Positions 1-64,000 of a DNA stretch of 64,000 bases are shown in pieces. The notes beneath the pieces were generated by a model, which saw nothing but the letters and a program-made list of their open reading frames with translations, was not told the origin of the DNA and searched no databases. The position numbers and the translations under genes are program-made. Within the stretch, counting starts at the first letter, position 1. Every line of letters begins with the position of its first letter. Origin of the DNA: Amoebidium appalachense (taxonomy: Eukaryota > Protista > Ichthyosporea); NCBI GenBank assembly GCA_963693365.1, contig CAVNZM010000013.1, positions 6,543,785 to 6,607,784 of the forward strand, written 5' to 3'.

Positions 1-734
1 ACCATGTCCGGGATGGGCATCATCGGCGCGTCCGTGTTCGCCAGCCCGCGGATCTCGGCAAAGTCGTGTGTGCGGATCCCCCTGCGTGCATGCACCACCT
101 TCTCTGGGTCCACGCGTGCCGGGTTTGTCGCGTATGTCGGTAGCGGCGGCCGCACGCCCTGCTGTGCATCCTCCCTGCTGTTCAGCACGGCCTCCGGCCG
201 GGCTCCCTCGTTGCGCATGTTGCCGTTGTACACTGGCGCGCGCGTGCGTGTGCGGTACAGCTCACGCATGTAGTTGCTGCGCGACTGCTGTTCCTCGGGA
301 TGCACATGGCCGTCGACGGCAGCACCTGCCAGCACGGCCACGGTCTGGGGGAGGGGTGTGCGGTCGGCGGCGTTGGCGGCGTCGTCGAAGGGCTTCTGCC
401 GTTGGTAGGGCGAGAGGTAGCGGAATCTGCCGTAGTGCTCGTCATGGGGCACCTCCATGACCTTGGTGTTGAGACGGTCGAGGGGGTTGAACGGCCGATT
501 GAGGCCGAGGGCGTCAGTGGCCCCGGCGTGCGGTGCATAAAGGGTGTTCCTGTCGAGGTTCAGGTTAGGCTGGAAGTCTGCGGGGGACAGGGGCGGGGCG
601 GGCTTGGACGGAGGGTCCGGGTTGTCAAACCCCCAGGCCTGATAGAACGGATTGCCTTCGTGCGAACTCACGTACAGGTAGACCACCGCCAAACACACGA
701 TTGCAAGGGCGAGCTCCGAGTGCGAACTGTCCAT
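1..734 (-). CDS. Hypothetical protein with N-terminal membrane anchor, 3' end runs off window
   Basis: Manual translation from ATG at 734: MDSSHSELALAIVCLAVVYLYVSSHEGNPFY..., open to base 1; absent from the ORF track because no stop lies in the window. Confidence 0.7.
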   Translation of the reverse strand, partial: MDSSHSELALAIVCLAVVYLYVSSHEGNPFYQAWGFDNPDPPSKPAPPLSPADFQPNLNLDRNTLYAPHAGATDALGLNRPFNPLDRLNTKVMEVPHDEHYGRFRYLSPYQRQKPFDDAANAADRTPLPQTVAVLAGAAVDGHVHPEEQQSRSNYMRELYRTRTRAPVYNGNMRNEGARPEAVLNSREDAQQGVRPPLPTYATNPARVDPEKVVHARRGIRTHDFAEIRGLANTDAPMMPIPDM

Positions 735-792
735 TGAGAAGGGCTACATTAATGCCACCGCCACGGGTTGGCGCTGTTTATTGCCTGTGCGC

Positions 793-1302
793 TCAGCGCC
801 GGCACACCTGGTAGTCGACCACGTACCGCACGCGGTCCCGCAGCGTCCGCAGGTGGCTGACCCCAAACAGCCGCCCGTGCTTGTTGACCTTGCGGTCAAG
901 GCACACCTCGAGCGCGCCCTCGCACGGCCGCCACTGGTTGTCAGGGCACAGGATCTCGAGCGTGACCTTGGTCAGGCGCACACTCTTGTGGATGTTGCCG
1001 TTCGAGTCGATGGTGTTGGACTCCGTGTACGGCACCAGCGGCTTGCGCCCGTCCATTAGGCCCCAGCCGTTGGCCACCTCCAAGTCGACGTAGCTGTTCT
1101 CAGACCCCACATCGTACACCAGCTTGAACGTCTTCTTCTGCCCCGCCACGCGCACCGTCACCATGTGCGTCTTCGAGCACTCGGGGATCAGGAACACCGG
1201 CACCTTGCTGTGCCGCGTCGACGTCCGCCGCACGCACGTCTCGAGCCGTCGTGCCCGGCAAGCGCAGCCGCGCCCTCTGGCTTTGCGTTTTCGTTGATGC
1301 AT
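793..1302 (-). CDS. Retropepsin-like aspartic protease-fold protein
   Basis: FKLVYDVGSENSYV resembles the hydrophobic-D[ST]G-x-x-x-S motif; C-terminal LFGVSHL resembles the (I/L)LGxDFL motif. Confidence 0.5.
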   Translation of the reverse strand: MHQRKRKARGRGCACRARRLETCVRRTSTRHSKVPVFLIPECSKTHMVTVRVAGQKKTFKLVYDVGSENSYVDLEVANGWGLMDGRKPLVPYTESNTIDSNGNIHKSVRLTKVTLEILCPDNQWRPCEGALEVCLDRKVNKHGRLFGVSHLRTLRDRVRYVVDYQVCRR

Positions 1303-1349
1303 ACTGGGGGCCCACAATGTAGCGTTGGCCGCTCAACGGCCGCGCCTTT

Positions 1350-1646
1350 TTAGGGCTTCTTGAAGCTCTTCCAGCACCGCCGTTTGCGGCAGCAGCCCCG
1401 CTTGGGCTTCTTGCGCCCGGGAACCAGGCCCTTGCACTGGCCGGCGTACGAGCACATGACGTACTTCATGTTGTAGTCGGTGACGCGCTTGATCCACTCG
1501 GGATCCGCCGAGGGGAAGCGCTTGTAGAGGTCCTGGCCGATCATGGCCTTGACGTGGTGGTCTGTGATGCCCGTGCTTTCCGGTAACATTTGCAGAAGGC
1601 GCAAAAACATATGCTGCGTCGCGCCGTGGGAGCTATTTTGGTTCAC
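1350..1646 (-). CDS. Small basic hypothetical protein
   Basis: ORF packed between neighbours, K/R/C-rich C-terminus. Confidence 0.6.
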   Translation of the reverse strand: MNQNSSHGATQHMFLRLLQMLPESTGITDHHVKAMIGQDLYKRFPSADPEWIKRVTDYNMKYVMCSYAGQCKGLVPGRKKPKRGCCRKRRCWKSFKKP

Positions 1647-1655
1647 AACGCCTGC

Positions 1656-4283
1656 CTACTTGACGAGTCGCAACAGCACCGTGTACCGACCGACCACGAG
1701 GTTGTCTTCCAAATCACGCACCTCGACTGACACGGACGTGGCCGCGGTGCGGTGCATGAGCCACATCTGCCCGTGCGAGCTCAGGAGGTCCGCGCGCACC
1801 GTGTGGCCGTCACGCACCAGCACGTACGTCAGGCCCGGGCGGGAGCGGCCGGCGTAGTCGTTGGGGTCGGTGGGCATGGTTTCGGCAGTGGATGGGTCCG
1901 ACTGGAGGGCGGGCCGGCACCAACTGACGCCCCTGCCGAAGACGTCATCGATCTTGACATAGAAAAGCATGGTCGCAGGGGCTGGCCGGGGACACGGAAC
2001 CATTAAGGCGCTGCCGTCCGTGTAGTAATACCTTCTGGGCGGACGAAACTGCAAGATGCCCACCCTGTCCAGGGCGCTGTTTTCGAAGTAGCTCCGCCTA
2101 ATGCTCGCCCAATCCATTTTAGCCGTAACCATCTTCGGGGGTAAAGGGGTATCAAAGTCGACGTCATTGAATGATTCATAGATACGACATGATAGAACTT
2201 TTTTTGTGGGCTCTGATATCCCAAGGGCACGGCAGAGGGGGCCGGTGAATTCTACACGGATTGGTGTTCTGAAATACTCCGGTGACATATAACACAGGTG
2301 GCGAAGACGCAACGAATCGTCAGTCCAGAGCAGGGCATTTTCCCAGTTAGGGCGGACGAATATAGTGTAGGTATTCAACTTATCGTCGTCACCTAAGGGT
2401 TGATGACCGATTCTCATGTATACCGCCCTTAAATCTTCCACCACTGCGTCCATAGGATTAGGCGTGTTAGGCACTGGGTTTTCCTCTGTGAGAATGTACA
2501 TCAGCGCAAAATATTCTGGCCCGTAGTTGTCCATCCAAGGCTTCATAATGGGGACTGGGCCGTAGGGGTATTCCGCCATTTCGCTTTGTAACCTTGCATC
2601 ATAGACTATTGGTTCTGGGTAACTGATCTTTTTTTCTCGGCACACATGTGCAAGTTCCAATGGGGATTTCACTTCTAAATAGAAAGGCATTAGATAGTCG
2701 TGTTTGACCTCGGATGGTTCTATCCTGTTATCGACATGTGGATTATATGGTGATAAACTGACTTCGAATGTGTGGACTGTGTATTTTGACACATCAACAG
2801 TAACAAGCGATCCAAACTCATTTGAAGTGTAGTAGTATTGGTCTGTACCATGCTGAACCCTGTATATAGTTTGTCGTTCGGAAACTTCATTCCCGCCACG
2901 AAATTTCCAATTGAACCGATATAGTATACTCTCCAAGAGCACGTGTTCAATTGTATAGTTTATGTCAGAGATCCGATCTGTTTCACCGTACAGAGGTTGC
3001 GCAAAAAGAAGCCCCCTGTGTATTCTGGCAACGACTGTCCTGCTGGCCAACATGCGGTCATCGATGACGACTATTGAATTAGCCTCTCGTGGCTTTAGTG
3101 AAGAATACGGGTCATGCCCACCAGCTTGGAACCACTCAAGCAGCTCAATAGGCATTGATTCCAGAGGGCGGCTTGAGGGGAAGGTTGTGGTCGCGTGAAC
3201 TCTAAGTCTCGTGTAACTCGCACAGTCTTTGGTGTCTTGGAAGTCTTCTGGTGTATAAAAACAGGCCCTATCGCTTAGTGTACCAGCCGGCAGATCCGGT
3301 TTAATATGTGCGCCTGACCCGAAGCCAGCCATTCCCATATTGCCGAACCAGCCTTCATGTATGATTAAAGGTCCATCCGGTGTTTGCCTCGGTGGTTGAA
3401 TAAATTCTATCTTTTTCTTGTATGTATCAAGAGTCTTCAAAACAGGCCAACTCTGCATGGGCACAAGACTGATTGGATATCTGTTCCATTGTATAATGCG
3501 TGGAACAGCCGTCCCATTGATATGAAGATCTTGATACGTAGAGTCTGTAGGGTCAAGCTCGGTTGGGCTCAGGCTATGATTGAGAAACCCAATGGTTGAT
3601 GTTCGGTCGTAAATTGGTGGTCTTAAACCAAAACTATCCAGAATATGATTAGATGACAGATACGTCGCCTGAATCCCAAAATTGAAACGTTTGATCATCG
3701 TGTCAATGAGATATGCAGCCGTGTAACGACCTTCGGGGATATTCACGCTGACAGTAATATCACGAAAAGGTGGATCGGGATTGGTAAGAAGTGTGGGTGC
3801 ATCTCGCACCACACAACTGACAGTGTTGTTCTTCGCCGTCACAACAAAACCCTCCTCCGTGCTCCCGTGCACGGTCACTGACTCTACTTGCACCCCCCGA
3901 ACGCCGTGCACGCGCTGTGCGATCTGTGTGGTCACCTTGGAATCGGGTGCGGCCATTGAATTGCTCAGGAGCACATACTCGTCCTCCACTCTACCGCCCG
4001 CATCTCGGCTGTATCCACCCATCCCCGCCTGCACGTTACCCCCGTCTGCCCCATGCTCACGGCTGCCCGACGTGGAACCCTCCCTCACGGTCCGCGTCTG
4101 CGCCTGCCGAACTGCACCCCCCACGCCCTGCTTGTTCTGCTGTCTCTGCGCATTTCCCTGCTCTCCCCCTTCCACAAAGGCCTTCATCTCGGCGTAGATC
4201 TTGGCCCGGGACCCGGAGTACGGGGGCATGCCGGGCGTGCGCGACGCACGCCGCCCGTCGCTGTCTGAACCCCGCGTGGCCAT
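1656..4283 (-). CDS. Penton/minor-capsid-like protein with large central insertion (875 aa)
   Basis: VSVNIPEGRYTAAYLIDTM matches the IPxGxY motif of virophage/PLV/NCLDV minor capsid-type proteins; C-terminal VSVEVRDLEDNLV; same layout as 19548-20906. Confidence 0.55.
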   Translation of the reverse strand: MATRGSDSDGRRASRTPGMPPYSGSRAKIYAEMKAFVEGGEQGNAQRQQNKQGVGGAVRQAQTRTVREGSTSGSREHGADGGNVQAGMGGYSRDAGGRVEDEYVLLSNSMAAPDSKVTTQIAQRVHGVRGVQVESVTVHGSTEEGFVVTAKNNTVSCVVRDAPTLLTNPDPPFRDITVSVNIPEGRYTAAYLIDTMIKRFNFGIQATYLSSNHILDSFGLRPPIYDRTSTIGFLNHSLSPTELDPTDSTYQDLHINGTAVPRIIQWNRYPISLVPMQSWPVLKTLDTYKKKIEFIQPPRQTPDGPLIIHEGWFGNMGMAGFGSGAHIKPDLPAGTLSDRACFYTPEDFQDTKDCASYTRLRVHATTTFPSSRPLESMPIELLEWFQAGGHDPYSSLKPREANSIVVIDDRMLASRTVVARIHRGLLFAQPLYGETDRISDINYTIEHVLLESILYRFNWKFRGGNEVSERQTIYRVQHGTDQYYYTSNEFGSLVTVDVSKYTVHTFEVSLSPYNPHVDNRIEPSEVKHDYLMPFYLEVKSPLELAHVCREKKISYPEPIVYDARLQSEMAEYPYGPVPIMKPWMDNYGPEYFALMYILTEENPVPNTPNPMDAVVEDLRAVYMRIGHQPLGDDDKLNTYTIFVRPNWENALLWTDDSLRLRHLCYMSPEYFRTPIRVEFTGPLCRALGISEPTKKVLSCRIYESFNDVDFDTPLPPKMVTAKMDWASIRRSYFENSALDRVGILQFRPPRRYYYTDGSALMVPCPRPAPATMLFYVKIDDVFGRGVSWCRPALQSDPSTAETMPTDPNDYAGRSRPGLTYVLVRDGHTVRADLLSSHGQMWLMHRTAATSVSVEVRDLEDNLVVGRYTVLLRLVK

Positions 4284-4308
4284 TAGTGAGTCTCACCATT
4301 TTATTGGA

Positions 4309-5751
4309 TCAACCAGCTCCCAGCAGCAGCAGCACGAGCGCCACCGCGATCACCAGGCCCCAGAACGCCGCGGCGTTCGCGTGCGCCCAGGCGCTTGCCG
4401 ACCCCAGTGGTGTTGGGGCAGGCTGTGTCGGCACAGGCGGCGCAGGCGGGTTCTGCGAGTCCTTTCCAGCCTCCCCAGGCACACCGGGTACGGCCGGAGC
4501 CCCGGGCTCTGAGGGCTTGTTGTCGGGGTTGGTGTTGGTGGTGGTGGCACCCGACTCCTCCTTGCCGATCTGCATGAGGCACTGCTGTACCTGCGTGGCC
4601 TGGATCTTGGCGTCAGTGTTCTCCGTGACCTCCATGGCCTGGTTGCAGATCTGCACGTTGAGCGCCGTGCACTCCTCGTTCTCCATGTCGCGCGTCTTGT
4701 AGCCCTGCACCTTGCACACGGCGTGGTGGCACTGCACGCTCCAGCCGAACTTCTTCTTGAGTGTGGCGTGGTCCATTCCCGCCGGCAGCGGCGCAAAGCA
4801 CCCGCACGTGGGATCATTGACCCCGGCCTCGGTCTTGCAAAAGAACTCGGCATATGCATTCACAGCGCTGTCCTGTGTTGCCGGGAAAAGGTAGTTCTTG
4901 TCCATGCGAGCCTGGTCGTGCAGCGGAACCACCGAATCGTCCCGCCCGCGCGAAAACTCGAGGAGGTCGCGCAGCCGCAGCGGCCTAGCGGTGTCCCAGT
5001 TCTGCTCTCGCTTGTAGTCAAACTTGTACACCAGGTAGCGGTCGTGCATGCGCAGGAGGCTCACGGGCCGCATGGTGTGGTCGTTTCCCTTGGCCAGCTC
5101 GCCGCGGTACTGGACTCGCAGCTTGGACTGCTGCAGGGACACAAGGTGGCGGTGCGGGGCGCGCAGCCAGTAGTCCGGGTTCCAGTACTTCTGGTAGTCG
5201 TCCCACTTCCAGTCCTGGTTCTTCCTGGAGGCTGAAGGGGCGCACATCTTGTCGCCGGGGTTGTACGTGGGGAAGGCCGGTTGGTCGCTGAGCGCCACGT
5301 AGTCGGCCGGGCACGTGAGCACCTTGAGCCGGGTGGCGTTCTGGCGGGTGCTGGCCGGGCACCCAACGGCCTGTGCGTCCTCCTGGATGTCTGCCAGGCT
5401 GGGGGTGTAGCAGAATCGCGGGTCGTCGTAGATCAGACACACCAGGTCCGAGTCGACGGGGTTGTACTCGGGGTCGCCGTGGTTTCGCCTGCAGCCGGCG
5501 GGGTCCTCTGCGGTCGCACACGAGGCCCACGACACAAAAGAGACGGCCTTGTATTTCGGGAACGCAGGGTGTGGCAGGGGGAACTGGAGCTTGAGCGAGG
5601 GCATGCGCCCACCGTGGTGCGCCCACTCGTTGCCGAACTGCCAGTCCCACAGTTGCTTTCGGTACTCGTCCCAGCGCACGAACTTCCACGGGTAGTCCGG
5701 GTTCTCCTTGAGACGCTCGATGTCGTCCTTTCCCCAGGTGATGTTGGCCAT
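4309..5751 (-). CDS. Poxvirus A16/G9/J5-like entry-fusion complex protein
   Basis: Cys pattern FC...DPTCGCF...QCHHAVCKVQGYKT...C...QICNQ...QQC followed by a Pro-rich stalk and a C-terminal TM helix. Confidence 0.65.
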   Translation of the reverse strand: MANITWGKDDIERLKENPDYPWKFVRWDEYRKQLWDWQFGNEWAHHGGRMPSLKLQFPLPHPAFPKYKAVSFVSWASCATAEDPAGCRRNHGDPEYNPVDSDLVCLIYDDPRFCYTPSLADIQEDAQAVGCPASTRQNATRLKVLTCPADYVALSDQPAFPTYNPGDKMCAPSASRKNQDWKWDDYQKYWNPDYWLRAPHRHLVSLQQSKLRVQYRGELAKGNDHTMRPVSLLRMHDRYLVYKFDYKREQNWDTARPLRLRDLLEFSRGRDDSVVPLHDQARMDKNYLFPATQDSAVNAYAEFFCKTEAGVNDPTCGCFAPLPAGMDHATLKKKFGWSVQCHHAVCKVQGYKTRDMENEECTALNVQICNQAMEVTENTDAKIQATQVQQCLMQIGKEESGATTTNTNPDNKPSEPGAPAVPGVPGEAGKDSQNPPAPPVPTQPAPTPLGSASAWAHANAAAFWGLVIAVALVLLLLGAG

Positions 5752-6503
5752 CAGTTACCATCCTCCCCATTAATTTGTGCACGCCGGGCCTGCAGCCAAA
5801 GCAGCGCGCGGGCGGCCAGGGCACCAGCCACGCCGCCCAGCAGGGGCCCCAGGAAGAAGATCCACAGGTGCTTGAGGTCGTGGCTGTCGCCAAACGTGGC
5901 CGCCGCAAGGCTTCTTGCGGGGTTGATGGAGCAGCCGGTGACAGTGACCAACAGCATGTGCATGAGAAACACCACAGACCCGATGGCGAGAGGGGAAATG
6001 ACGGGCGCGACGTCCTCAAGCTTGGGATGCTTGCATGCCAGCGACACCGTAAACACCAAGAACGCCGTGGCGAGCAACTCCATGGCCAGGGCCTCGGCCT
6101 GGGTGGTCCCGCTGACAAGCCCGTTTGTTCCGAACGAGCCGTGGAGGGCGGGAGGCATGCCGGCCCGCAGCAACGCCGTGCCCACGATACCTCCGGTAAA
6201 CTGGGCGGTGAAGTAGAGCGGGAGAAGCACGGGGTCCAGCCAACCGGCGGCAACCATGCCCAGAGTCACCGCCGGGTTGACGTGGGCACCCGACACGGGG
6301 CCCAGCACGGCCACCAGCCCCCCAACAACACCCCCGAACCCGGCGGCCACAGCAAGGACGTCAGCGGCCGATGATGCACCGTGTGAGGTTTCACCCGTGG
6401 CCATGGCGATGCCGATGGCGGTGAAGGTGAGCAGGGCGGTGCCGCAGAACTCGGCGATGAAGGTGGGGGCGTTGTGCAGGAGGAAGGACTTCACGCTCTG
6501 CAT
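5751..6503 (-). CDS. Aquaporin (MIP family)
   Basis: Two NPA boxes (SGAHVNPAVT, TGCSINPARSL), AEFCGT and WIFFLGPLLG motifs, six hydrophobic segments. Confidence 0.95.
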   Translation of the reverse strand: MQSVKSFLLHNAPTFIAEFCGTALLTFTAIGIAMATGETSHGASSAADVLAVAAGFGGVVGGLVAVLGPVSGAHVNPAVTLGMVAAGWLDPVLLPLYFTAQFTGGIVGTALLRAGMPPALHGSFGTNGLVSGTTQAEALAMELLATAFLVFTVSLACKHPKLEDVAPVISPLAIGSVVFLMHMLLVTVTGCSINPARSLAAATFGDSHDLKHLWIFFLGPLLGGVAGALAARALLWLQARRAQINGEDGN

Positions 6504-6538
6504 GGTTGAGTGTGGCACACATTTTGTGGGGTGGTGGT

Positions 6539-7369
6539 TTATTTGGACTTTTTGAGGATCTCGCGGGGGCGCTCTACCAGCATGCCAAGGGAAGTGTGTG
6601 GGGGGACCAGGTGGATGATCTCGGTGGCGCTCTCCGTGGTGTTGTACGGCTCGCTTAGGAGCACCACGGAGTCGTACCCACGGGCCCGGGCCTCATTGAT
6701 GAGGTCGAAGTCGTAGAAGTCGAAGTAGCCCGTTCCAACAATGGAGCTGTAGTGCGCGCCGCTGCGCATGAGCTCGACGAGTCTGTCCACCTCGGCCACG
6801 TAGTGCTTCTTGTTCTGCGTTTTGGAGAGCACCTGAGACACGAAGTACTGGTCGCCCGGATGGAAGGACTCTTTGGTCAGTCGGTTGTGGAAGTTCCAGT
6901 TTAGCTGCACCAGCGCGTCCAGCTTGGTTTTGGCCACCAGGGGGTTGGCCAGGTTCAGGTACAGGGCGGTGGTGTCTGGGGCGGCATAGTAAAAGGTATA
7001 GGTGGGGCCATTTGGTGCCTTGCGTACGTCACTGGCCCGTCCGAACCGCATGACCTCCACGTACCCCCTGCTAAACGACTCCAGTTTGGGAAACGGCCGC
7101 GTGGTGCACGTCGTCGAGGGCTCACGGTACAGCTTGTCCCGCCTACAGAATTTTGGCGGGTTTTTAAGAAGGAAGTAAGCGTTGCGCCTGCGCAGGTCGA
7201 ATGGGCAGCTGTCGGTCTTGTGCACGGCCTTCATGTAGTGTGGGTTGCAGCGGCTGGCCTTGAGCTTGTCGTAGCTGAAGACGCGCTTGCGGGCGCTGCT
7301 GTTGAACAGGTGCTTGTACTCGGTGATGGGCCGTAGCGGCCTGCGCTCACGCGTGCTGGGTGCGTCCAT
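6539..7369 (-). CDS. Hypothetical protein, possible ADP-ribosyltransferase-like C-terminus
   Basis: Long ORF; ARARGYDSVVL...TEIIHL resembles the GYDG...E motif of ART-fold proteins (weak). Confidence 0.55.
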   Translation of the reverse strand: MDAPSTRERRPLRPITEYKHLFNSSARKRVFSYDKLKASRCNPHYMKAVHKTDSCPFDLRRRNAYFLLKNPPKFCRRDKLYREPSTTCTTRPFPKLESFSRGYVEVMRFGRASDVRKAPNGPTYTFYYAAPDTTALYLNLANPLVAKTKLDALVQLNWNFHNRLTKESFHPGDQYFVSQVLSKTQNKKHYVAEVDRLVELMRSGAHYSSIVGTGYFDFYDFDLINEARARGYDSVVLLSEPYNTTESATEIIHLVPPHTSLGMLVERPREILKKSK

Positions 7370-7376
7370 CGTGTTG

Positions 7377-7586
7377 TCAGTTGGCCTTCTTTTTTTGCTC
7401 GGGGGCCACCGCAGCCGCCTTGGCACTGCGCGACCGGAAAATCTCCTCGTACATCTTCTCCATGGACGGCCGCGGGGTCTGCTCGGTCACCTCCCTGCCG
7501 TTGAGCTGCAGGTACGTGATCAGTTGGGCAGTGGAAAGGTGGTCGGCCAGACCCACGTGTGGGGATGTGCGGGCGTGCTTGCGCAT
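7377..7586 (-). CDS. Small HeH/LEM/SAP-like protein with basic tail
   Basis: LSTAQLITYLQLNGREV...SMEKMYEEIF resembles helix-extension-helix folds; ends KKKAN. Confidence 0.5.
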   Translation of the reverse strand: MRKHARTSPHVGLADHLSTAQLITYLQLNGREVTEQTPRPSMEKMYEEIFRSRSAKAAAVAPEQKKKAN

Positions 7587-7616
7587 GTTCTACAGGAGGG
7601 GGAACAATTTACAACT

Positions 7617-8000
7617 TTACTCAAGCACCCGCCCGGGGTTCAGCAGCACCAGGGCCTCCTTGGGCCCGCCCTGGGCCTTGCTGCCCCGCACGTACCAGCC
7701 GTCCACGCCGAACGCCTGGCACAGCGTGCGTGCGCGGCGCTGCTGCACGGCCGTCAGCTTCGTGCGCTGCGAGAGCGCGAGCAGCAGCTGCTTCTCGGGG
7801 CTGGGCTGCCCGAGGTCGGGGAGGAGCAGCGTGATGTCGGTCTTCACGGTGTACTGGACGGCATGGACGCCCCTCTTCGCGAGGTGCGTGCCGTTGCTGA
7901 GGATGCGGGCGCCCTTACGGATAGCGAGGGTGACGTTGCCGTTGAAGTGGCGGGAGTTGCACATCTTGCGGTCGAGACACAACCCGTTCGGTGCGGGCAT
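7617..8000 (-). CDS. Hypothetical protein, possible ART-like motif
   Basis: FGVDGWYV...EALVLLNP resembles the motif in 6539-7369. Confidence 0.5.
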   Translation of the reverse strand: MPAPNGLCLDRKMCNSRHFNGNVTLAIRKGARILSNGTHLAKRGVHAVQYTVKTDITLLLPDLGQPSPEKQLLLALSQRTKLTAVQQRRARTLCQAFGVDGWYVRGSKAQGGPKEALVLLNPGRVLE

Positions 8001-8130
8001 TTACGAGGGGCTTGCATTATGTGAGGTGCTTTCGGCTTGGCACGCTGCGGCTGTTGGTTTTTGCACTTCATGGGCTTCCTGGCGAAGGTATAAAAGGCCA
8101 ACACACTCCCACAGGAGCTCAGTCTGCAAC

Positions 8131-9316
8131 ATGGCACTCCCTCCACCTTCATCTACTCTGACCTCTACCCTGGGGCCCAAGGCTTCACTGCTCGGCGAGT
8201 TCGCCAAGTTCTGGGACCTGGACGGCGACATCGACGAGCTGGCCATCAACGAGGAGCTGAGCGGGGCCCGTGTGCAGGCGCTGTTGTTCAACTACAAGAA
8301 CGACAGGGACGGAAGACTCGCCATTGCCGAACATTTCAAGAACCGCGAACTGACAGAGGGACATGACTACCGTTTTGTTACAAAGAGGTGAGACAGACAG
8401 ACAGCCCCGAAACATGATTTTAATTTTTAATATTACATCAAAGACCCTCTATCCAATGGGAATTTGCGACCCCTGGGTCGCAAAAAAGGATGATTGGACA
8501 ATAGCTCTGTGAACTTCCAAATATGGCAATTCTAAAATAATTGACAAGTGAACATTCTGACTTGCGGACTTCAACTGCAGGGCACAGGGGCGTGGTCGAC
8601 CCGTGACGGAGATTTTCATGAACCCCAAGACCTTCAAGTTGCTCGTCATGACCGTCCAGACTGCCATCGGACACGAAGTGCGCTACTACTACTGGCGGGT
8701 CGAACAAGCCTTCAAGGTACTGCACCGCCAGAACCGTGCTCAGGTCGAGGCCGCTCTGGCCGAGGCAACCGCGCGTGCCCTTGAGCACGAGACCCACATC
8801 ATGCAGCTGTCCAACAACCTGGAGAAGATGGAGCAGTGGTACACGCAGACGGCAGAGCTTCTGGACTCCGCCAACGAGCGCCTGGCAATGCACGAGTGCG
8901 ACGATGACCACCCCCAGCGCATCGTGTCCCTTCCCCCTGGAACAATCCCTGTGGCTCGCTGCATGGAGACGGACTACGGGAGAGAGCTGGCCCGCAAGGT
9001 GTTCCATGACGCAGCCATAGTGCTGTGGCGCAACCACGAGGAGTTCGAGCACCGGTTTGACCCCAGCTACTGGAACACGTTCATCAAGTGGCACATGAAT
9101 GTGGACGTCGATCAGGGCATGTACCGCTCGCACATCAACGTGTACACCGCCATGTGTAAGGCCGCAAACGTCCTGCACGGGGTGCCCAAGATTACCCACC
9201 TGACCTACACCCAGCTCTATGATGTGCTGCGCCGCCTGGTGCAGATGGGCTGCGACCTGGTGCAGAAGACCGAACTCGAGTTGGTGTTCGGTGACCAGAT
9301 CTACATCCCTCTTTAG
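8131..9316 (+). CDS. MSV199/AntA-like DNA-binding protein with coiled coil; two exons (8131-8387, 8581-9316)
   Basis: GT-AG intron 8388-8580 (AG|GTGAGA...CTGAC...CTGCAG|G) joins EGHDYRFVTKR to AQGRGRPVTEIFMNPKTFKLLVM...EVRYYY in frame. Confidence 0.75.
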
Positions 9317-9605
9317 AGGGTTCGGGGGGGGGGGTCGTGTTAATTTTTAGCCATTGGCTTGAACCATTTTTGACACCCGTGGGTGTAGAAATTCCGGTGA
9401 TTTGATTGGTCCGTATTGTCTCACTTCTCAAATAAAGTACCCGTTCAGTTCGTTCAGCAGGTTCAGCAGCATGGCCGCAAACAGCACGAACGTGGCAATC
9501 AGTCGCGCGTACTTGAGCTTGTAGTCAAACGTCCATTGGTCGGGCAGGAGCTTCATGTTGCTTCAGCCCCCTATTTTATTGCCTGGTTGCCCCGTCCCCA
9601 CCCCC

Positions 9606-10712
9606 TTACCCCTCCTTCGTCTCCTTGCCCTGGTTCAACATCTCCGCCAGCCTTCGCTTGCGCGCCTGCATGCGCGTGCGCGTCTCCTGGTCCACGTAGT
9701 CGTCGTCGTCCGAGGTCTCGACGTCCTCGCCAGCCGCCCGGCGTGACTCGCGGTCGGTGACGTAGGCGCCGTAGAGGTCCGTGATGACCCGTGCGTCCTT
9801 GTTGATGGGATGCGGGAACCCGGCCACCAGCTCCGGCAGCCGCGGCGTGCACTTCTGCACGCGCACGCGCACGTACTGCACGCGGAGCATCTCGTAGCGC
9901 GCGAGCAGCGTCTCGTGGTCGTCCTTGAGCTTGTTGAACTGGATCTCCTTCTGCTGCAGCGCGGCCACGCGGGCGTTGAGGTGGCGGATGTGCTCGACGT
10001 AGCGCTCGCACTCGGGGTTGCTGCGCTTCATCTTCTCCAGTTGGTCCTTGAGCAGCTCGTTCTCGCGCTTGGCCGCGTGCAGCTGGCCCTTGTCCTCCAC
10101 CGTCTCCTTGAGCGACTTGTAGTTGGCCCGCAGCTCCACCAGCTCGCGGTTGTTGGTCTCGGCGTTCTGGATGGACTCGCGTGCCTCGCGCAGGTCCAGC
10201 ATGATCGCACGGGCGGTGGACTCGTCCACGCCCTTGCGCTGCAGCGTGCTCTGGTCGCCGATGCCCTGCAGGATGTGCACCAACACGTTGGCAATCTCGC
10301 GTGTGAGCGCGCCGTTGCTGCGGTTGGTCCCGTTCAGCTGCTCGCGGAACCGGGACATGTCAATGGGCAACTTCCACACGACCTCCTTCGAGTCCTTGTT
10401 TATATTCCCGTCCTTGTCCAAAGTGGGCATGTCCGAAAACGCCAGCTCCACAGCCATTGTAGCAGTGGAGTTGTCACTGGCAAATGATTGCAGGGCAGTT
10501 TCGATGGCCGGCGGGAGTTTGTTGTAGATGTCGCCGATCACTTTCTGGTGGCTCGAGATGACGGCGTTGTTTTGGTTCAACAGCTTGGCGATCATATCGG
10601 TTACACTCTTGATGTCCTGTGTTTGCACGATGCCACTCGGCCCTCCACCCCCAAACTTCAATTTCGTGAGGATCTCTATAGCCCTGTTAAGATCATCCTG
10701 GCTCATGCTCAT
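9606..10712 (-). CDS. Coiled-coil hypothetical protein
   Basis: Long GC3-rich ORF with heptad-rich middle; AATAAA just after the stop. Confidence 0.75.
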   Translation of the reverse strand: MSMSQDDLNRAIEILTKLKFGGGGPSGIVQTQDIKSVTDMIAKLLNQNNAVISSHQKVIGDIYNKLPPAIETALQSFASDNSTATMAVELAFSDMPTLDKDGNINKDSKEVVWKLPIDMSRFREQLNGTNRSNGALTREIANVLVHILQGIGDQSTLQRKGVDESTARAIMLDLREARESIQNAETNNRELVELRANYKSLKETVEDKGQLHAAKRENELLKDQLEKMKRSNPECERYVEHIRHLNARVAALQQKEIQFNKLKDDHETLLARYEMLRVQYVRVRVQKCTPRLPELVAGFPHPINKDARVITDLYGAYVTDRESRRAAGEDVETSDDDDYVDQETRTRMQARKRRLAEMLNQGKETKEG

Positions 10713-10775
10713 TTGCTCTTGCCCCACATAATGCAGCTTTGGCCACACCCCACCGCATTATTCCCTTGGTCAACA

Positions 10776-11006
10776 ATGTCCGTGCTCGCCAACGTGATGA
10801 TGTTTGTCTTCTGGGCGCTCGCCGTCGGCTCCATGGCCGGGTTCATTAGCCTGTACAGCGCCATGACGAAGGAGAAGTGCGTCGAGGCCGCCGTGAAGAA
10901 CAGGTACGAGGCCTCGAACACTGCCGTGATGGTGGCCCTGGTGGTCACCGTGTTTGCGTACCTCATCTACGGCGTGTACGCGTCGGCCTCCTACACGCAG
11001 GTATAA
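10776..11006 (+). CDS. Small two-TM membrane protein
   Basis: MSVLANVMMFVFWALAV...VMVALVVTVFAYLIYGVY, two hydrophobic helices. Confidence 0.7.
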   Translation: MSVLANVMMFVFWALAVGSMAGFISLYSAMTKEKCVEAAVKNRYEASNTAVMVALVVTVFAYLIYGVYASASYTQV

Positions 11007-11043
11007 AGGGAGCTCGTCCGCAATTGTTGCGCCCAGTCTCAGT

Positions 11044-11436
11044 ATGGGTGCCGTCGCCTCGCAGCCCATCGTGTGCGCGCCGGTGCAGACCTTCTTCGTC
11101 ACCACGGACGCCGACTGCTCGCCCGTCCTGGTCACCAACCGTCTCATGGGCACGCTGACCGTGGACTCGACCCGCGTGACCGTGTGGGCGTCCACGCGCC
11201 CGCTCTACTTTCTGCCCACCACGGGCCTCAAGGCCATGCCCCCGGACCAGTACCTGCCGGCGGCCGTGCAGCACGGCTGCGACGCACTGCTGGCGAACCG
11301 GCTGGTGCTGGGGGGCGACCCCGAGTCGCTGGGGCTCGTGCGCCTGGCCGACATGACGCCGCGCGAGTTCAAGCAGTACCGGCCGATCTTCGTGTCCGGC
11401 ACCGTCACCACGTCCGTCACCGTGCCGCAGCTCTAG
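11044..11436 (+). CDS. Hypothetical protein, possible N-myristoylation
   Basis: Starts MGAVAS (MGxxxS); TATAAAG 42 nt upstream. Confidence 0.65.
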   Translation: MGAVASQPIVCAPVQTFFVTTDADCSPVLVTNRLMGTLTVDSTRVTVWASTRPLYFLPTTGLKAMPPDQYLPAAVQHGCDALLANRLVLGGDPESLGLVRLADMTPREFKQYRPIFVSGTVTTSVTVPQL

Positions 11437-12091
11437 GCGTCATAGTCTCGCACCACGCCAGGTCCTTGAGGAACAGCCCCATGTTGAAGTACTGCACCAG
11501 GCTGTTGAGGCCCGCCAGGAACGGCCGCCGAAACATCGGGTTGCCGGCCATCCCCGGCACCGGGTGGTTCCAGCGCGACTTGAGCGCCACCTCGAACACC
11601 TCGTCCGCGAGGAACCACTGCATGTTGCGCTTCTCCAGGAAGTCGTACTTGACGCGCAGCGTGCCGTCGCGCACCTCCGTCGACCCCGGCAGAGCCAGCT
11701 GGCCTGCCGACAGCGCCTGGCGCGCAGCCCGGAACCGGTGCGGCAGGTGCGGGTCAAATGGGATCTGCACCATATACGTAATAAAGTAGCGGTTCTGACC
11801 GGCCGCTCCCGCAAACCTGAGCACGTACGCCCGGTCCCGCAGGATGCCCTCGAGCATCGGGCGGGGGATCACAGTGTCCAGTGTCTCCTCGTAGAACTCC
11901 ATGACCGTGGTCTCCTCCACGGTCAGGCCCGCCTTGAGCCTCCCGCCAAACACCCCGTACCTCCCGTCACTGTCCTCCTGTCCGAGGAGGAACAGCACGC
12001 GGCGGTCGTGCACGGCGTAGGGCAGCACGCCGGCGCCGATGATGCGACAGTCATCGTCGTGGTAGGGGATGCACATGTCCAGGACTTTCAT
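11417..12091 (-). CDS. NUDIX hydrolase (NCLDV type, possibly decapping)
   Basis: GAGVLPY...FLLGQE...FGGRLKAGLTVEETTVMEFYEET, a variant NUDIX box (RE replaced by ME). Confidence 0.8.
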   Translation of the reverse strand: MKVLDMCIPYHDDDCRIIGAGVLPYAVHDRRVLFLLGQEDSDGRYGVFGGRLKAGLTVEETTVMEFYEETLDTVIPRPMLEGILRDRAYVLRFAGAAGQNRYFITYMVQIPFDPHLPHRFRAARQALSAGQLALPGSTEVRDGTLRVKYDFLEKRNMQWFLADEVFEVALKSRWNHPVPGMAGNPMFRRPFLAGLNSLVQYFNMGLFLKDLAWCETMTPRAAAR

Positions 12092-12219
12092 CAAGTGGAG
12101 GGGAGATAATCTGGGGTGGGGTCGGTGCCAAACTCACGGGTCAAACGGATTCACCCGCTATTCGATCTGATTGGTCGAAAACGGCCAAGATCGATCGAGC
12201 CCGGGATTTCACACTCTGA

Positions 12220-12279
12220 CCAATCAGAGCGCGCAGAAATTCAAAGCCAGTGCTCCGATGTTTCAGCCAATCAGAGCGC
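12220..12279. promoter_or_regulatory. Duplicated CCAAT-box element
   Basis: CCAATCAGAGCGC at 12220 and 12267 in the intergenic region upstream of the NUDIX gene. Confidence 0.45.
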
Positions 12280-12525
12280 CCCACATTAGATCACGAGACC
12301 CAGCCAGTCTGTTTCAACTCATTCGCAAATATCTTTATTTATTTTGAGAGTGGCCAGGTGCGCTCCAAATAAAAAAAAATGCAATGCAATCCCGTTGGAC
12401 CAAACTTTGTAAGGTATTATGCATCCCGGGCCCCGAATTTTACACACCTGGCCAGCCAGATGATACAAAACACACCCGAACCCGCCATCCCCACAGCAGC
12501 CCTGCCAATTGTTGGGGATGACAGG

Positions 12526-13434
12526 CTACCCCAGCACGTGCTTCTCCAGGAAGCGCACGGGGTACACCTTGACCGGGCGCAGGTCCCCCTGCACCATCTT
12601 CAACGTCTCCTCGGGCTCGCAGCCCTCCTGCTCGCGCCACGTGCGTGCGAGCATCCGGCCGACCGTGCTGCTGGACCTGTCGGTGATGCCCCGGTCGACG
12701 AGGAACTTCCCGACGGTCACGTACCCGCCGATCGCAGACTCTTCGATGGCCGCACGCTCGCCGGCGGGCACGAGCACGTTGGCCACGGCGTCGTTGAGCA
12801 GCATGCGCATGCGCGGGTCCCTGTCGAGGCCGAACTCCTCGAGGAGGCTGCGGTAGCTCTTGATGTTCTCCACACGCATGCGCCCGTTCTCAATCAGCAA
12901 GCGCTCGACCTCGGCCTCCTCCCGCTTCACGCGCAGCCGACGCTCCTCCTCCAGCTCCTCGCGGCGCCGCTTGCGGTCGGGGGTCTCGTCGGTGCCGTTG
13001 CGGAAGAACTCACGCTCCTCGGGGGTGCTGGCGTCGTAGCGGGCCTCGATCTCGGGGATGAGGGAGACGTCGCCGGAAAGTAGCCGGGCTATGTAGGTGG
13101 CACACGTCCTGCGGAACTCGTGGGCGCGCTTGCCGGGAAGCAGGAAGATGATCTCGAGGAGGACACGGAAGGGGGCGATTGGGGTGGGCTTTCCAACCCC
13201 ATTGATCTGGGCGTCCTCAGCCTCGCTGAGGATGTCAACAACACTATGGTCCTTTGATTTCTTGATCTGTGACCATGCCTCGTACATCGCCGCCTTTCCA
13301 ATCACCATTGAAATCACATCTAGGACACTTGCCATGTTCTTGTCTCTGTCAATGCGCATAGTGCAACCTTTGAACTGGGGGAACTCCTTCCAAAGAAGCG
13401 ACATATCGCCGGTTTTTTTCTGCTCGCCAGCCAT
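12526..13434 (-). CDS. Bro-N/antirepressor-like DNA-binding protein (paralogue of 26138-27070)
   Basis: ASVLDVI...TPIAPFRVLLEIIFLLPGKRAHEFRR...LLSGD, then coiled coil and C-terminal domain; highly similar to 26138-27070. Confidence 0.7.
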   Translation of the reverse strand: MAGEQKKTGDMSLLWKEFPQFKGCTMRIDRDKNMASVLDVISMVIGKAAMYEAWSQIKKSKDHSVVDILSEAEDAQINGVGKPTPIAPFRVLLEIIFLLPGKRAHEFRRTCATYIARLLSGDVSLIPEIEARYDASTPEEREFFRNGTDETPDRKRRREELEEERRLRVKREEAEVERLLIENGRMRVENIKSYRSLLEEFGLDRDPRMRMLLNDAVANVLVPAGERAAIEESAIGGYVTVGKFLVDRGITDRSSSTVGRMLARTWREQEGCEPEETLKMVQGDLRPVKVYPVRFLEKHVLG

Positions 13435-13626
13435 GCTGTGTCCGACTGACCTCCTCTGCCGGGCGCTGCTCTTTTATACCTTCAGACCAGGAGAACGGGA
13501 GCCCCGACGCCCGGCACGGTTGGTGTCGGCCTCCCAGGCTGCCAGCCGCTTGTCGTAGAGTAAACTGCATCAACACGGAAAGTGCGCCGGACGTGCACAT
13601 GTAGCAATCTTTTTGGGGTCCCGGGT

Positions 13627-15768
13627 ATGGCGAATATTCTGGAGGATCTGGACTTGGTGGAAAACATGGAGGACGAGGACACGGACAGCATGGAGGACGA
13701 GGGCACGGACAGCATGGAGGACGAGGACACGGACCCCTTCTCAGATGCGTATTTTGAAGTCCTGGAAGCTGCAGGGGTTGTTGAGCCTGGCACGACGGTC
13801 GACGACTGGTTCTGCGCCGACCCGGCAGACATAAGTGCGCTCCGGACAGGTAGAAACTGGTGGCCGAACAAGCGCGCTGTTCAGGAGGCCGTGGACAACG
13901 GCACGGTGCAGCGGGCGATTGAGCGCCTGCAACAGCAGGGCCTGGAAATGCCCGAAGGACGGGGGATGGAAGACCTAATAATCGAAACGCTGGTGTTCAT
14001 GCGCGTGGCCCGCCAGGCACTCTCCGAGTCTGGGATGGTGCGAAAGGTGTCAACCTTGTGGGGTGGGGAGCCTGAGAACCGCGACCCCTACATACGCGAA
14101 AATCTGGAAGATCTGGTGAGCCCCGCCGTGCGCGAAGAGGTAAAGGCGGCCAAGCGCAATGGGGACGAGAATGCCATTCAAAATATTATGGATGATCCGG
14201 AAATCCGCGCCCAGATCACAGACGCGCTGTGGTGCAGGGCTGCTCGCAGGGCCAATCGTCTCAAGCGCCTGGAAACAGCTCTGTACATGTCCGAGGGGCT
14301 CACCAAGAGAGAGTACATATTCAGGTACGCAGATGAGTTGTTTCCCTCGTACGCCGCGGCACGGATACGTGATATACCAATGGGTGATAACGAAGCATGG
14401 GAAAGGGCCGTCGAAACTGAAATGCTAGACGAAGCTGTGGTGGAGGAAGTCCGGAAGAAACTTATGAAACGCGCCACCAGTATTGGCGGCAAATATGTCG
14501 GAATCTTCCAGTTGGCTCTCAACGAGATGATAGCAAGCCACGGTGGCGTCATTCCAAACATGCAACAACGTCCCCACAATGGCGATGTCGAAATGGCTGT
14601 AGAACCCGAAGCCCCGGATTCGGATTCGATGCCCCAGGCTCCATCTGGTAGCACTGCACCGGTGTCCGGGTCTGCCATGGATCTTTCGCACGCGGAGGGC
14701 GATGAAGATGATGCGAACATTTTCGAATGGACCGCACAAGGCCTTGTCAAACTATTTGCTACGTTGACCGCTGACTCTCCGCACCAGGCGAATCGGCTTT
14801 GTTATGAGCACAAGTGGGAGCTTGTTGACAAGTTTGAGTTGTTCGCGCGCGGTGCGCTCGAGATCGCCAGACGACGTCAAATGAAAGAAGATTTGGGCAA
14901 AATGCTGAAGGCAGATTTGGACGCAGAAGAGGCAGACGCTAAAGACGAAGAGGACGAGGAGGACCGCGCGTTTGTGGTCCCTGATGACGACCCGGAGTTG
15001 CAGCCACCAGACAACAATGCACCCGACACCCTTTCCGACGAGCTCCGCGACCTGAGGGCTGCGGTACAGATTGCACAACCCGAGACCAGGATCGAAGCCG
15101 TGAGGCAGGTTCTTGACTGGCTGGCGAGACAGCCGAACGGGGTGTACCACCCACCGCCGCCACGGATGCTGTTCCACAGGTTGCCGTCTCCATTGGACCT
15201 GTCAGACTGGCTCACCCGGACGATTTCTCCCATGGATGAAGAGGACATGAGGATCCCAGAAGGGGTTTACAACGCGCTGCAGAAGTGGATCAGGTACACG
15301 AAACTTAGACGCCTAGAAGCCCTGCGCGCAAATTTCAGACCGGCCCCGTCGACCGCGGAGTTAGAGGCATACGTAGAGAGAATGTACAGGGCGATCAACG
15401 GCTTGCTCCCGGATCGCTTCCACAACCACACTAATGATTGGACGGGACGGTTTGATGCCTACCCCAGCGAAACAGCAGCCATCATACTCCTTTCTGGGGC
15501 AGAACCCCGGGGGGATCCATTGGCGGCGGCAGACGGCGACCCCATATTTGCGAGGATGCTCATCATCGCCGCAGGGGTCCAGGGATTGCACGATGCAGGG
15601 GTTTTTCAGTTTACAGGTGTGGAGTCGCCGGTTAGACCGGTGGTTGAAGACTTGCCATTAGGACCGGCTGGCAATACCCGGTGGACGCGGTCTGGAACAA
15701 CGCATGCCCTGAGGACCACCAAAAGGCAAAGGAGACAGCTCAGGCATTACAGGCCACCCGGGCAGTAA
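13627..15768 (+). CDS. Large acidic hypothetical protein
   Basis: About 713-aa ORF; three 24-bp repeats encoding MEDE(D/G)TDS near the N-terminus. Confidence 0.8.
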   Translation: MANILEDLDLVENMEDEDTDSMEDEGTDSMEDEDTDPFSDAYFEVLEAAGVVEPGTTVDDWFCADPADISALRTGRNWWPNKRAVQEAVDNGTVQRAIERLQQQGLEMPEGRGMEDLIIETLVFMRVARQALSESGMVRKVSTLWGGEPENRDPYIRENLEDLVSPAVREEVKAAKRNGDENAIQNIMDDPEIRAQITDALWCRAARRANRLKRLETALYMSEGLTKREYIFRYADELFPSYAAARIRDIPMGDNEAWERAVETEMLDEAVVEEVRKKLMKRATSIGGKYVGIFQLALNEMIASHGGVIPNMQQRPHNGDVEMAVEPEAPDSDSMPQAPSGSTAPVSGSAMDLSHAEGDEDDANIFEWTAQGLVKLFATLTADSPHQANRLCYEHKWELVDKFELFARGALEIARRRQMKEDLGKMLKADLDAEEADAKDEEDEEDRAFVVPDDDPELQPPDNNAPDTLSDELRDLRAAVQIAQPETRIEAVRQVLDWLARQPNGVYHPPPPRMLFHRLPSPLDLSDWLTRTISPMDEEDMRIPEGVYNALQKWIRYTKLRRLEALRANFRPAPSTAELEAYVERMYRAINGLLPDRFHNHTNDWTGRFDAYPSETAAIILLSGAEPRGDPLAAADGDPIFARMLIIAAGVQGLHDAGVFQFTGVESPVRPVVEDLPLGPAGNTRWTRSGTTHALRTTKRQRRQLRHYRPPGQ

Positions 15769-15819
15769 ACAAGCGAACACAATCGAAGCCACCAAAGTTT
15801 TGGGGTGTTGAATCTATAG

Positions 15820-17325
15820 ATGGCACACGGGCGAGGGAGGGATGTAGTGGAAAGATTTCCCGTGAAGCCGCGCTGCTTTTTCAGGTTCGTAAAGAAAAAT
15901 GCAGAACATTTTGTGGAAGAAACGCCGGTCTCCCCCAGCACTCAGACGTACGCATGGACACCGGAAAACGGTTGCCTCTCCCTCTCCCTGGAAAGCACAG
16001 AACCCGACACGATCCCGGTGTATCTTGCCTGTGTTAAACGTCTCCGGTTCGATGCGCAACAGGATGGCTACTCCGTGAATATCGAGTTCGAGAACCAAGA
16101 TAGTCCTGGGATACGCACCTTCGACACAACTTACGATTCGGTTCGAAACTTCATGTTGGACAAGAGGGGCAATGCTTTCAAGGAGATCATGGTGAAGCAC
16201 GCCCCATACCAGATCGAGGAGTACAAAAAGAGTACCATCCCTGGGAACCCAACACCCCCATATTTGCAGGAGGATTCGGTAGCAGACCTCTTGTTTGACA
16301 AACTGTACCGCGGGGCCCAACAAATTTCGGGGTCCATAAAAGATTTGATAGGGGTAGGGTCTGTGTGGACTTCGCCTGCAGTAGAGGGGAGAACCAATAC
16401 TATAGTAATGCTACAGACATATCTTCCGAAGTCCACAATTTTCGCCCCCGGAGAATTGCTCCGTACACAACCCAACAACGAGTCAATGACTGTCCAGCAA
16501 TCGTTTAGGAATCTCAGGAACGATGGCTTCATGACCACCATATCGATGCCTAAATGGAAGTTCTTTTTTAGGAACGAACTCGCGACAATGTTGTTCCAAT
16601 GGCTGACTGACCCCCAACGGGTGCCCTACTTTATTATATACACAGGTGAAGTGCACCATGCTTCTGTCATCATACTCGTTTCAGGTGACAAGTCGAGTAT
16701 AGTTCTGGAGTTCTTCAATGTCCATGCCCCGAGTAGCACGTTGACAAAAGCCCTTGTCTCATTCATGAGAAGCGCTGATCCCACAGGCAAGCTGAAAGAC
16801 ATACTTCGATCCCTCAAACCCGAAAGTGTTTGCACTGATTTGCAAAATCTTCATGGAAAAAGGACATTGTACGACGAATTGTTTGACAGAGACGAGGTGG
16901 TCGATGGGGCCTGTGCGTCTTGGTTGAGTATTTACATACTGTTGCGGACTTCACAAGCCGACTGGTCGTCCATACCGGGTGCGGATGGGCACACCATAGG
17001 CGAGCGGATCTGCAACTTCATCAAGACGAAAATCGCAAGGGATGGGGGATTCCAAGCGGTTTATAAGGTCGGGGGGACGATCGCGATGTACGGAAAGCGC
17101 CTGGTCGAACTCTACGGGGCTAAGATGTATCAAACTGCGGATTGGTGGGCGCAAGACGGCGTCAATCAACAGGAGCGTTACCGAGAGGTCGTGGACATGG
17201 TGCTTTCCAAGAAAGTTCTCGTATTGACCGATGCCGAGCTCAAGGATGCAGGACTGCCAACACGCAAGGACGGCGAGCAACTTGTGAACGAGGTCCGAGA
17301 ACAAGCGGCGCGCCTCCTCCCCTGA
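15820..17325 (+). CDS. Putative clan-CE-like cysteine protease (paralogue of 23796-25307)
   Basis: HASVII...EFFN...LQ...DGACASW gives His-Asn/Glu-Gln-Cys order, conserved in the paralogue. Confidence 0.55.
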   Translation: MAHGRGRDVVERFPVKPRCFFRFVKKNAEHFVEETPVSPSTQTYAWTPENGCLSLSLESTEPDTIPVYLACVKRLRFDAQQDGYSVNIEFENQDSPGIRTFDTTYDSVRNFMLDKRGNAFKEIMVKHAPYQIEEYKKSTIPGNPTPPYLQEDSVADLLFDKLYRGAQQISGSIKDLIGVGSVWTSPAVEGRTNTIVMLQTYLPKSTIFAPGELLRTQPNNESMTVQQSFRNLRNDGFMTTISMPKWKFFFRNELATMLFQWLTDPQRVPYFIIYTGEVHHASVIILVSGDKSSIVLEFFNVHAPSSTLTKALVSFMRSADPTGKLKDILRSLKPESVCTDLQNLHGKRTLYDELFDRDEVVDGACASWLSIYILLRTSQADWSSIPGADGHTIGERICNFIKTKIARDGGFQAVYKVGGTIAMYGKRLVELYGAKMYQTADWWAQDGVNQQERYREVVDMVLSKKVLVLTDAELKDAGLPTRKDGEQLVNEVREQAARLLP

Positions 17326-17367
17326 GGGCATCAAAAGGTCAAGAATTGAGGTGGATTGATCCCTGCC

Positions 17368-17733
17368 TCAGCGGAGGACCTCCCTTCTCAGCGCAGCGGC
17401 CAGCCGCGCGAGCCAGGCGGTGCGGTCGTCGCCCAGGCGTGTGGCAAAGTCGGCATAGGACATCTGTGCCGAGAACCATTGACCCTTCTCCTCGTTCCAG
17501 TAGCGCAGGCCGTTGACATTGGAAACTTCCATGCGCGGGCACCGGCCACATTCGCCAAAACGGGCTGTGTCGGCCTCCCAGCCCGCGGCCAGGCGCTTGT
17601 CATAAAGCAGGGCGGCACAGGCGGGTGCGTCGCAGGGCGGGTCACGACCGAACACCGTGCGCACCGCATCTCGCAGCGCAAGCGCAAGCAGGGTGGTCAC
17701 GCAGAGGGCCATGAGCAGGAGTACCAGCTGCAT
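17368..17733 (-). CDS. Small signal-peptide, Cys-containing protein
   Basis: Hydrophobic N-terminus MQLVLLLMALCVTTLLALAL; CxxxxC and CxxC motifs. Confidence 0.65.
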   Translation of the reverse strand: MQLVLLLMALCVTTLLALALRDAVRTVFGRDPPCDAPACAALLYDKRLAAGWEADTARFGECGRCPRMEVSNVNGLRYWNEEKGQWFSAQMSYADFATRLGDDRTAWLARLAAALRREVLR

Positions 17734-17781
17734 TGTTACGTCACGGGCGCATTTTGTGCCGGCTTAATCTTCCTGTAGTGC

Positions 17782-18369
17782 ATGCACATCACGCACGGCG
17801 ACCGCTTCGTCAGCCGCAACCTCGCGCTGCTCAGCTGCCCGGTGGAGTGGCCCGAGGACCTGGCCAACACGAGGCACACGGGCATGGGCCTGCGGTGGCG
17901 GCGTGACGGCGACAAGGTCACCGCCATGCTCGGTGAGACACGCATGTACTGGAGGGCGCTGCCCGAGGCCAACGTCGTCACGTTCACCGATGACCCGGCT
18001 CAGGCGAGCTCTTTTGGGTTCAGCGACTGCCCGCTCCCGCAGCCCAACCACGTTCCCGACACGGGTCTGGCGGGCGTGCGGGTGCGTCTGCACGACAAAG
18101 ACCTGCCGGCTCTCCCCCCACCTAGCGCACCGCCCCAGGGCCGCGTGGAGCTCGGCGTGGCCTTCTCCATCGGCGTGCTCGGCGTGGGGCCCCTGCCCAT
18201 GCCCTCGTGGTTTGTGTCCTCGGTCGCAGACACGAGCCCCACCATGCAGTATGGGTTCCGCGGCGTCAACCTTGCGCTGTGCCTGCTGCACGTGTGGCGC
18301 GTGCGCGTGTGCGTGGACCTGTTCCCGTTCCCGGGCCTGACGCTTTTTCTGGCGCTGCTCGAGCTCTGA
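17782..18369 (+). CDS. Hypothetical protein
   Basis: GC3-rich ORF fitting the compact gene packing. Confidence 0.55.
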   Translation: MHITHGDRFVSRNLALLSCPVEWPEDLANTRHTGMGLRWRRDGDKVTAMLGETRMYWRALPEANVVTFTDDPAQASSFGFSDCPLPQPNHVPDTGLAGVRVRLHDKDLPALPPPSAPPQGRVELGVAFSIGVLGVGPLPMPSWFVSSVADTSPTMQYGFRGVNLALCLLHVWRVRVCVDLFPFPGLTLFLALLEL

Positions 18370-18389
18370 TATTTTGTAGCCATCTATCA

Positions 18390-18785
18390 ATGCGTGCGCT
18401 GCTCCTGTGTCCCCCCCTGCTTGCACTGGTCCTTGCGGCCCCCGAGTGCCTGGTGTTTGCAAGCTCGGCAACCCTTGCGGCAACCACCGCGCACGTGCCG
18501 CCCAGCTCCACTGCCGAAACAAAGACGTGGTGGGCGACCCTGACGCACGTGGAGACCGTTGCAGCCACCACCACAGCCGCCGCTTCGATTCAAACCATCG
18601 AAACCACCTCGGCCTCGGAAACTCCCACCGAAACGGACACCGACGTATTCGAGATCCCCACCTCCATCACTGAAGGCGACCCAACCGACGAACCCATGCC
18701 CACGATGCCCGTGGACCCGCCCGCACCACCCGCCGGGGTGAACGCATCCAACTGGGAGTGCCGTTGCACGCTCATCAGACGTTAA
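18390..18785 (+). CDS. Secreted/surface Thr-Pro-rich mucin-like protein
   Basis: Signal peptide MRALLLCPPLLALVLAA, T/S/P-rich body, C-terminal WECRC. Confidence 0.65.
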   Translation: MRALLLCPPLLALVLAAPECLVFASSATLAATTAHVPPSSTAETKTWWATLTHVETVAATTTAAASIQTIETTSASETPTETDTDVFEIPTSITEGDPTDEPMPTMPVDPPAPPAGVNASNWECRCTLIRR

Positions 18786-18865
18786 TCATTTCTCGGAAAA
18801 CCAGAGTTGGCCTGTCCATTCTTTGTTTTGTTCAGCCACGCCAGCTTTTAATTTGCGCAAGAAGA

Positions 18866-19369
18866 ATGGACTTGTCAAATGCGATTGCCTTAATCATTCT
18901 AATGCTTACTATCGGTGTGTTGGCATGGGCATACATCAAGTACGAACCCAAACCTGCCCCTGGCAAAAACGACAGTACCCCTAAGCCTGGCCCCGGCAAA
19001 AACGACAGTACCCCTGCAGTCGCACGGACACAGTGGTATGCTTTCGACCAAGTGGGGGACCACAGCACGGACAACACGTTTAACGACTGGCAAGACCCGG
19101 TGAACTATGGGTACACGTCGGCCAGTCAGTGCATTAACCGATGCCAATCTATGAGCGGATGCCAACAGGTGGGCTATTCGCCATGGCAGGATATGGACGG
19201 GAAGCGGCCAAAAGGCTATTGCTACATGAGAAAAGCCGTCAAGAAATGGCCGTTGGATGCGTGGTCAAACAAGTCCGGTGTGGCTGCATCGGAATCGCAG
19301 GTCACGTATGTGATGGCCGCACAAGTGCCGGAGAGCGAGAAGCAACATGGCAAGCTGGTTGAGTTCTAG
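18866..19369 (+). CDS. Membrane-anchored PAN/apple-like domain protein
   Basis: N-terminal TM, duplicated PKPxPGKNDST stalk, SASQCINRCQSMSGCQQVGY...YCYMRK Cys pattern. Confidence 0.65.
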   Translation: MDLSNAIALIILMLTIGVLAWAYIKYEPKPAPGKNDSTPKPGPGKNDSTPAVARTQWYAFDQVGDHSTDNTFNDWQDPVNYGYTSASQCINRCQSMSGCQQVGYSPWQDMDGKRPKGYCYMRKAVKKWPLDAWSNKSGVAASESQVTYVMAAQVPESEKQHGKLVEF

Positions 19370-19547
19370 CATGAATCAGACGAACAAATGTAAGAAAGGC
19401 TGGCATTTCCATTGCCCCCTGGTTTGGGTGCACGCTGCTACAAAGATATTTGGCAACCTTGTTTTTCTTTGTCGTGTATATGGCCAATTTGATGGCTGTT
19501 TGATCTTGTGTCTAGAGCTGGCTTCTTTTTTATTGTGCCCCAATGTA

Positions 19548-20906
19548 ATGTCGCATGCGCGCTCCCGCATCCTTGACGACATGGCGTCCCACATCGATTT
19601 CTCGGCAGCCGTGGCGCGCCGGGCAGCGTTCCCGCACGGGCCAGCCCTGCCCTCGGCCCCCCGCAGCGTGTCGGTGCCGAGCGAGGCGCCCCCGCGTGTC
19701 GAGCCCCCGCAGCCGCCGCAGGGCCAGTGGCGCTACCACTTCGTGACGGGCGGGTCCGAGTGCCGGCCGCTGCAGGTGGAGTTTCCCGCCACCCAGTCCG
19801 TGCACGGCATCCGTGTTGAGGGCATCAAGGCGCACAGCGTGTACGACGTGTGCGAGGGCGCCAACAAGCTCACGCTGTCGCTGTCGTACCTGGACTCGCC
19901 CGACGGCCGGCCCCCAGGCATGTGGGTGAAGGCGTCCACCGACGTGTACCTGCCTGTGGGCAACTACACCCTGGACACCCTGTGCGCCGAACTCGAGATG
20001 CGTCTGGACGCCGCCATCGCCGCATGCTTCAACCCCAGCTACAGCCCCGAGGAGGTGGCGGACATTTTGGAGATGTACCCGGACACGCTGCCCTACTACG
20101 CCAGCGTCACACACACGGAGCGGTTGCGCCGGGACGCCGAGCGCAACGGCGAGGCGTGGACCAGGCACCAGGACTTTGTGTGCAAGACGCGGTGGGCGCC
20201 ACGCCGGCAGGGCCCGCGCGACGAGATCGCATTCGAGGCGCTGATGCTCGCGCAGCTGTACTACAGGGAGAACGCATGGGCGTGGCGTGAGCTGGCCAAC
20301 GAGCGTGACACCCACGGGCGCATCCAGTGGCCGTTCCACAACACGCTGTACAACCTCATGACGCCCTCGAAGCTCGCGCTGCCCGGGCGACTGGTCATCA
20401 GCATCCACCACCGCAAGAACATGGACCCGGACACCATGAAGCACTGGCTGCCGTATGCGTCGGTGCCGACGTTCTCGCTTGACGTGTGCCGGGGGCTCGG
20501 GAGCGTGCTGGGAATGGCGGCCGGCGCGCACGTCAGCCACAGCCTGACAGCGGGGCTGCCTCCGCTGGCCCGCTACTTCGACGGGCGAGACCATGCGGCC
20601 GTGGAGGAGGGCGACCAGCAGCTGCCGTGCCAGGGCGACAACATCCAGTGCGTGTTTGGGACGGATGCACCCCTGGGCCCGCGGGGGGCGCTCATGGTGC
20701 ACGTCATGCAGGGCGAGACGAACCTGCAGGGGCGCATCATGGCGCCGGGCGTGCAGGGGGCGGCGGGCGGGGCGGTGGACGACATGCTGGCGAGCCCGCA
20801 GATCTTGGGGACGCTGGACCACGTCGACACGCTGCGGCTGGTGGTGGTGGACGAGACCGGGACAAGGGTGACTGGCTGTTTCTCGGCGCTGGTCGCGGTT
20901 AAATAA
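19548..20906 (+). CDS. Penton/minor-capsid-like protein
   Basis: VHGIRVEGI, VYLPVGNYTLDTLCAELE and C-terminal LRLVVVDETG motifs. Confidence 0.55.
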   Translation: MSHARSRILDDMASHIDFSAAVARRAAFPHGPALPSAPRSVSVPSEAPPRVEPPQPPQGQWRYHFVTGGSECRPLQVEFPATQSVHGIRVEGIKAHSVYDVCEGANKLTLSLSYLDSPDGRPPGMWVKASTDVYLPVGNYTLDTLCAELEMRLDAAIAACFNPSYSPEEVADILEMYPDTLPYYASVTHTERLRRDAERNGEAWTRHQDFVCKTRWAPRRQGPRDEIAFEALMLAQLYYRENAWAWRELANERDTHGRIQWPFHNTLYNLMTPSKLALPGRLVISIHHRKNMDPDTMKHWLPYASVPTFSLDVCRGLGSVLGMAAGAHVSHSLTAGLPPLARYFDGRDHAAVEEGDQQLPCQGDNIQCVFGTDAPLGPRGALMVHVMQGETNLQGRIMAPGVQGAAGGAVDDMLASPQILGTLDHVDTLRLVVVDETGTRVTGCFSALVAVK

Positions 20907-20940
20907 AGAAGATTCTCAGATATTATCTGTGCACTTGTGT

Positions 20941-22325
20941 ATGGCGTCGAACGTTGAGGCCCAAGACCCTCCCTCCTACATGACAGTGCAACAGACGGGA
21001 GTGGTTATGTATAAAGGAAAGGCTTACAAGGAGGGTGAACACTTTGACATGACCGATGAGTGTGGGGTCTCGGTGACTCATGCAGAAGTAAGACAGGGGG
21101 GGAAGCTGTGGGTGAATGGGAGTAGATTGGCAGCCAAAATGGGAAAAACCTGGAGTAATTGGTACAGGCTAAAGGGCGCACGAGATTTGGTGGAGGACCT
21201 TGAGAAGCACCAGTCACAATCTTCTCCTTCGATGGGGGAGAACACCTTTGAAGTGCAGGGCAGGACGCAGGGCGGGTCAGGTTTAGTAGAGGACCTCAAG
21301 AAGCGCCAACCACGATCTTCTCCTTCGATTGGGGAGAATACCTTTGAAGTGCAGGGCAGGACGCAGGGCGGGTCAGGTCTAGAGAAATCGCCATCCATTA
21401 TCGACCACTCTCGGAATCAGTACCAGGGCATTGACAAGGAGTCCCTTCGGGGTACTTGGATCACTTTGGATTTAGCTACCGCTTTTGTCACTGATGCCAA
21501 TCCTTCGTTTCGTGCAAAGTGGTGTGAGGTCATCGGAGAACTCCATTCAGAAGACGAGGGGTCGGTTAGCAGTGTACACGCAGAAACTGATATGGTACCA
21601 GGAACCACTGGGGGTGTTCAATCCGGGGTTGTAAAGCGCCAGGCAACCGAGAATCCCGCACATAGTGGTCCCGTGGAAAAGATTCGTATCCTAACTGATC
21701 GCCAACTGGCACGCCTACGTGAAGAGAAGATGTTGACGGTCCCAGCACTTGTTGCAGCTTATGCGGCAAAGCTTCAGGCAGAAGCTGCAATCCTTGAAGC
21801 AGAAGCAGCTCTCCTCGACGCACAGGCATACGTTGCACGAAAGGATGCTGACACTCGCCTGGCTCAAACCGAAGTCGAACGCCTCAAGCTGCGGCTCGCA
21901 CCCCCCTCCCTGATGCCTATATTAAGTTCATGGATGCAACTGCAGAAAACACACGCACCCTGTATCGCTTAGCACAGCGAGGAGATACGTTTGTGTACGC
22001 CGTGCATGTACCTTCGACAGATTCCCACCAACGCCTGAAATTCGGTTTCACAACCAATGTAGAGAAACGCTTTTCGGATTATCGTTCCCTCTTGGCTGAC
22101 ATGAACAACAAGATCGTCCTGCTGCTGCCTTCCGAAACCCCCCGGCCAATAGAGAAGTTCATAAAGACCGAGCTGCGCGGATGCCGGGTGGGAGACAACA
22201 AAAACACCGAGCTCTTTGATGTTCCCTTCAACAAGTTTCGCAGCGTACTCCTGGACGTGCTGGATCTTTATGGTCCATGGGGGGAAGGAGTCGCCGATGA
22301 CATACAAGAGGCTTTAATGGTCTAA
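20941..22325 (+). CDS. KilA-N + coiled coil + T5orf172/GIY-YIG-like protein, split by a 1-nt frameshift at 21901-21906
   Basis: WVNGSRLAAKMGKTWSNWYRLK...RGTWI (KilA-N); FVYAV...LKFGFTTNVEKRFSDY (T5orf172-like); adding one C to the C6 run fuses the two ORFs. Confidence 0.75.
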
Positions 22326-22328
22326 CCT

Positions 22329-22844
22329 CTACCCGCCCATAGCCGCCCTGTCAGCGGGGCGTTCAACCTGTGGGAACCTAGGCACGAACGAGAAGGACTC
22401 GAATGTCGCGTACGCCGCACGGCGCGCCACAGCCATGCCGCAGTGACGCGCGCGCTCCTGGAACTGCTGGTAGCGGTCGGTGTACTGGGGATCGGACGAC
22501 GTCTCCATGAGGAACACGCCAAACCTGTCCTCCTCCTCGTCACCGAAGAAGATGATATTGACGACGACGGGGACCCCCTCGAGCCGCCCGACCATGAGCC
22601 AGTTGTAGTGCCCCCTCCCATGGATCATCCAGGGCTCCCGCGCCTGTGCGCTTTCGATCAAGAACAGAAACGACTCCTGCCCGGACAACACATCCTCGCA
22701 CGGCAGTGTCAGCTGCAAGTAGAATGTGTTCGGCTGGCCCAGCCGTGGTATCATTTCGGCCAAATCCGAGCCGCCGTCGATAAACACCTCGTGGTCGTAA
22801 TCCGCGTCCCATCCCCATGTGGCCTGTGAAGTCCCGATTCCCAT
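22329..22844 (-). CDS. Hypothetical protein (MGIGTS, possible myristoylation)
   Basis: 3' part of ORF 22329-23447 from ATG 22844; divergent from the resolvase. Confidence 0.6.
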   Translation of the reverse strand: MGIGTSQATWGWDADYDHEVFIDGGSDLAEMIPRLGQPNTFYLQLTLPCEDVLSGQESFLFLIESAQAREPWMIHGRGHYNWLMVGRLEGVPVVVNIIFFGDEEEDRFGVFLMETSSDPQYTDRYQQFQERARHCGMAVARRAAYATFESFSFVPRFPQVERPADRAAMGG

Positions 22845-22922
22845 GCCTGTGCCAACAATATTCTTGTAAACGAGTTGGGCAGGGAAGCATAAAAGGGAAT
22901 CCCCCAACCCCCCACCCTCACA

Positions 22923-23530
22923 ATGCGTGTGGCCGCCATCGACGTCGGCTTCCTGAACCTGGTGGTGTGCGTGCTCAGCACGACCGACGACCCCGCCACG
23001 CCCTTCATCATCCACACGTGGGACCGCTGGCTCGTGGGCAACCCGGACACCACGGCCACGGTGCTGGTGGAGCTGCTGCTGCGCCGGCTGCACGAGGACC
23101 GCGCGCTGTTCGCGGACGTCGACATGGTCGTCATCGAGCGCCAGATGGTCACCAAGCTGAGCGTGCTGGCGCACGCGCTGCAGGCGTACTTCCTCACCCT
23201 CAGATTGACCAATGGCCACGGGCCCGGCGTGGTGCTGCAGCACGGCACGCGCAAGAACCAGTGCGGGGCGTGGCTCGCCCGCCACGGAATGGCCCCTGCG
23301 GAGACGGGCAAGGCGGCGTATGCGGTGTACAAGCGGCGTGCGGTGGTCGACACGCAGCAAGCGCTGAAGCTGCAGAGTGAGCAGGGGTGGCGGGACAAGT
23401 TTGGGCGGGAGGGCAAGAAGGACGACATGGCGGATGCGCTGCTGCACGGTCTGTGGTACCTGTTCTGTCGGAATCAGAAGGGGGGGTCACGCTGGGGGAA
23501 AGCAGGCAAACGGACAGTGTTCAAAATAAA
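22923..23530 (+). CDS. Holliday junction resolvase, poxvirus A22/RuvC family
   Basis: AIDVGFLNL, VVIERQ and KKDDMADALL catalytic motifs. True stop is probably the TAA near 23527 via a G-run indel; the read-through to 24176 is low complexity. Confidence 0.88.
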
Positions 23531-23795
23531 AAAAGCAATTCACACGCCTGCCCCCACCCCCCCACCCCCGTCTCGGACGGCTGGGTGGCGGGCAGCGAGC
23601 CCCTGCTATGAGGGCCGGCGCCCGCGGTCCTCGCCGCCCCCGGCCCTCGGACCCCGCACCCCCTCTCCCGCCCGCCCGGGAGGAAGGTTGGCGCGCACCT
23701 CGTCCAAGTCTCGTCACCCGCCCACTGCTCATCGCGACCGCCGATCATCAGCTCCCAATCAAACACATCCGCTATGCAGTCCTTTGACAGATATA

Positions 23796-25307
23796 TCACA
23801 CACTTGCATTCGGAGTTGTCGCTGCTGCTTTCGCGATGTCTTCCACAAGCCGCTCTCCATCCCTGCGCCTCGGCAGTCCTGCGGCTTCAAGCTCGGCATC
23901 GGTCAACACGACCGTTTTCTTGGTTATTACCTCTCTTATTACCTGTGTGTACCGTGGGTCATCAAGATTCGGCTGCACCACATTTATCTCTCCTCCATGC
24001 ATCTTAGCCCAGTAGAGTTCGGTCAGTTGCTTCCCGTACAGGGACAGCACGGCCCCGATTTTGTAGACTGCCCGGAATCCTCTGTCCACCTTCTCAAGCT
24101 TTGTCGTTATATGATTGCAGACCCGTTCCCCAATGGTGTTTCCATTGCCCGGTTGGGAACCCCAGTCGAAGCTTGACGTGCGCAGGAGTATGTAGACCAT
24201 CAACCAGGAGGCACATGCCGAGTCGTGTATTTCGTTTCTATCGACAAGTTCCTCATACAAAACCCTCCTAAAACTTGTCTGAAGGCTCTTACATACAGAT
24301 TCGTGTTGGTAGGTGCGCAGAACTTTCGAGCTTCCAGTGTAACCGGCCCCCTCAAGGAACATACAGAGGGCGTCAGCGATTAGCCCTGCCGGGGCAGACA
24401 TGTTAAAGCACTCGACCACCTTGACTTGCGAATCGATAATGACAACAGAAGCATGCTCTGGGCTCGACACATGCATTATATAGTAGCGCTCACGTTCTTG
24501 GCTTTTCAGCCATGAAGAGAGGTTCGACACGAATGCTTTCGGGCATCTGAAACCCCACTTTCCTGCTGACACCTTCCAAGTGGACATTTTACCATTGTCC
24601 GTCACAACACTGAGTGCTGGTGTGGACTTGGGGACAGCATCACTATTATGCTCTATTTTGAGGGATGTGCCAGGGGAAAAACGAACAGATTTTGGCAGAT
24701 AGGTTTGCAGCAGTACGAAGGTGTTGTCCCGAGACCTGGCGCCACACCCTGCCACAGCCGGTGAGGCTTCAACGGAGCCAACCCCAATCAGCTCGGTCAG
24801 TGACTTCTGAAGATCAACGAGACCGTTGTACCAGTCAAATAGAAGTGGCCACGTTTTTTGTATGTCCTCCATCATGTCCGAGGGCGTAGGTCTTCCAGGG
24901 ACAATAGCCTGTTTGTACTTTTCGGCCACGTAGGGAGCACACTTCACCACAATCGACCCGAAACGGTGCTTCCGCTGGTCCACGAGAAACCGGCTTTTTG
25001 AATCATACCTTACAGCAAACTTGTATTCCGTACCAGCTGTTTGACGCATACAAATAAACAACAATCTGTAGCCACCCAGCCCTGCTTCAAAAACCAGAGA
25101 TGTAACACAGGTCAGACAGACTGGTTCGACATCATTTTGAGTGCTCCACAAGTTGATGGAGAGACAGACGTCCCCCATAGCCCACTTGTATGTCTGGGTG
25201 TTGCGGGGTTTCAGATGTGCGTCTTCCAACTTGAAATGTTGGGTATTGTGTTTGACAAACTTGAAGAAGCAGTGGGGCCTTACCGACAATGTCTGTGTTA
25301 AAGCCAT
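23796..25307 (-). CDS. Putative clan-CE-like cysteine protease (paralogue of 15820-17325)
   Basis: HASVVII...ECFN...LQ...DSACASWLMVYILLRTS; full-length similarity to 15820-17325. Confidence 0.55.
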   Translation of the reverse strand: MALTQTLSVRPHCFFKFVKHNTQHFKLEDAHLKPRNTQTYKWAMGDVCLSINLWSTQNDVEPVCLTCVTSLVFEAGLGGYRLLFICMRQTAGTEYKFAVRYDSKSRFLVDQRKHRFGSIVVKCAPYVAEKYKQAIVPGRPTPSDMMEDIQKTWPLLFDWYNGLVDLQKSLTELIGVGSVEASPAVAGCGARSRDNTFVLLQTYLPKSVRFSPGTSLKIEHNSDAVPKSTPALSVVTDNGKMSTWKVSAGKWGFRCPKAFVSNLSSWLKSQERERYYIMHVSSPEHASVVIIDSQVKVVECFNMSAPAGLIADALCMFLEGAGYTGSSKVLRTYQHESVCKSLQTSFRRVLYEELVDRNEIHDSACASWLMVYILLRTSSFDWGSQPGNGNTIGERVCNHITTKLEKVDRGFRAVYKIGAVLSLYGKQLTELYWAKMHGGEINVVQPNLDDPRYTQVIREVITKKTVVLTDAELEAAGLPRRRDGERLVEDIAKAAATTPNASV

Positions 25308-25432
25308 CTACACAACAGCCGAATTTTTCGACATATGGGTGGTTCCCTGGGACAGTTTCGGATGGGTTCCCGCGCGGGGTGGGGGGGGGGGGGGGATTGC
25401 GTCCATTCTGTGACCGATATATGCAAAAGAGT

Positions 25433-25823
25433 TTATATCCCTGCTGCACCGATGCCAGCAGGCTTGACGCAGCAGAAGTCCGGCGCGCACGGCATCGACG
25501 TGGCCCTGCGCCGCTTGCACCGCAGCACCCCGCCGGTCTTGGGGTCCGGTCGGTAGAGGTTGCAGCCCACAAACTGGTTGCACGGCACGAGCGACGGATG
25601 CTGCGGAACCACCGTGCGGCACAGCCACCCGCACCCCACCCCCGGCACCGGCACCTGCGAGCACACGGGCGCTGCGGTGGCCGTCTGCGCAGTGAGCCGT
25701 GTGCATCTGGATGGTTGGGTGAGGGTGGGGGTCGGGGTGGTTGGCGCCGGCGTCGGGGGGGGCCGTCACGTAGCTGGCGGCGGCGGCGGCGGCTTGTGCA
25801 AGTAGGGCAACGAGCACGTACAT
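25433..25823 (-). CDS. Secreted Cys-rich protein, frameshift in G-run near 25755-25762
   Basis: Signal peptide MYVLVALLAQAAAAA in one frame; PT stalk and Cys-rich domain (GCGWLC...CAPDFCC) in another. Confidence 0.5.
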
Positions 25824-25940
25824 TACCGTGTGCATGGATAATAGTTGTGGGGGCAGGGGTGTTCTTGTTTGTTGGGGGGGGGGGGGGGGGAGGTCCCAGA
25901 GCTGGTTGTGTTTTATTTATTGGGGCCTGCACACCTCTGT

Positions 25941-26021
25941 TTGAAGAAACGAAACTTTGAAGGTATGTCGTTGGGCTAACTGCGATTGAAGAAACGAAAC
26001 TTTGAAGGTATGTTGTTGGGT
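25941..26021. repeat. Two ~36-bp direct repeats, 45-bp period
   Basis: TTGAAGAAACGAAACTTTGAAGGTATGTYGTTGGG twice. Confidence 0.8.
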
Positions 26022-26137
26022 CCGGAACAGCAGGTGACAACTTCCCTCCCTTACCAAACGAGCAATTGGTCACTTTGACCAATTGGTCCCCTGTCGTATC
26101 CAATAGATGCTGGTTGGTGTGCCTCGGCCACTATACG

Positions 26138-27070
26138 CTACACAACGTGCTTCGCCAGGAAGCTCACAGGGTACAGCTTGACCGTGCGCACGTCCCCGTT
26201 GACCACCATCTGCGTCGTCTCGGGCTCGCACCCCATCTCGTCACGCCAGGCCTTGCTGACCATGCGGCCGAGCGCAGAGGCGGACTTGCACTTGATGCCA
26301 CGGTCGACCACGAACTTCCCCACCGTGACATAGTCGGAGAGGGTGGTGCCTTCGATGGCCCGCAGACCCTGGTTGGGGAGCAGCATGTTGGAGACCGAGT
26401 CGTTGACGAGCTGTCGCATGCGCGGGTCACGGTCCAGCCCCAGGCGCTCAAGCAGCGCCTCGTACTGGGCGAGGTTGTCCATAGCCATCTTCTGGTTCTC
26501 CCTCTCGAGACGCGTGATCTCCGCCTCCTCCCGGCGCAGACGCAGCCTCCGCTCCTCCTCCAGCTCCTCGCGGCGGCGCTTGCGGTCAGGGGTCTCGTCC
26601 GTGCCGTTGCGGAAGAACTCGCGCTCCTCGGGGGTGCTGTTGTCGTAGCGGGCCTCGATCTCCACGATGAGAAGCAAATCGCCAGAGAGGAGGCGCGCCA
26701 TGTACTGGGCAGAAGTCTTACGGAAATCATGAGCGCGCTTGCCAGGGAGCAGGTAGATGATCTCGAGGAGGGTGCGGAAGGGGGCAACCGGGGTCACATT
26801 TCCCTTTCCGTTTATCTTCAGGTCTACAACACCCTGCAAAACCTCGGTTCTGAACCCGTTACCACCAGTAACGGGTTCACCCGGAGACTTCCGCATGTCA
26901 AACCACGCCTTCCTGGCAGTGGTGGAACTGCCCACGACCAATTCAATCACATCGAGGACGCTCGCCATCTTGCTGGCTTTGTCGACGCGGACCGTTGCAT
27001 CCTTGAACTGGGGGAACTCCTTCCACAGAAGCGACATGTCCACCTTTGAGTTGCTCTGTCCGGTAGCCAT
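26138..27070 (-). CDS. Bro-N/antirepressor-like DNA-binding protein (paralogue of 12526-13434)
   Basis: Near-identical blocks to 12526-13434, with conserved 5' UTR and TATA. Confidence 0.7.
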   Translation of the reverse strand: MATGQSNSKVDMSLLWKEFPQFKDATVRVDKASKMASVLDVIELVVGSSTTARKAWFDMRKSPGEPVTGGNGFRTEVLQGVVDLKINGKGNVTPVAPFRTLLEIIYLLPGKRAHDFRKTSAQYMARLLSGDLLLIVEIEARYDNSTPEEREFFRNGTDETPDRKRRREELEEERRLRLRREEAEITRLERENQKMAMDNLAQYEALLERLGLDRDPRMRQLVNDSVSNMLLPNQGLRAIEGTTLSDYVTVGKFVVDRGIKCKSASALGRMVSKAWRDEMGCEPETTQMVVNGDVRTVKLYPVSFLAKHVV

Positions 27071-27894
27071 CCTGTGTCAGACTGACCCCAGGTGGCCGTG
27101 TGTGCTCCTTTTATACCTGCGCGTGGCACCCTCAGTCGTGCTGAGGGCAGGTCGGTGCTTATCCATTGAAATGTCAAGCTGCGTGCCGCGGGTGACAATT
27201 TTGAATGGGTTCCTGCGCGGGGCTGGGGGGGGGCGGGGGGGGCTGGGGGTGGCTGGGGGGAGCTTGTGAAACTCGTGTGCGCGTGTGCGTTGTGTGCCTC
27301 GTGTGCCTCGCAGGCCTCGCGCGCGCGCGGGTGTGCGTGTGTGTTGTGTGCGCGTGTGCGTTGTGTGCCTCGCGCGCTTGCATCCAGTGCAAAGTCCATT
27401 ATTTGTTTACTTTATTACTCAGGCAGAACAACCCGGTTTGCCACGCGGTATGCTTGCAAGAGGTTGTCGATGGTGCCTGGTGGGGTAGGGCCGACCCCAG
27501 AATACAAAAGGTCCAACGTAAAAATTTTCAGTTTGAGTTCCGGTGCAAGGGAAGACCACTGCATCGTGCAATCAACATACACAGCGGTTTACAGGCGTGT
27601 CAGGAACGAGCAGACTGTGTACGAGCTGGCATGTCCGAGGATTTTGGTTTGGGACCTGCTTGCTCTCCGACATTTCATTGGCTGCTGAAACTGTGCACTG
27701 GCATTGTATGACCGCGCCGCGATCTGATTGGACCATTAAAATGGGGCATCCATCGACTGCTCATGGTGGCGCTCGCGGGCTCGCGGGCAGGTGCCCGTGT
27801 GCCGGTGTGCCCGTGTGCACGTGTGCCCGCGTGCCTCGCGCGCTGGGTGGGTGTGTGTGTCGTGTTCGCGTGTGCCTTATGTGACTTGTGTCCT

Positions 27895-28257
27895 GTCATC
27901 TTGACATCTTGGTGTATCCGGTTCTGGCCCTAGGTTTTCCATGTCATAATTGTGTGCACTGGATCTGGGTGATCGTGTAAGGGTCTGATTCGCTTATTGT
28001 CATCTTGACATCTTGGTGTATCCGGTTCTGGGCCTAGGTTTTCCATGTCATAAAGGTATGACTCGCTTATTCATCTTGATCACACCAATTCAAAGCATCA
28101 TGCCAATGCCGGGCACAGCCTATGTTCGCATACGCGTTTCGACCCTTTCACTTTTTTCCTAATCATTAACATTTATCATTCTAGCACACTGAATACATTC
28201 AACCATGCACATCTTGGTGTATTCGGTTCTTGGGCCTATTAGGTTTTCCATGTCATA
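27895..28257. repeat. Three dispersed ~50-bp direct repeats
   Basis: ACATCTTGGTGTATCCGGTTCTGG..CTAGGTTTTCCATGTCATA at about 27895, 27998 and 28209. Confidence 0.85.
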
Positions 28258-28427
28258 GTTGTGTGGACACAATGTCTTTGATGTAGCAACTCCTGGAAAA
28301 ACACACATACGCTTCCAAAACAATCCAGAATACTATTCTGCCTGTTAGGGACACAGAAATCGCTGGTGTGATCCTGTTTGGGGAGGTCCTAGAGCTGGTT
28401 GTGTTTATTTATTTGGGGTCTGCAGAT

Positions 28428-29156
28428 ATGAACCGGCCGGTGGAAAAGAGGGTGCTGTCCAACCCCGAGGAACTGCAAGCCTTTGTCAACGACCCAACGT
28501 GGTTTCATCCCGCCGCGCTCGTTGCGGGTGGGGTCGAGACCCGAGCACTGGGTGTAGTCCGCATCGTCTACCCAGAGCCGCCCGACTTTGCGGACGAATT
28601 CGGCACCATTCGCAGGGGCAGGAGGTCGGTGCTGACTGCCCCACTCAGGTTTGTGTGCAAGCACACGGACTTCTCCGATTCCTGGTATGACCCTCCGCGG
28701 GTGACGGCCGACGGCCGCGCAACGGGCTTCTGGGGGTTTGTTATTGATGCGGGGGGTGACTGGGTTGATGACAAGCTGCTCATGGTGACGTACAGCGCTG
28801 CACTGAATGTCTTTCAGTGGATGGTGGTCTTTAACCATCCGCCGGATTGGGTAGAAGTCATGCCCTACTACACAGAGACCCCCACCTTGATCTTTGAGCG
28901 CCCGCTCCCCGGTGTCCCCACACTCGCACAGACAGTGTCCGTTGGGCTCATCCGAAACATGGCAGCCGAGCCCCATGTGCACAGCCGCTTCGGGATCCAC
29001 AGAGGCTTATCGGCCGGGCTGGAGCAGTTGCTGTCCCATGAGGCCATCCAGACCATGCTAGGCTTCGGCAACACGCTCTACGGGCTGCTCGGCATCACCC
29101 CCGAGGGGGCTGCGTACATGGGCACCACCGACTGGCCCATCGACTACAGCGAGTGA
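28428..29156 (+). CDS. Hypothetical protein
   Basis: 242-aa ORF of normal composition. Confidence 0.7.
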   Translation: MNRPVEKRVLSNPEELQAFVNDPTWFHPAALVAGGVETRALGVVRIVYPEPPDFADEFGTIRRGRRSVLTAPLRFVCKHTDFSDSWYDPPRVTADGRATGFWGFVIDAGGDWVDDKLLMVTYSAALNVFQWMVVFNHPPDWVEVMPYYTETPTLIFERPLPGVPTLAQTVSVGLIRNMAAEPHVHSRFGIHRGLSAGLEQLLSHEAIQTMLGFGNTLYGLLGITPEGAAYMGTTDWPIDYSE

Positions 29157-29657
29157 GGCCCTGCGCGTGGGGGGCTGTGGGGGGCTGTGGGGGGCTGGGG
29201 TGGGTGGGGGCGCGGGTGCCTTGTGAGCGCGTGAGCGCGTGTGCCTCGCGCGCGGATAAATTGGCTATTCACGCGCTTGTGCGCGCGCACGGGGCCTGGG
29301 GGCCTGGGGGTTCGTGTGCCCCTTTTATACCTGCACACCGCTTGACGTTGCCCATTGACAATCACACCTCGCACCGACCTGGTCAGTGCGGCGTGGGTGG
29401 CTGGGGGGGGCTGGGGGGGGCTGGGCGGGGCTGCCGTGGCTGGGGGTGCCTCGTCTGCCTCGCGTGCCTCGCATGCCTCGCGCGCAGAACGGCTGTGTGT
29501 GGTGTGTGTGTGTGTGCCCGTGTGCCTCGCCTGCCGCGCATGCCTCGCGTGCCTCGCGCCGGGTGTGTTCGTGCTTCCTTTATTGTTCCTCGTGTGCCCC
29601 CCACAGCCCCCCACAGCCACCCCCAGCCACCCGCGCCCCGGGGGAGGTGTCACGCCA

Positions 29658-30071
29658 TCAACGCCCGGACTTCCGAGCCTCTGGCGTAGCGGCGGGTGCC
29701 GTGTGCACGGGTGGCGGGGCACTGTGAGGCCCAACCGGAAACAGCCCGTACAGGATGTCCTCCTCGCACGTCACCATGATCTCGTGCTTGTCCATGATCC
29801 TCATGGCGTGCGCGATGGTTTCGGCGGGCACGGGCGGGCCGTGGTTGAACAGGTGCACGCGCATCTCCTTGTCGGGGTGGAAGTGGTGGTTCGCCAGCAC
29901 GTTCGCCATGGCGGTCTTCCAGTCGGCCAGCTGCTCGACCTGGACGATCTGGTGGTCCGTCAGCACGTCGATGCGCCCGACCTTGGTGAGCGTGTCCTCG
30001 ACGCCTTCCAGCCGGTCGGCCAGCTCGTATACGACCATGTTCCGTGCAAACTCAAGCTCGGTGTCCGTCAT
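29658..30071 (-). CDS. PD-(D/E)XK nuclease-like paralogue, catalytic motif lost
   Basis: GRIDVLT...IVQVEQ...WKTAMANVLAN...RVHLF; EVK changed to QVE and QxxxY lost. Confidence 0.7.
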   Translation of the reverse strand: MTDTELEFARNMVVYELADRLEGVEDTLTKVGRIDVLTDHQIVQVEQLADWKTAMANVLANHHFHPDKEMRVHLFNHGPPVPAETIAHAMRIMDKHEIMVTCEEDILYGLFPVGPHSAPPPVHTAPAATPEARKSGR

Positions 30072-30464
30072 CACATACCGCACACATAAAATTCGCGTGC
30101 CGCCCCAACCGGGTTACCCATTGACAATCACACATCGCACTTTCGACCTTGTGTGTGCGCCCGACAATGTTGCGGCGCGTGGGGGGCTGGGGGTGGCTGG
30201 GCGGGGCTGCCGTGGCTGGGGGTGGCTGGGGCGCGGGTGCCTCGCCTGCCTCGCGTGCCTCGCGTGCCTCGCGCGCGTGGTGGTTCCGGTGTTTCCTTTA
30301 TTGGTTCCTCGTGTGCCCCCCACAGCCACCCCCAGCCACCCAGGGCCCCGGGGGGGGGGGGTGCTCACCCCTCGCATGCCTCGCATGCCTCGCATGCCTC
30401 GCGCGCCTCGCGCGCCTCGCGGGGTGGGGTGTGTGTGCGTTTGTGTGTTTCTTCTCGGACAACT

Positions 30465-31133
30465 CTAATTTGCCATGATCTTGCTATACACTATCTTGTG
30501 GGCACGGGTGTGTCTGCCAGGTTTCCCTATAGAGACACGCTCTCCTGCGGGAACAAACGACGACCCGCCCAAAACCCGTGTCAGCACCGTTCCCAGTCTC
30601 TTGATTCCCACCTCGCAATCGTCCAACATATTTATATCAGCCCATTGCCGCATGCAACCGGCCATCCCCGATGTCGTAACCCAGGTCCCATTCTCGATAC
30701 CAAAGCTGTGTGTTCCGCGTGCGCCTGTCGCTATGTCCTTTAGAAAGTGTATTTCGTTCGACTCCTGTGCCCTCTCCGTTGGTTTTGTCCGGGTTGTGCA
30801 GATGCCCCCGTGACACCCCCAAATTAGCCGCAGAGTGTCGGGCTCCACCGTCACAAACACCCCAAGAGATTCTATGGTCTCAACGGCAACCCTATAAACC
30901 TCGATGGATGCGTAACCAAACAGGTGCACACGAGCCTGTCGACCAGGGTAGAAGCGTTGGTACGCCTGCACCTGTCCAAGCGCAGCCTTCCACTGTGCCA
31001 CACGCTTGACCTCGATGATCTGCGTGTCCGTGAGCAGGTCGATTCGGCCGGCTGGCGTGACCACTTCGCACTTCCCCCCCTCAATCCTGGCTAACCGATC
31101 TCTGACCGACGCTTCATCATACGATGCCATCAT
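30465..31133 (-). CDS. PD-(D/E)XK nuclease fused to a D5-C-like winged-helix domain
   Basis: EVVTPAGRIDLLTDTQIIEVK...WKAALGQVQAY; C-terminal EIHFLKD...RQW...RLGTVLTRVLG. Confidence 0.75.
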   Translation of the reverse strand: MMASYDEASVRDRLARIEGGKCEVVTPAGRIDLLTDTQIIEVKRVAQWKAALGQVQAYQRFYPGRQARVHLFGYASIEVYRVAVETIESLGVFVTVEPDTLRLIWGCHGGICTTRTKPTERAQESNEIHFLKDIATGARGTHSFGIENGTWVTTSGMAGCMRQWADINMLDDCEVGIKRLGTVLTRVLGGSSFVPAGERVSIGKPGRHTRAHKIVYSKIMAN

Positions 31134-31784
31134 AATAGGGTACAAAAAAACATGACTCGTCTTTATATTATAAGCCAGTCGGGGTGTTATGAGTCCGATA
31201 TAACACCAATCACAACAACACCACCGACACACCACCAACCTACCCAAGTTACCACCAACCTACCAACAGTAATCGCGATTTGATTAGTAGAATTAGACCC
31301 AAACGTCGATTTCACTTATAAATAGTAGGTTGGGTAGGTTCAGTGGGTTGTTTTGGGGTTGAGTCGAGCTGGGGCAAAAACAAACGAACACCAACGATGT
31401 GTGTTTGGAGGGGCCCCTCCGAGAACCTACCCAACCTACCGAAGTTACCAAACCCCCCAACAACCAATGAAATACGCCCGTTAAACCAAGAAACCAATCG
31501 GATGGCTTTGTTTAAACGTTTGCGCAAAACCCAAGCTACCACCAAGTGGCCGAAGTTACTGAAAGGAAGCTGGCGATCACTTATGCGAAAGTATCTTCGA
31601 GAACGAAACTCGATAAGCACGCGATGTCTTTGACACTGCCCCCACTGCCACCGATTCGCGTAGCGGTACATGCAGCGCCTCTCCAAACAACATGTGCACA
31701 GAAAATATGTTATCCCCCCCCCCCACACCCCTCTTGCCCCGGTGCGTGTTGGGGTCGCGCAGATATTTTCTATACCGTATCATA

Positions 31785-33308
31785 ATGGACACGTCCGACT
31801 CAGCTATGTACTTTACAGATGTGGATCAGCATGCCGTGGAACAGATAAGCAGAAAGCGGTTTGAGGCTTTTGAGTACTTGGGACCAGACGCCTTTATGGG
31901 GCTTCGTATGAACCCAGCCACATGTGACAGTCGAGAATGGACCAGAGAGCAGGTGGAAATGTTCATCGGCGCAAATGTCGCACACATCGCCGGTACAACA
32001 ATGTTTGTGCTTAAAACATACGATCACGAATTGGGTGTGCACGTTGCAAAGATAGTGAGCAAGCAAGAGATCTTTGCGACCCTGTCGTTGTTCTCGTTCC
32101 GACAACCAGTAGACAGAAGTGGTAAAACCGCGAAGCCCCAGCCTCCAATTAATGGCACCGAAATACTCAAGACTACCGCAATCCCAATATATACCAAGAT
32201 CATTTTTGACCCCTCAGATCCTGACCCCAAAACACAAGCACGCAAACCAACCAACATAGATCCCGTGTACCGGCCGTACAACATATACAGAGGTTTGCGC
32301 ATCAAGTATGACCCGGAGTATGGTCTGCGGGATGATCTCACACGTCTCTTCAAGGAGCACGCGTTCAAAGTGCTTTGCAACGGCCGAGCAGAGGAGTATA
32401 ACTATCTGCGGACATGGGTTTGTCATCTGTTCCAATATCCTGCAAACAAACCAGGGACTGCACTTCTCTTTGTATCAGAGCAGGGAACAGGAAAGAATGT
32501 GTGGTGGCAAGCCATCATGGATATCATTTCGCCAGAGTACTACGCATATGTCATCCATAGAGAACACATGTCGGGGAAGTTCAACCAACACCTTGCAAAC
32601 AAAATCCTGGTGTTGTGCGACGAAGTAACATGGGGCGGATCACATGAAACAAACAACCTCATGAAAGCGCGCATCACTCAGCCGACTATGATGCTTGAGA
32701 AGAAGGGATGTGATGCCATCAACACAAACTCATATGAGAGATATGTGGTGTTGTCCAACGAGGACTGGCCTGTGAGAGTGGAAACGAGTGACAGGCGCTG
32801 GGCCTGCTTTGGAGTGAGCCCCGAACGCATTGGAGACCACGAGTATTTCGAGCGGTTTGTCATATACCACAGACAGCCCGAGGTGTTGAAAGCCATATAC
32901 CACGACTTCATGAACGAGCCCTGTGTTCCACATACCATGCCGCGCCCCATTGACAACGACACAAAACTAAATATCAAATCAATCAGTCGTAGTGATGAGG
33001 CACAATTCTTGAAGGATCTCATTGCTCACAAAAACGGGTGTGAAAACTTTACCTTCATTCATGACGGATGCTCTGTAATACCTTCAGGTCTTTTCCAACT
33101 ATTTCGGGAATGGCACACGATGAACGCACGTGACACCAAAACTCCCAGCTTACGCACTTTTGGAAGTTCTATGAGGAAAATCCTGGGAAGGCCCAAGACA
33201 ACACTTGCAGCGAAGATCTGCACGTGGCCACTCCACCCACCTATAACAGGAACTTCGGGCAGGGCTGACTGCTACACCATATGTGCCCAAGCTATATCCA
33301 AGGTCTGA
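31785..33308 (+). CDS. D5-like superfamily 3 helicase (no obvious primase domain)
   Basis: Walker A SEQGTGKN, GKFN, Walker B LCDE, motif C LSNE, DRRW arginine finger, C-terminal winged helix. Confidence 0.88.
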   Translation: MDTSDSAMYFTDVDQHAVEQISRKRFEAFEYLGPDAFMGLRMNPATCDSREWTREQVEMFIGANVAHIAGTTMFVLKTYDHELGVHVAKIVSKQEIFATLSLFSFRQPVDRSGKTAKPQPPINGTEILKTTAIPIYTKIIFDPSDPDPKTQARKPTNIDPVYRPYNIYRGLRIKYDPEYGLRDDLTRLFKEHAFKVLCNGRAEEYNYLRTWVCHLFQYPANKPGTALLFVSEQGTGKNVWWQAIMDIISPEYYAYVIHREHMSGKFNQHLANKILVLCDEVTWGGSHETNNLMKARITQPTMMLEKKGCDAINTNSYERYVVLSNEDWPVRVETSDRRWACFGVSPERIGDHEYFERFVIYHRQPEVLKAIYHDFMNEPCVPHTMPRPIDNDTKLNIKSISRSDEAQFLKDLIAHKNGCENFTFIHDGCSVIPSGLFQLFREWHTMNARDTKTPSLRTFGSSMRKILGRPKTTLAAKICTWPLHPPITGTSGRADCYTICAQAISKV

Positions 33309-33638
33309 CCCCATTCTTTTTCTCCTGATATTCTCATTATGTTCTCATTATACTAATTAGCATAATGGGAACATAAGGGGATAATCATTGGATAATTGTC
33401 ACGTGTTAATTAACAAGAACCAATCAAACTCAAGCTTGTTAACTCTACTACTATAAATGGCTAATTAATAAGGGGATAAGGAGAATAAGGGGGTGGTTTA
33501 AGCTATGGGGGTTGCAGCCTTTGGTGTCATTTCATTGGCTAACATGGGGGGGGATGCCTTTGCAAAATGGTCTGAAGTATCCCCTTATTCAGCATACCCC
33601 TTACGGAGGTGTATTTTTTCTTTCCTACTTATGAGAGG

Positions 33639-34103
33639 ATGTATTCAGCGTTTCTGTGTGAGTGGGAGACCTGTGGGAGACCCTTCGAGAGCAACGCAGC
33701 CCTCCAGCGACATCGTCTTACGCACACGGGTCAGAGGCCACATGTATGCCCTTGGCCTGGATGTTTCAGGGGGTTTACACAACGTTCTACTTTGGAGCTT
33801 CATTATCGGCTGCACACTGGGGAACTTCCTTTTCAGTGTGACTGGGAGGGATGCAAGGCCTCGTTCAGATGTAAGAGTAAGCTGAAGATGCATCAACGAA
33901 ACCATGCAGAGACGGGGACTTATAAATGTACATGGGATGGATGCGAGGCCAGTTTCAATACCAGAGATGCCATCAACACTCACATCAATCGGCATACGGG
34001 AGAACGGCCATACAAATGTAAAGAGCCAGGATGCTCTGCCTCATATCGCCAGAGGGCGAGCCTTGCATATCATGTTCGTCATCACCATAATAAACCCAAA
34101 TGA
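33639..34103 (+). CDS. C2H2 zinc-finger protein, five fingers
   Basis: CxWxxC...HxxxH fingers with HTGQRP, HTGELP and HTGERP linkers. Confidence 0.92.
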   Translation: MYSAFLCEWETCGRPFESNAALQRHRLTHTGQRPHVCPWPGCFRGFTQRSTLELHYRLHTGELPFQCDWEGCKASFRCKSKLKMHQRNHAETGTYKCTWDGCEASFNTRDAINTHINRHTGERPYKCKEPGCSASYRQRASLAYHVRHHHNKPK

Positions 34104-34223
34104 ACAAATCATGTCTTGTGACCTTTTTTCTACTCAAGATGGAAACTTCTCAAAGTGCTGTCCATCGACACGGTCTCTGCAATGATGCACTTGCCCGCTG
34201 AATATTTTGTACCCTAGTACACG

Positions 34224-34908
34224 ATGGCCACCTACAACGACGCGTTTGTCAGCGACAAATTGGCACGGATTGAAGGTGGGAAACGCGAAGTGGTGACCCC
34301 CGCGGGCCGCATCGACCTGCTCACAGACACGGACATCATCGAGGTCAAGCGCGCACCGCAGTGGAAGGCCGCACTCGGACAGGTGCAGGCGTACATGAAG
34401 TACTACCCGAGCCACCGACCACGGGTCCATCTGTTCGGCTATGCGTCAGCAGACGTGTTCAAGGTGGCCATCCAAACAATGTCAGACTTTAATATATGTG
34501 TGACGGTGGAACCTGACACGATGCAGCTTGTGTGGGGAAACCGACCAACTGCTACGCCCTCCAGGCCACAGGCGTGGTTCTGTTTCGGTGGAGGTACAGT
34601 TCTTGAAGGACGTGGCCAACGGATACGGTGTTGCAGCATCACAACTGGCGGAAGGGGGGATGTGGGTGACGACTGGCGGGATGCTGGAACTGATGCGCAC
34701 CTGGGCGAGCACAAGGGGAACGGGTACGGAAATTCGGGTGGGATCCAAAAGGTTGGGTTCGTGCCTCAAAAAGGTCCTTGGGGAGCGCAGCTGGGTCTAC
34801 TCGAATATGGTGAAAATAGGGAACCCCACATCGGAAACAACTATGGGGTATCGATTCGACAGAGACAAGGTCCTGAACTTTGAGAACAGCGGCCAGGCCG
34901 ACGAATAG
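34224..34908 (+). CDS. PD-(D/E)XK nuclease + winged helix, frameshifted near 34535-34580
   Basis: N-terminus close to 30465-31133 with intact D..EVK; the matching C-terminus (EVQFLKD...RTW...RLGSCLKKVLG) lies in ORF 34528-34908. Confidence 0.75.
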
Positions 34909-35110
34909 GGCGACCACATGCAGCACGCGCACGCCCGGGCGCGTGTGCGTCTGGAATCCATCAAACCCATGAACGGTAAAAAATGGGGGAAGCTCCGCGC
35001 GCGTACAATGCGCTGGCTGGCGAAACAGTCAAAGCCTGGTGTGGGGGGCTATTTTTAGGGATACCGGGTGTCTGTGTATGGTGTATTTTTTATTCGCACA
35101 CTGTTATAGG

Positions 35111-35467
35111 ATGTCTGCGGTAGGCTACGACGAGGCGTTCGTGCGCGAGCGACTGGCCGAGCTCGAGGACGGGGTGTGCGGGGTGCCCACACGGGCCGGC
35201 CGGATCGACGTGCTGACGAGCACGCAGGTCATCGAGGTCCAGCGCGCGTCGCAGTGGAAGACGGCGATCGGAAACGTGCTCGCATACAGCCACTACTACC
35301 CCGACCGCCAACCGCGGATCCACCTGTTCGACTATGCGCCGGCAGACGTGTACAGGATTGCCGTGCAAACCATCACGTCGCTCAACATCACGCTTACAAC
35401 CGAAGAGGACACGTTGCAGCTGATTTGGGGGGACGACGCGGGCAAAGACGTAAAAGACGAAAAATAA
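35111..35467 (+). CDS. PD-(D/E)XK nuclease-like paralogue, catalytic Lys lost
   Basis: GRIDVLTSTQVIEVQR...WKTAIGNVLAY; no winged-helix extension. Confidence 0.75.
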   Translation: MSAVGYDEAFVRERLAELEDGVCGVPTRAGRIDVLTSTQVIEVQRASQWKTAIGNVLAYSHYYPDRQPRIHLFDYAPADVYRIAVQTITSLNITLTTEEDTLQLIWGDDAGKDVKDEK

Positions 35468-35559
35468 ATAAAGAAGCCATGGGCAAAAAGTCAAAGCAGC
35501 GCAGAGTTGGCCAATAAACGGTCAAAGCTAGCGCGAAGTAGTGAATATTCAACGAAGCT

Positions 35560-35627
35560 AGCGCACACGGTAATAGCGCTCATGACCCTACTCTCAAACA
35601 ACACAGGTGCAAGCGCACGCATATCCC

Positions 35628-35681
<54 letters not shown>

Positions 35682-35799
35682 GCGCCCGGTGATAGCGCTG
35701 ATGACCCATCTCTCCAACAACACATGTGCAAGCGCACGGTGATTGCGCTCACGACCCTACTCTCAAACAACACAGGTGCAACTTGAAGCGCACGCATTC

Positions 35800-35851
<52 letters not shown>

Positions 35852-35940
35852 GCGCCCGGTGATAGCGCTGATGACCCATCTCTCCAACATGCGCTCATGA
35901 CCCTACTCTCAAACAACACAGGTGCAAGCGCAAGCATTGC

Positions 35941-35971
<31 letters not shown>

Positions 35972-36069
35972 ACACACACACAAAGCGCCCGGTGATAGCG
36001 CTGATGACCCATCTCTCCAACATGCGCTCATGACCCTACTCTCAACAACACAGGTGCAAGCGCAAGCAT

Positions 36070-36115
<46 letters not shown>

Positions 36116-36390
36116 ACACACAAAGCGCCCGGTGATAGCGCTGATGACCCATCTCTCCAACATGCGCAAGCATTGGGCCCCCCCCCCCCCCCCCCCCCCA
36201 CCCACCCACCCCCCCCCCACCCCCCCACACACGTACAAACACAAAGCGCCCGGTGATAGCGCTCATGCCCCTTCTCTCACACAACACATGTGGAAGCGCC
36301 CGGTGATAGCGCTCATGAGCCTACACTCAAACATAACAGGTGCAACCACACGCATTGCCCCCCACCCCCCCCCCCCCCCCCCCCACCCCC

Positions 36391-36439
<49 letters not shown>

Positions 36440-36568
36440 ACACACGCACAAACACAAAGCGCCCGGTGATAGCGCTCATGCCTCTTCTCTCACACAACAC
36501 ATGTGGAAGCGCCCGGTGATAGCGCTCTTGCGCCTACTCTCAAACATAACAGGTGCAAGCACACGCAT

Positions 36569-36603
<35 letters not shown>

Positions 36604-37030
36604 CCCCACACACGCACAAACACAAAGCGCCCGGTAATAGCGCTCATGCCCCTTCTCTCAAACAACACATGTGGAAGCGCCCGGTGATAGCGCTCACAAC
36701 CCTGCTCTCAAACAACACATGTGGAAGCGCCCGGTGATAGCGCTCATGACCCTACTCTCAAACAACACATGTGCAAGCGCACGCATTGAACCCCCCCCCC
36801 CCCCCCCCTCACACACACACACACACACACATGCACACGGTGGCTGCGTATCACCGTGCGCTTGCACCTGTGTTGTTTGAGAGTAGGGTCATGAGCGCTA
36901 TCACCGTGCGCTTGCACCTGTGTTGTTGGAGAGTAGGGTCATGAGCGCTATCACCGTGCGCTTGCACCTGTGTTGTTGGCGAGTAGGGTCAATGACATGA
37001 TCGCTATCACCATACCCTTGCTCATGAGCG
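35560..37030. repeat. Complex tandem array with inverted distal units
   Basis: AAGCGCCCGGTGATAGCGCT(C/G)ATGACCC units with poly-C/(CA)n spacers; reverse-complement units at about 36850-37030. Confidence 0.9.
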
Positions 37031-37096
37031 CCCCCCCCCCCCCCCCCAAAAACCCTCCTCCCATCTACCCGCACAACCCCAACCCCACATTATATC

Positions 37097-37504
37097 GTGC
37101 ACCGGGTAACATGGACGCTGGCGCACCCCTTCCCCCACCCAGCCCATTCGCACCCCCCTCCCCCGATCCGCACAAGCCCGCGCAGCACCCCCGGGCCCTC
37201 CCCCATCCTACTGGCCATCCTGGCCGGCCTGATCCTCTACGTGCTCTGGGACACGTTCAGCCCACGTGTGCGGCGGCGCCTGGCAGTGCTCAAGTGCCAG
37301 CGTGCGTGCCCAATGTGTGCCAGCTGCGGCAGCTGCGTTCCCCGCCGCAAGTGTGCGCACTGCCCCCGCTGCCACGTGTGCGGTGCCAGCCCCACCCGGT
37401 GCGCACAGTGCCCCGCATGCACGCGCTGCCCGCCCGAGCAAAAGTGCCCGGCGTGCCCCACGTGTGCGCATGCGCCTGCGGTGGTGATCAAGGAGCGCAC
37501 TTGA
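37097..37504 (+). CDS. TM protein with CxxC-repeat domain (start uncertain)
   Basis: ILLAILAGLILYVLW followed by many CxxC units; ATG 37111 is in another frame across C-runs. Confidence 0.6.
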   Translation: MHRVTWTLAHPFPHPAHSHPPPPIRTSPRSTPGPSPILLAILAGLILYVLWDTFSPRVRRRLAVLKCQRACPMCASCGSCVPRRKCAHCPRCHVCGASPTRCAQCPACTRCPPEQKCPACPTCAHAPAVVIKERT

Positions 37505-37540
37505 AGGGTTGGGTGAGCAGAGATTTTTGTGGCATAGAGT

Positions 37541-37801
37541 ATGGCGTACCGATGGGAGTACAAGCTGAAGGAGGAGCCCGGCAAGGCACCCGTGGTGCAG
37601 GCAACTATTGTGCCGACCGAGGCCACCACCCGGCGGACGCAGATGGAGCAACGAGTATATGCACAAGAGCTTGCGGAAAAGGGCTATATAGATCTGCCCG
37701 ATGAGTTGGCGGAGAAGTGTGGATTCAAGAAGTGGGTGCCCAAGAATCAACGACAGACAGCAATTGTACTGCAGAAGATGATGGAGCCTGAGGATGCATA
37801 G
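37541..37801 (+). CDS. Small hypothetical protein
   Basis: 86-aa ORF of ordinary composition. Confidence 0.55.
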   Translation: MAYRWEYKLKEEPGKAPVVQATIVPTEATTRRTQMEQRVYAQELAEKGYIDLPDELAEKCGFKKWVPKNQRQTAIVLQKMMEPEDA

Positions 37802-38009
37802 AGACCTACACAAGCCAAAGGATGAATGGACTCACACCACAAACATGGAAAATGTAAATGACGAGAGAATCTCCACAAACATGGAAAATGTAAATGACGA
37901 GAGAATCTGTTGGGATGTTTAATTTTGATGAGCTGGAGTCTATCCCCCCCCCCCCCCCCTCCCCCTCCCCTACACCGTTCAATGAAAACTTGGTAGCATG
38001 TGTATCATT

Positions 38010-38309
<300 letters not shown>

Positions 38310-38534
38310 CAATGTACGTGCCAGTGTGCTCGTACACAGATTGAAAAGGAGACTTGGGGTATATTAAATGGAGTCTCTCCCGCTACCACGGGCAAATACA
38401 TTCAATAGTCATTACGGAAACTTGGTACTGTTACCGGGCAAATACAATATACATGAAAATTTGGATAAGATTGAAGCAGATCACATTCGAATAAACATTA
38501 CAGAAAACTTGGTATGAAAACTTTGTACCACGTC

Positions 38535-38795
38535 TTTCCTCCACCACACCCATCACAAACCCTAAGTAAGATGTGAATGTGGGGCCTACCCGCCGCCACC
38601 ACCACAACTACGTTTCCCCCACCGCACCCACCACAAACCCTAAGTAAGATGTGAATGTGGGGCCTACCCGCCGCCACCACCACAACTACGTTTCCCCCAC
38701 CGCACCCACCACAAACCCTAAGTAAGATGTGAATGTGGGGCCTACCCGCCGCCACCACCACAACTACGTTTCCCCCACCGCACCCACCACAAACC
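38535..38795. repeat. 78-bp tandem repeat x3
   Basis: AAACCCTAAGTAAGATGTGAATG at 38557, 38635 and 38713. Confidence 0.9.
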
Positions 38796-38804
38796 ATGTG
38801 TGGT

Positions 38805-39146
38805 CTACCCACTCAAAAGCTCCTCCTCGAACTGCTCAAGCTCCTCCTCGAACTGCTCGATGTCAGCCTTGTACTTCTCTCTCAGCTTTTTCCACTGTGC
38901 ATGGGACACCTGTGGGTTGATAGTTGGGTGTAAGTAGTAGTCCAGCCAGGTGATTTGTTTATGCAAGGCTCAGACATCACTGTATGCCATTACCTCAAAC
39001 ACACCCACGCACCCACCAATACACCACCATGGCACACACCCACAGGAAACGAACTCCTACGTGTGGACCAGGTCAAGAAAAACTCTGCAAGGACTCAAAA
39101 AACCGTTTTTACGAACCCCTACATGTAATTGTGAATGCTAGGGCAT

Positions 39147-39200
<54 letters not shown>

Positions 39201-39245
39201 GTGTTTTTTTGTTTGTTGTTTTTTTTGGTTTGTTTTTTTTGGTTT

Positions 39246-39289
<44 letters not shown>

Positions 39290-41703
39290 GGGGGGGGGGG
39301 GGGTACCTCGAAAACGAGTTCCCTGTCAGTGTAGCCACACGTGCATGCCGGGGGGGGGCTTCTTGCCAGCGACCACAAGCCAGTTGACCGTGGCAAAATT
39401 TACCGCCTCGGCCAAGCTGCTACCAGCAGCATACCCAAAGTGGTATGCTCCAGGCAAGGTGCAGATGACCTCACCGGCGTGCTGAACCGTGCGCTGCACG
39501 GGGATGCCCTTCTTCATCAAATAACGGGGGTGGATGAACACAGACTGCCCCACCCAAATGTTAGTCATATGAAAACCCGGGTGGTCGTTTTTGTAAGTGC
39601 TTTTTTGGTTCTTGTTCTTCACGTCTGTGTCTACCACTTGTTCTTCACGTCTGTGTCTACCACTTGTTCTTCACGTCTGTATCTACCACTCCCTCTCTCC
39701 CTCTTCTTGTTCGTCCTCTGTTACTGTGTGTGTGTGGTCGTTTTTTTTTTTATTGTTTTTTTTTTATTTTTTTTTTTTTTTTTTTTTTTTGGTGGGGGGG
39801 CCTACCTTATGCTGTGTGACTTTCTTACAGATACCGGCCCCCGAAAGCTCAAGTCTCTCGTGGATATCCTCGAGGATAGACGTAACCTGTTCCTCGTACT
39901 CTGCACTGATCACGAACCAGATTTTCTCTCCTGGCCCACGGACCATGATGTTGACACTCCCAAGTAGAAGGTCTTCTGTGTGGAGCACAATCGGACCCCC
40001 AGTCGTGACACTGCAAAGAGGCATGGGATTAGTTGGGGCTAAAACAGTAATTACTTCCGACTAGATGTGGCCCAATACATTCCGAAAAGACCGACCCATA
40101 CACACACCCAGGATGGTTCTGTGAACATAAGGGGCGTTCTGCAAGCCTGCCTTTTTCCTTTGTTTAATTATTTGTTTTTTTTTTTTTTTTGGGGGGGGGG
40201 GGGGGCATACTTATAGAGCATCGGTGTTGAGATGCCCACACGATCTTTGAATTCTCTTGATACTATTGAGTCAAGCGTCTCCAAGCTGAACATGTAGTCG
40301 ATTTCTTTCTTCACCACCTGTCCCTCCTGTTAGTGCCTTCATGTTCACCATTCAACAACACACAGCATGCCTACATATACCCACCACAGTGCATCAACAC
40401 AACATACACTCTCCGCTGCACACCCACGCACGCACGCATGCCTACACAACATACACCCCACGCACGCACGCATCCCTACACAACATACACTCTCCGCACA
40501 AACACACGCACGCACGCATCCCTACACAACATACACTCTCCGCACAAACACACGCACGCACGCATCCCTACACAACATACACTCTCCGCACAAACACACG
40601 CACGCACGCATCCCTACACAACATCCACTCTCCGCACAAACACACGCACGCACGCATCCCTACACAACATACACTCTCCGCACAAACACACGCACGCACG
40701 CATCCCTACACAACATACACTCTCCGCACAAACACACGCACGCACGCATCCCTACACAACATCCACTCTCCGCACAAACACACGCACGCACGCATCCCTA
40801 CACAACATACACTCTCCGCACAAACACACGCACGCACGCATCCCTACACAACATACACTCTCCGCACAAACACACGCACGCACGCATCCCTACACACACG
40901 CACACATGCCTACGCAACATACACTCTCCGCACAAACACACGCACGCACGCATGCACAACATACACTCTCTGCACAAACACACGCACGCACACATGCACA
41001 ACATACACTCTCCGCACAAACACACGCACGCACGCATGCACAACATACACTCTCTGCACAAACACACGCACGCACACATGCACAACATACACTCTCCGCA
41101 CAAACACACGCACGCACACATGCACAACATCACTCTCCGCAAAAACACACACAACATACAAATCTTCGCCGCACACATACGTACCTCACTGGGTGTATGG
41201 GTGTTTTTAAGAGGCTTCAGATCTGTTCCGTAAAGGAACATTGATTTTTCACCATCCGATAGGGAGTCCAACAACCTCCAAAACTCCTCCTCCCCCACCG
41301 GATCCCCCTGCCCAATCGTGTTAGCCCCTGTTCATGGTAACCACATCCTAGTGGTTGCAAATACGCACCTCTGGAATTTGCCCTATGATGTCCTCCCTAT
41401 AAACGAGGAAGACATCCCTGATGGTGGTAGCCTCCACCCAAATCCGGGTGTAGGATTTTCTCACTCGTGTGGCCTGAGCAGCCTTTTTCAGCCCCTGCAC
41501 TACCGGCTCGGGAGGCACGAACTTGACGGCACCAGCTGCCCGAAACTCGTGTTCTTTTTCGATTGACAAAACTATCTTCTCCAAGGAGAGCTTTTCTAGA
41601 TGCATTTGGCGGAGATGTGCTACGGGTACCTCGTTGAACCCCGCCACCTCCCCAGTCTCAGTGTCTTGTTGTTGCCCCCTGTCCACCTCTCCCGCTTCTT
41701 GCT
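38805..41703 (-). CDS. KDM4-like JmjN/JmjC histone demethylase, multi-exon (5' exon unresolved)
   Basis: Exons about 41703-41369, 41307-41185, 40317-40211, 40010-39806, 39544-39307, 38908-38805 joined by GT-AG introns give AGAVKFVPP (JmjN), EEEFW, GISTPMLY, HTED...SVN...EKIW, CKKVTQHK|SVFIHP, GAYHFGY, AEAVNFAT. One indel in the G-run near 39350. Confidence 0.88.
40449..41140. repeat. 46-bp tandem repeat inside a JmjC intron
   Basis: ACACACGCACGCACGCATCCCTACACAACATACACTCTCCGCACAA units. Confidence 0.92.
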
Positions 41704-41735
41704 CTGTGTGTGCGTGCGTGTGTGTGCGTGTGTGT

Positions 41736-41774
<39 letters not shown>

Positions 41775-41785
41775 GCCGAGTGCAT

Positions 41786-41861
41786 ACATGCGTGCAGGTG
41801 CCTTCCCGTGGTGTGTGTGTGTGTGTGTGTGTGTCATGCATGCGTGCAGGTGCCTTCCCGT

Positions 41862-41895
<34 letters not shown>

Positions 41896-41921
41896 ATGCA
41901 TGCGTGCAGGTGCCTTCCCGT

Positions 41922-41953
<32 letters not shown>

Positions 41954-41979
41954 ATGCATGCGTGCAGGTGCCTTCCCGT

Positions 41980-42011
<32 letters not shown>

Positions 42012-42037
42012 ATGCATGCGTGCAGGTGCCTTCCCGT

Positions 42038-42069
<32 letters not shown>

Positions 42070-42095
42070 ATGCATGCGTGCAGGTGCCTTCCCGT

Positions 42096-42127
<32 letters not shown>

Positions 42128-42153
42128 ATGCATGCGTGCAGGTGCCTTCCCGT

Positions 42154-42185
<32 letters not shown>

Positions 42186-42268
42186 ATGCATGCGTGCAGG
42201 TGCCTTCCCGTGGTGTGTGTGTGTGTGTGTGTGTGTGTGTCATGCATGCGTGCAGGTGCCTTCCCGTG

Positions 42269-42297
<29 letters not shown>
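41786..42297. repeat. ~58-bp tandem repeat x9
   Basis: CATGCATGCGTGCAGGTGCCTTCCCGTG(GT)n units. Confidence 0.92.
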
Positions 42298-42299
<2 letters not shown>

Positions 42300-42345
42300 G
42301 GTAGTCTTTTCTATTTCACATTCCCCTCTTTTGAATTTGTGAACC

Positions 42346-43735
42346 ATGGATAGCGCCTCGCAAATGGTCGGGCAAAGCACAAACCCCGCCGACCCCACCG
42401 ACCCCAAAAAGGGCACCCCCACCGACCCCACCGACCCCACCGACAAAAAGGGCACCCCCGCCGACCCCGCCGACCCCACCGACAAAAAGGGCACCCCCGC
42501 CGACCCCGCTGACCCCACCGACAAAAAGGGCACCCCCGCCGACCCCGCCGACCCCACCGACAAAAAGGGCACCCCCGCCGACCCCACCGACCCCACCGAC
42601 AAAAAGGGCACCCCCGCCGACCCCGCCGACCCCACCGACAAAAAGGGCACCCCCGCCGACCCCGCCGACCCCACCGACAAAAAGGGCACCCTCGCCGACC
42701 CCACCGACAAGGACGTTTCTTCGGCTCCCATCGACCATAGACTTATGGAAGCACTACAGGCAGAAATGACATTGCAACTTAGTCAGGCTTTAGCCTCACT
42801 TGGCGTGACATCTGTGCCTGCTACACCCACCACCGCCGCCACCACCACCTTACTCGAATACAAAGAGAAATATGAAAATGCGGAGAAAGCGTTGCAAACG
42901 GTGAAAGATGAAAACAAACGGTTGACAGAAACGATTAGAGAGGTCAAAGAAGCAGCAGTCAAAGATAAATATACTGCTTCTGCAACGAACAACCTGTTGG
43001 CTGAGAGGGTTCAGGAACTCGAAGCTCGGCTCATTAGTGAGACGGCCGAAAAGTTATCCTTGCAGGATGAGGTGGCCTGGCAGAAGGAGGAAAATGCAAA
43101 AGTCGAGTCAGAGATGGCAGACCTGCAGAAAACCTATCGAAAGACAGTCAAGGAGAGCACACAAAAACTGCTTTTGGGCCTGAAACGCTCCCCCCATACA
43201 TCCGACGTGGAGATACTCCCCCCCCCCCCTCTAGCGCTACCCAATCCGGTCGTTCATCCGTTGCCCGCCCCCACCAACGTCCTATTCAGAGTGCCCCCGC
43301 TCGCATAGACCCCATGATGTCCAATCCCCACACACAAACATCCGACGTCGAGGAGATACTCCCCCCCCCCCCCCCTCTAGCGCTACCCAATCCGGTCGTT
43401 CATCCGTTGCCCGCCCCCACCAACGTCCTATTCAGAGTGCCCCCGCTCGCACAGACCCCATGATGTCCAGTCCCCACACAAAAACCGGGCTCGGGCTGAA
43501 GAGGGGGGCGGATTCAGGTGGGAATGTGCCCAAACGGTTCCGGGGCGGAGAGAGAGAAAGGCCCAAGGAATCAATAGATAAGATTCTCGACGAAGCAGCC
43601 AGAGAGGAGGATGAGAAGAAGCGGAAAGAAAGCAGTCGTGCAGGGCAGGGCAAGAAAGAAAGACCATCGGGCAAGAAAACGGTGCTCCGCACACGGAGGC
43701 CTGTGACTTCCAGTGACGATGACCATTCGGTCTGA
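42346..43735 (+). CDS. Repeat/coiled-coil protein with basic C-terminus; probable C-run frameshift near 43218-43229
   Basis: 39-bp repeats encoding PADPADPTDKKGT, a coiled coil, an internal ~140-bp duplication, and continuation into ORF 43460-43735 after a homopolymer correction. Confidence 0.6.
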
Positions 43736-43823
43736 AAGACTTTGTGTGTGTTTTTTTTGTTTTGTTTTTTTTTTTTGTTTTTTTTTTTGTGGGGGGGGGG
43801 GAGGGGGGGGGGGGGGGGGGGGG

Positions 43824-43921
43824 GGCTTCGACTATGTTACATGGCAGAGCCTAAGACGTTGGAGTGATGCCGTGTGAAATGTGGAAAAATATAGACTTGG
43901 CTATGAAACACGGAAAGCATT

Positions 43922-43961
<40 letters not shown>

Positions 43962-44153
43962 GGGGGGGGGGGGGCTTCGACTATGTTACATGGCAGAGCC
44001 TAGGACGTGGGAGTGATGCCGTGTGAAATCTGGAAAAATATAGACTTGAAAGCATTGTTTTTTTTTTGGTTTTTGTTTTTGTTTTTTTTTGTTTTTTTGG
44101 GGGGGGGGGGGGGGGGGGGGGGGGGGCTTCGACTATGTTACATGGCAGAGCCT
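43824..44153. repeat. Three direct repeats separated by poly-T/poly-G
   Basis: GGCTTCGACTATGTTACATGGCAGAGCCTA x3. Confidence 0.9.
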
Positions 44154-44287
44154 ACGGTTTCTGTATAATGTATAGGTAGAAGTTTTGGGATTTCTTTTTA
44201 CAATCGGTTGGAGATGGATTTTATAAAAAGAAATCCAGTGTTATCTGAATCTGTGCTTACCCCACATGCTTGTATACACAGACGTGA

Positions 44288-46290
44288 TGCACGTCTAAGT
44301 CCTTCACACACTCAAAGAGTCCCACCACCCACATGCACTAGCACTATTTCTCTCTTCCTGCTCTGTATCCCCCCTCCCCCCTTCATGCATGCACGTCTAA
44401 GTCCTTCAATCCCCATGCCATGCACACACTCAAAGAGTCCCCCACCACCCACATGCACTAGCACCATTTCTCTCTTCCTGCTCTATATCCCCCCCCCCCA
44501 CCCCCCCCCCCTCCCCTTCCCCCTTCATGCATGCACGTCTAAGTCCTTCAATCCCATGCCATGCACACACTCAAAGAGTCCCCCACCACCCACATGCACT
44601 AGCACCATTTCTCTCTTCCTGCTCTATATCCCCCCCCCCCCCCCCCCCCCCCCCCTCCCCTCCCCCCTTCATGCATGCACGTCTAAGTCCTTCAATCCCC
44701 ATGCCATGCACACACTCAAAGAGTCCCCCACCACCCACATGCACTAGCACCATTTCTCTCTTCCTGCTCTATATCCCCCCCCCCCCCCCCCACCCCCCCC
44801 CCCCTCCCCTTCCCCCTTCATGCATGCACGTCTAAGTCCTTCAATCCCCATGCCATGCACACACTCAAAGAGTCCCCCACCACCCACATGCACTAGCACC
44901 ATTTCTCTCTTCCTGCTCTATATCCCCCCCCCCACCCCCCTCCTCCCCTCCCCCCTTCATGCATGCACGTCTAAGTCCTTCAATCCCCATGCCATGCACA
45001 CATTCAAAGAGTCCCCCACCACCCACATGCACTAGCACCATTTCTCTCTTCCTGCTCTATATCCCCCCCCCCCACCCCCCCCCCCCCTCCCCTTCCCCCT
45101 TCATGCATGCACGTCTAAGTCCTTCAATCCCCATGCCATGCACACACTCAAAGAGTCCCCCACCACCCACATGCACTAGCACCATTTCTCTCTTCCTGCT
45201 CTATATCCCCCCCCCCCACCCCCCTCCTCCCCTCCCCCCTTCATGCATGCACGTCTAAGTCCTTCAATCCCCATGCCATGCACACATTCAAAGAGTCCCC
45301 CACCACCCACATGCACTAGCACCATTTCTCTCTTCCTGCTCTATATCCCCCCCCCCTCCCCTCCCCCCTTCATGCATGCACGTCTAAGTCCTTCAATCCC
45401 CATGCCATGCATGCATTCAAAGAGTCCCCCACCACCCACATGCACTAGCACCATTTCTCTCTTCCTGCTCTATATCCCCCCCCCCCTCCCCTCCCCCCTT
45501 CATGCATGCACGTCTAAGTCCTTCAATCCCCATGCCATGCATGCATTCAAAGAGTCCCCCACCACCCACATGCACTAGCACCATTTCTCTCTTCCTGCTC
45601 TATATCCCCCCCCCCCCCCCTCCCCTCCCCCCTTCATGCATGCACGTCTAAGTCCTTCAATCCCCATGCCATGCATGCATTCAAAGAGTCCCCCACCACC
45701 CACATGCACTAGCACCATTTCTCTCTTCCTGCTCTATATCCCCCCCCCCCCACCCCCCCCCCTCCCCCTCCCCCCTTCATGCATGCACGTCTAAGTCCTT
45801 CAATCCCCATGCCATGCATGCATTCAAAGAGTCCCCCACCACCCACATGCACTAGCACCATTTCTCTCTTCCTGCTCTATATCCCCCCCTCCCCTCCCCC
45901 CTTCATGCATGCACGTCTAAGTCCTTCAATCCCCATGCCATGCATGCATTCAAAGAGTCCCCCACCACCCACATGCACTAGCACCATTTCTCTCTTCCTG
46001 CTCTATATCCCCCCCCCCCCCCTCCCCTCCCCCCTTCATGCATGCACGTCTAAGTCCTTCAATCCCCATGCCATGCATGCATTCAAAGAGTCCCCCACCA
46101 CCCACATGCACTAGCACCATTTCTCTCTTCCTGCTCTATATCCCCCCCCCACCCCCCCCCCCCTCCCCTCCCCCCTTCATGCATGCACGTCTAAGTCCTT
46201 CAATCCCCATGCCATGCATGCATTCAAAGAGTCCCCCACCACCCACATGCACTAGCACCATTTCTCTCTTCCTGCTCTGTATTCCCTGCA
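44288..46290. repeat. Subterminal tandem array, ~120-140-bp unit, about 15 copies
   Basis: CATGCATGCACGTCTAAGTCCTTCAATCCCCATGCC...CATTTCTCTCTTCCTGCTCTATAT(C)n units. Confidence 0.95.
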
Positions 46291-46433
46291 TGCACTAGCA
46301 GTGTTACTCGTTCATCCCAGCCCGGGCCAATGGTATGCAAAGTAACTGTATCGGCCGTGCAGCGCTGTCGTTGTGTGTTTATTTTCGTGTTTTCGGGTCG
46401 GTGCACGTGTGGTGTGGAGTACCATGTTTATTG

Positions 46434-46695
46434 CTTTTTGTATCAGCGCTGGCGTGTACTCCACTTTTGTATCAGCGCTGGCGCTGTGATTGTCGTGTAC
46501 TCCACTTTTGTATCAGCGCTGGCGCTGTGATTGTCGTGTACTCCACTTTTGTATCAGCGCTGGCGGTACTCCACTTTTGTATCAGCGCTGGCGTGTACTC
46601 CACTTTTGTATCAGCGCTGGCGCTGTGATTGTCGTGTACTCCACTTTTGTATCAGCGCTGGCGCTGTGATTGTCGTGTACTCCACTTTTGTAGCG
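46434..46695. repeat. Short tandem repeats
   Basis: GTACTCCACTTTTGTATCAGCGCTGGCG units. Confidence 0.9.
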
Positions 46696-46711
46696 CGGTG
46701 TGTTAATTGAA

Positions 46712-47032
46712 TTAAAAGTCCGAGTGACTTGTTTGTCTCAGAGTGGTGTCGTACTCCGCAGCACCCGTCTTCTTATTGAAATAGTATATGACTGCATACA
46801 CCAATGGTGTAACCAATAAACATGTGAGGACAATAGCAGCGCTGACGTACACCAGATACATTTTGTTCACTTTCTCTCTAGCATTCGGTTCGGACTTCAT
46901 TAAATTGTACCAGTGTATATTTGCAACGACACTGCATATAGATATCACATAAAGAATGCCTGTGGTGACCGTGCTGTCGAACATGTACGTGTACCTCACA
47001 AAACTTTCAGTATCCGACGTGTTACACCCCAA
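46712..47032 (-). CDS. Small two-TM membrane protein (start uncertain)
   Basis: Two hydrophobic segments in an intronless ORF. Confidence 0.5.
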   Translation of the reverse strand: MGCNTSDTESFVRYTYMFDSTVTTGILYVISICSVVANIHWYNLMKSEPNAREKVNKMYLVYVSAAIVLTCLLVTPLVYAVIYYFNKKTGAAEYDTTLRQTSHSDF

Positions 47033-47288
47033 AAGTGACCTCTCTGAGATCTTGCCTGTGGTACAAACTCTTGATGCCGTGTTGCTCTTGTGTTTTACCA
47101 GTACCCCTCTCTCCAGATGCCGAATTTAGATTGGAATTCGTGAATACACCCATGTGATTGGTCAGTGGTTTGGCACCAAGAGATTGATTGATATGCCATC
47201 AACCAGTCAACAAAAAGTACTCGCTTTTACTTTTTGTCTCGCTTCACCCCAATCCAAGAACAGTGCACACCAAAACAAAACACTAGAA

Positions 47289-47771
47289 ATGGGAGACGCA
47301 CTTTTGCGCCCCGATTCGGTTGACCCCGAACGATGCCCTGCATTTGCACCCTCAAAAAAAGCCCAGTGCAAAAACAAAAAGAAAACATGCCCACACCACA
47401 AGGACGGCTTCAAGCCCTGGGTATGCTTTGCCCCTGCCACCGGTGTCCTCCTCTACAGCGACAACACCATCAACATCCTCCACCCCCACAAGGCCGGGGA
47501 CTATGCTCATGCAAACCTCCTGCTGGACGACCTCCTGGCCGCCTTTACAGTCGCAGAAATGCAGCGCCCTCGCACCGAGCGCACCGGGGTACCCGCGCTG
47601 ACTGTGTCCACTCCGGATCCACCCATGGGTGCACCACAGCCACCGGTTGCAGCTGCAGCGGTGGGTGTGGGCAGGGAAAATGGGTACTGCCAGGGCAAAA
47701 CCAAGGCTGGCAATCCCTGCAAAAACAGGGTGAAATCTACGACCCATTGCCATAAGCACAAGCCCAAATAA
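47289..47771 (+). CDS. Protein with two C3H zinc-knuckle motifs (DUF5763-like, NCLDV type)
   Basis: RCPAFAPSKKAQCKN...CPHH and CQGKTKAGNPCKN...CHKH; stop overlaps AATAAA like the other viral genes. Confidence 0.7.
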   Translation: MGDALLRPDSVDPERCPAFAPSKKAQCKNKKKTCPHHKDGFKPWVCFAPATGVLLYSDNTINILHPHKAGDYAHANLLLDDLLAAFTVAEMQRPRTERTGVPALTVSTPDPPMGAPQPPVAAAAVGVGRENGYCQGKTKAGNPCKNRVKSTTHCHKHKPK

Positions 47772-48463
47772 AAAAACCACCCACACACCCCCACGTGCCA
47801 ACATACACTATCCTCCCCGTGAGTGGCATGCCAGTCTCCCCAGCCCCCCTGCCCCCCTGCCCCCCTGCCCCCCTGCCCCCCCTGCTCCCCTGCCCCCCTG
47901 CCCCCCTGCCCCCCTGCCCCCCTGCCTGCCGGAACCAGGCCCCCCAGTGGTGGCATTCCAACACGTGCATGCTAGAAGATCGTGCTACATGAACAAATGG
48001 TCTTAACTCAGCCATACATGGGGGATAGATAGTATCACACAACCATGGTTCCCCCACTCTCCCCAGCCTCCTGTGCACGTGTGCCTCCCCTGCACGTGTG
48101 CCCCCCTGCCTCCCGTAACCAGGCCCCCAGTGGTGGCAGTGAGTGTCCCCCCTGCCTCCCCTGCACGTGTGCCCCCCCTGCCTCCCCTGCCTCCCGGAAC
48201 CACGCCCCGGCGCAGTGGCAGCTATTTTTAGATATAGAGATTCCATGGCCACATGGCCAGATGGCCAGATCATTTTGCTCACCGTTTTATCCCGTTTTAT
48301 CCACCTTTTTCCACACACTGAATTTGACCTGGCCATCTGGCCATCTGGGTAGAGACCGTTTTCTGTTCTGATATTGGAGAACTGTCTGATAGTGATAGCA
48401 AATGTCATTCGAAGAACAATCGGGAAACCCCGTGGTGTGACAACCAATCAGAATGAAGCAATA

Positions 48464-48854
48464 TTGGGATATTCGGGTTGGTTGTAAGGTTTTCCGGGTC
48501 GGGCCGAAGGCCTTAACGGGCCGCAGGCCCGTCTATTGGGCCATAGGCCCTAGGCCCTAGGCCGCTAGGCCTGGGGCCCGGGGCGCCGGGGACCGGGGCG
48601 CCCGGCCCGGCCCGCGAGCCACCCCGGCCCGGCCCGGCCCGCGGGGGGGGGGGTTAGCAGCGGCTGCTAACCCCCCCCCCCCGCGGGCCGGGCCGGGCCG
48701 GGGTGGGCCGGGCCGGGCGCCCCGGTCCCCGGCGCCCCGGGCCCCAGGCCTAGCGGCCTAGGGCCTAGGGCCTATGGCCCAATAGACGGGCCTGCGGCCC
48801 GTTAAGGCCTTCGGCCCGACCCGGAAAACCTTACAACCAACCCGAATATCCCAA
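48464..48854. repeat. ~391-bp GC-rich near-perfect palindrome (putative hairpin terminus)
   Basis: Arms TTGGGATATTCGGG...TTAGCAGC / GCTGCTAA...CCCGAATATCCCAA, centre G48662; 7 extra nt (GCGAGCC) in the left arm; G11 versus C12 run. Confidence 0.97.
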
Positions 48855-50057
48855 CCATGCATGTGCATAACGGCAGATCGTAATCCCCCATACTCCCTAA
48901 CTCCCGATACTCAGTGGGGACCGATAATCCTACATATGAAATTTGATCAATTACATAGTGAAATTTCAAAATGAACCCTTTGTCCTTAAGCTGGCCAACC
49001 CCAGCCCAACCCTGATTCGAATTGTTCCGGTCAGGTTATGCAGAATTTGAAAAAGATCATTTCAGGCAGCCGTGATGGCTATGTGTGAGGGGTGGGGGTG
49101 CCAATAGACCATGGCGATACATGTACTGTGTAACTTGATGCCGTATTCTGTCGTGTGAGACTATGTCAGAAGTAAACTTATAATCAGGCTTGAGTCAGGC
49201 GGAACTTCAGTGAGACATAAATATCTTTTGAGCATCCGATTTACTTGTCTGTATAAATGAATTGTCTGTTCCGGCCAATCAACAACCTTTTTTTTAGTAT
49301 CTGATTCACTGTCCGCGGCCGTTGAAATGTTTGCGCTCTGAAACACACAGTCTCCGCCATTCTAATGTTATCGAAAGCAAGCTGATGACGATAATAAAAA
49401 CCAACAACAAAAGATGTGCACGGTTGAAGAATTTTGCAATTTTGCAGTTGAAACACAATGTCGAATTCGTATATTTTTTTAAAGCTTATTTTATCCCGTT
49501 TTGTTCCCGGAGGGACCCCCTGGGGCCCTCAAAGGGAACTATAGCGTCTTCCACCCAGCACCGACAGTACTCTAGCTAGGGTGCTACGCGTACGGTATTA
49601 TTAGCTAAGCTAACACACCCTTAACAATCCTAACTGTATTTGCACACACTTAGCCCAGGGTATTCACCCCAGCCACGCCGGTGGGTAGCACCAGCTGCAG
49701 GCTTCCCCTCAACTCAAGACCTACGAATAGACTTTAACACCGGGCTCTCATTGGTTCGTCTAAAGTGGTGGAATGTGTGGTGTGGTGTGGGTGGGGCCTA
49801 CGGGGGATATGGATGGATGGTGGGTTTGGTGGTGGTAGGTTGCTACCTAGCAGAATATGGTGTTGTACATAGAGGGTGGCTACGGTGTAGTGGTCTAGGA
49901 GCCTAGTGTTACATGGTTGGTTGGTTCCGTTTGTCGAATTCACATATTGTCAAGAACACACTGCAAGAGAACAGCAGACTTGCTACGCAGTCACACACAC
50001 ACGATATATATCCGTCAAATGGTGCGAGTCACAATCCACACACAGGCTCACACGCAG

Positions 50058-50103
<46 letters not shown>

Positions 50104-50492
50104 GACAAACAGCAGCCACCACCAACATTGCACGACATTGAATACACTTTTTTAAGTGCACCCCACCACCCAAAACCACACCACCACCATAATATGTTAG
50201 ATCCGCCTCAGGGAAGAGGTAAATTTGGTAACAAAGCACACTCAGAAATTCAAGTACAGTTTTATAACTAAGCACTACAATTGAAATCTGTGATTGAATT
50301 AAGTTCGATCGTTCTGCCATGTCTGTATGGCGGGCTCAATCTGTAATGTAGGTATAGTCCTACTTTTTTTTTGTTTTATAAATAGGGCTCCTGAGGCCCG
50401 CGCTCACCAGAAGGCAGCGTTGCGCTGAATAAGGTCGGTGATCTTGATCAAAGGTTGAAAACAAAGCACTTGCGTGCACACACATGCACACA

Positions 50493-50575
<83 letters not shown>

Positions 50576-52149
50576 CTCCCAGAGGTCTAGAAAGAAATTC
50601 AATTTAAAAGACCAATAACAAGAAAGGAAAGAGAAAAAGGAACAGCCAAGAAAAAGAAAGGAGAAGGCAATACGCCACACCCCGAGTTCTCTTCTCTCTT
50701 TTGTTTTATTTTTAGACACTTTATTTCTCGACGGCATTACTTTCACGGCACCAGCAACCGGGGACCATAGTGTTTCGGCTCCCATGTCACTGGGTGGCAG
50801 AATGCAAAAGTAATGTCTGTATTATGGCTTCTAAGAACTATATTTAGGAAAAAACATTCACACACTCCGAGATCAAAGTCAAAGTTTCTTTTCAAGCAAA
50901 AACCATCAACAAATCTTTAAGGTATTTATTATGTCACAATGTTCCCCGGCCAGCCGGGCCCCACCAATCAGGAGAGGTGATTAAGCCACCCGGAGATTGG
51001 GAGGTGTGATCAGAGATCTGTCAACGATGAATCATGGGGTTACAGTAAATGGTATCACAAAGTCCGATCTGGAAAAATCACTTCTTTGCTTTTTTCTTCT
51101 TCCTTCATCAGTAAACAGAAGCACTACTTGCGTTTCCTATTTTCATAGTCCGAAAAGTCTAAAACTAATGCATATATTTTACTGAGGGTGCAGCGGGTTC
51201 TTCCGTCGTGCTCTTTTTTTTTTTAACTTTGTTTACAACTAATTCTAAGATTTAACTTTTTTAACAGCTCCAGAACTTTGGAGTTATATCCATGGCTTTC
51301 ACTCAACCTATCTCGGGAGGTAACGGTGTACTGCTATATTCAAAATATTCAAATAGTCCTTCTTATAGGTGCGTGTACCTGTGCCCAGGCACCGAAATCC
51401 TTTTTAATTGGTTTTGCACCAGCGAATCACCATTAGCTTTTCCAGACGTAAATTCTTGAACAGTTGTCGAAAGCCTGTTACAAAACAAAAAAAGGGGGGT
51501 CTTAGACACTGAGGGAGGAATAATGTTTGTTGTATTTGCGAGTGTTGTGTGTGCAAATGTGTAATCACATTGTGTATCGTACCCACGACAGCAACATTAG
51601 GGTGTTATTGTAATGCGTGTATGTGCCCATTTTTATTTCACTGTAGTAGTAGGTGTTGTGGCTTTTCTGGGGGTAAGGGGTAGGGGCTGGGCGGAGGATT
51701 GGAGGCGGGGCCAGGCGGGAGATGGGTGGGATGGGGGGGTGCGCACACGTATGTGTGTATGTTTGGTTTGGGGGGAGGAGGGGGGAGGGGGAGGGGGGAG
51801 GGGGGCTGCGAGCGTGTGGGAAGGGGGGGGTGGGGATGCGGGGGAGGGGGGGAGGGGGGGGAGGGAGGGAGGGGGGGCTGCAAGCGTGTGGGGGGATGTG
51901 TTGCGCGATTCTTTTGCGATTTTGTGCGTGTGCAAGTGTGTTTAGCGTGTGTGTGTGTGTGCGTGCATGCGTGAGGTGAGTGAGTGAGTGAGCCAGTGTG
52001 TGTTAGTGACGTGCAAGCGTGGTTGTTTCTATATTTCGTTCTCTTGGTGTGTGTATGTGTGCGCGCGCGTGTGCGTGCCACGGTGTGCGTGGTGATTATG
52101 GACAGGAGGGGAGGGGGAGGGGGGGGGGGGGGGGGGGGGGAGGGGGATG

Positions 52150-52296
52150 CATTTAGGAAATAAGGTGCAACGACAAAGTTTGTGCTAGTGTCACTTGTAT
52201 TGTCCCAATTATGTGTGTTCCTGAACAGGTGAACGGGTTACTACTACTGGGGGAGAAGAGGGTGGAGAGACGAGTTGGGGGGGCTGGGCTGGGCGG

Positions 52297-52331
<35 letters not shown>

Positions 52332-54118
52332 GGGGAGAGGGGAAGGATGGACAGGTGGGAGAGGGTGATGGAGGGGGGAGGGGGGTGTAGAGGTGGTGTT
52401 GGTGGGGAGGCATTGGGGGGAGGGGGAGGGAGGAGGGCGAGGGGGAGGGGTGGTCCATAGAATCTCACCTCAATGTCTTTGCTTGGAGCAACCAGGCGAC
52501 TGCTGATGTATTCTGCGCCAAGCAACCCTCTCTCCGTTGCAGGTTGGGCACGTGGGGTCATCTCTGACAGGTAGCGGGTGTGGACGGCAAACCCGGCACT
52601 ATCTCCTGGGTATGTTTGCTGGGTGGGGGTGGAAACGTGAGTGTGGAAGACAAGGGGAGTAAAGGGAGAGATATGGTGGGTGCGTGCGTGCGTGGGTGGG
52701 AGCATGGGTCGAGGGTGTGCGAGAGAGGGGCCGGGTTGATTGCCGGGTTGGTGGGTGGTGTGAGAAGGGGAGGATGGGCACCGCATTTGGCACCAAGCTT
52801 AATGGACGAAAGCTTTCATTGTTTTTTATGTATTAACAGACTATTCTGTATTCTGATGTTCATAGAATGTTTGTTTGTTTGTTTGTACATGTGTGTGCGC
52901 GTGCGTGCAACGCGTGTGTCCGAACGAAAGTGCACGTGCGTGCGCGCACGCGTGTGAGCGTGTGCACGTTTGCGAGCGTGTGCCCCATCGTCCAACTAAC
53001 ATTTCGCATGCATGACTTTAGGCAAGTCTTTTTCTTACATGATGAGTGTGAAGTTCTGTGAACCCTCATGTAAAAGTATGCACCTACAAGTAAAACTCCA
53101 TATTTTGCTCATGGAGTGTCCACACTAACATATTAATTCCTTTTTCCGCACTACTCCCGCAACAGAAATTCATTTTCCCAAACACTCCGCCTTGACCATA
53201 AATATAGCATCCCCCCCTCCCCCTCTCTCCCTCGTCCCCCCCCCCCCCCCTTCCCCCCTCCCCCCCAACCCCCTTTCCCCCGGGAATCTTGAAAATCGGA
53301 ATTTGGTTCGCACCTGCAATGTACCGTTGACATTCCACCCAACAACAATCCCCGTGGTTTCATCCACCACACACTGACCAATGACGCCCCTCTTTGTGTC
53401 TCCCACCGGCCAAACACCGATTCTCTGCACGTTACCAAGATAGGAAAAGAAGCGAATATCGTAGTTGTGTTGCTCGGAGCCAAAGTAGACGACACCGTGT
53501 GTGTCGTTGTGGAGGGCTGTAAGACGTTCGATGTGTGTCAGAGCAACGTTTTGCTGCCCGGAATTCTGCCTGCTGTTGTACATGTATTGGAGTTAGATAT
53601 ATGTGAGATATGAAGAATGGCAGATAGACACGGTATGAAACTATTTAGATAGAAAAGATGTCTTGCTGGCAAGTAAAACAATGAATATATACATAGCTCT
53701 AAATGATATGCATATATGCAGATTTGTAGATAAACAAGTTAGCTCCCAGCAGCATGCAGTACTGACACCACATGTGCTGGAAGAATACAAGTATATCTAC
53801 AAGGCATGCAGGATCACAGCCATGTTTCTTCAAAAAGGGAGGGCTAGGTTCAGGTTCTTAAAGACTTTGCAAGAGGAGAGTGTTAAAGCACTGAGGTGAG
53901 AAGGGACCAGGCAGCTAGGAGGAGGGAAAGGGGAAAAAGAAAGAAATAGATGTGGAGGGGGCAGTGTGTGTGTTTTCTTTGTGGTGGCAGGTGGGTATGG
54001 GGGAGGAAATGGAGAAGAAGGTATATGAGCCGGAGGAGGAGGGGGGAAGGGAGGGAGGAAGGGGTGGGAGTTGGGAAGGGGATGTGTGTGTGTCCACACC
54101 ATAAACGCCACGCGTGTA

Positions 54119-54199
<81 letters not shown>

Positions 54200-54659
54200 T
54201 GACAGCGAAGGCCCGACGGGGTGAGGGAGGAAGGACAAAGAGGTTGGGGTGTATGTTGCAATAGTTGAAACGGTGCCATTGATACGCACGGGGAAGGTGG
54301 GAGGAACCGGGGGGAAGTTGGGGGGGGGGGGGGGGGGGGGGGGGGGGAGGGGGAGGGGGGAGGAAGTGAGGGAACTGTCAAGCATTGGAGAAGCAGAAAG
54401 GGCAAGGCTCGGTGTCAGATGTTCTTGAGCACTAGATTAGGTAGCAGGAAGCGGGGCATTCAACCTAATGGCAGAACAAGAAACTGTGAATGGGTTTGGG
54501 AATGTGCTGATTGGTTGAATTTTTGATGTGTTTGGTCAATGTGTGCATATCATGAATGTGTAGGGTGGTTGTGGTTGCCGGTGTGGTATGCAATGTGAAT
54601 ATGCATGGTCGAAGATATGCCTACATTATGTGATGCATGTGAAAGTGTATTGGGAGTCG

Positions 54660-54735
<76 letters not shown>

Positions 54736-55850
54736 ATGTGTATGTGTGCTGGTGTGCTGAGCACTGTGTGTGCTCTGTACCGCTTGCTCTCCGCATCCCC
54801 GTTTGTTGCTGTGTTCACCACATGAAGCAACGAATAGTACTGCACCCCACTGTGTGCACAGGTACGTGTAAGTAGGAGCATCCACACTGCCCATCATCTA
54901 GCTAGAGAGGGAAGCCCCCCCCCCTCCCCCCCCCCCCCCCCCCCCCCCTCCCCCACCTCCTCCCTACCCCCCTTCTCTGGCTTCAACTTTACATCAACCG
55001 GATTATCCTCCCTCAACCAAATGATGATAAACTAAATCTAGGTAACAGCGCGGAAAGCTTTCTTCCTTTGGTACTTTAGAATTTCAGCCTTCCTTCCCCC
55101 TTTTGGGGAGTTCCGTGCAGTAATCCCCTCCCTCGCCAACCTCGTACCCTCCACCCACGGGTCCCCCCATCCGTCCCCCCCCTCCCCCCCCCCCCCCCCC
55201 TCCTCCTCCTCTCCTCGTCCCTCCCCCTTAACCCCCCTCCCCTCCCTCATTCTCCTCAAACAAACCCACTACCCAAGCACCTCACCTCCTCCCCTTTCAT
55301 CTCTTCGGTTAGAGACCTGCCCCGCCTGCCCCCCCCGTCCCCCCCCCCCCCCCTCCCCCCCCCCTCTCCCCCCCCGGGCCCCGGGAACGGCAAACCCTTC
55401 CACTGCCCCTCCCGACCTCACAACCCTCCCTCAAAAGCCCTTCCCAAACCACTCCCCCTCCCTCCCCCGGCCCCCAACCACTCCCTCCCCCTCCCCCCCC
55501 CCCCCCCCCCTCCTCTCCCCCCCTTCCCTTTCCCGTACAACTTCAACCACCTTCTGAGCCTTTCGTCCCTCTTCATCATTCTTTCGCTCCCCTTTCCTCC
55601 CCCCTCTCCCTCCCTCCCTCCCCAGACCGTCTCTCCCTGCCACTCCCCCTTTCCCCTCCCCCTCCCCTCCCCCCCCCCCAGCCCGTCCCCGTGTGTTTCA
55701 CCCCTCTATTCTGCCTTCAAACCCCCCCCCCCTCCCCCCAACCCCCCTTCCGGGTCCCCTCCTAACACCTGGATGGTGGTGCTGGTTGTGTTGTGAGTGG
55801 TGTTGGTATTGGTGTTGATGAAAGTTGGGCGGTTGGTGTAGGTGGTGTGT

Positions 55851-55894
<44 letters not shown>

Positions 55895-56656
55895 GAGTAC
55901 AGGGGCAGGGGGCGAGGGGGGGGGGGGGGGGGAGGGGGAGGGGGGGAGGGGGCTCTTCATGAGTTTAAATCAGAAATTCCCAACAACAGCAGCCAGGGCT
56001 CACCTCTGCCTGATCAGGGCCTCAGTGACGTCAGACCGTCCATCCTCCACCACCACCCAGTGCACGTTGGCTGCATGCGACAGCGTGTCTCCAAGCTCAA
56101 GCAGCTCACGAAGCTGGAAACAAGTGGGGGTTTAACACCGATACGGGGTTGATCCAACACCACAATAAAAAGGCGTGCAGCACTCTCCCACACACACGCA
56201 CACACAAAAACCAAAACAAATCTCACAAGCAAACCGCTCTCTCCCTCTTCCCCCCCTCCCCCCTTCCCCCCCTCCCCCCCTGGGCGGTGGGGCAAAAATA
56301 GAGAATTCGGGGAATACTGCAGTGTTCTAAATAGGTGTGTGTAGGTAGTGGTGTTGGCTACAGCTCAGGGACGAAACCTGGAAGAGGCATAAGAAGCACA
56401 AACGCACCATAGAAACATACATGAGGAACTTCGGGCACATTCACGCAAGTGTACACATATGCCCGAATACTGTAACGGAAACTCGTCATCCACACAAGAC
56501 GTTCACATAAAAAAGTATCTGCAAGAAACAAACTTTGTCCCACAGCCATCTCCCGACGCACAGAGATGCACACTCTGTTAACCTTATCCGAGTGGGAGAG
56601 GAGGGGGAAGGGGAAGGGGGTGGGGAGGGGGGAGAAGGAGGGGGGAGCCCGTGTGG

Positions 56657-56691
<35 letters not shown>

Positions 56692-57142
56692 GGGGAGGAG
56701 GAGGGGTGGGGAGGGGGATGGGGGGAGGGGGGGGGACATATATTTACATGTCTAATACAACCTCAACCGCCCTCAGACAAAATGCACTAAAACGAGATCA
56801 ATACACAGGCAGTAAATTTGCTACACAAGACAAACCTCTGTTCTCTTGGCCTAAATGCTATATACAGGCTGATTATAACTTACAGGTAGCAAATTCACTG
56901 TAGTGACGAGGTTTTTTCACATGGTGCCTACCTGTGTGTCTGGGGTCACAACGGTGACAAAATAGACCGTCTGGAGCCCTTCCTCTTGTATGCGGCGCAG
57001 GTGGTGCAGTGTAACCGTGGCTGCAGTATGAGTGGTCTCGTTAAATGGTGTGTTTCTCGAACGTATAACACGAACTCGACTACAAACTTCCCGTGGCATC
57101 TACGTCAGCTCCCATGCCGGCCATCCTTACCCCCCCCCCTCA

Positions 57143-57174
<32 letters not shown>

Positions 57175-58151
57175 CCCCTTCCCACCGGGCGCCCCCTCCC
57201 CTTTGCCCTATCACTGCTTAGTCTAGCTATGTTACCGAGGAACCGACTTTGTGTCTTCACTCCTTGACGCTATATGTTGTAGGCTATGGCTTCTTTTCTG
57301 TCAGATTCGAACTACCTAATCGGTAAATACCTGTGGATAAGGCCGTGCACGCGTGCACGTGTGTGTTTTTGTTGTGGGGGTGAGCGTCTGAGCGGGTGAA
57401 TGGATGCATAATGGTGGTGGTTGTTGGGTTGGAGGTTGTTTTTAGATGTGAAAAGTGTGTGTGTGTGTTGGGGGGGGGGGGATGTAGGGGGGGGGGGGGG
57501 AGGAGGGGAGGAGGAATGGTCATTGAGAGCAAAGCGCTACCGGGCCATTATTGATGACCCCAGGTGTGATGGTAAAGCAGTCGATGATCTGGTCCATGCA
57601 AAACGGCAGACCTGAGCACTCTTCCACACAGAACCCATTACTATGATAGGCCTTCGATGATAACAGCAGTGGATGAACATCCAATAAATCGCTGTTTGAG
57701 CAGAGGGACATTGAAGTAAAGTGTGAGACCAGACTAGATCTCCGCACAAGTAGAAAATGGGTGTGTTTATGCTCCTGGGGAGGATCTCTAACAAGTTATC
57801 GAAGTTGAACATTTGTTTTTGTTATTTTAAAGACTATCGCCACACGTTTCATGCTGGGGAAAAAAAAAAGGCTTAAAAGTGAAAGTTTGTATAAGAGAAA
57901 TACACTTCCAGAAGTAACCCAAGAACTCAACATAAATCTCGAAGCACAGATCCGCTCAACAGGCTTGGCTTACCTCGTGCAGTGTGTAGAACCAGCGACA
58001 CGAGAAATAGAGAGATGATGGAAGCAACCAAGACGATGACCCACCGCTTTGACCACAACCAGTTTTTTCTCTTTGCACGCGTGGTCGGGCTGGTACTTCT
58101 CTCCATCCCTCCTGGAGATAGGGAGTTGCGTGCGCTCGGGCTAACGCTCAT
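52150..58151 (-). CDS. Host GT43 (B3GAT/IRX9-like) glycosyltransferase-family gene, multi-exon; 3' end approximate
   Basis: Spliced exons give a type II TM anchor, TVYFVT, LGDTLSHAANVHWVVVED, QQNVAL, GVVYF, IGVWPVG and DSAGFAV, colinear with B3GAT3 motifs; splice phases are consistent. Confidence 0.8.
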
Positions 58152-59149
58152 GTTTGAGTCGTAGCAAGGAGGCGGGCAGCACAGCAGATGCCCCGTTCCG
58201 TGAAGCTTTTAATGATTCGGTGTGGGTCGGCTACGAAGCTAAATGGTTTACAAGCAAGAAAAAAAATAGCTCTTTGATCCCTGTAGCCTGATAGAAATCA
58301 TCACGGAGGTGACCCCCGCAAGTTCACTCGCACCTGCGTTCAACGAAGTGAAGTTCCAGCTCGTGATTTAAGAAAAGAGAAGCATTTCTACTCGTTCGTT
58401 CGCCTGTAAAGTGGGAATAGCTCTAGTTTTTGGGTGACACAGTTACATGTGCAAACTAAGAGAAATGTGGTGGTTACTGGGGAAGATGTGGATAAGTAAA
58501 AAGGCAACGGTTCAAGGGCAGGCCAGACAGACACACAGCTGCGATGTCGACGACAGCCGGAATCATTACTAAACTAATTATGCTATGAAGCGGTGAGAAG
58601 AGCTGAAAATAACGTGCAATCTGATTCGCGATACTGGCAGTGTAAGTTTGAAAGATTAGAGTAGCCAAAATACTAAAAAATAAAGAATAATTGTAATAGT
58701 CTCTAGTCATGGCTATACTTCTCTGCCGGCAAAGTTGAAGAATTCCTACCAGATGATGGCGGCATAGATAAGACCAGAACCAGCCAATCAGAGACCATTC
58801 CTTTGTTCACCATAGCAGAAAAGAATGGACACGTGCCGCGTGCCCCAAGCTATCACGTGTGCCTCATGTTGGCACAAGCACACACATTTTTGGAAATGAT
58901 CATGCAGGGAAAAAACAAACAACAAAAACACAAGTACCTAGGACCCCTACAATGTTTAGCTTGCAATTGTTTTGTTTTCCATCGCAGTATCCATGCGAAC
59001 ATGTTTGCTACTGGTAATGCACGATTGGGGCGCTGTACAGATGACTTCAATTTCGTAATTGGGTACATGTACAAGTGAGAGCTAGTGCCGCAAGTGCCTC
59101 GCTGAGTTGAATTGTAAGATAGCCAAGAGGAGAGAGAGAGGGGATGGAG

Positions 59150-59183
59150 GAGGGGGGGGGCGGGTAGGGTGGAGAAACAGAGA

Positions 59184-59220
<37 letters not shown>

Positions 59221-59256
59221 GAGAGAGAGAGAGAGAGAGAGAGCAGAAAGATATAT

Positions 59257-59317
<61 letters not shown>

Positions 59318-59381
59318 AAGAGAGAGAGAGAGAGAGAGAGAGAGACTGGGGGGGGGAGGGGGGGGAGAGAGGAGAGAGAGA

Positions 59382-59426
<45 letters not shown>

Positions 59427-59439
59427 GTGAGTGTGTGTT

Positions 59440-59476
<37 letters not shown>

Positions 59477-59669
59477 GTGCGTGTGCGTGTGCGTGCGTGT
59501 GTGCGTGCGTGCGCGAGCGCACGCGCGCGCGCGCGCGCGTGTGTGTATGTGTGTGGGAGTGGGAGTGGGTGATATCCTCTGTAACACACACACACACGCA
59601 CACACACAAACACAAACACACACACATGCGCGCGCGCACACACGCACACACGCACACACAAACAGTGTC

Positions 59670-59700
<31 letters not shown>

Positions 59701-59900
59701 GACAGACAGACCCGGAGAGAGGGGGGGAGGAGGGGGGGAGGAGTGTGCGCTCGAGAGCGAGCTGAGAGAAAGGAGAGAGGGCACTCAAAAGAAAGGGGGG
59801 AGGGGACGGGAGATGGGAGAGACAGAGAGAGAAAGGAGAGAGAGAAATAGAGAAAGGGAAGGGGGAGAGAGAGAAAGAGAGAGAGATAGCGAGAGAGAGA

Positions 59901-59933
<33 letters not shown>

Positions 59934-60158
59934 AGAGAGGGAGGAGAGAGTAAGAAAAGAGAAGAAATGTTGAGTGTGAGAGAGTGAGTAAGAGGGAGAG
60001 AGGGAAAGGGAGAGGGGGGGGGGGGGGGGGGAGGGAGAGGGAGAGAGGGAGAGGGAGCTCGAGAGGGAGGGAAGGAGAGAGAGAGAGGGAGAGAGAGAGT
60101 CACAGAGGGAGGGAGAGGGGAGGCAGAGGGGGGAGGGGGGGGGGGAGGGGAGAGAGTA

Positions 60159-60207
<49 letters not shown>

Positions 60208-60209
60208 GT

Positions 60210-60258
<49 letters not shown>

Positions 60259-60260
60259 CG
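59150..60260. repeat. Host low-complexity microsatellite tract (GA, TA, GT, CA, poly-G)
   Basis: Seen directly. Confidence 0.9.
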
Positions 60261-60571
60261 GTACCTTTTTAACGGGAATTAGTAAACTGAATAAAGTTAC
60301 AATCTATAGATATATCCGATTTGAACATCAATTGCAAATCCCCAGTATGTTGTACTACAACTTGCATCATGTGATCACAAGAGACTGGCTGTATGTTACA
60401 ATATGGCAGCTCTTTCCGAACGGCATGGAAATCTGGTCTATTTATGTATCTTCCGTCGACATCAGCTGCAGAAATACGACGCCAATATACTAAGTACTCA
60501 AATGTACAATGGAACGGGATGTGTATTCATGTTGGCGAAAGAGGGCGTGTGTGGATATGAACTGGGTTTGT

Positions 60572-60612
<41 letters not shown>

Positions 60613-61198
60613 CTGCAGGCCTAGGAGGCGGAAAGGGGATGGAAAAAAAAAAAAAAAAAAAAAAAAAAAGTCAAGGCCTGAGAGAGCTCGAGCCGAATTC
60701 GAATTCACACAGTGTAGGCGTGAGTTGTTTGATTATTCAGTTTGAGTCATCATGGCCGATGGTGGATTGGGGGGGGATGGTGGAATCTCCATACTACAGA
60801 CACAGAGACACAAGTGCACGACGAAACGCATTACATGGATATGGGGGAAAAGTTTTCCCTTTCATTCGATACTTCAAAGGCAAGGCAAATCAGCGGATCA
60901 TGGTTAAACGCTAACCTTTGGTATGCCTACTTGTAGATGCCGACAAACATCGTGGACATTTAACACTTTTTCACAGGCTCGTACGCAATCAAAGAAATTC
61001 AGTAGTTTTAAAATCCTTTCGATATTCTAGTAAAATTACTCCTCGTGAATTAAGTTCTTAAAAAACAACTAAGAAAGTAGGAATATTATTGTACCATCGT
61101 TAAGCCGATTATCCAAGAATGTATTGCTGAGTTTTACACACTTGGCTAGATTCGGCGGAAACAACTTGGGAAACACCACGTCTTGACCACCTCCACAT

Positions 61199-61233
<35 letters not shown>

Positions 61234-61235
61234 AG

Positions 61236-61284
<49 letters not shown>

Positions 61285-61354
61285 ACCCACCCACCCACCC
61301 ACCCACCCACACCTACTACTTGCCACCCAGCACCACCTGCACTCCATCCCGCCC

Positions 61355-63470
<2,116 letters not shown>

Positions 63471-63883
63471 GGGGGCCGGGCGGGGGGAGGGGGGGGGGGA
63501 GGGGGGGGGGGGGGGAGGGGGGGAGTGTTAGAATGAGGTACAGTGCGCAAGTGCACATGAATGACAAAAAATAAAGCACTTACGTACGTGTGTGTTAGTA
63601 AGTGTCGGTGTGTGTTTGTGATGAGTGTGTGTGTGCCCTACACTCGTGGGAGTGCATGCACGCATACATAGATCTGGGCATACGTTGGGACTGGTGCCCA
63701 CATGCTTACCAATGCCATAGCGTATGGTTGCATGTGTAACGCACATCTCCACTGCGAGCTAATATTTTAATAAAAGAAAAAAAAAAATGACCCGGATGCA
63801 AGGGTACAGTTGCTAGAATGGGTAAGAGGCGCGCGAGTGTGGTTTACGTGCATAGTGCTAGCCGTGTGTGTGTGTGGGTGGGT

Positions 63884-63965
<82 letters not shown>

Positions 63966-64000
63966 GTGTGTATTTGTGTTGTGTATGCGTGTGTGTTGGT

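Follow-up and report, generated by a model that had tools for sequence, protein, structure and literature searches.

A multi-copy, palindrome-bearing module at the edge of a giant-virus-like insertion in Amoebidium: a possible viral end

By what route was a giant-virus-like insertion joined to the Amoebidium chromosome at a boundary marked by a long GC-rich palindrome? Only for a few groups of giant viruses is the way into the host genome understood. A sequence-only reading of this locus had held that the palindrome is a viral hairpin telomere that was opened and fused to host DNA. Comparison with public sequencing runs favors a different explanation, with a rough probability of 0.45: the palindrome would be sub-terminal in an end module common to many related giant-virus insertions, which integrate via defined ends. 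The window, meaning the whole 64-kb stretch of DNA that was analyzed, holds only the right 48 kb of the insertion, and left of the palindrome it contains the following features.

1 to 35500, no strand: giant-virus-like region, gene-dense and intron-poor (ORF cover 80%, CpG observed/expected ratio 0.92)
22923 to 23462: Ydc2/RuvC-like ORF with motifs IDVG...KDDMADA (Pfam E 2e-4, below cut-off; PDB E 0.32)
39329 to 40060, minus strand: JmjC gene, two exons (E 1e-12 and 0.0018)
47193 to 47771, plus strand: final ORF before the module, encoding 192 aa that include two Cys/His clusters

These virus-type genes bear out the earlier view that the palindrome sits where a giant-virus-like region ends on the right. 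The gene-dense part encodes aquaporin, KilA-N, T5orf172 and DUF5906 helicase-like proteins, with 7 of 42 proteins passing the Pfam cut-off, and a penton-like ORF scored 0.96–0.97, a recognition below the threshold of the tool. Major capsid, VLTF3 and A32 genes were not found among the ORFs scanned. The DUF5906 protein has 10 relatives, six of them at 38–56% identity, and the sole named one is a "hypothetical protein." In viral contigs, a search with the single protein returned 0 loci and a search with an alignment returned 6, at 24–32%; an inverted repeat near one of these six loci (56 nt, 79%, AT-rich) was rejected as unrelated. The stretch from 35500 to 48200 is repeat-rich and includes the intron-containing JmjC gene and the last, orphan ORF. 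A homologue search with that ORF found none, and its weak leads to viral clusters all score below 0.9 (DUF5763, 0.77). Between this ORF and the palindrome, a C-rich block at 48071–48114 weakly matches an intergenic repeat of the gene-dense region (27798–27840, E 6e-4); against the whole window, the matches of the block are mainly poly-C.

The right side of the boundary is occupied by a host gene.

53173 to 56113, minus strand: GT43 glycosyltransferase exons (E 8.7e-17 and 0.00023) with microsatellite-rich introns

The boundary drawn by the sequence-only reading holds at the level of genes, in that no viral-type gene was found right of 48855 within the window, and the intron-rich GT43 gene lies there instead. 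Its nearest recognizable exon is 4.3 kb right of the start of single-copy DNA, and a homologue search with one GT43 exon gave no matches. A DxD motif is usual in the GT43 family; the exon at 53173–53592 (minus strand) reads GSEQHNY at this site, and the predicted enzyme may be inactive. Base composition near the palindrome is host-like: the flanks have a GC content of 44–45% and CpG observed/expected ratios of 0.53–0.54, calculated from only 6 and 4 CpGs, nearer to the host value (0.61) than to that of the gene-dense viral part. Depletion of CGC/GCG, at 0.91 in host and 0.96 in viral DNA, is uninformative as a host signature. A second, more divergent multi-copy repeat at 49486–49690 has T-rich runs at its left end and many different flanks; its anatomy is SINE-like, and it is present in all four runs analyzed.

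The palindrome itself has the following parts.

48464 to 48854, no strand: GC-rich palindrome, 391 bp, centre base 48662 (self-alignment of the window)
48502: nested mini-hairpin GGCC-GAA-GGCC inside the palindrome
48516: nested mini-hairpin ACGGGCC-GCA-GGCCCGT inside the palindrome
48612 to 48618, plus strand: 7 left-arm nucleotides without a right-arm counterpart (self-alignment; register ambiguous)

Self-alignment resolves paired blocks of 148, 24 and 19 bp, and the longest perfect arm of 150 nt is the maximum of the window, whereas 200 shuffles gave no arm above 20 nt; a palindrome of about 391 bp with a one-nucleotide centre at 48662 was thus correctly recognized at the outset. Also correct was the extreme GC content, which is 75.7% overall, 88–92% in the core and 54–56% in the outer 50 bp. 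The left arm is composed of GGCC-type stems, and its 15 GGCC (shuffle mean 7.4; 15 reached by 1 of 2000 shuffles) agree with the nested micro-palindromes reported earlier. Three GNA tri-loops occur in the left arm and none in its complement, and a count of three was reached by 0 of 2000 shuffles; this count was dropped as evidence because it was picked post hoc and partly follows from the GGCC spacing. The single unpaired 7-nt insert of the sequence-only reading is present and is not the sole asymmetry, as a run of G11 faces one of C12 near the apex. This overlooked mismatch is possibly an assembly error, since window base 48920 is contradicted by every contig that covers it in four of four runs (X1, X2, X7 and X13); the window thus carries at least one consensus error here, at 48920. 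At the viral-side base of the palindrome, 48459–48466 reads CAATATTG, the short palindrome pointed out before; it overlaps the arm by 3 nt and was given no weight. The outermost paired bases are TT/.../AA, and no target-site duplication was found at the palindrome ends in the 4 end registers inspected. No further copy of the palindrome occurs elsewhere within the window, and an Rfam search gave 5 matches, each far below the gathering score.

Public sequencing data reveal that the palindrome belongs to something larger. Twenty public runs hold part of 46700–51000, and four of them (X1, X2, X7 and X13) were analyzed for depth over 48225–49750 as short-read contigs, with 30 of 2116 pieces and the 23 best-supported of 340 loose ends examined (18 of these in X1, X2 and X7). 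Summed contig depth does not equal copy number, and depth ratios hold as orders of magnitude; X13, with depth in 6 of 30 bins, is taken as a hint only. The baseline is 49041–49448, where X1, X2 and X7 each have a single contig, at depths of 171.8, 23.4 and 18.1, respectively.

48225 to 48463, no strand: inner flank, multi-copy, left limit at or left of 48225
48855 to 49014, no strand: outer segment, multi-copy, beyond the right arm
49019 to 49485, no strand: first single-copy DNA, one contig per run, found in organisms A, B and C

From 48225 to about 49014–49018, the DNA is multi-copy in three of the four runs (X1, X2 and X7), with single contigs at about 21–67 times single-copy depth. In the inner flank, such contigs reach 67x over 48312–48432 (X2) and 21.5x over 48318–48461 (X7); in the outer segment, the one X7 contig over 48920 reaches 45x, X2 stands at 40x at 48939, and summed bins reach 58–214x. 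The bin that spans the right palindrome edge (48837–48887) remains at 95–224x, and depth at the apex is low (3–13x). The first bin, at 48225, is still high, so that no step in depth is seen where the examined stretch begins on the left. Another inverted repeat lies in the inner flank, its 24-bp arms at 48249–48272 and 48325–48348. Because every part of 48225 to about 49018 is much deeper than the single-copy contig, the DNA right of the palindrome is not locus-specific, and single-copy DNA starts about 160 bp further. The palindrome therefore does not lie exactly between viral and host DNA, as had been claimed: 130–160 bp to its right are multi-copy, and single-copy sequence begins at about 49015–49019.

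Arm and outer segment are probably contiguous in other copies, given the high depth of the bin across the right edge and the lack of well-supported loose ends at 48464, 48854 or 48986 (none among the 18 best-supported of X1, X2 and X7). No contig among the 30 of 2116 pieces bridges 48854/48855. The outer segment could also be a separate repeat, because X13 covers 48853–48989 at depth 2–5 without arms or inner flank and because X7 has double the depth in the outer segment that it has in the inner flank (45x versus 21.5x). The same 2:1 ratio had raised the idea of an inverted end on both sides of the virus, which was dropped, X2 being contrary (40x versus 67x).

The copies vary among themselves. 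Four of the 15 joints listed fall within the palindrome and excise 95–287 bp of its middle; one of them, from 48524 to 48794, is common to X1 and X7 and links two copies of one mini-hairpin. None of the 15 skips the whole palindrome or joins both flanks directly. The mini-hairpin loop at 48523–48525 is flipped from GCA to TGC in most of the X7 depth and in a minority of that of X1. Outer mirror bins of the palindrome agree within about 2-fold. Equal depths of two bulge isomers, expected of flip/flop hairpin ends, were not seen: the bin with the 7-nt insert and its mirror bin stand at 47:1.6, 19:2.7 and 23:5.5 in three runs (summed contig depth, rough). Since the insert bin is far deeper, the arm without the 7 nt is a rare form, and the bulge likely stems from a private right-arm deletion and not from flip/flop.

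The exact point at which the repeat ends on the right is marked by two candidates.

48986 to 48989: TTAA, candidate end 2, ...GTCC/TTAA, last module base 48985, Kolobok-like
49014: candidate end 1, ...CCCTG/ATTCGAAT, hAT-like; sequence ...CCCAACCCTG, reading CAGGGTTGGG inward on the minus strand
49015 to 49022: candidate target site ATTCGAAT, 8 bp, of the nTnnnnAn type

An end at 49014 is most likely, being favored for most copies because high depth persists past the TTAA, and an end at 48985 is less likely. Single-copy contigs start at 48986–48989 across X1, X2 and X7, and exactly at 48989 in X1 and X2; assuming 31-letter words for the contigs, a start at 48989 implies shared sequence up to about 49018. 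One X13 contig leaves the window sequence directly after the TTAA at 48986–48989, and the X7 contig of the locus departs right before it, with 14 unmatched letters. This X7 contig carries a net 13-nt deletion in 48986–49028, matching the reported 21 and 11 gap letters, and the X7 allele differs from the window left of 48986. Ends of hAT elements commonly begin with CAGGG or TAGGG. The nTnnnnAn octamer is described as the target preference of the hAT transposase Hermes in the part of the source consulted (PMC10368747), and Kolobok elements, in likewise partial text (PMC9587614), are recognized by RR...YY termini and a TTAA duplication. A partner inverted end, expected as ATTCGAAT-CAGGGTTGGG (hAT-like) or TTAA-GGACAAAGGG (Kolobok-like), was found for neither candidate in the 49 kb to the left within the window. 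The best match after any of 47 leftward TTAA sites is 9 of 20 nt, and the other copies of ATTCGAAT in the window, at 38485 and 60697, do not adjoin a partner end. The partner copy could lie outside the window, for example left of position 1. No hAT transposase was found among the window ORFs scanned, and no transposase or integrase among 42 + 12 Pfam and 16 NCBIfam queries from the window.

The end of a viral element is the simplest account of these observations, because the module abuts virus-type DNA, stops at single-copy DNA and is without a nearby partner, which makes it unlike a small MITE. The multi-copy stretch, which ends at about 49014 and begins at 48225 or to the left of it, would form one conserved end module, of which the other copies would cap viral insertions. 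A reaction of the transposase or integrase type, acting on a defined end, would have joined the module to the host some 160 bases outside the palindrome. The palindrome would act in cis at the viral end without being the joint, serving most simply as a binding-site array or as a site that forms a cruciform after excision. We infer the joining of arm and outer segment in most copies, the capping of insertions by these copies, the end at CCCTG/ATTCGAAT and the class of enzyme. The copy estimate of about 21–67 is of the same order as the 132 insertions reported for Amoebidium (PMC11244446). Also in favor are the high depth of the first bin beside the C-rich block, the nTnnnnAn octamer that follows the likely end and the defined ends known in two other giant-virus groups. 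Against an end module, about 50% of the host genome is transposons, which makes a repeat beside a viral boundary unremarkable; the composition of the flanks is host-like, and the ORFs scanned include no transposase or integrase. Pattern scans for the module gave 0 matches in metagenome contigs and, for 3 motifs, 0 matches in viral contigs; seven viral-contig loci from a 16-mer scan, with only 16–23 nt matching, were set aside as chance.

Nearly as good, and tentatively a little behind, is the explanation that a non-autonomous DNA transposon of the host, with a hAT- or Kolobok-like end and a palindromic subterminal array, makes up the module; it would sit beside the virus or have been interrupted by it, its other end being lost or past the opposite edge of the virus. 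Such an element would leave tens of copies that diverge slightly, as seen here, its candidate ends and target motifs are transposon-like, and the GC and CpG values of the flanks are host-like, on very small counts. Moreover, an unrelated repeat (49486–49690) lies 470 bp away in a genome about half of which is transposons, a Chlamydomonas viral element likewise lies within a host repeat, according to the portion of that report consulted (10.1101/2024.09.03.611062), and pandoravirus genomes contain hAT-type MITEs. Countering this, the window has neither a partner inverted end nor a target-site duplication, and depth shows no step at the left limit of 48225. The palindrome alone was rejected as a MITE, given the lack of end duplication, the multi-copy state of both flanks and the 0 of 15 listed joints that skip it. 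A related proposal makes the palindrome a separate small element (GGGATA...TATCCC, 48466–48852) that inserted without duplication between TT and AA of an older repeat before the repeat multiplied. The outermost paired bases (TT/.../AA) and an X13 contig that matches from precisely 48853 onward, after 3 unmatched letters, are consistent with this; that contig is 89 nt long at depth 5, however, no listed joint of the 15 fuses both flanks directly and the window has no other copy of the palindrome, and the proposal is improbable.

The original proposal, that a closed viral hairpin was nicked about 195 nt from its apex, unfolded and joined to the host at 48854/48855, is now unlikely. It draws on a near-perfect long palindrome with one bulge, adjoining tandem arrays and virus-type genes, on the hairpin ends known in poxviruses and Kaumoebavirus (PMC8956199, PMC7909422, each in part), on the X13 outer segment that runs from 48853 without arms and on the 48854/48855 junction, unbridged among 30 of 2116 contig pieces. 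However, locus-specific DNA would be expected from 48855, and the outer segment is instead multi-copy up to the arm and onward to about 49014 (45x in an X7 contig), and X7, whose allele differs left of 48986, has no well-supported loose end at that point; an opened hairpin would work only if the outer segment were a host repeat unrelated to the virus. Furthermore, the bulge isomers are not 1:1, and a GC content of 76% stands against the 84–93% A+T of poxvirus hairpins given in the text consulted (PMC8956199). An assembly or fold-back artefact is highly improbable. The disagreement of base 48920 with all contigs there, the low apex depth (3–13x) and palindromic misassemblies reported near giant-virus ends (PMC13712841, in part) speak for it. 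Against it, the two arms have different flanks, both at high depth, and some contigs that carry internal deletions connect the left arm with the right, one such deletion being common to X1 and X7. Two studies also supplied runs whose short-read contigs contain the palindrome sequence and both flanks, which disposes of the fold-back artefact that the sequence-only reading had named as a risk.

An end module of a giant virus can be set beside several known systems, for each of which the published text was consulted in part. Amoebidium harbors 132 giant endogenous viral insertions with aquaporin, multi-exon JmjC and D5-type primase genes, core markers near Mamonoviridae and dense 5mC (PMC11244446). 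The present locus resembles them in its intron-poor viral block with aquaporin and D5-type primase, its multi-exon JmjC-only gene and its intron-rich host flanks. These insertions are polymorphic between isolates, their integration was termed apparently stochastic, an end structure is not described and transposons make up about 50% of the genome (PMC11244446). The terms "palindrom," "inverted repeat" and "hairpin" do not appear in the main text as accessed, nor do "palindrom," "inverted" and "TIR" in the supplement text, figure pages excluded (PMC11244446).

In Chlamydomonas reinhardtii, a giant endogenous virus has defined ends in several insertions and relics, with ACC...GGT termini, 6-bp duplications, inverted repeats of 10.8–14.8 kb and satellite arrays near the ends; its integrase was not identified, and the part of the text consulted makes no mention of "hairpin" (10.1101/2024.09.03.611062). 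A tandem array (44290–46290) likewise lies near the module here, whereas the end is CAGGG or GG and the candidate target an 8-bp site or TTAA. Phaeovirus elements of Ectocarpus carry attP and, apart from the integration ends, a telRL-like internal palindrome proposed to be resolved into hairpin telomeres; they encode a tyrosine recombinase (CC core) and an N15-like telomere resolvase with a 56-bp site (PMC13236599, in part). The palindrome here is similarly internal and distinct from the candidate integration end. Unlike the phaeovirus palindrome, it is 391 bp, GC-rich and 130–160 bp from the end, and neither a tyrosine recombinase nor a telomere resolvase was found in the window.

Hairpins of poxviruses and Kaumoebavirus are long inverted repeats that contain unpaired bases and lie close to tandem repeats (PMC8956199, PMC7909422, both in part), and poxvirus junction palindromes extrude cruciforms that are cut by a Holliday-junction resolvase (PMC8956199, in part). 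Poxvirus telomeres, as covered there, are A+T-rich, flip/flop and have mirrored flanks in the junction form, whereas the palindrome here is GC-rich with one dominant form and unmirrored flanks, and the window has only the weak resolvase-like ORF at 22923 to set beside the poxvirus enzyme. Teratorn, a herpesvirus bounded by piggyBac ends (CCYT, with TTAA duplication), encodes its transposase and is present in 30–40 copies per genome (PMC10175614, in part); the present case differs in its giant-virus-type genome, its non-piggyBac end and the absence of a transposase among the ORFs scanned. In common with hAT (PMC10368747) and Kolobok (PMC9587614) elements, as far as the sources were seen, the candidate end is followed by nTnnnnAn, or YY by TTAA, and their non-autonomous forms (PMC10368747, PMC9587614, PMC6004678, in part) also have subterminal repeat arrays and tens of copies; the second end and the duplication were, in contrast, not found within the window. 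The end sequence matches none of the Chlamydomonas, phaeovirus, Teratorn and poxvirus systems compared, and searches of an open-access library found no description of such an end module.

If the end module does occur at tens of loci, the integration route becomes testable, the boundaries of insertions become exact and the class of enzyme is indicated. If the module is a host transposon, it belongs to an ordinary repeat family, unusual in the length of its GC-rich palindrome. A further and doubtful extension is that the giant virus lives as a giant transposon with hAT-like ends, in which the palindrome, 160 bp inside the end, would be the double-stranded form of a telomere; after excision and circularization, it would form a cruciform that a virus-encoded RuvC/Ydc2-type resolvase would convert into two hairpin ends. 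If true, giant viruses would have a third way to integrate, and the view of the insertions as stochastic accidents would be overturned.

The viral side of the window holds several further repeats and gene families. The JmjC gene (38800–41750, minus strand) has host-style introns with poly-G/poly-T and CA repeats, and tandem arrays of 46 and 58 bp lie in or beside it. An array of 14 copies of an approximately 141-bp unit with variable poly-C lies at 44290–46290, 2 kb inside the module, and an array with a 50-bp unit at 35566–36991 has its last copies inverted (42-bp perfect arms at 35891–35932 and 36857–36898). Two pairs of paralogous viral ORFs (12526–13434 with 26138–27070, and 15820–17325 with 23796–25307) have no family matches. 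A trio of paralogous ORFs (30465–31133, 34224–34883 and 35078–35467) has no Pfam match and a GRIDLLT...IIEVK motif in common, which we take to be reminiscent of PD-(D/E)xK nucleases. Finally, the motif GCTATTTT occurs on the plus strand at 1632, 35048 and 48221, the last of these where the stretch examined for depth begins, in the viral part only, and is possibly a viral promoter element.
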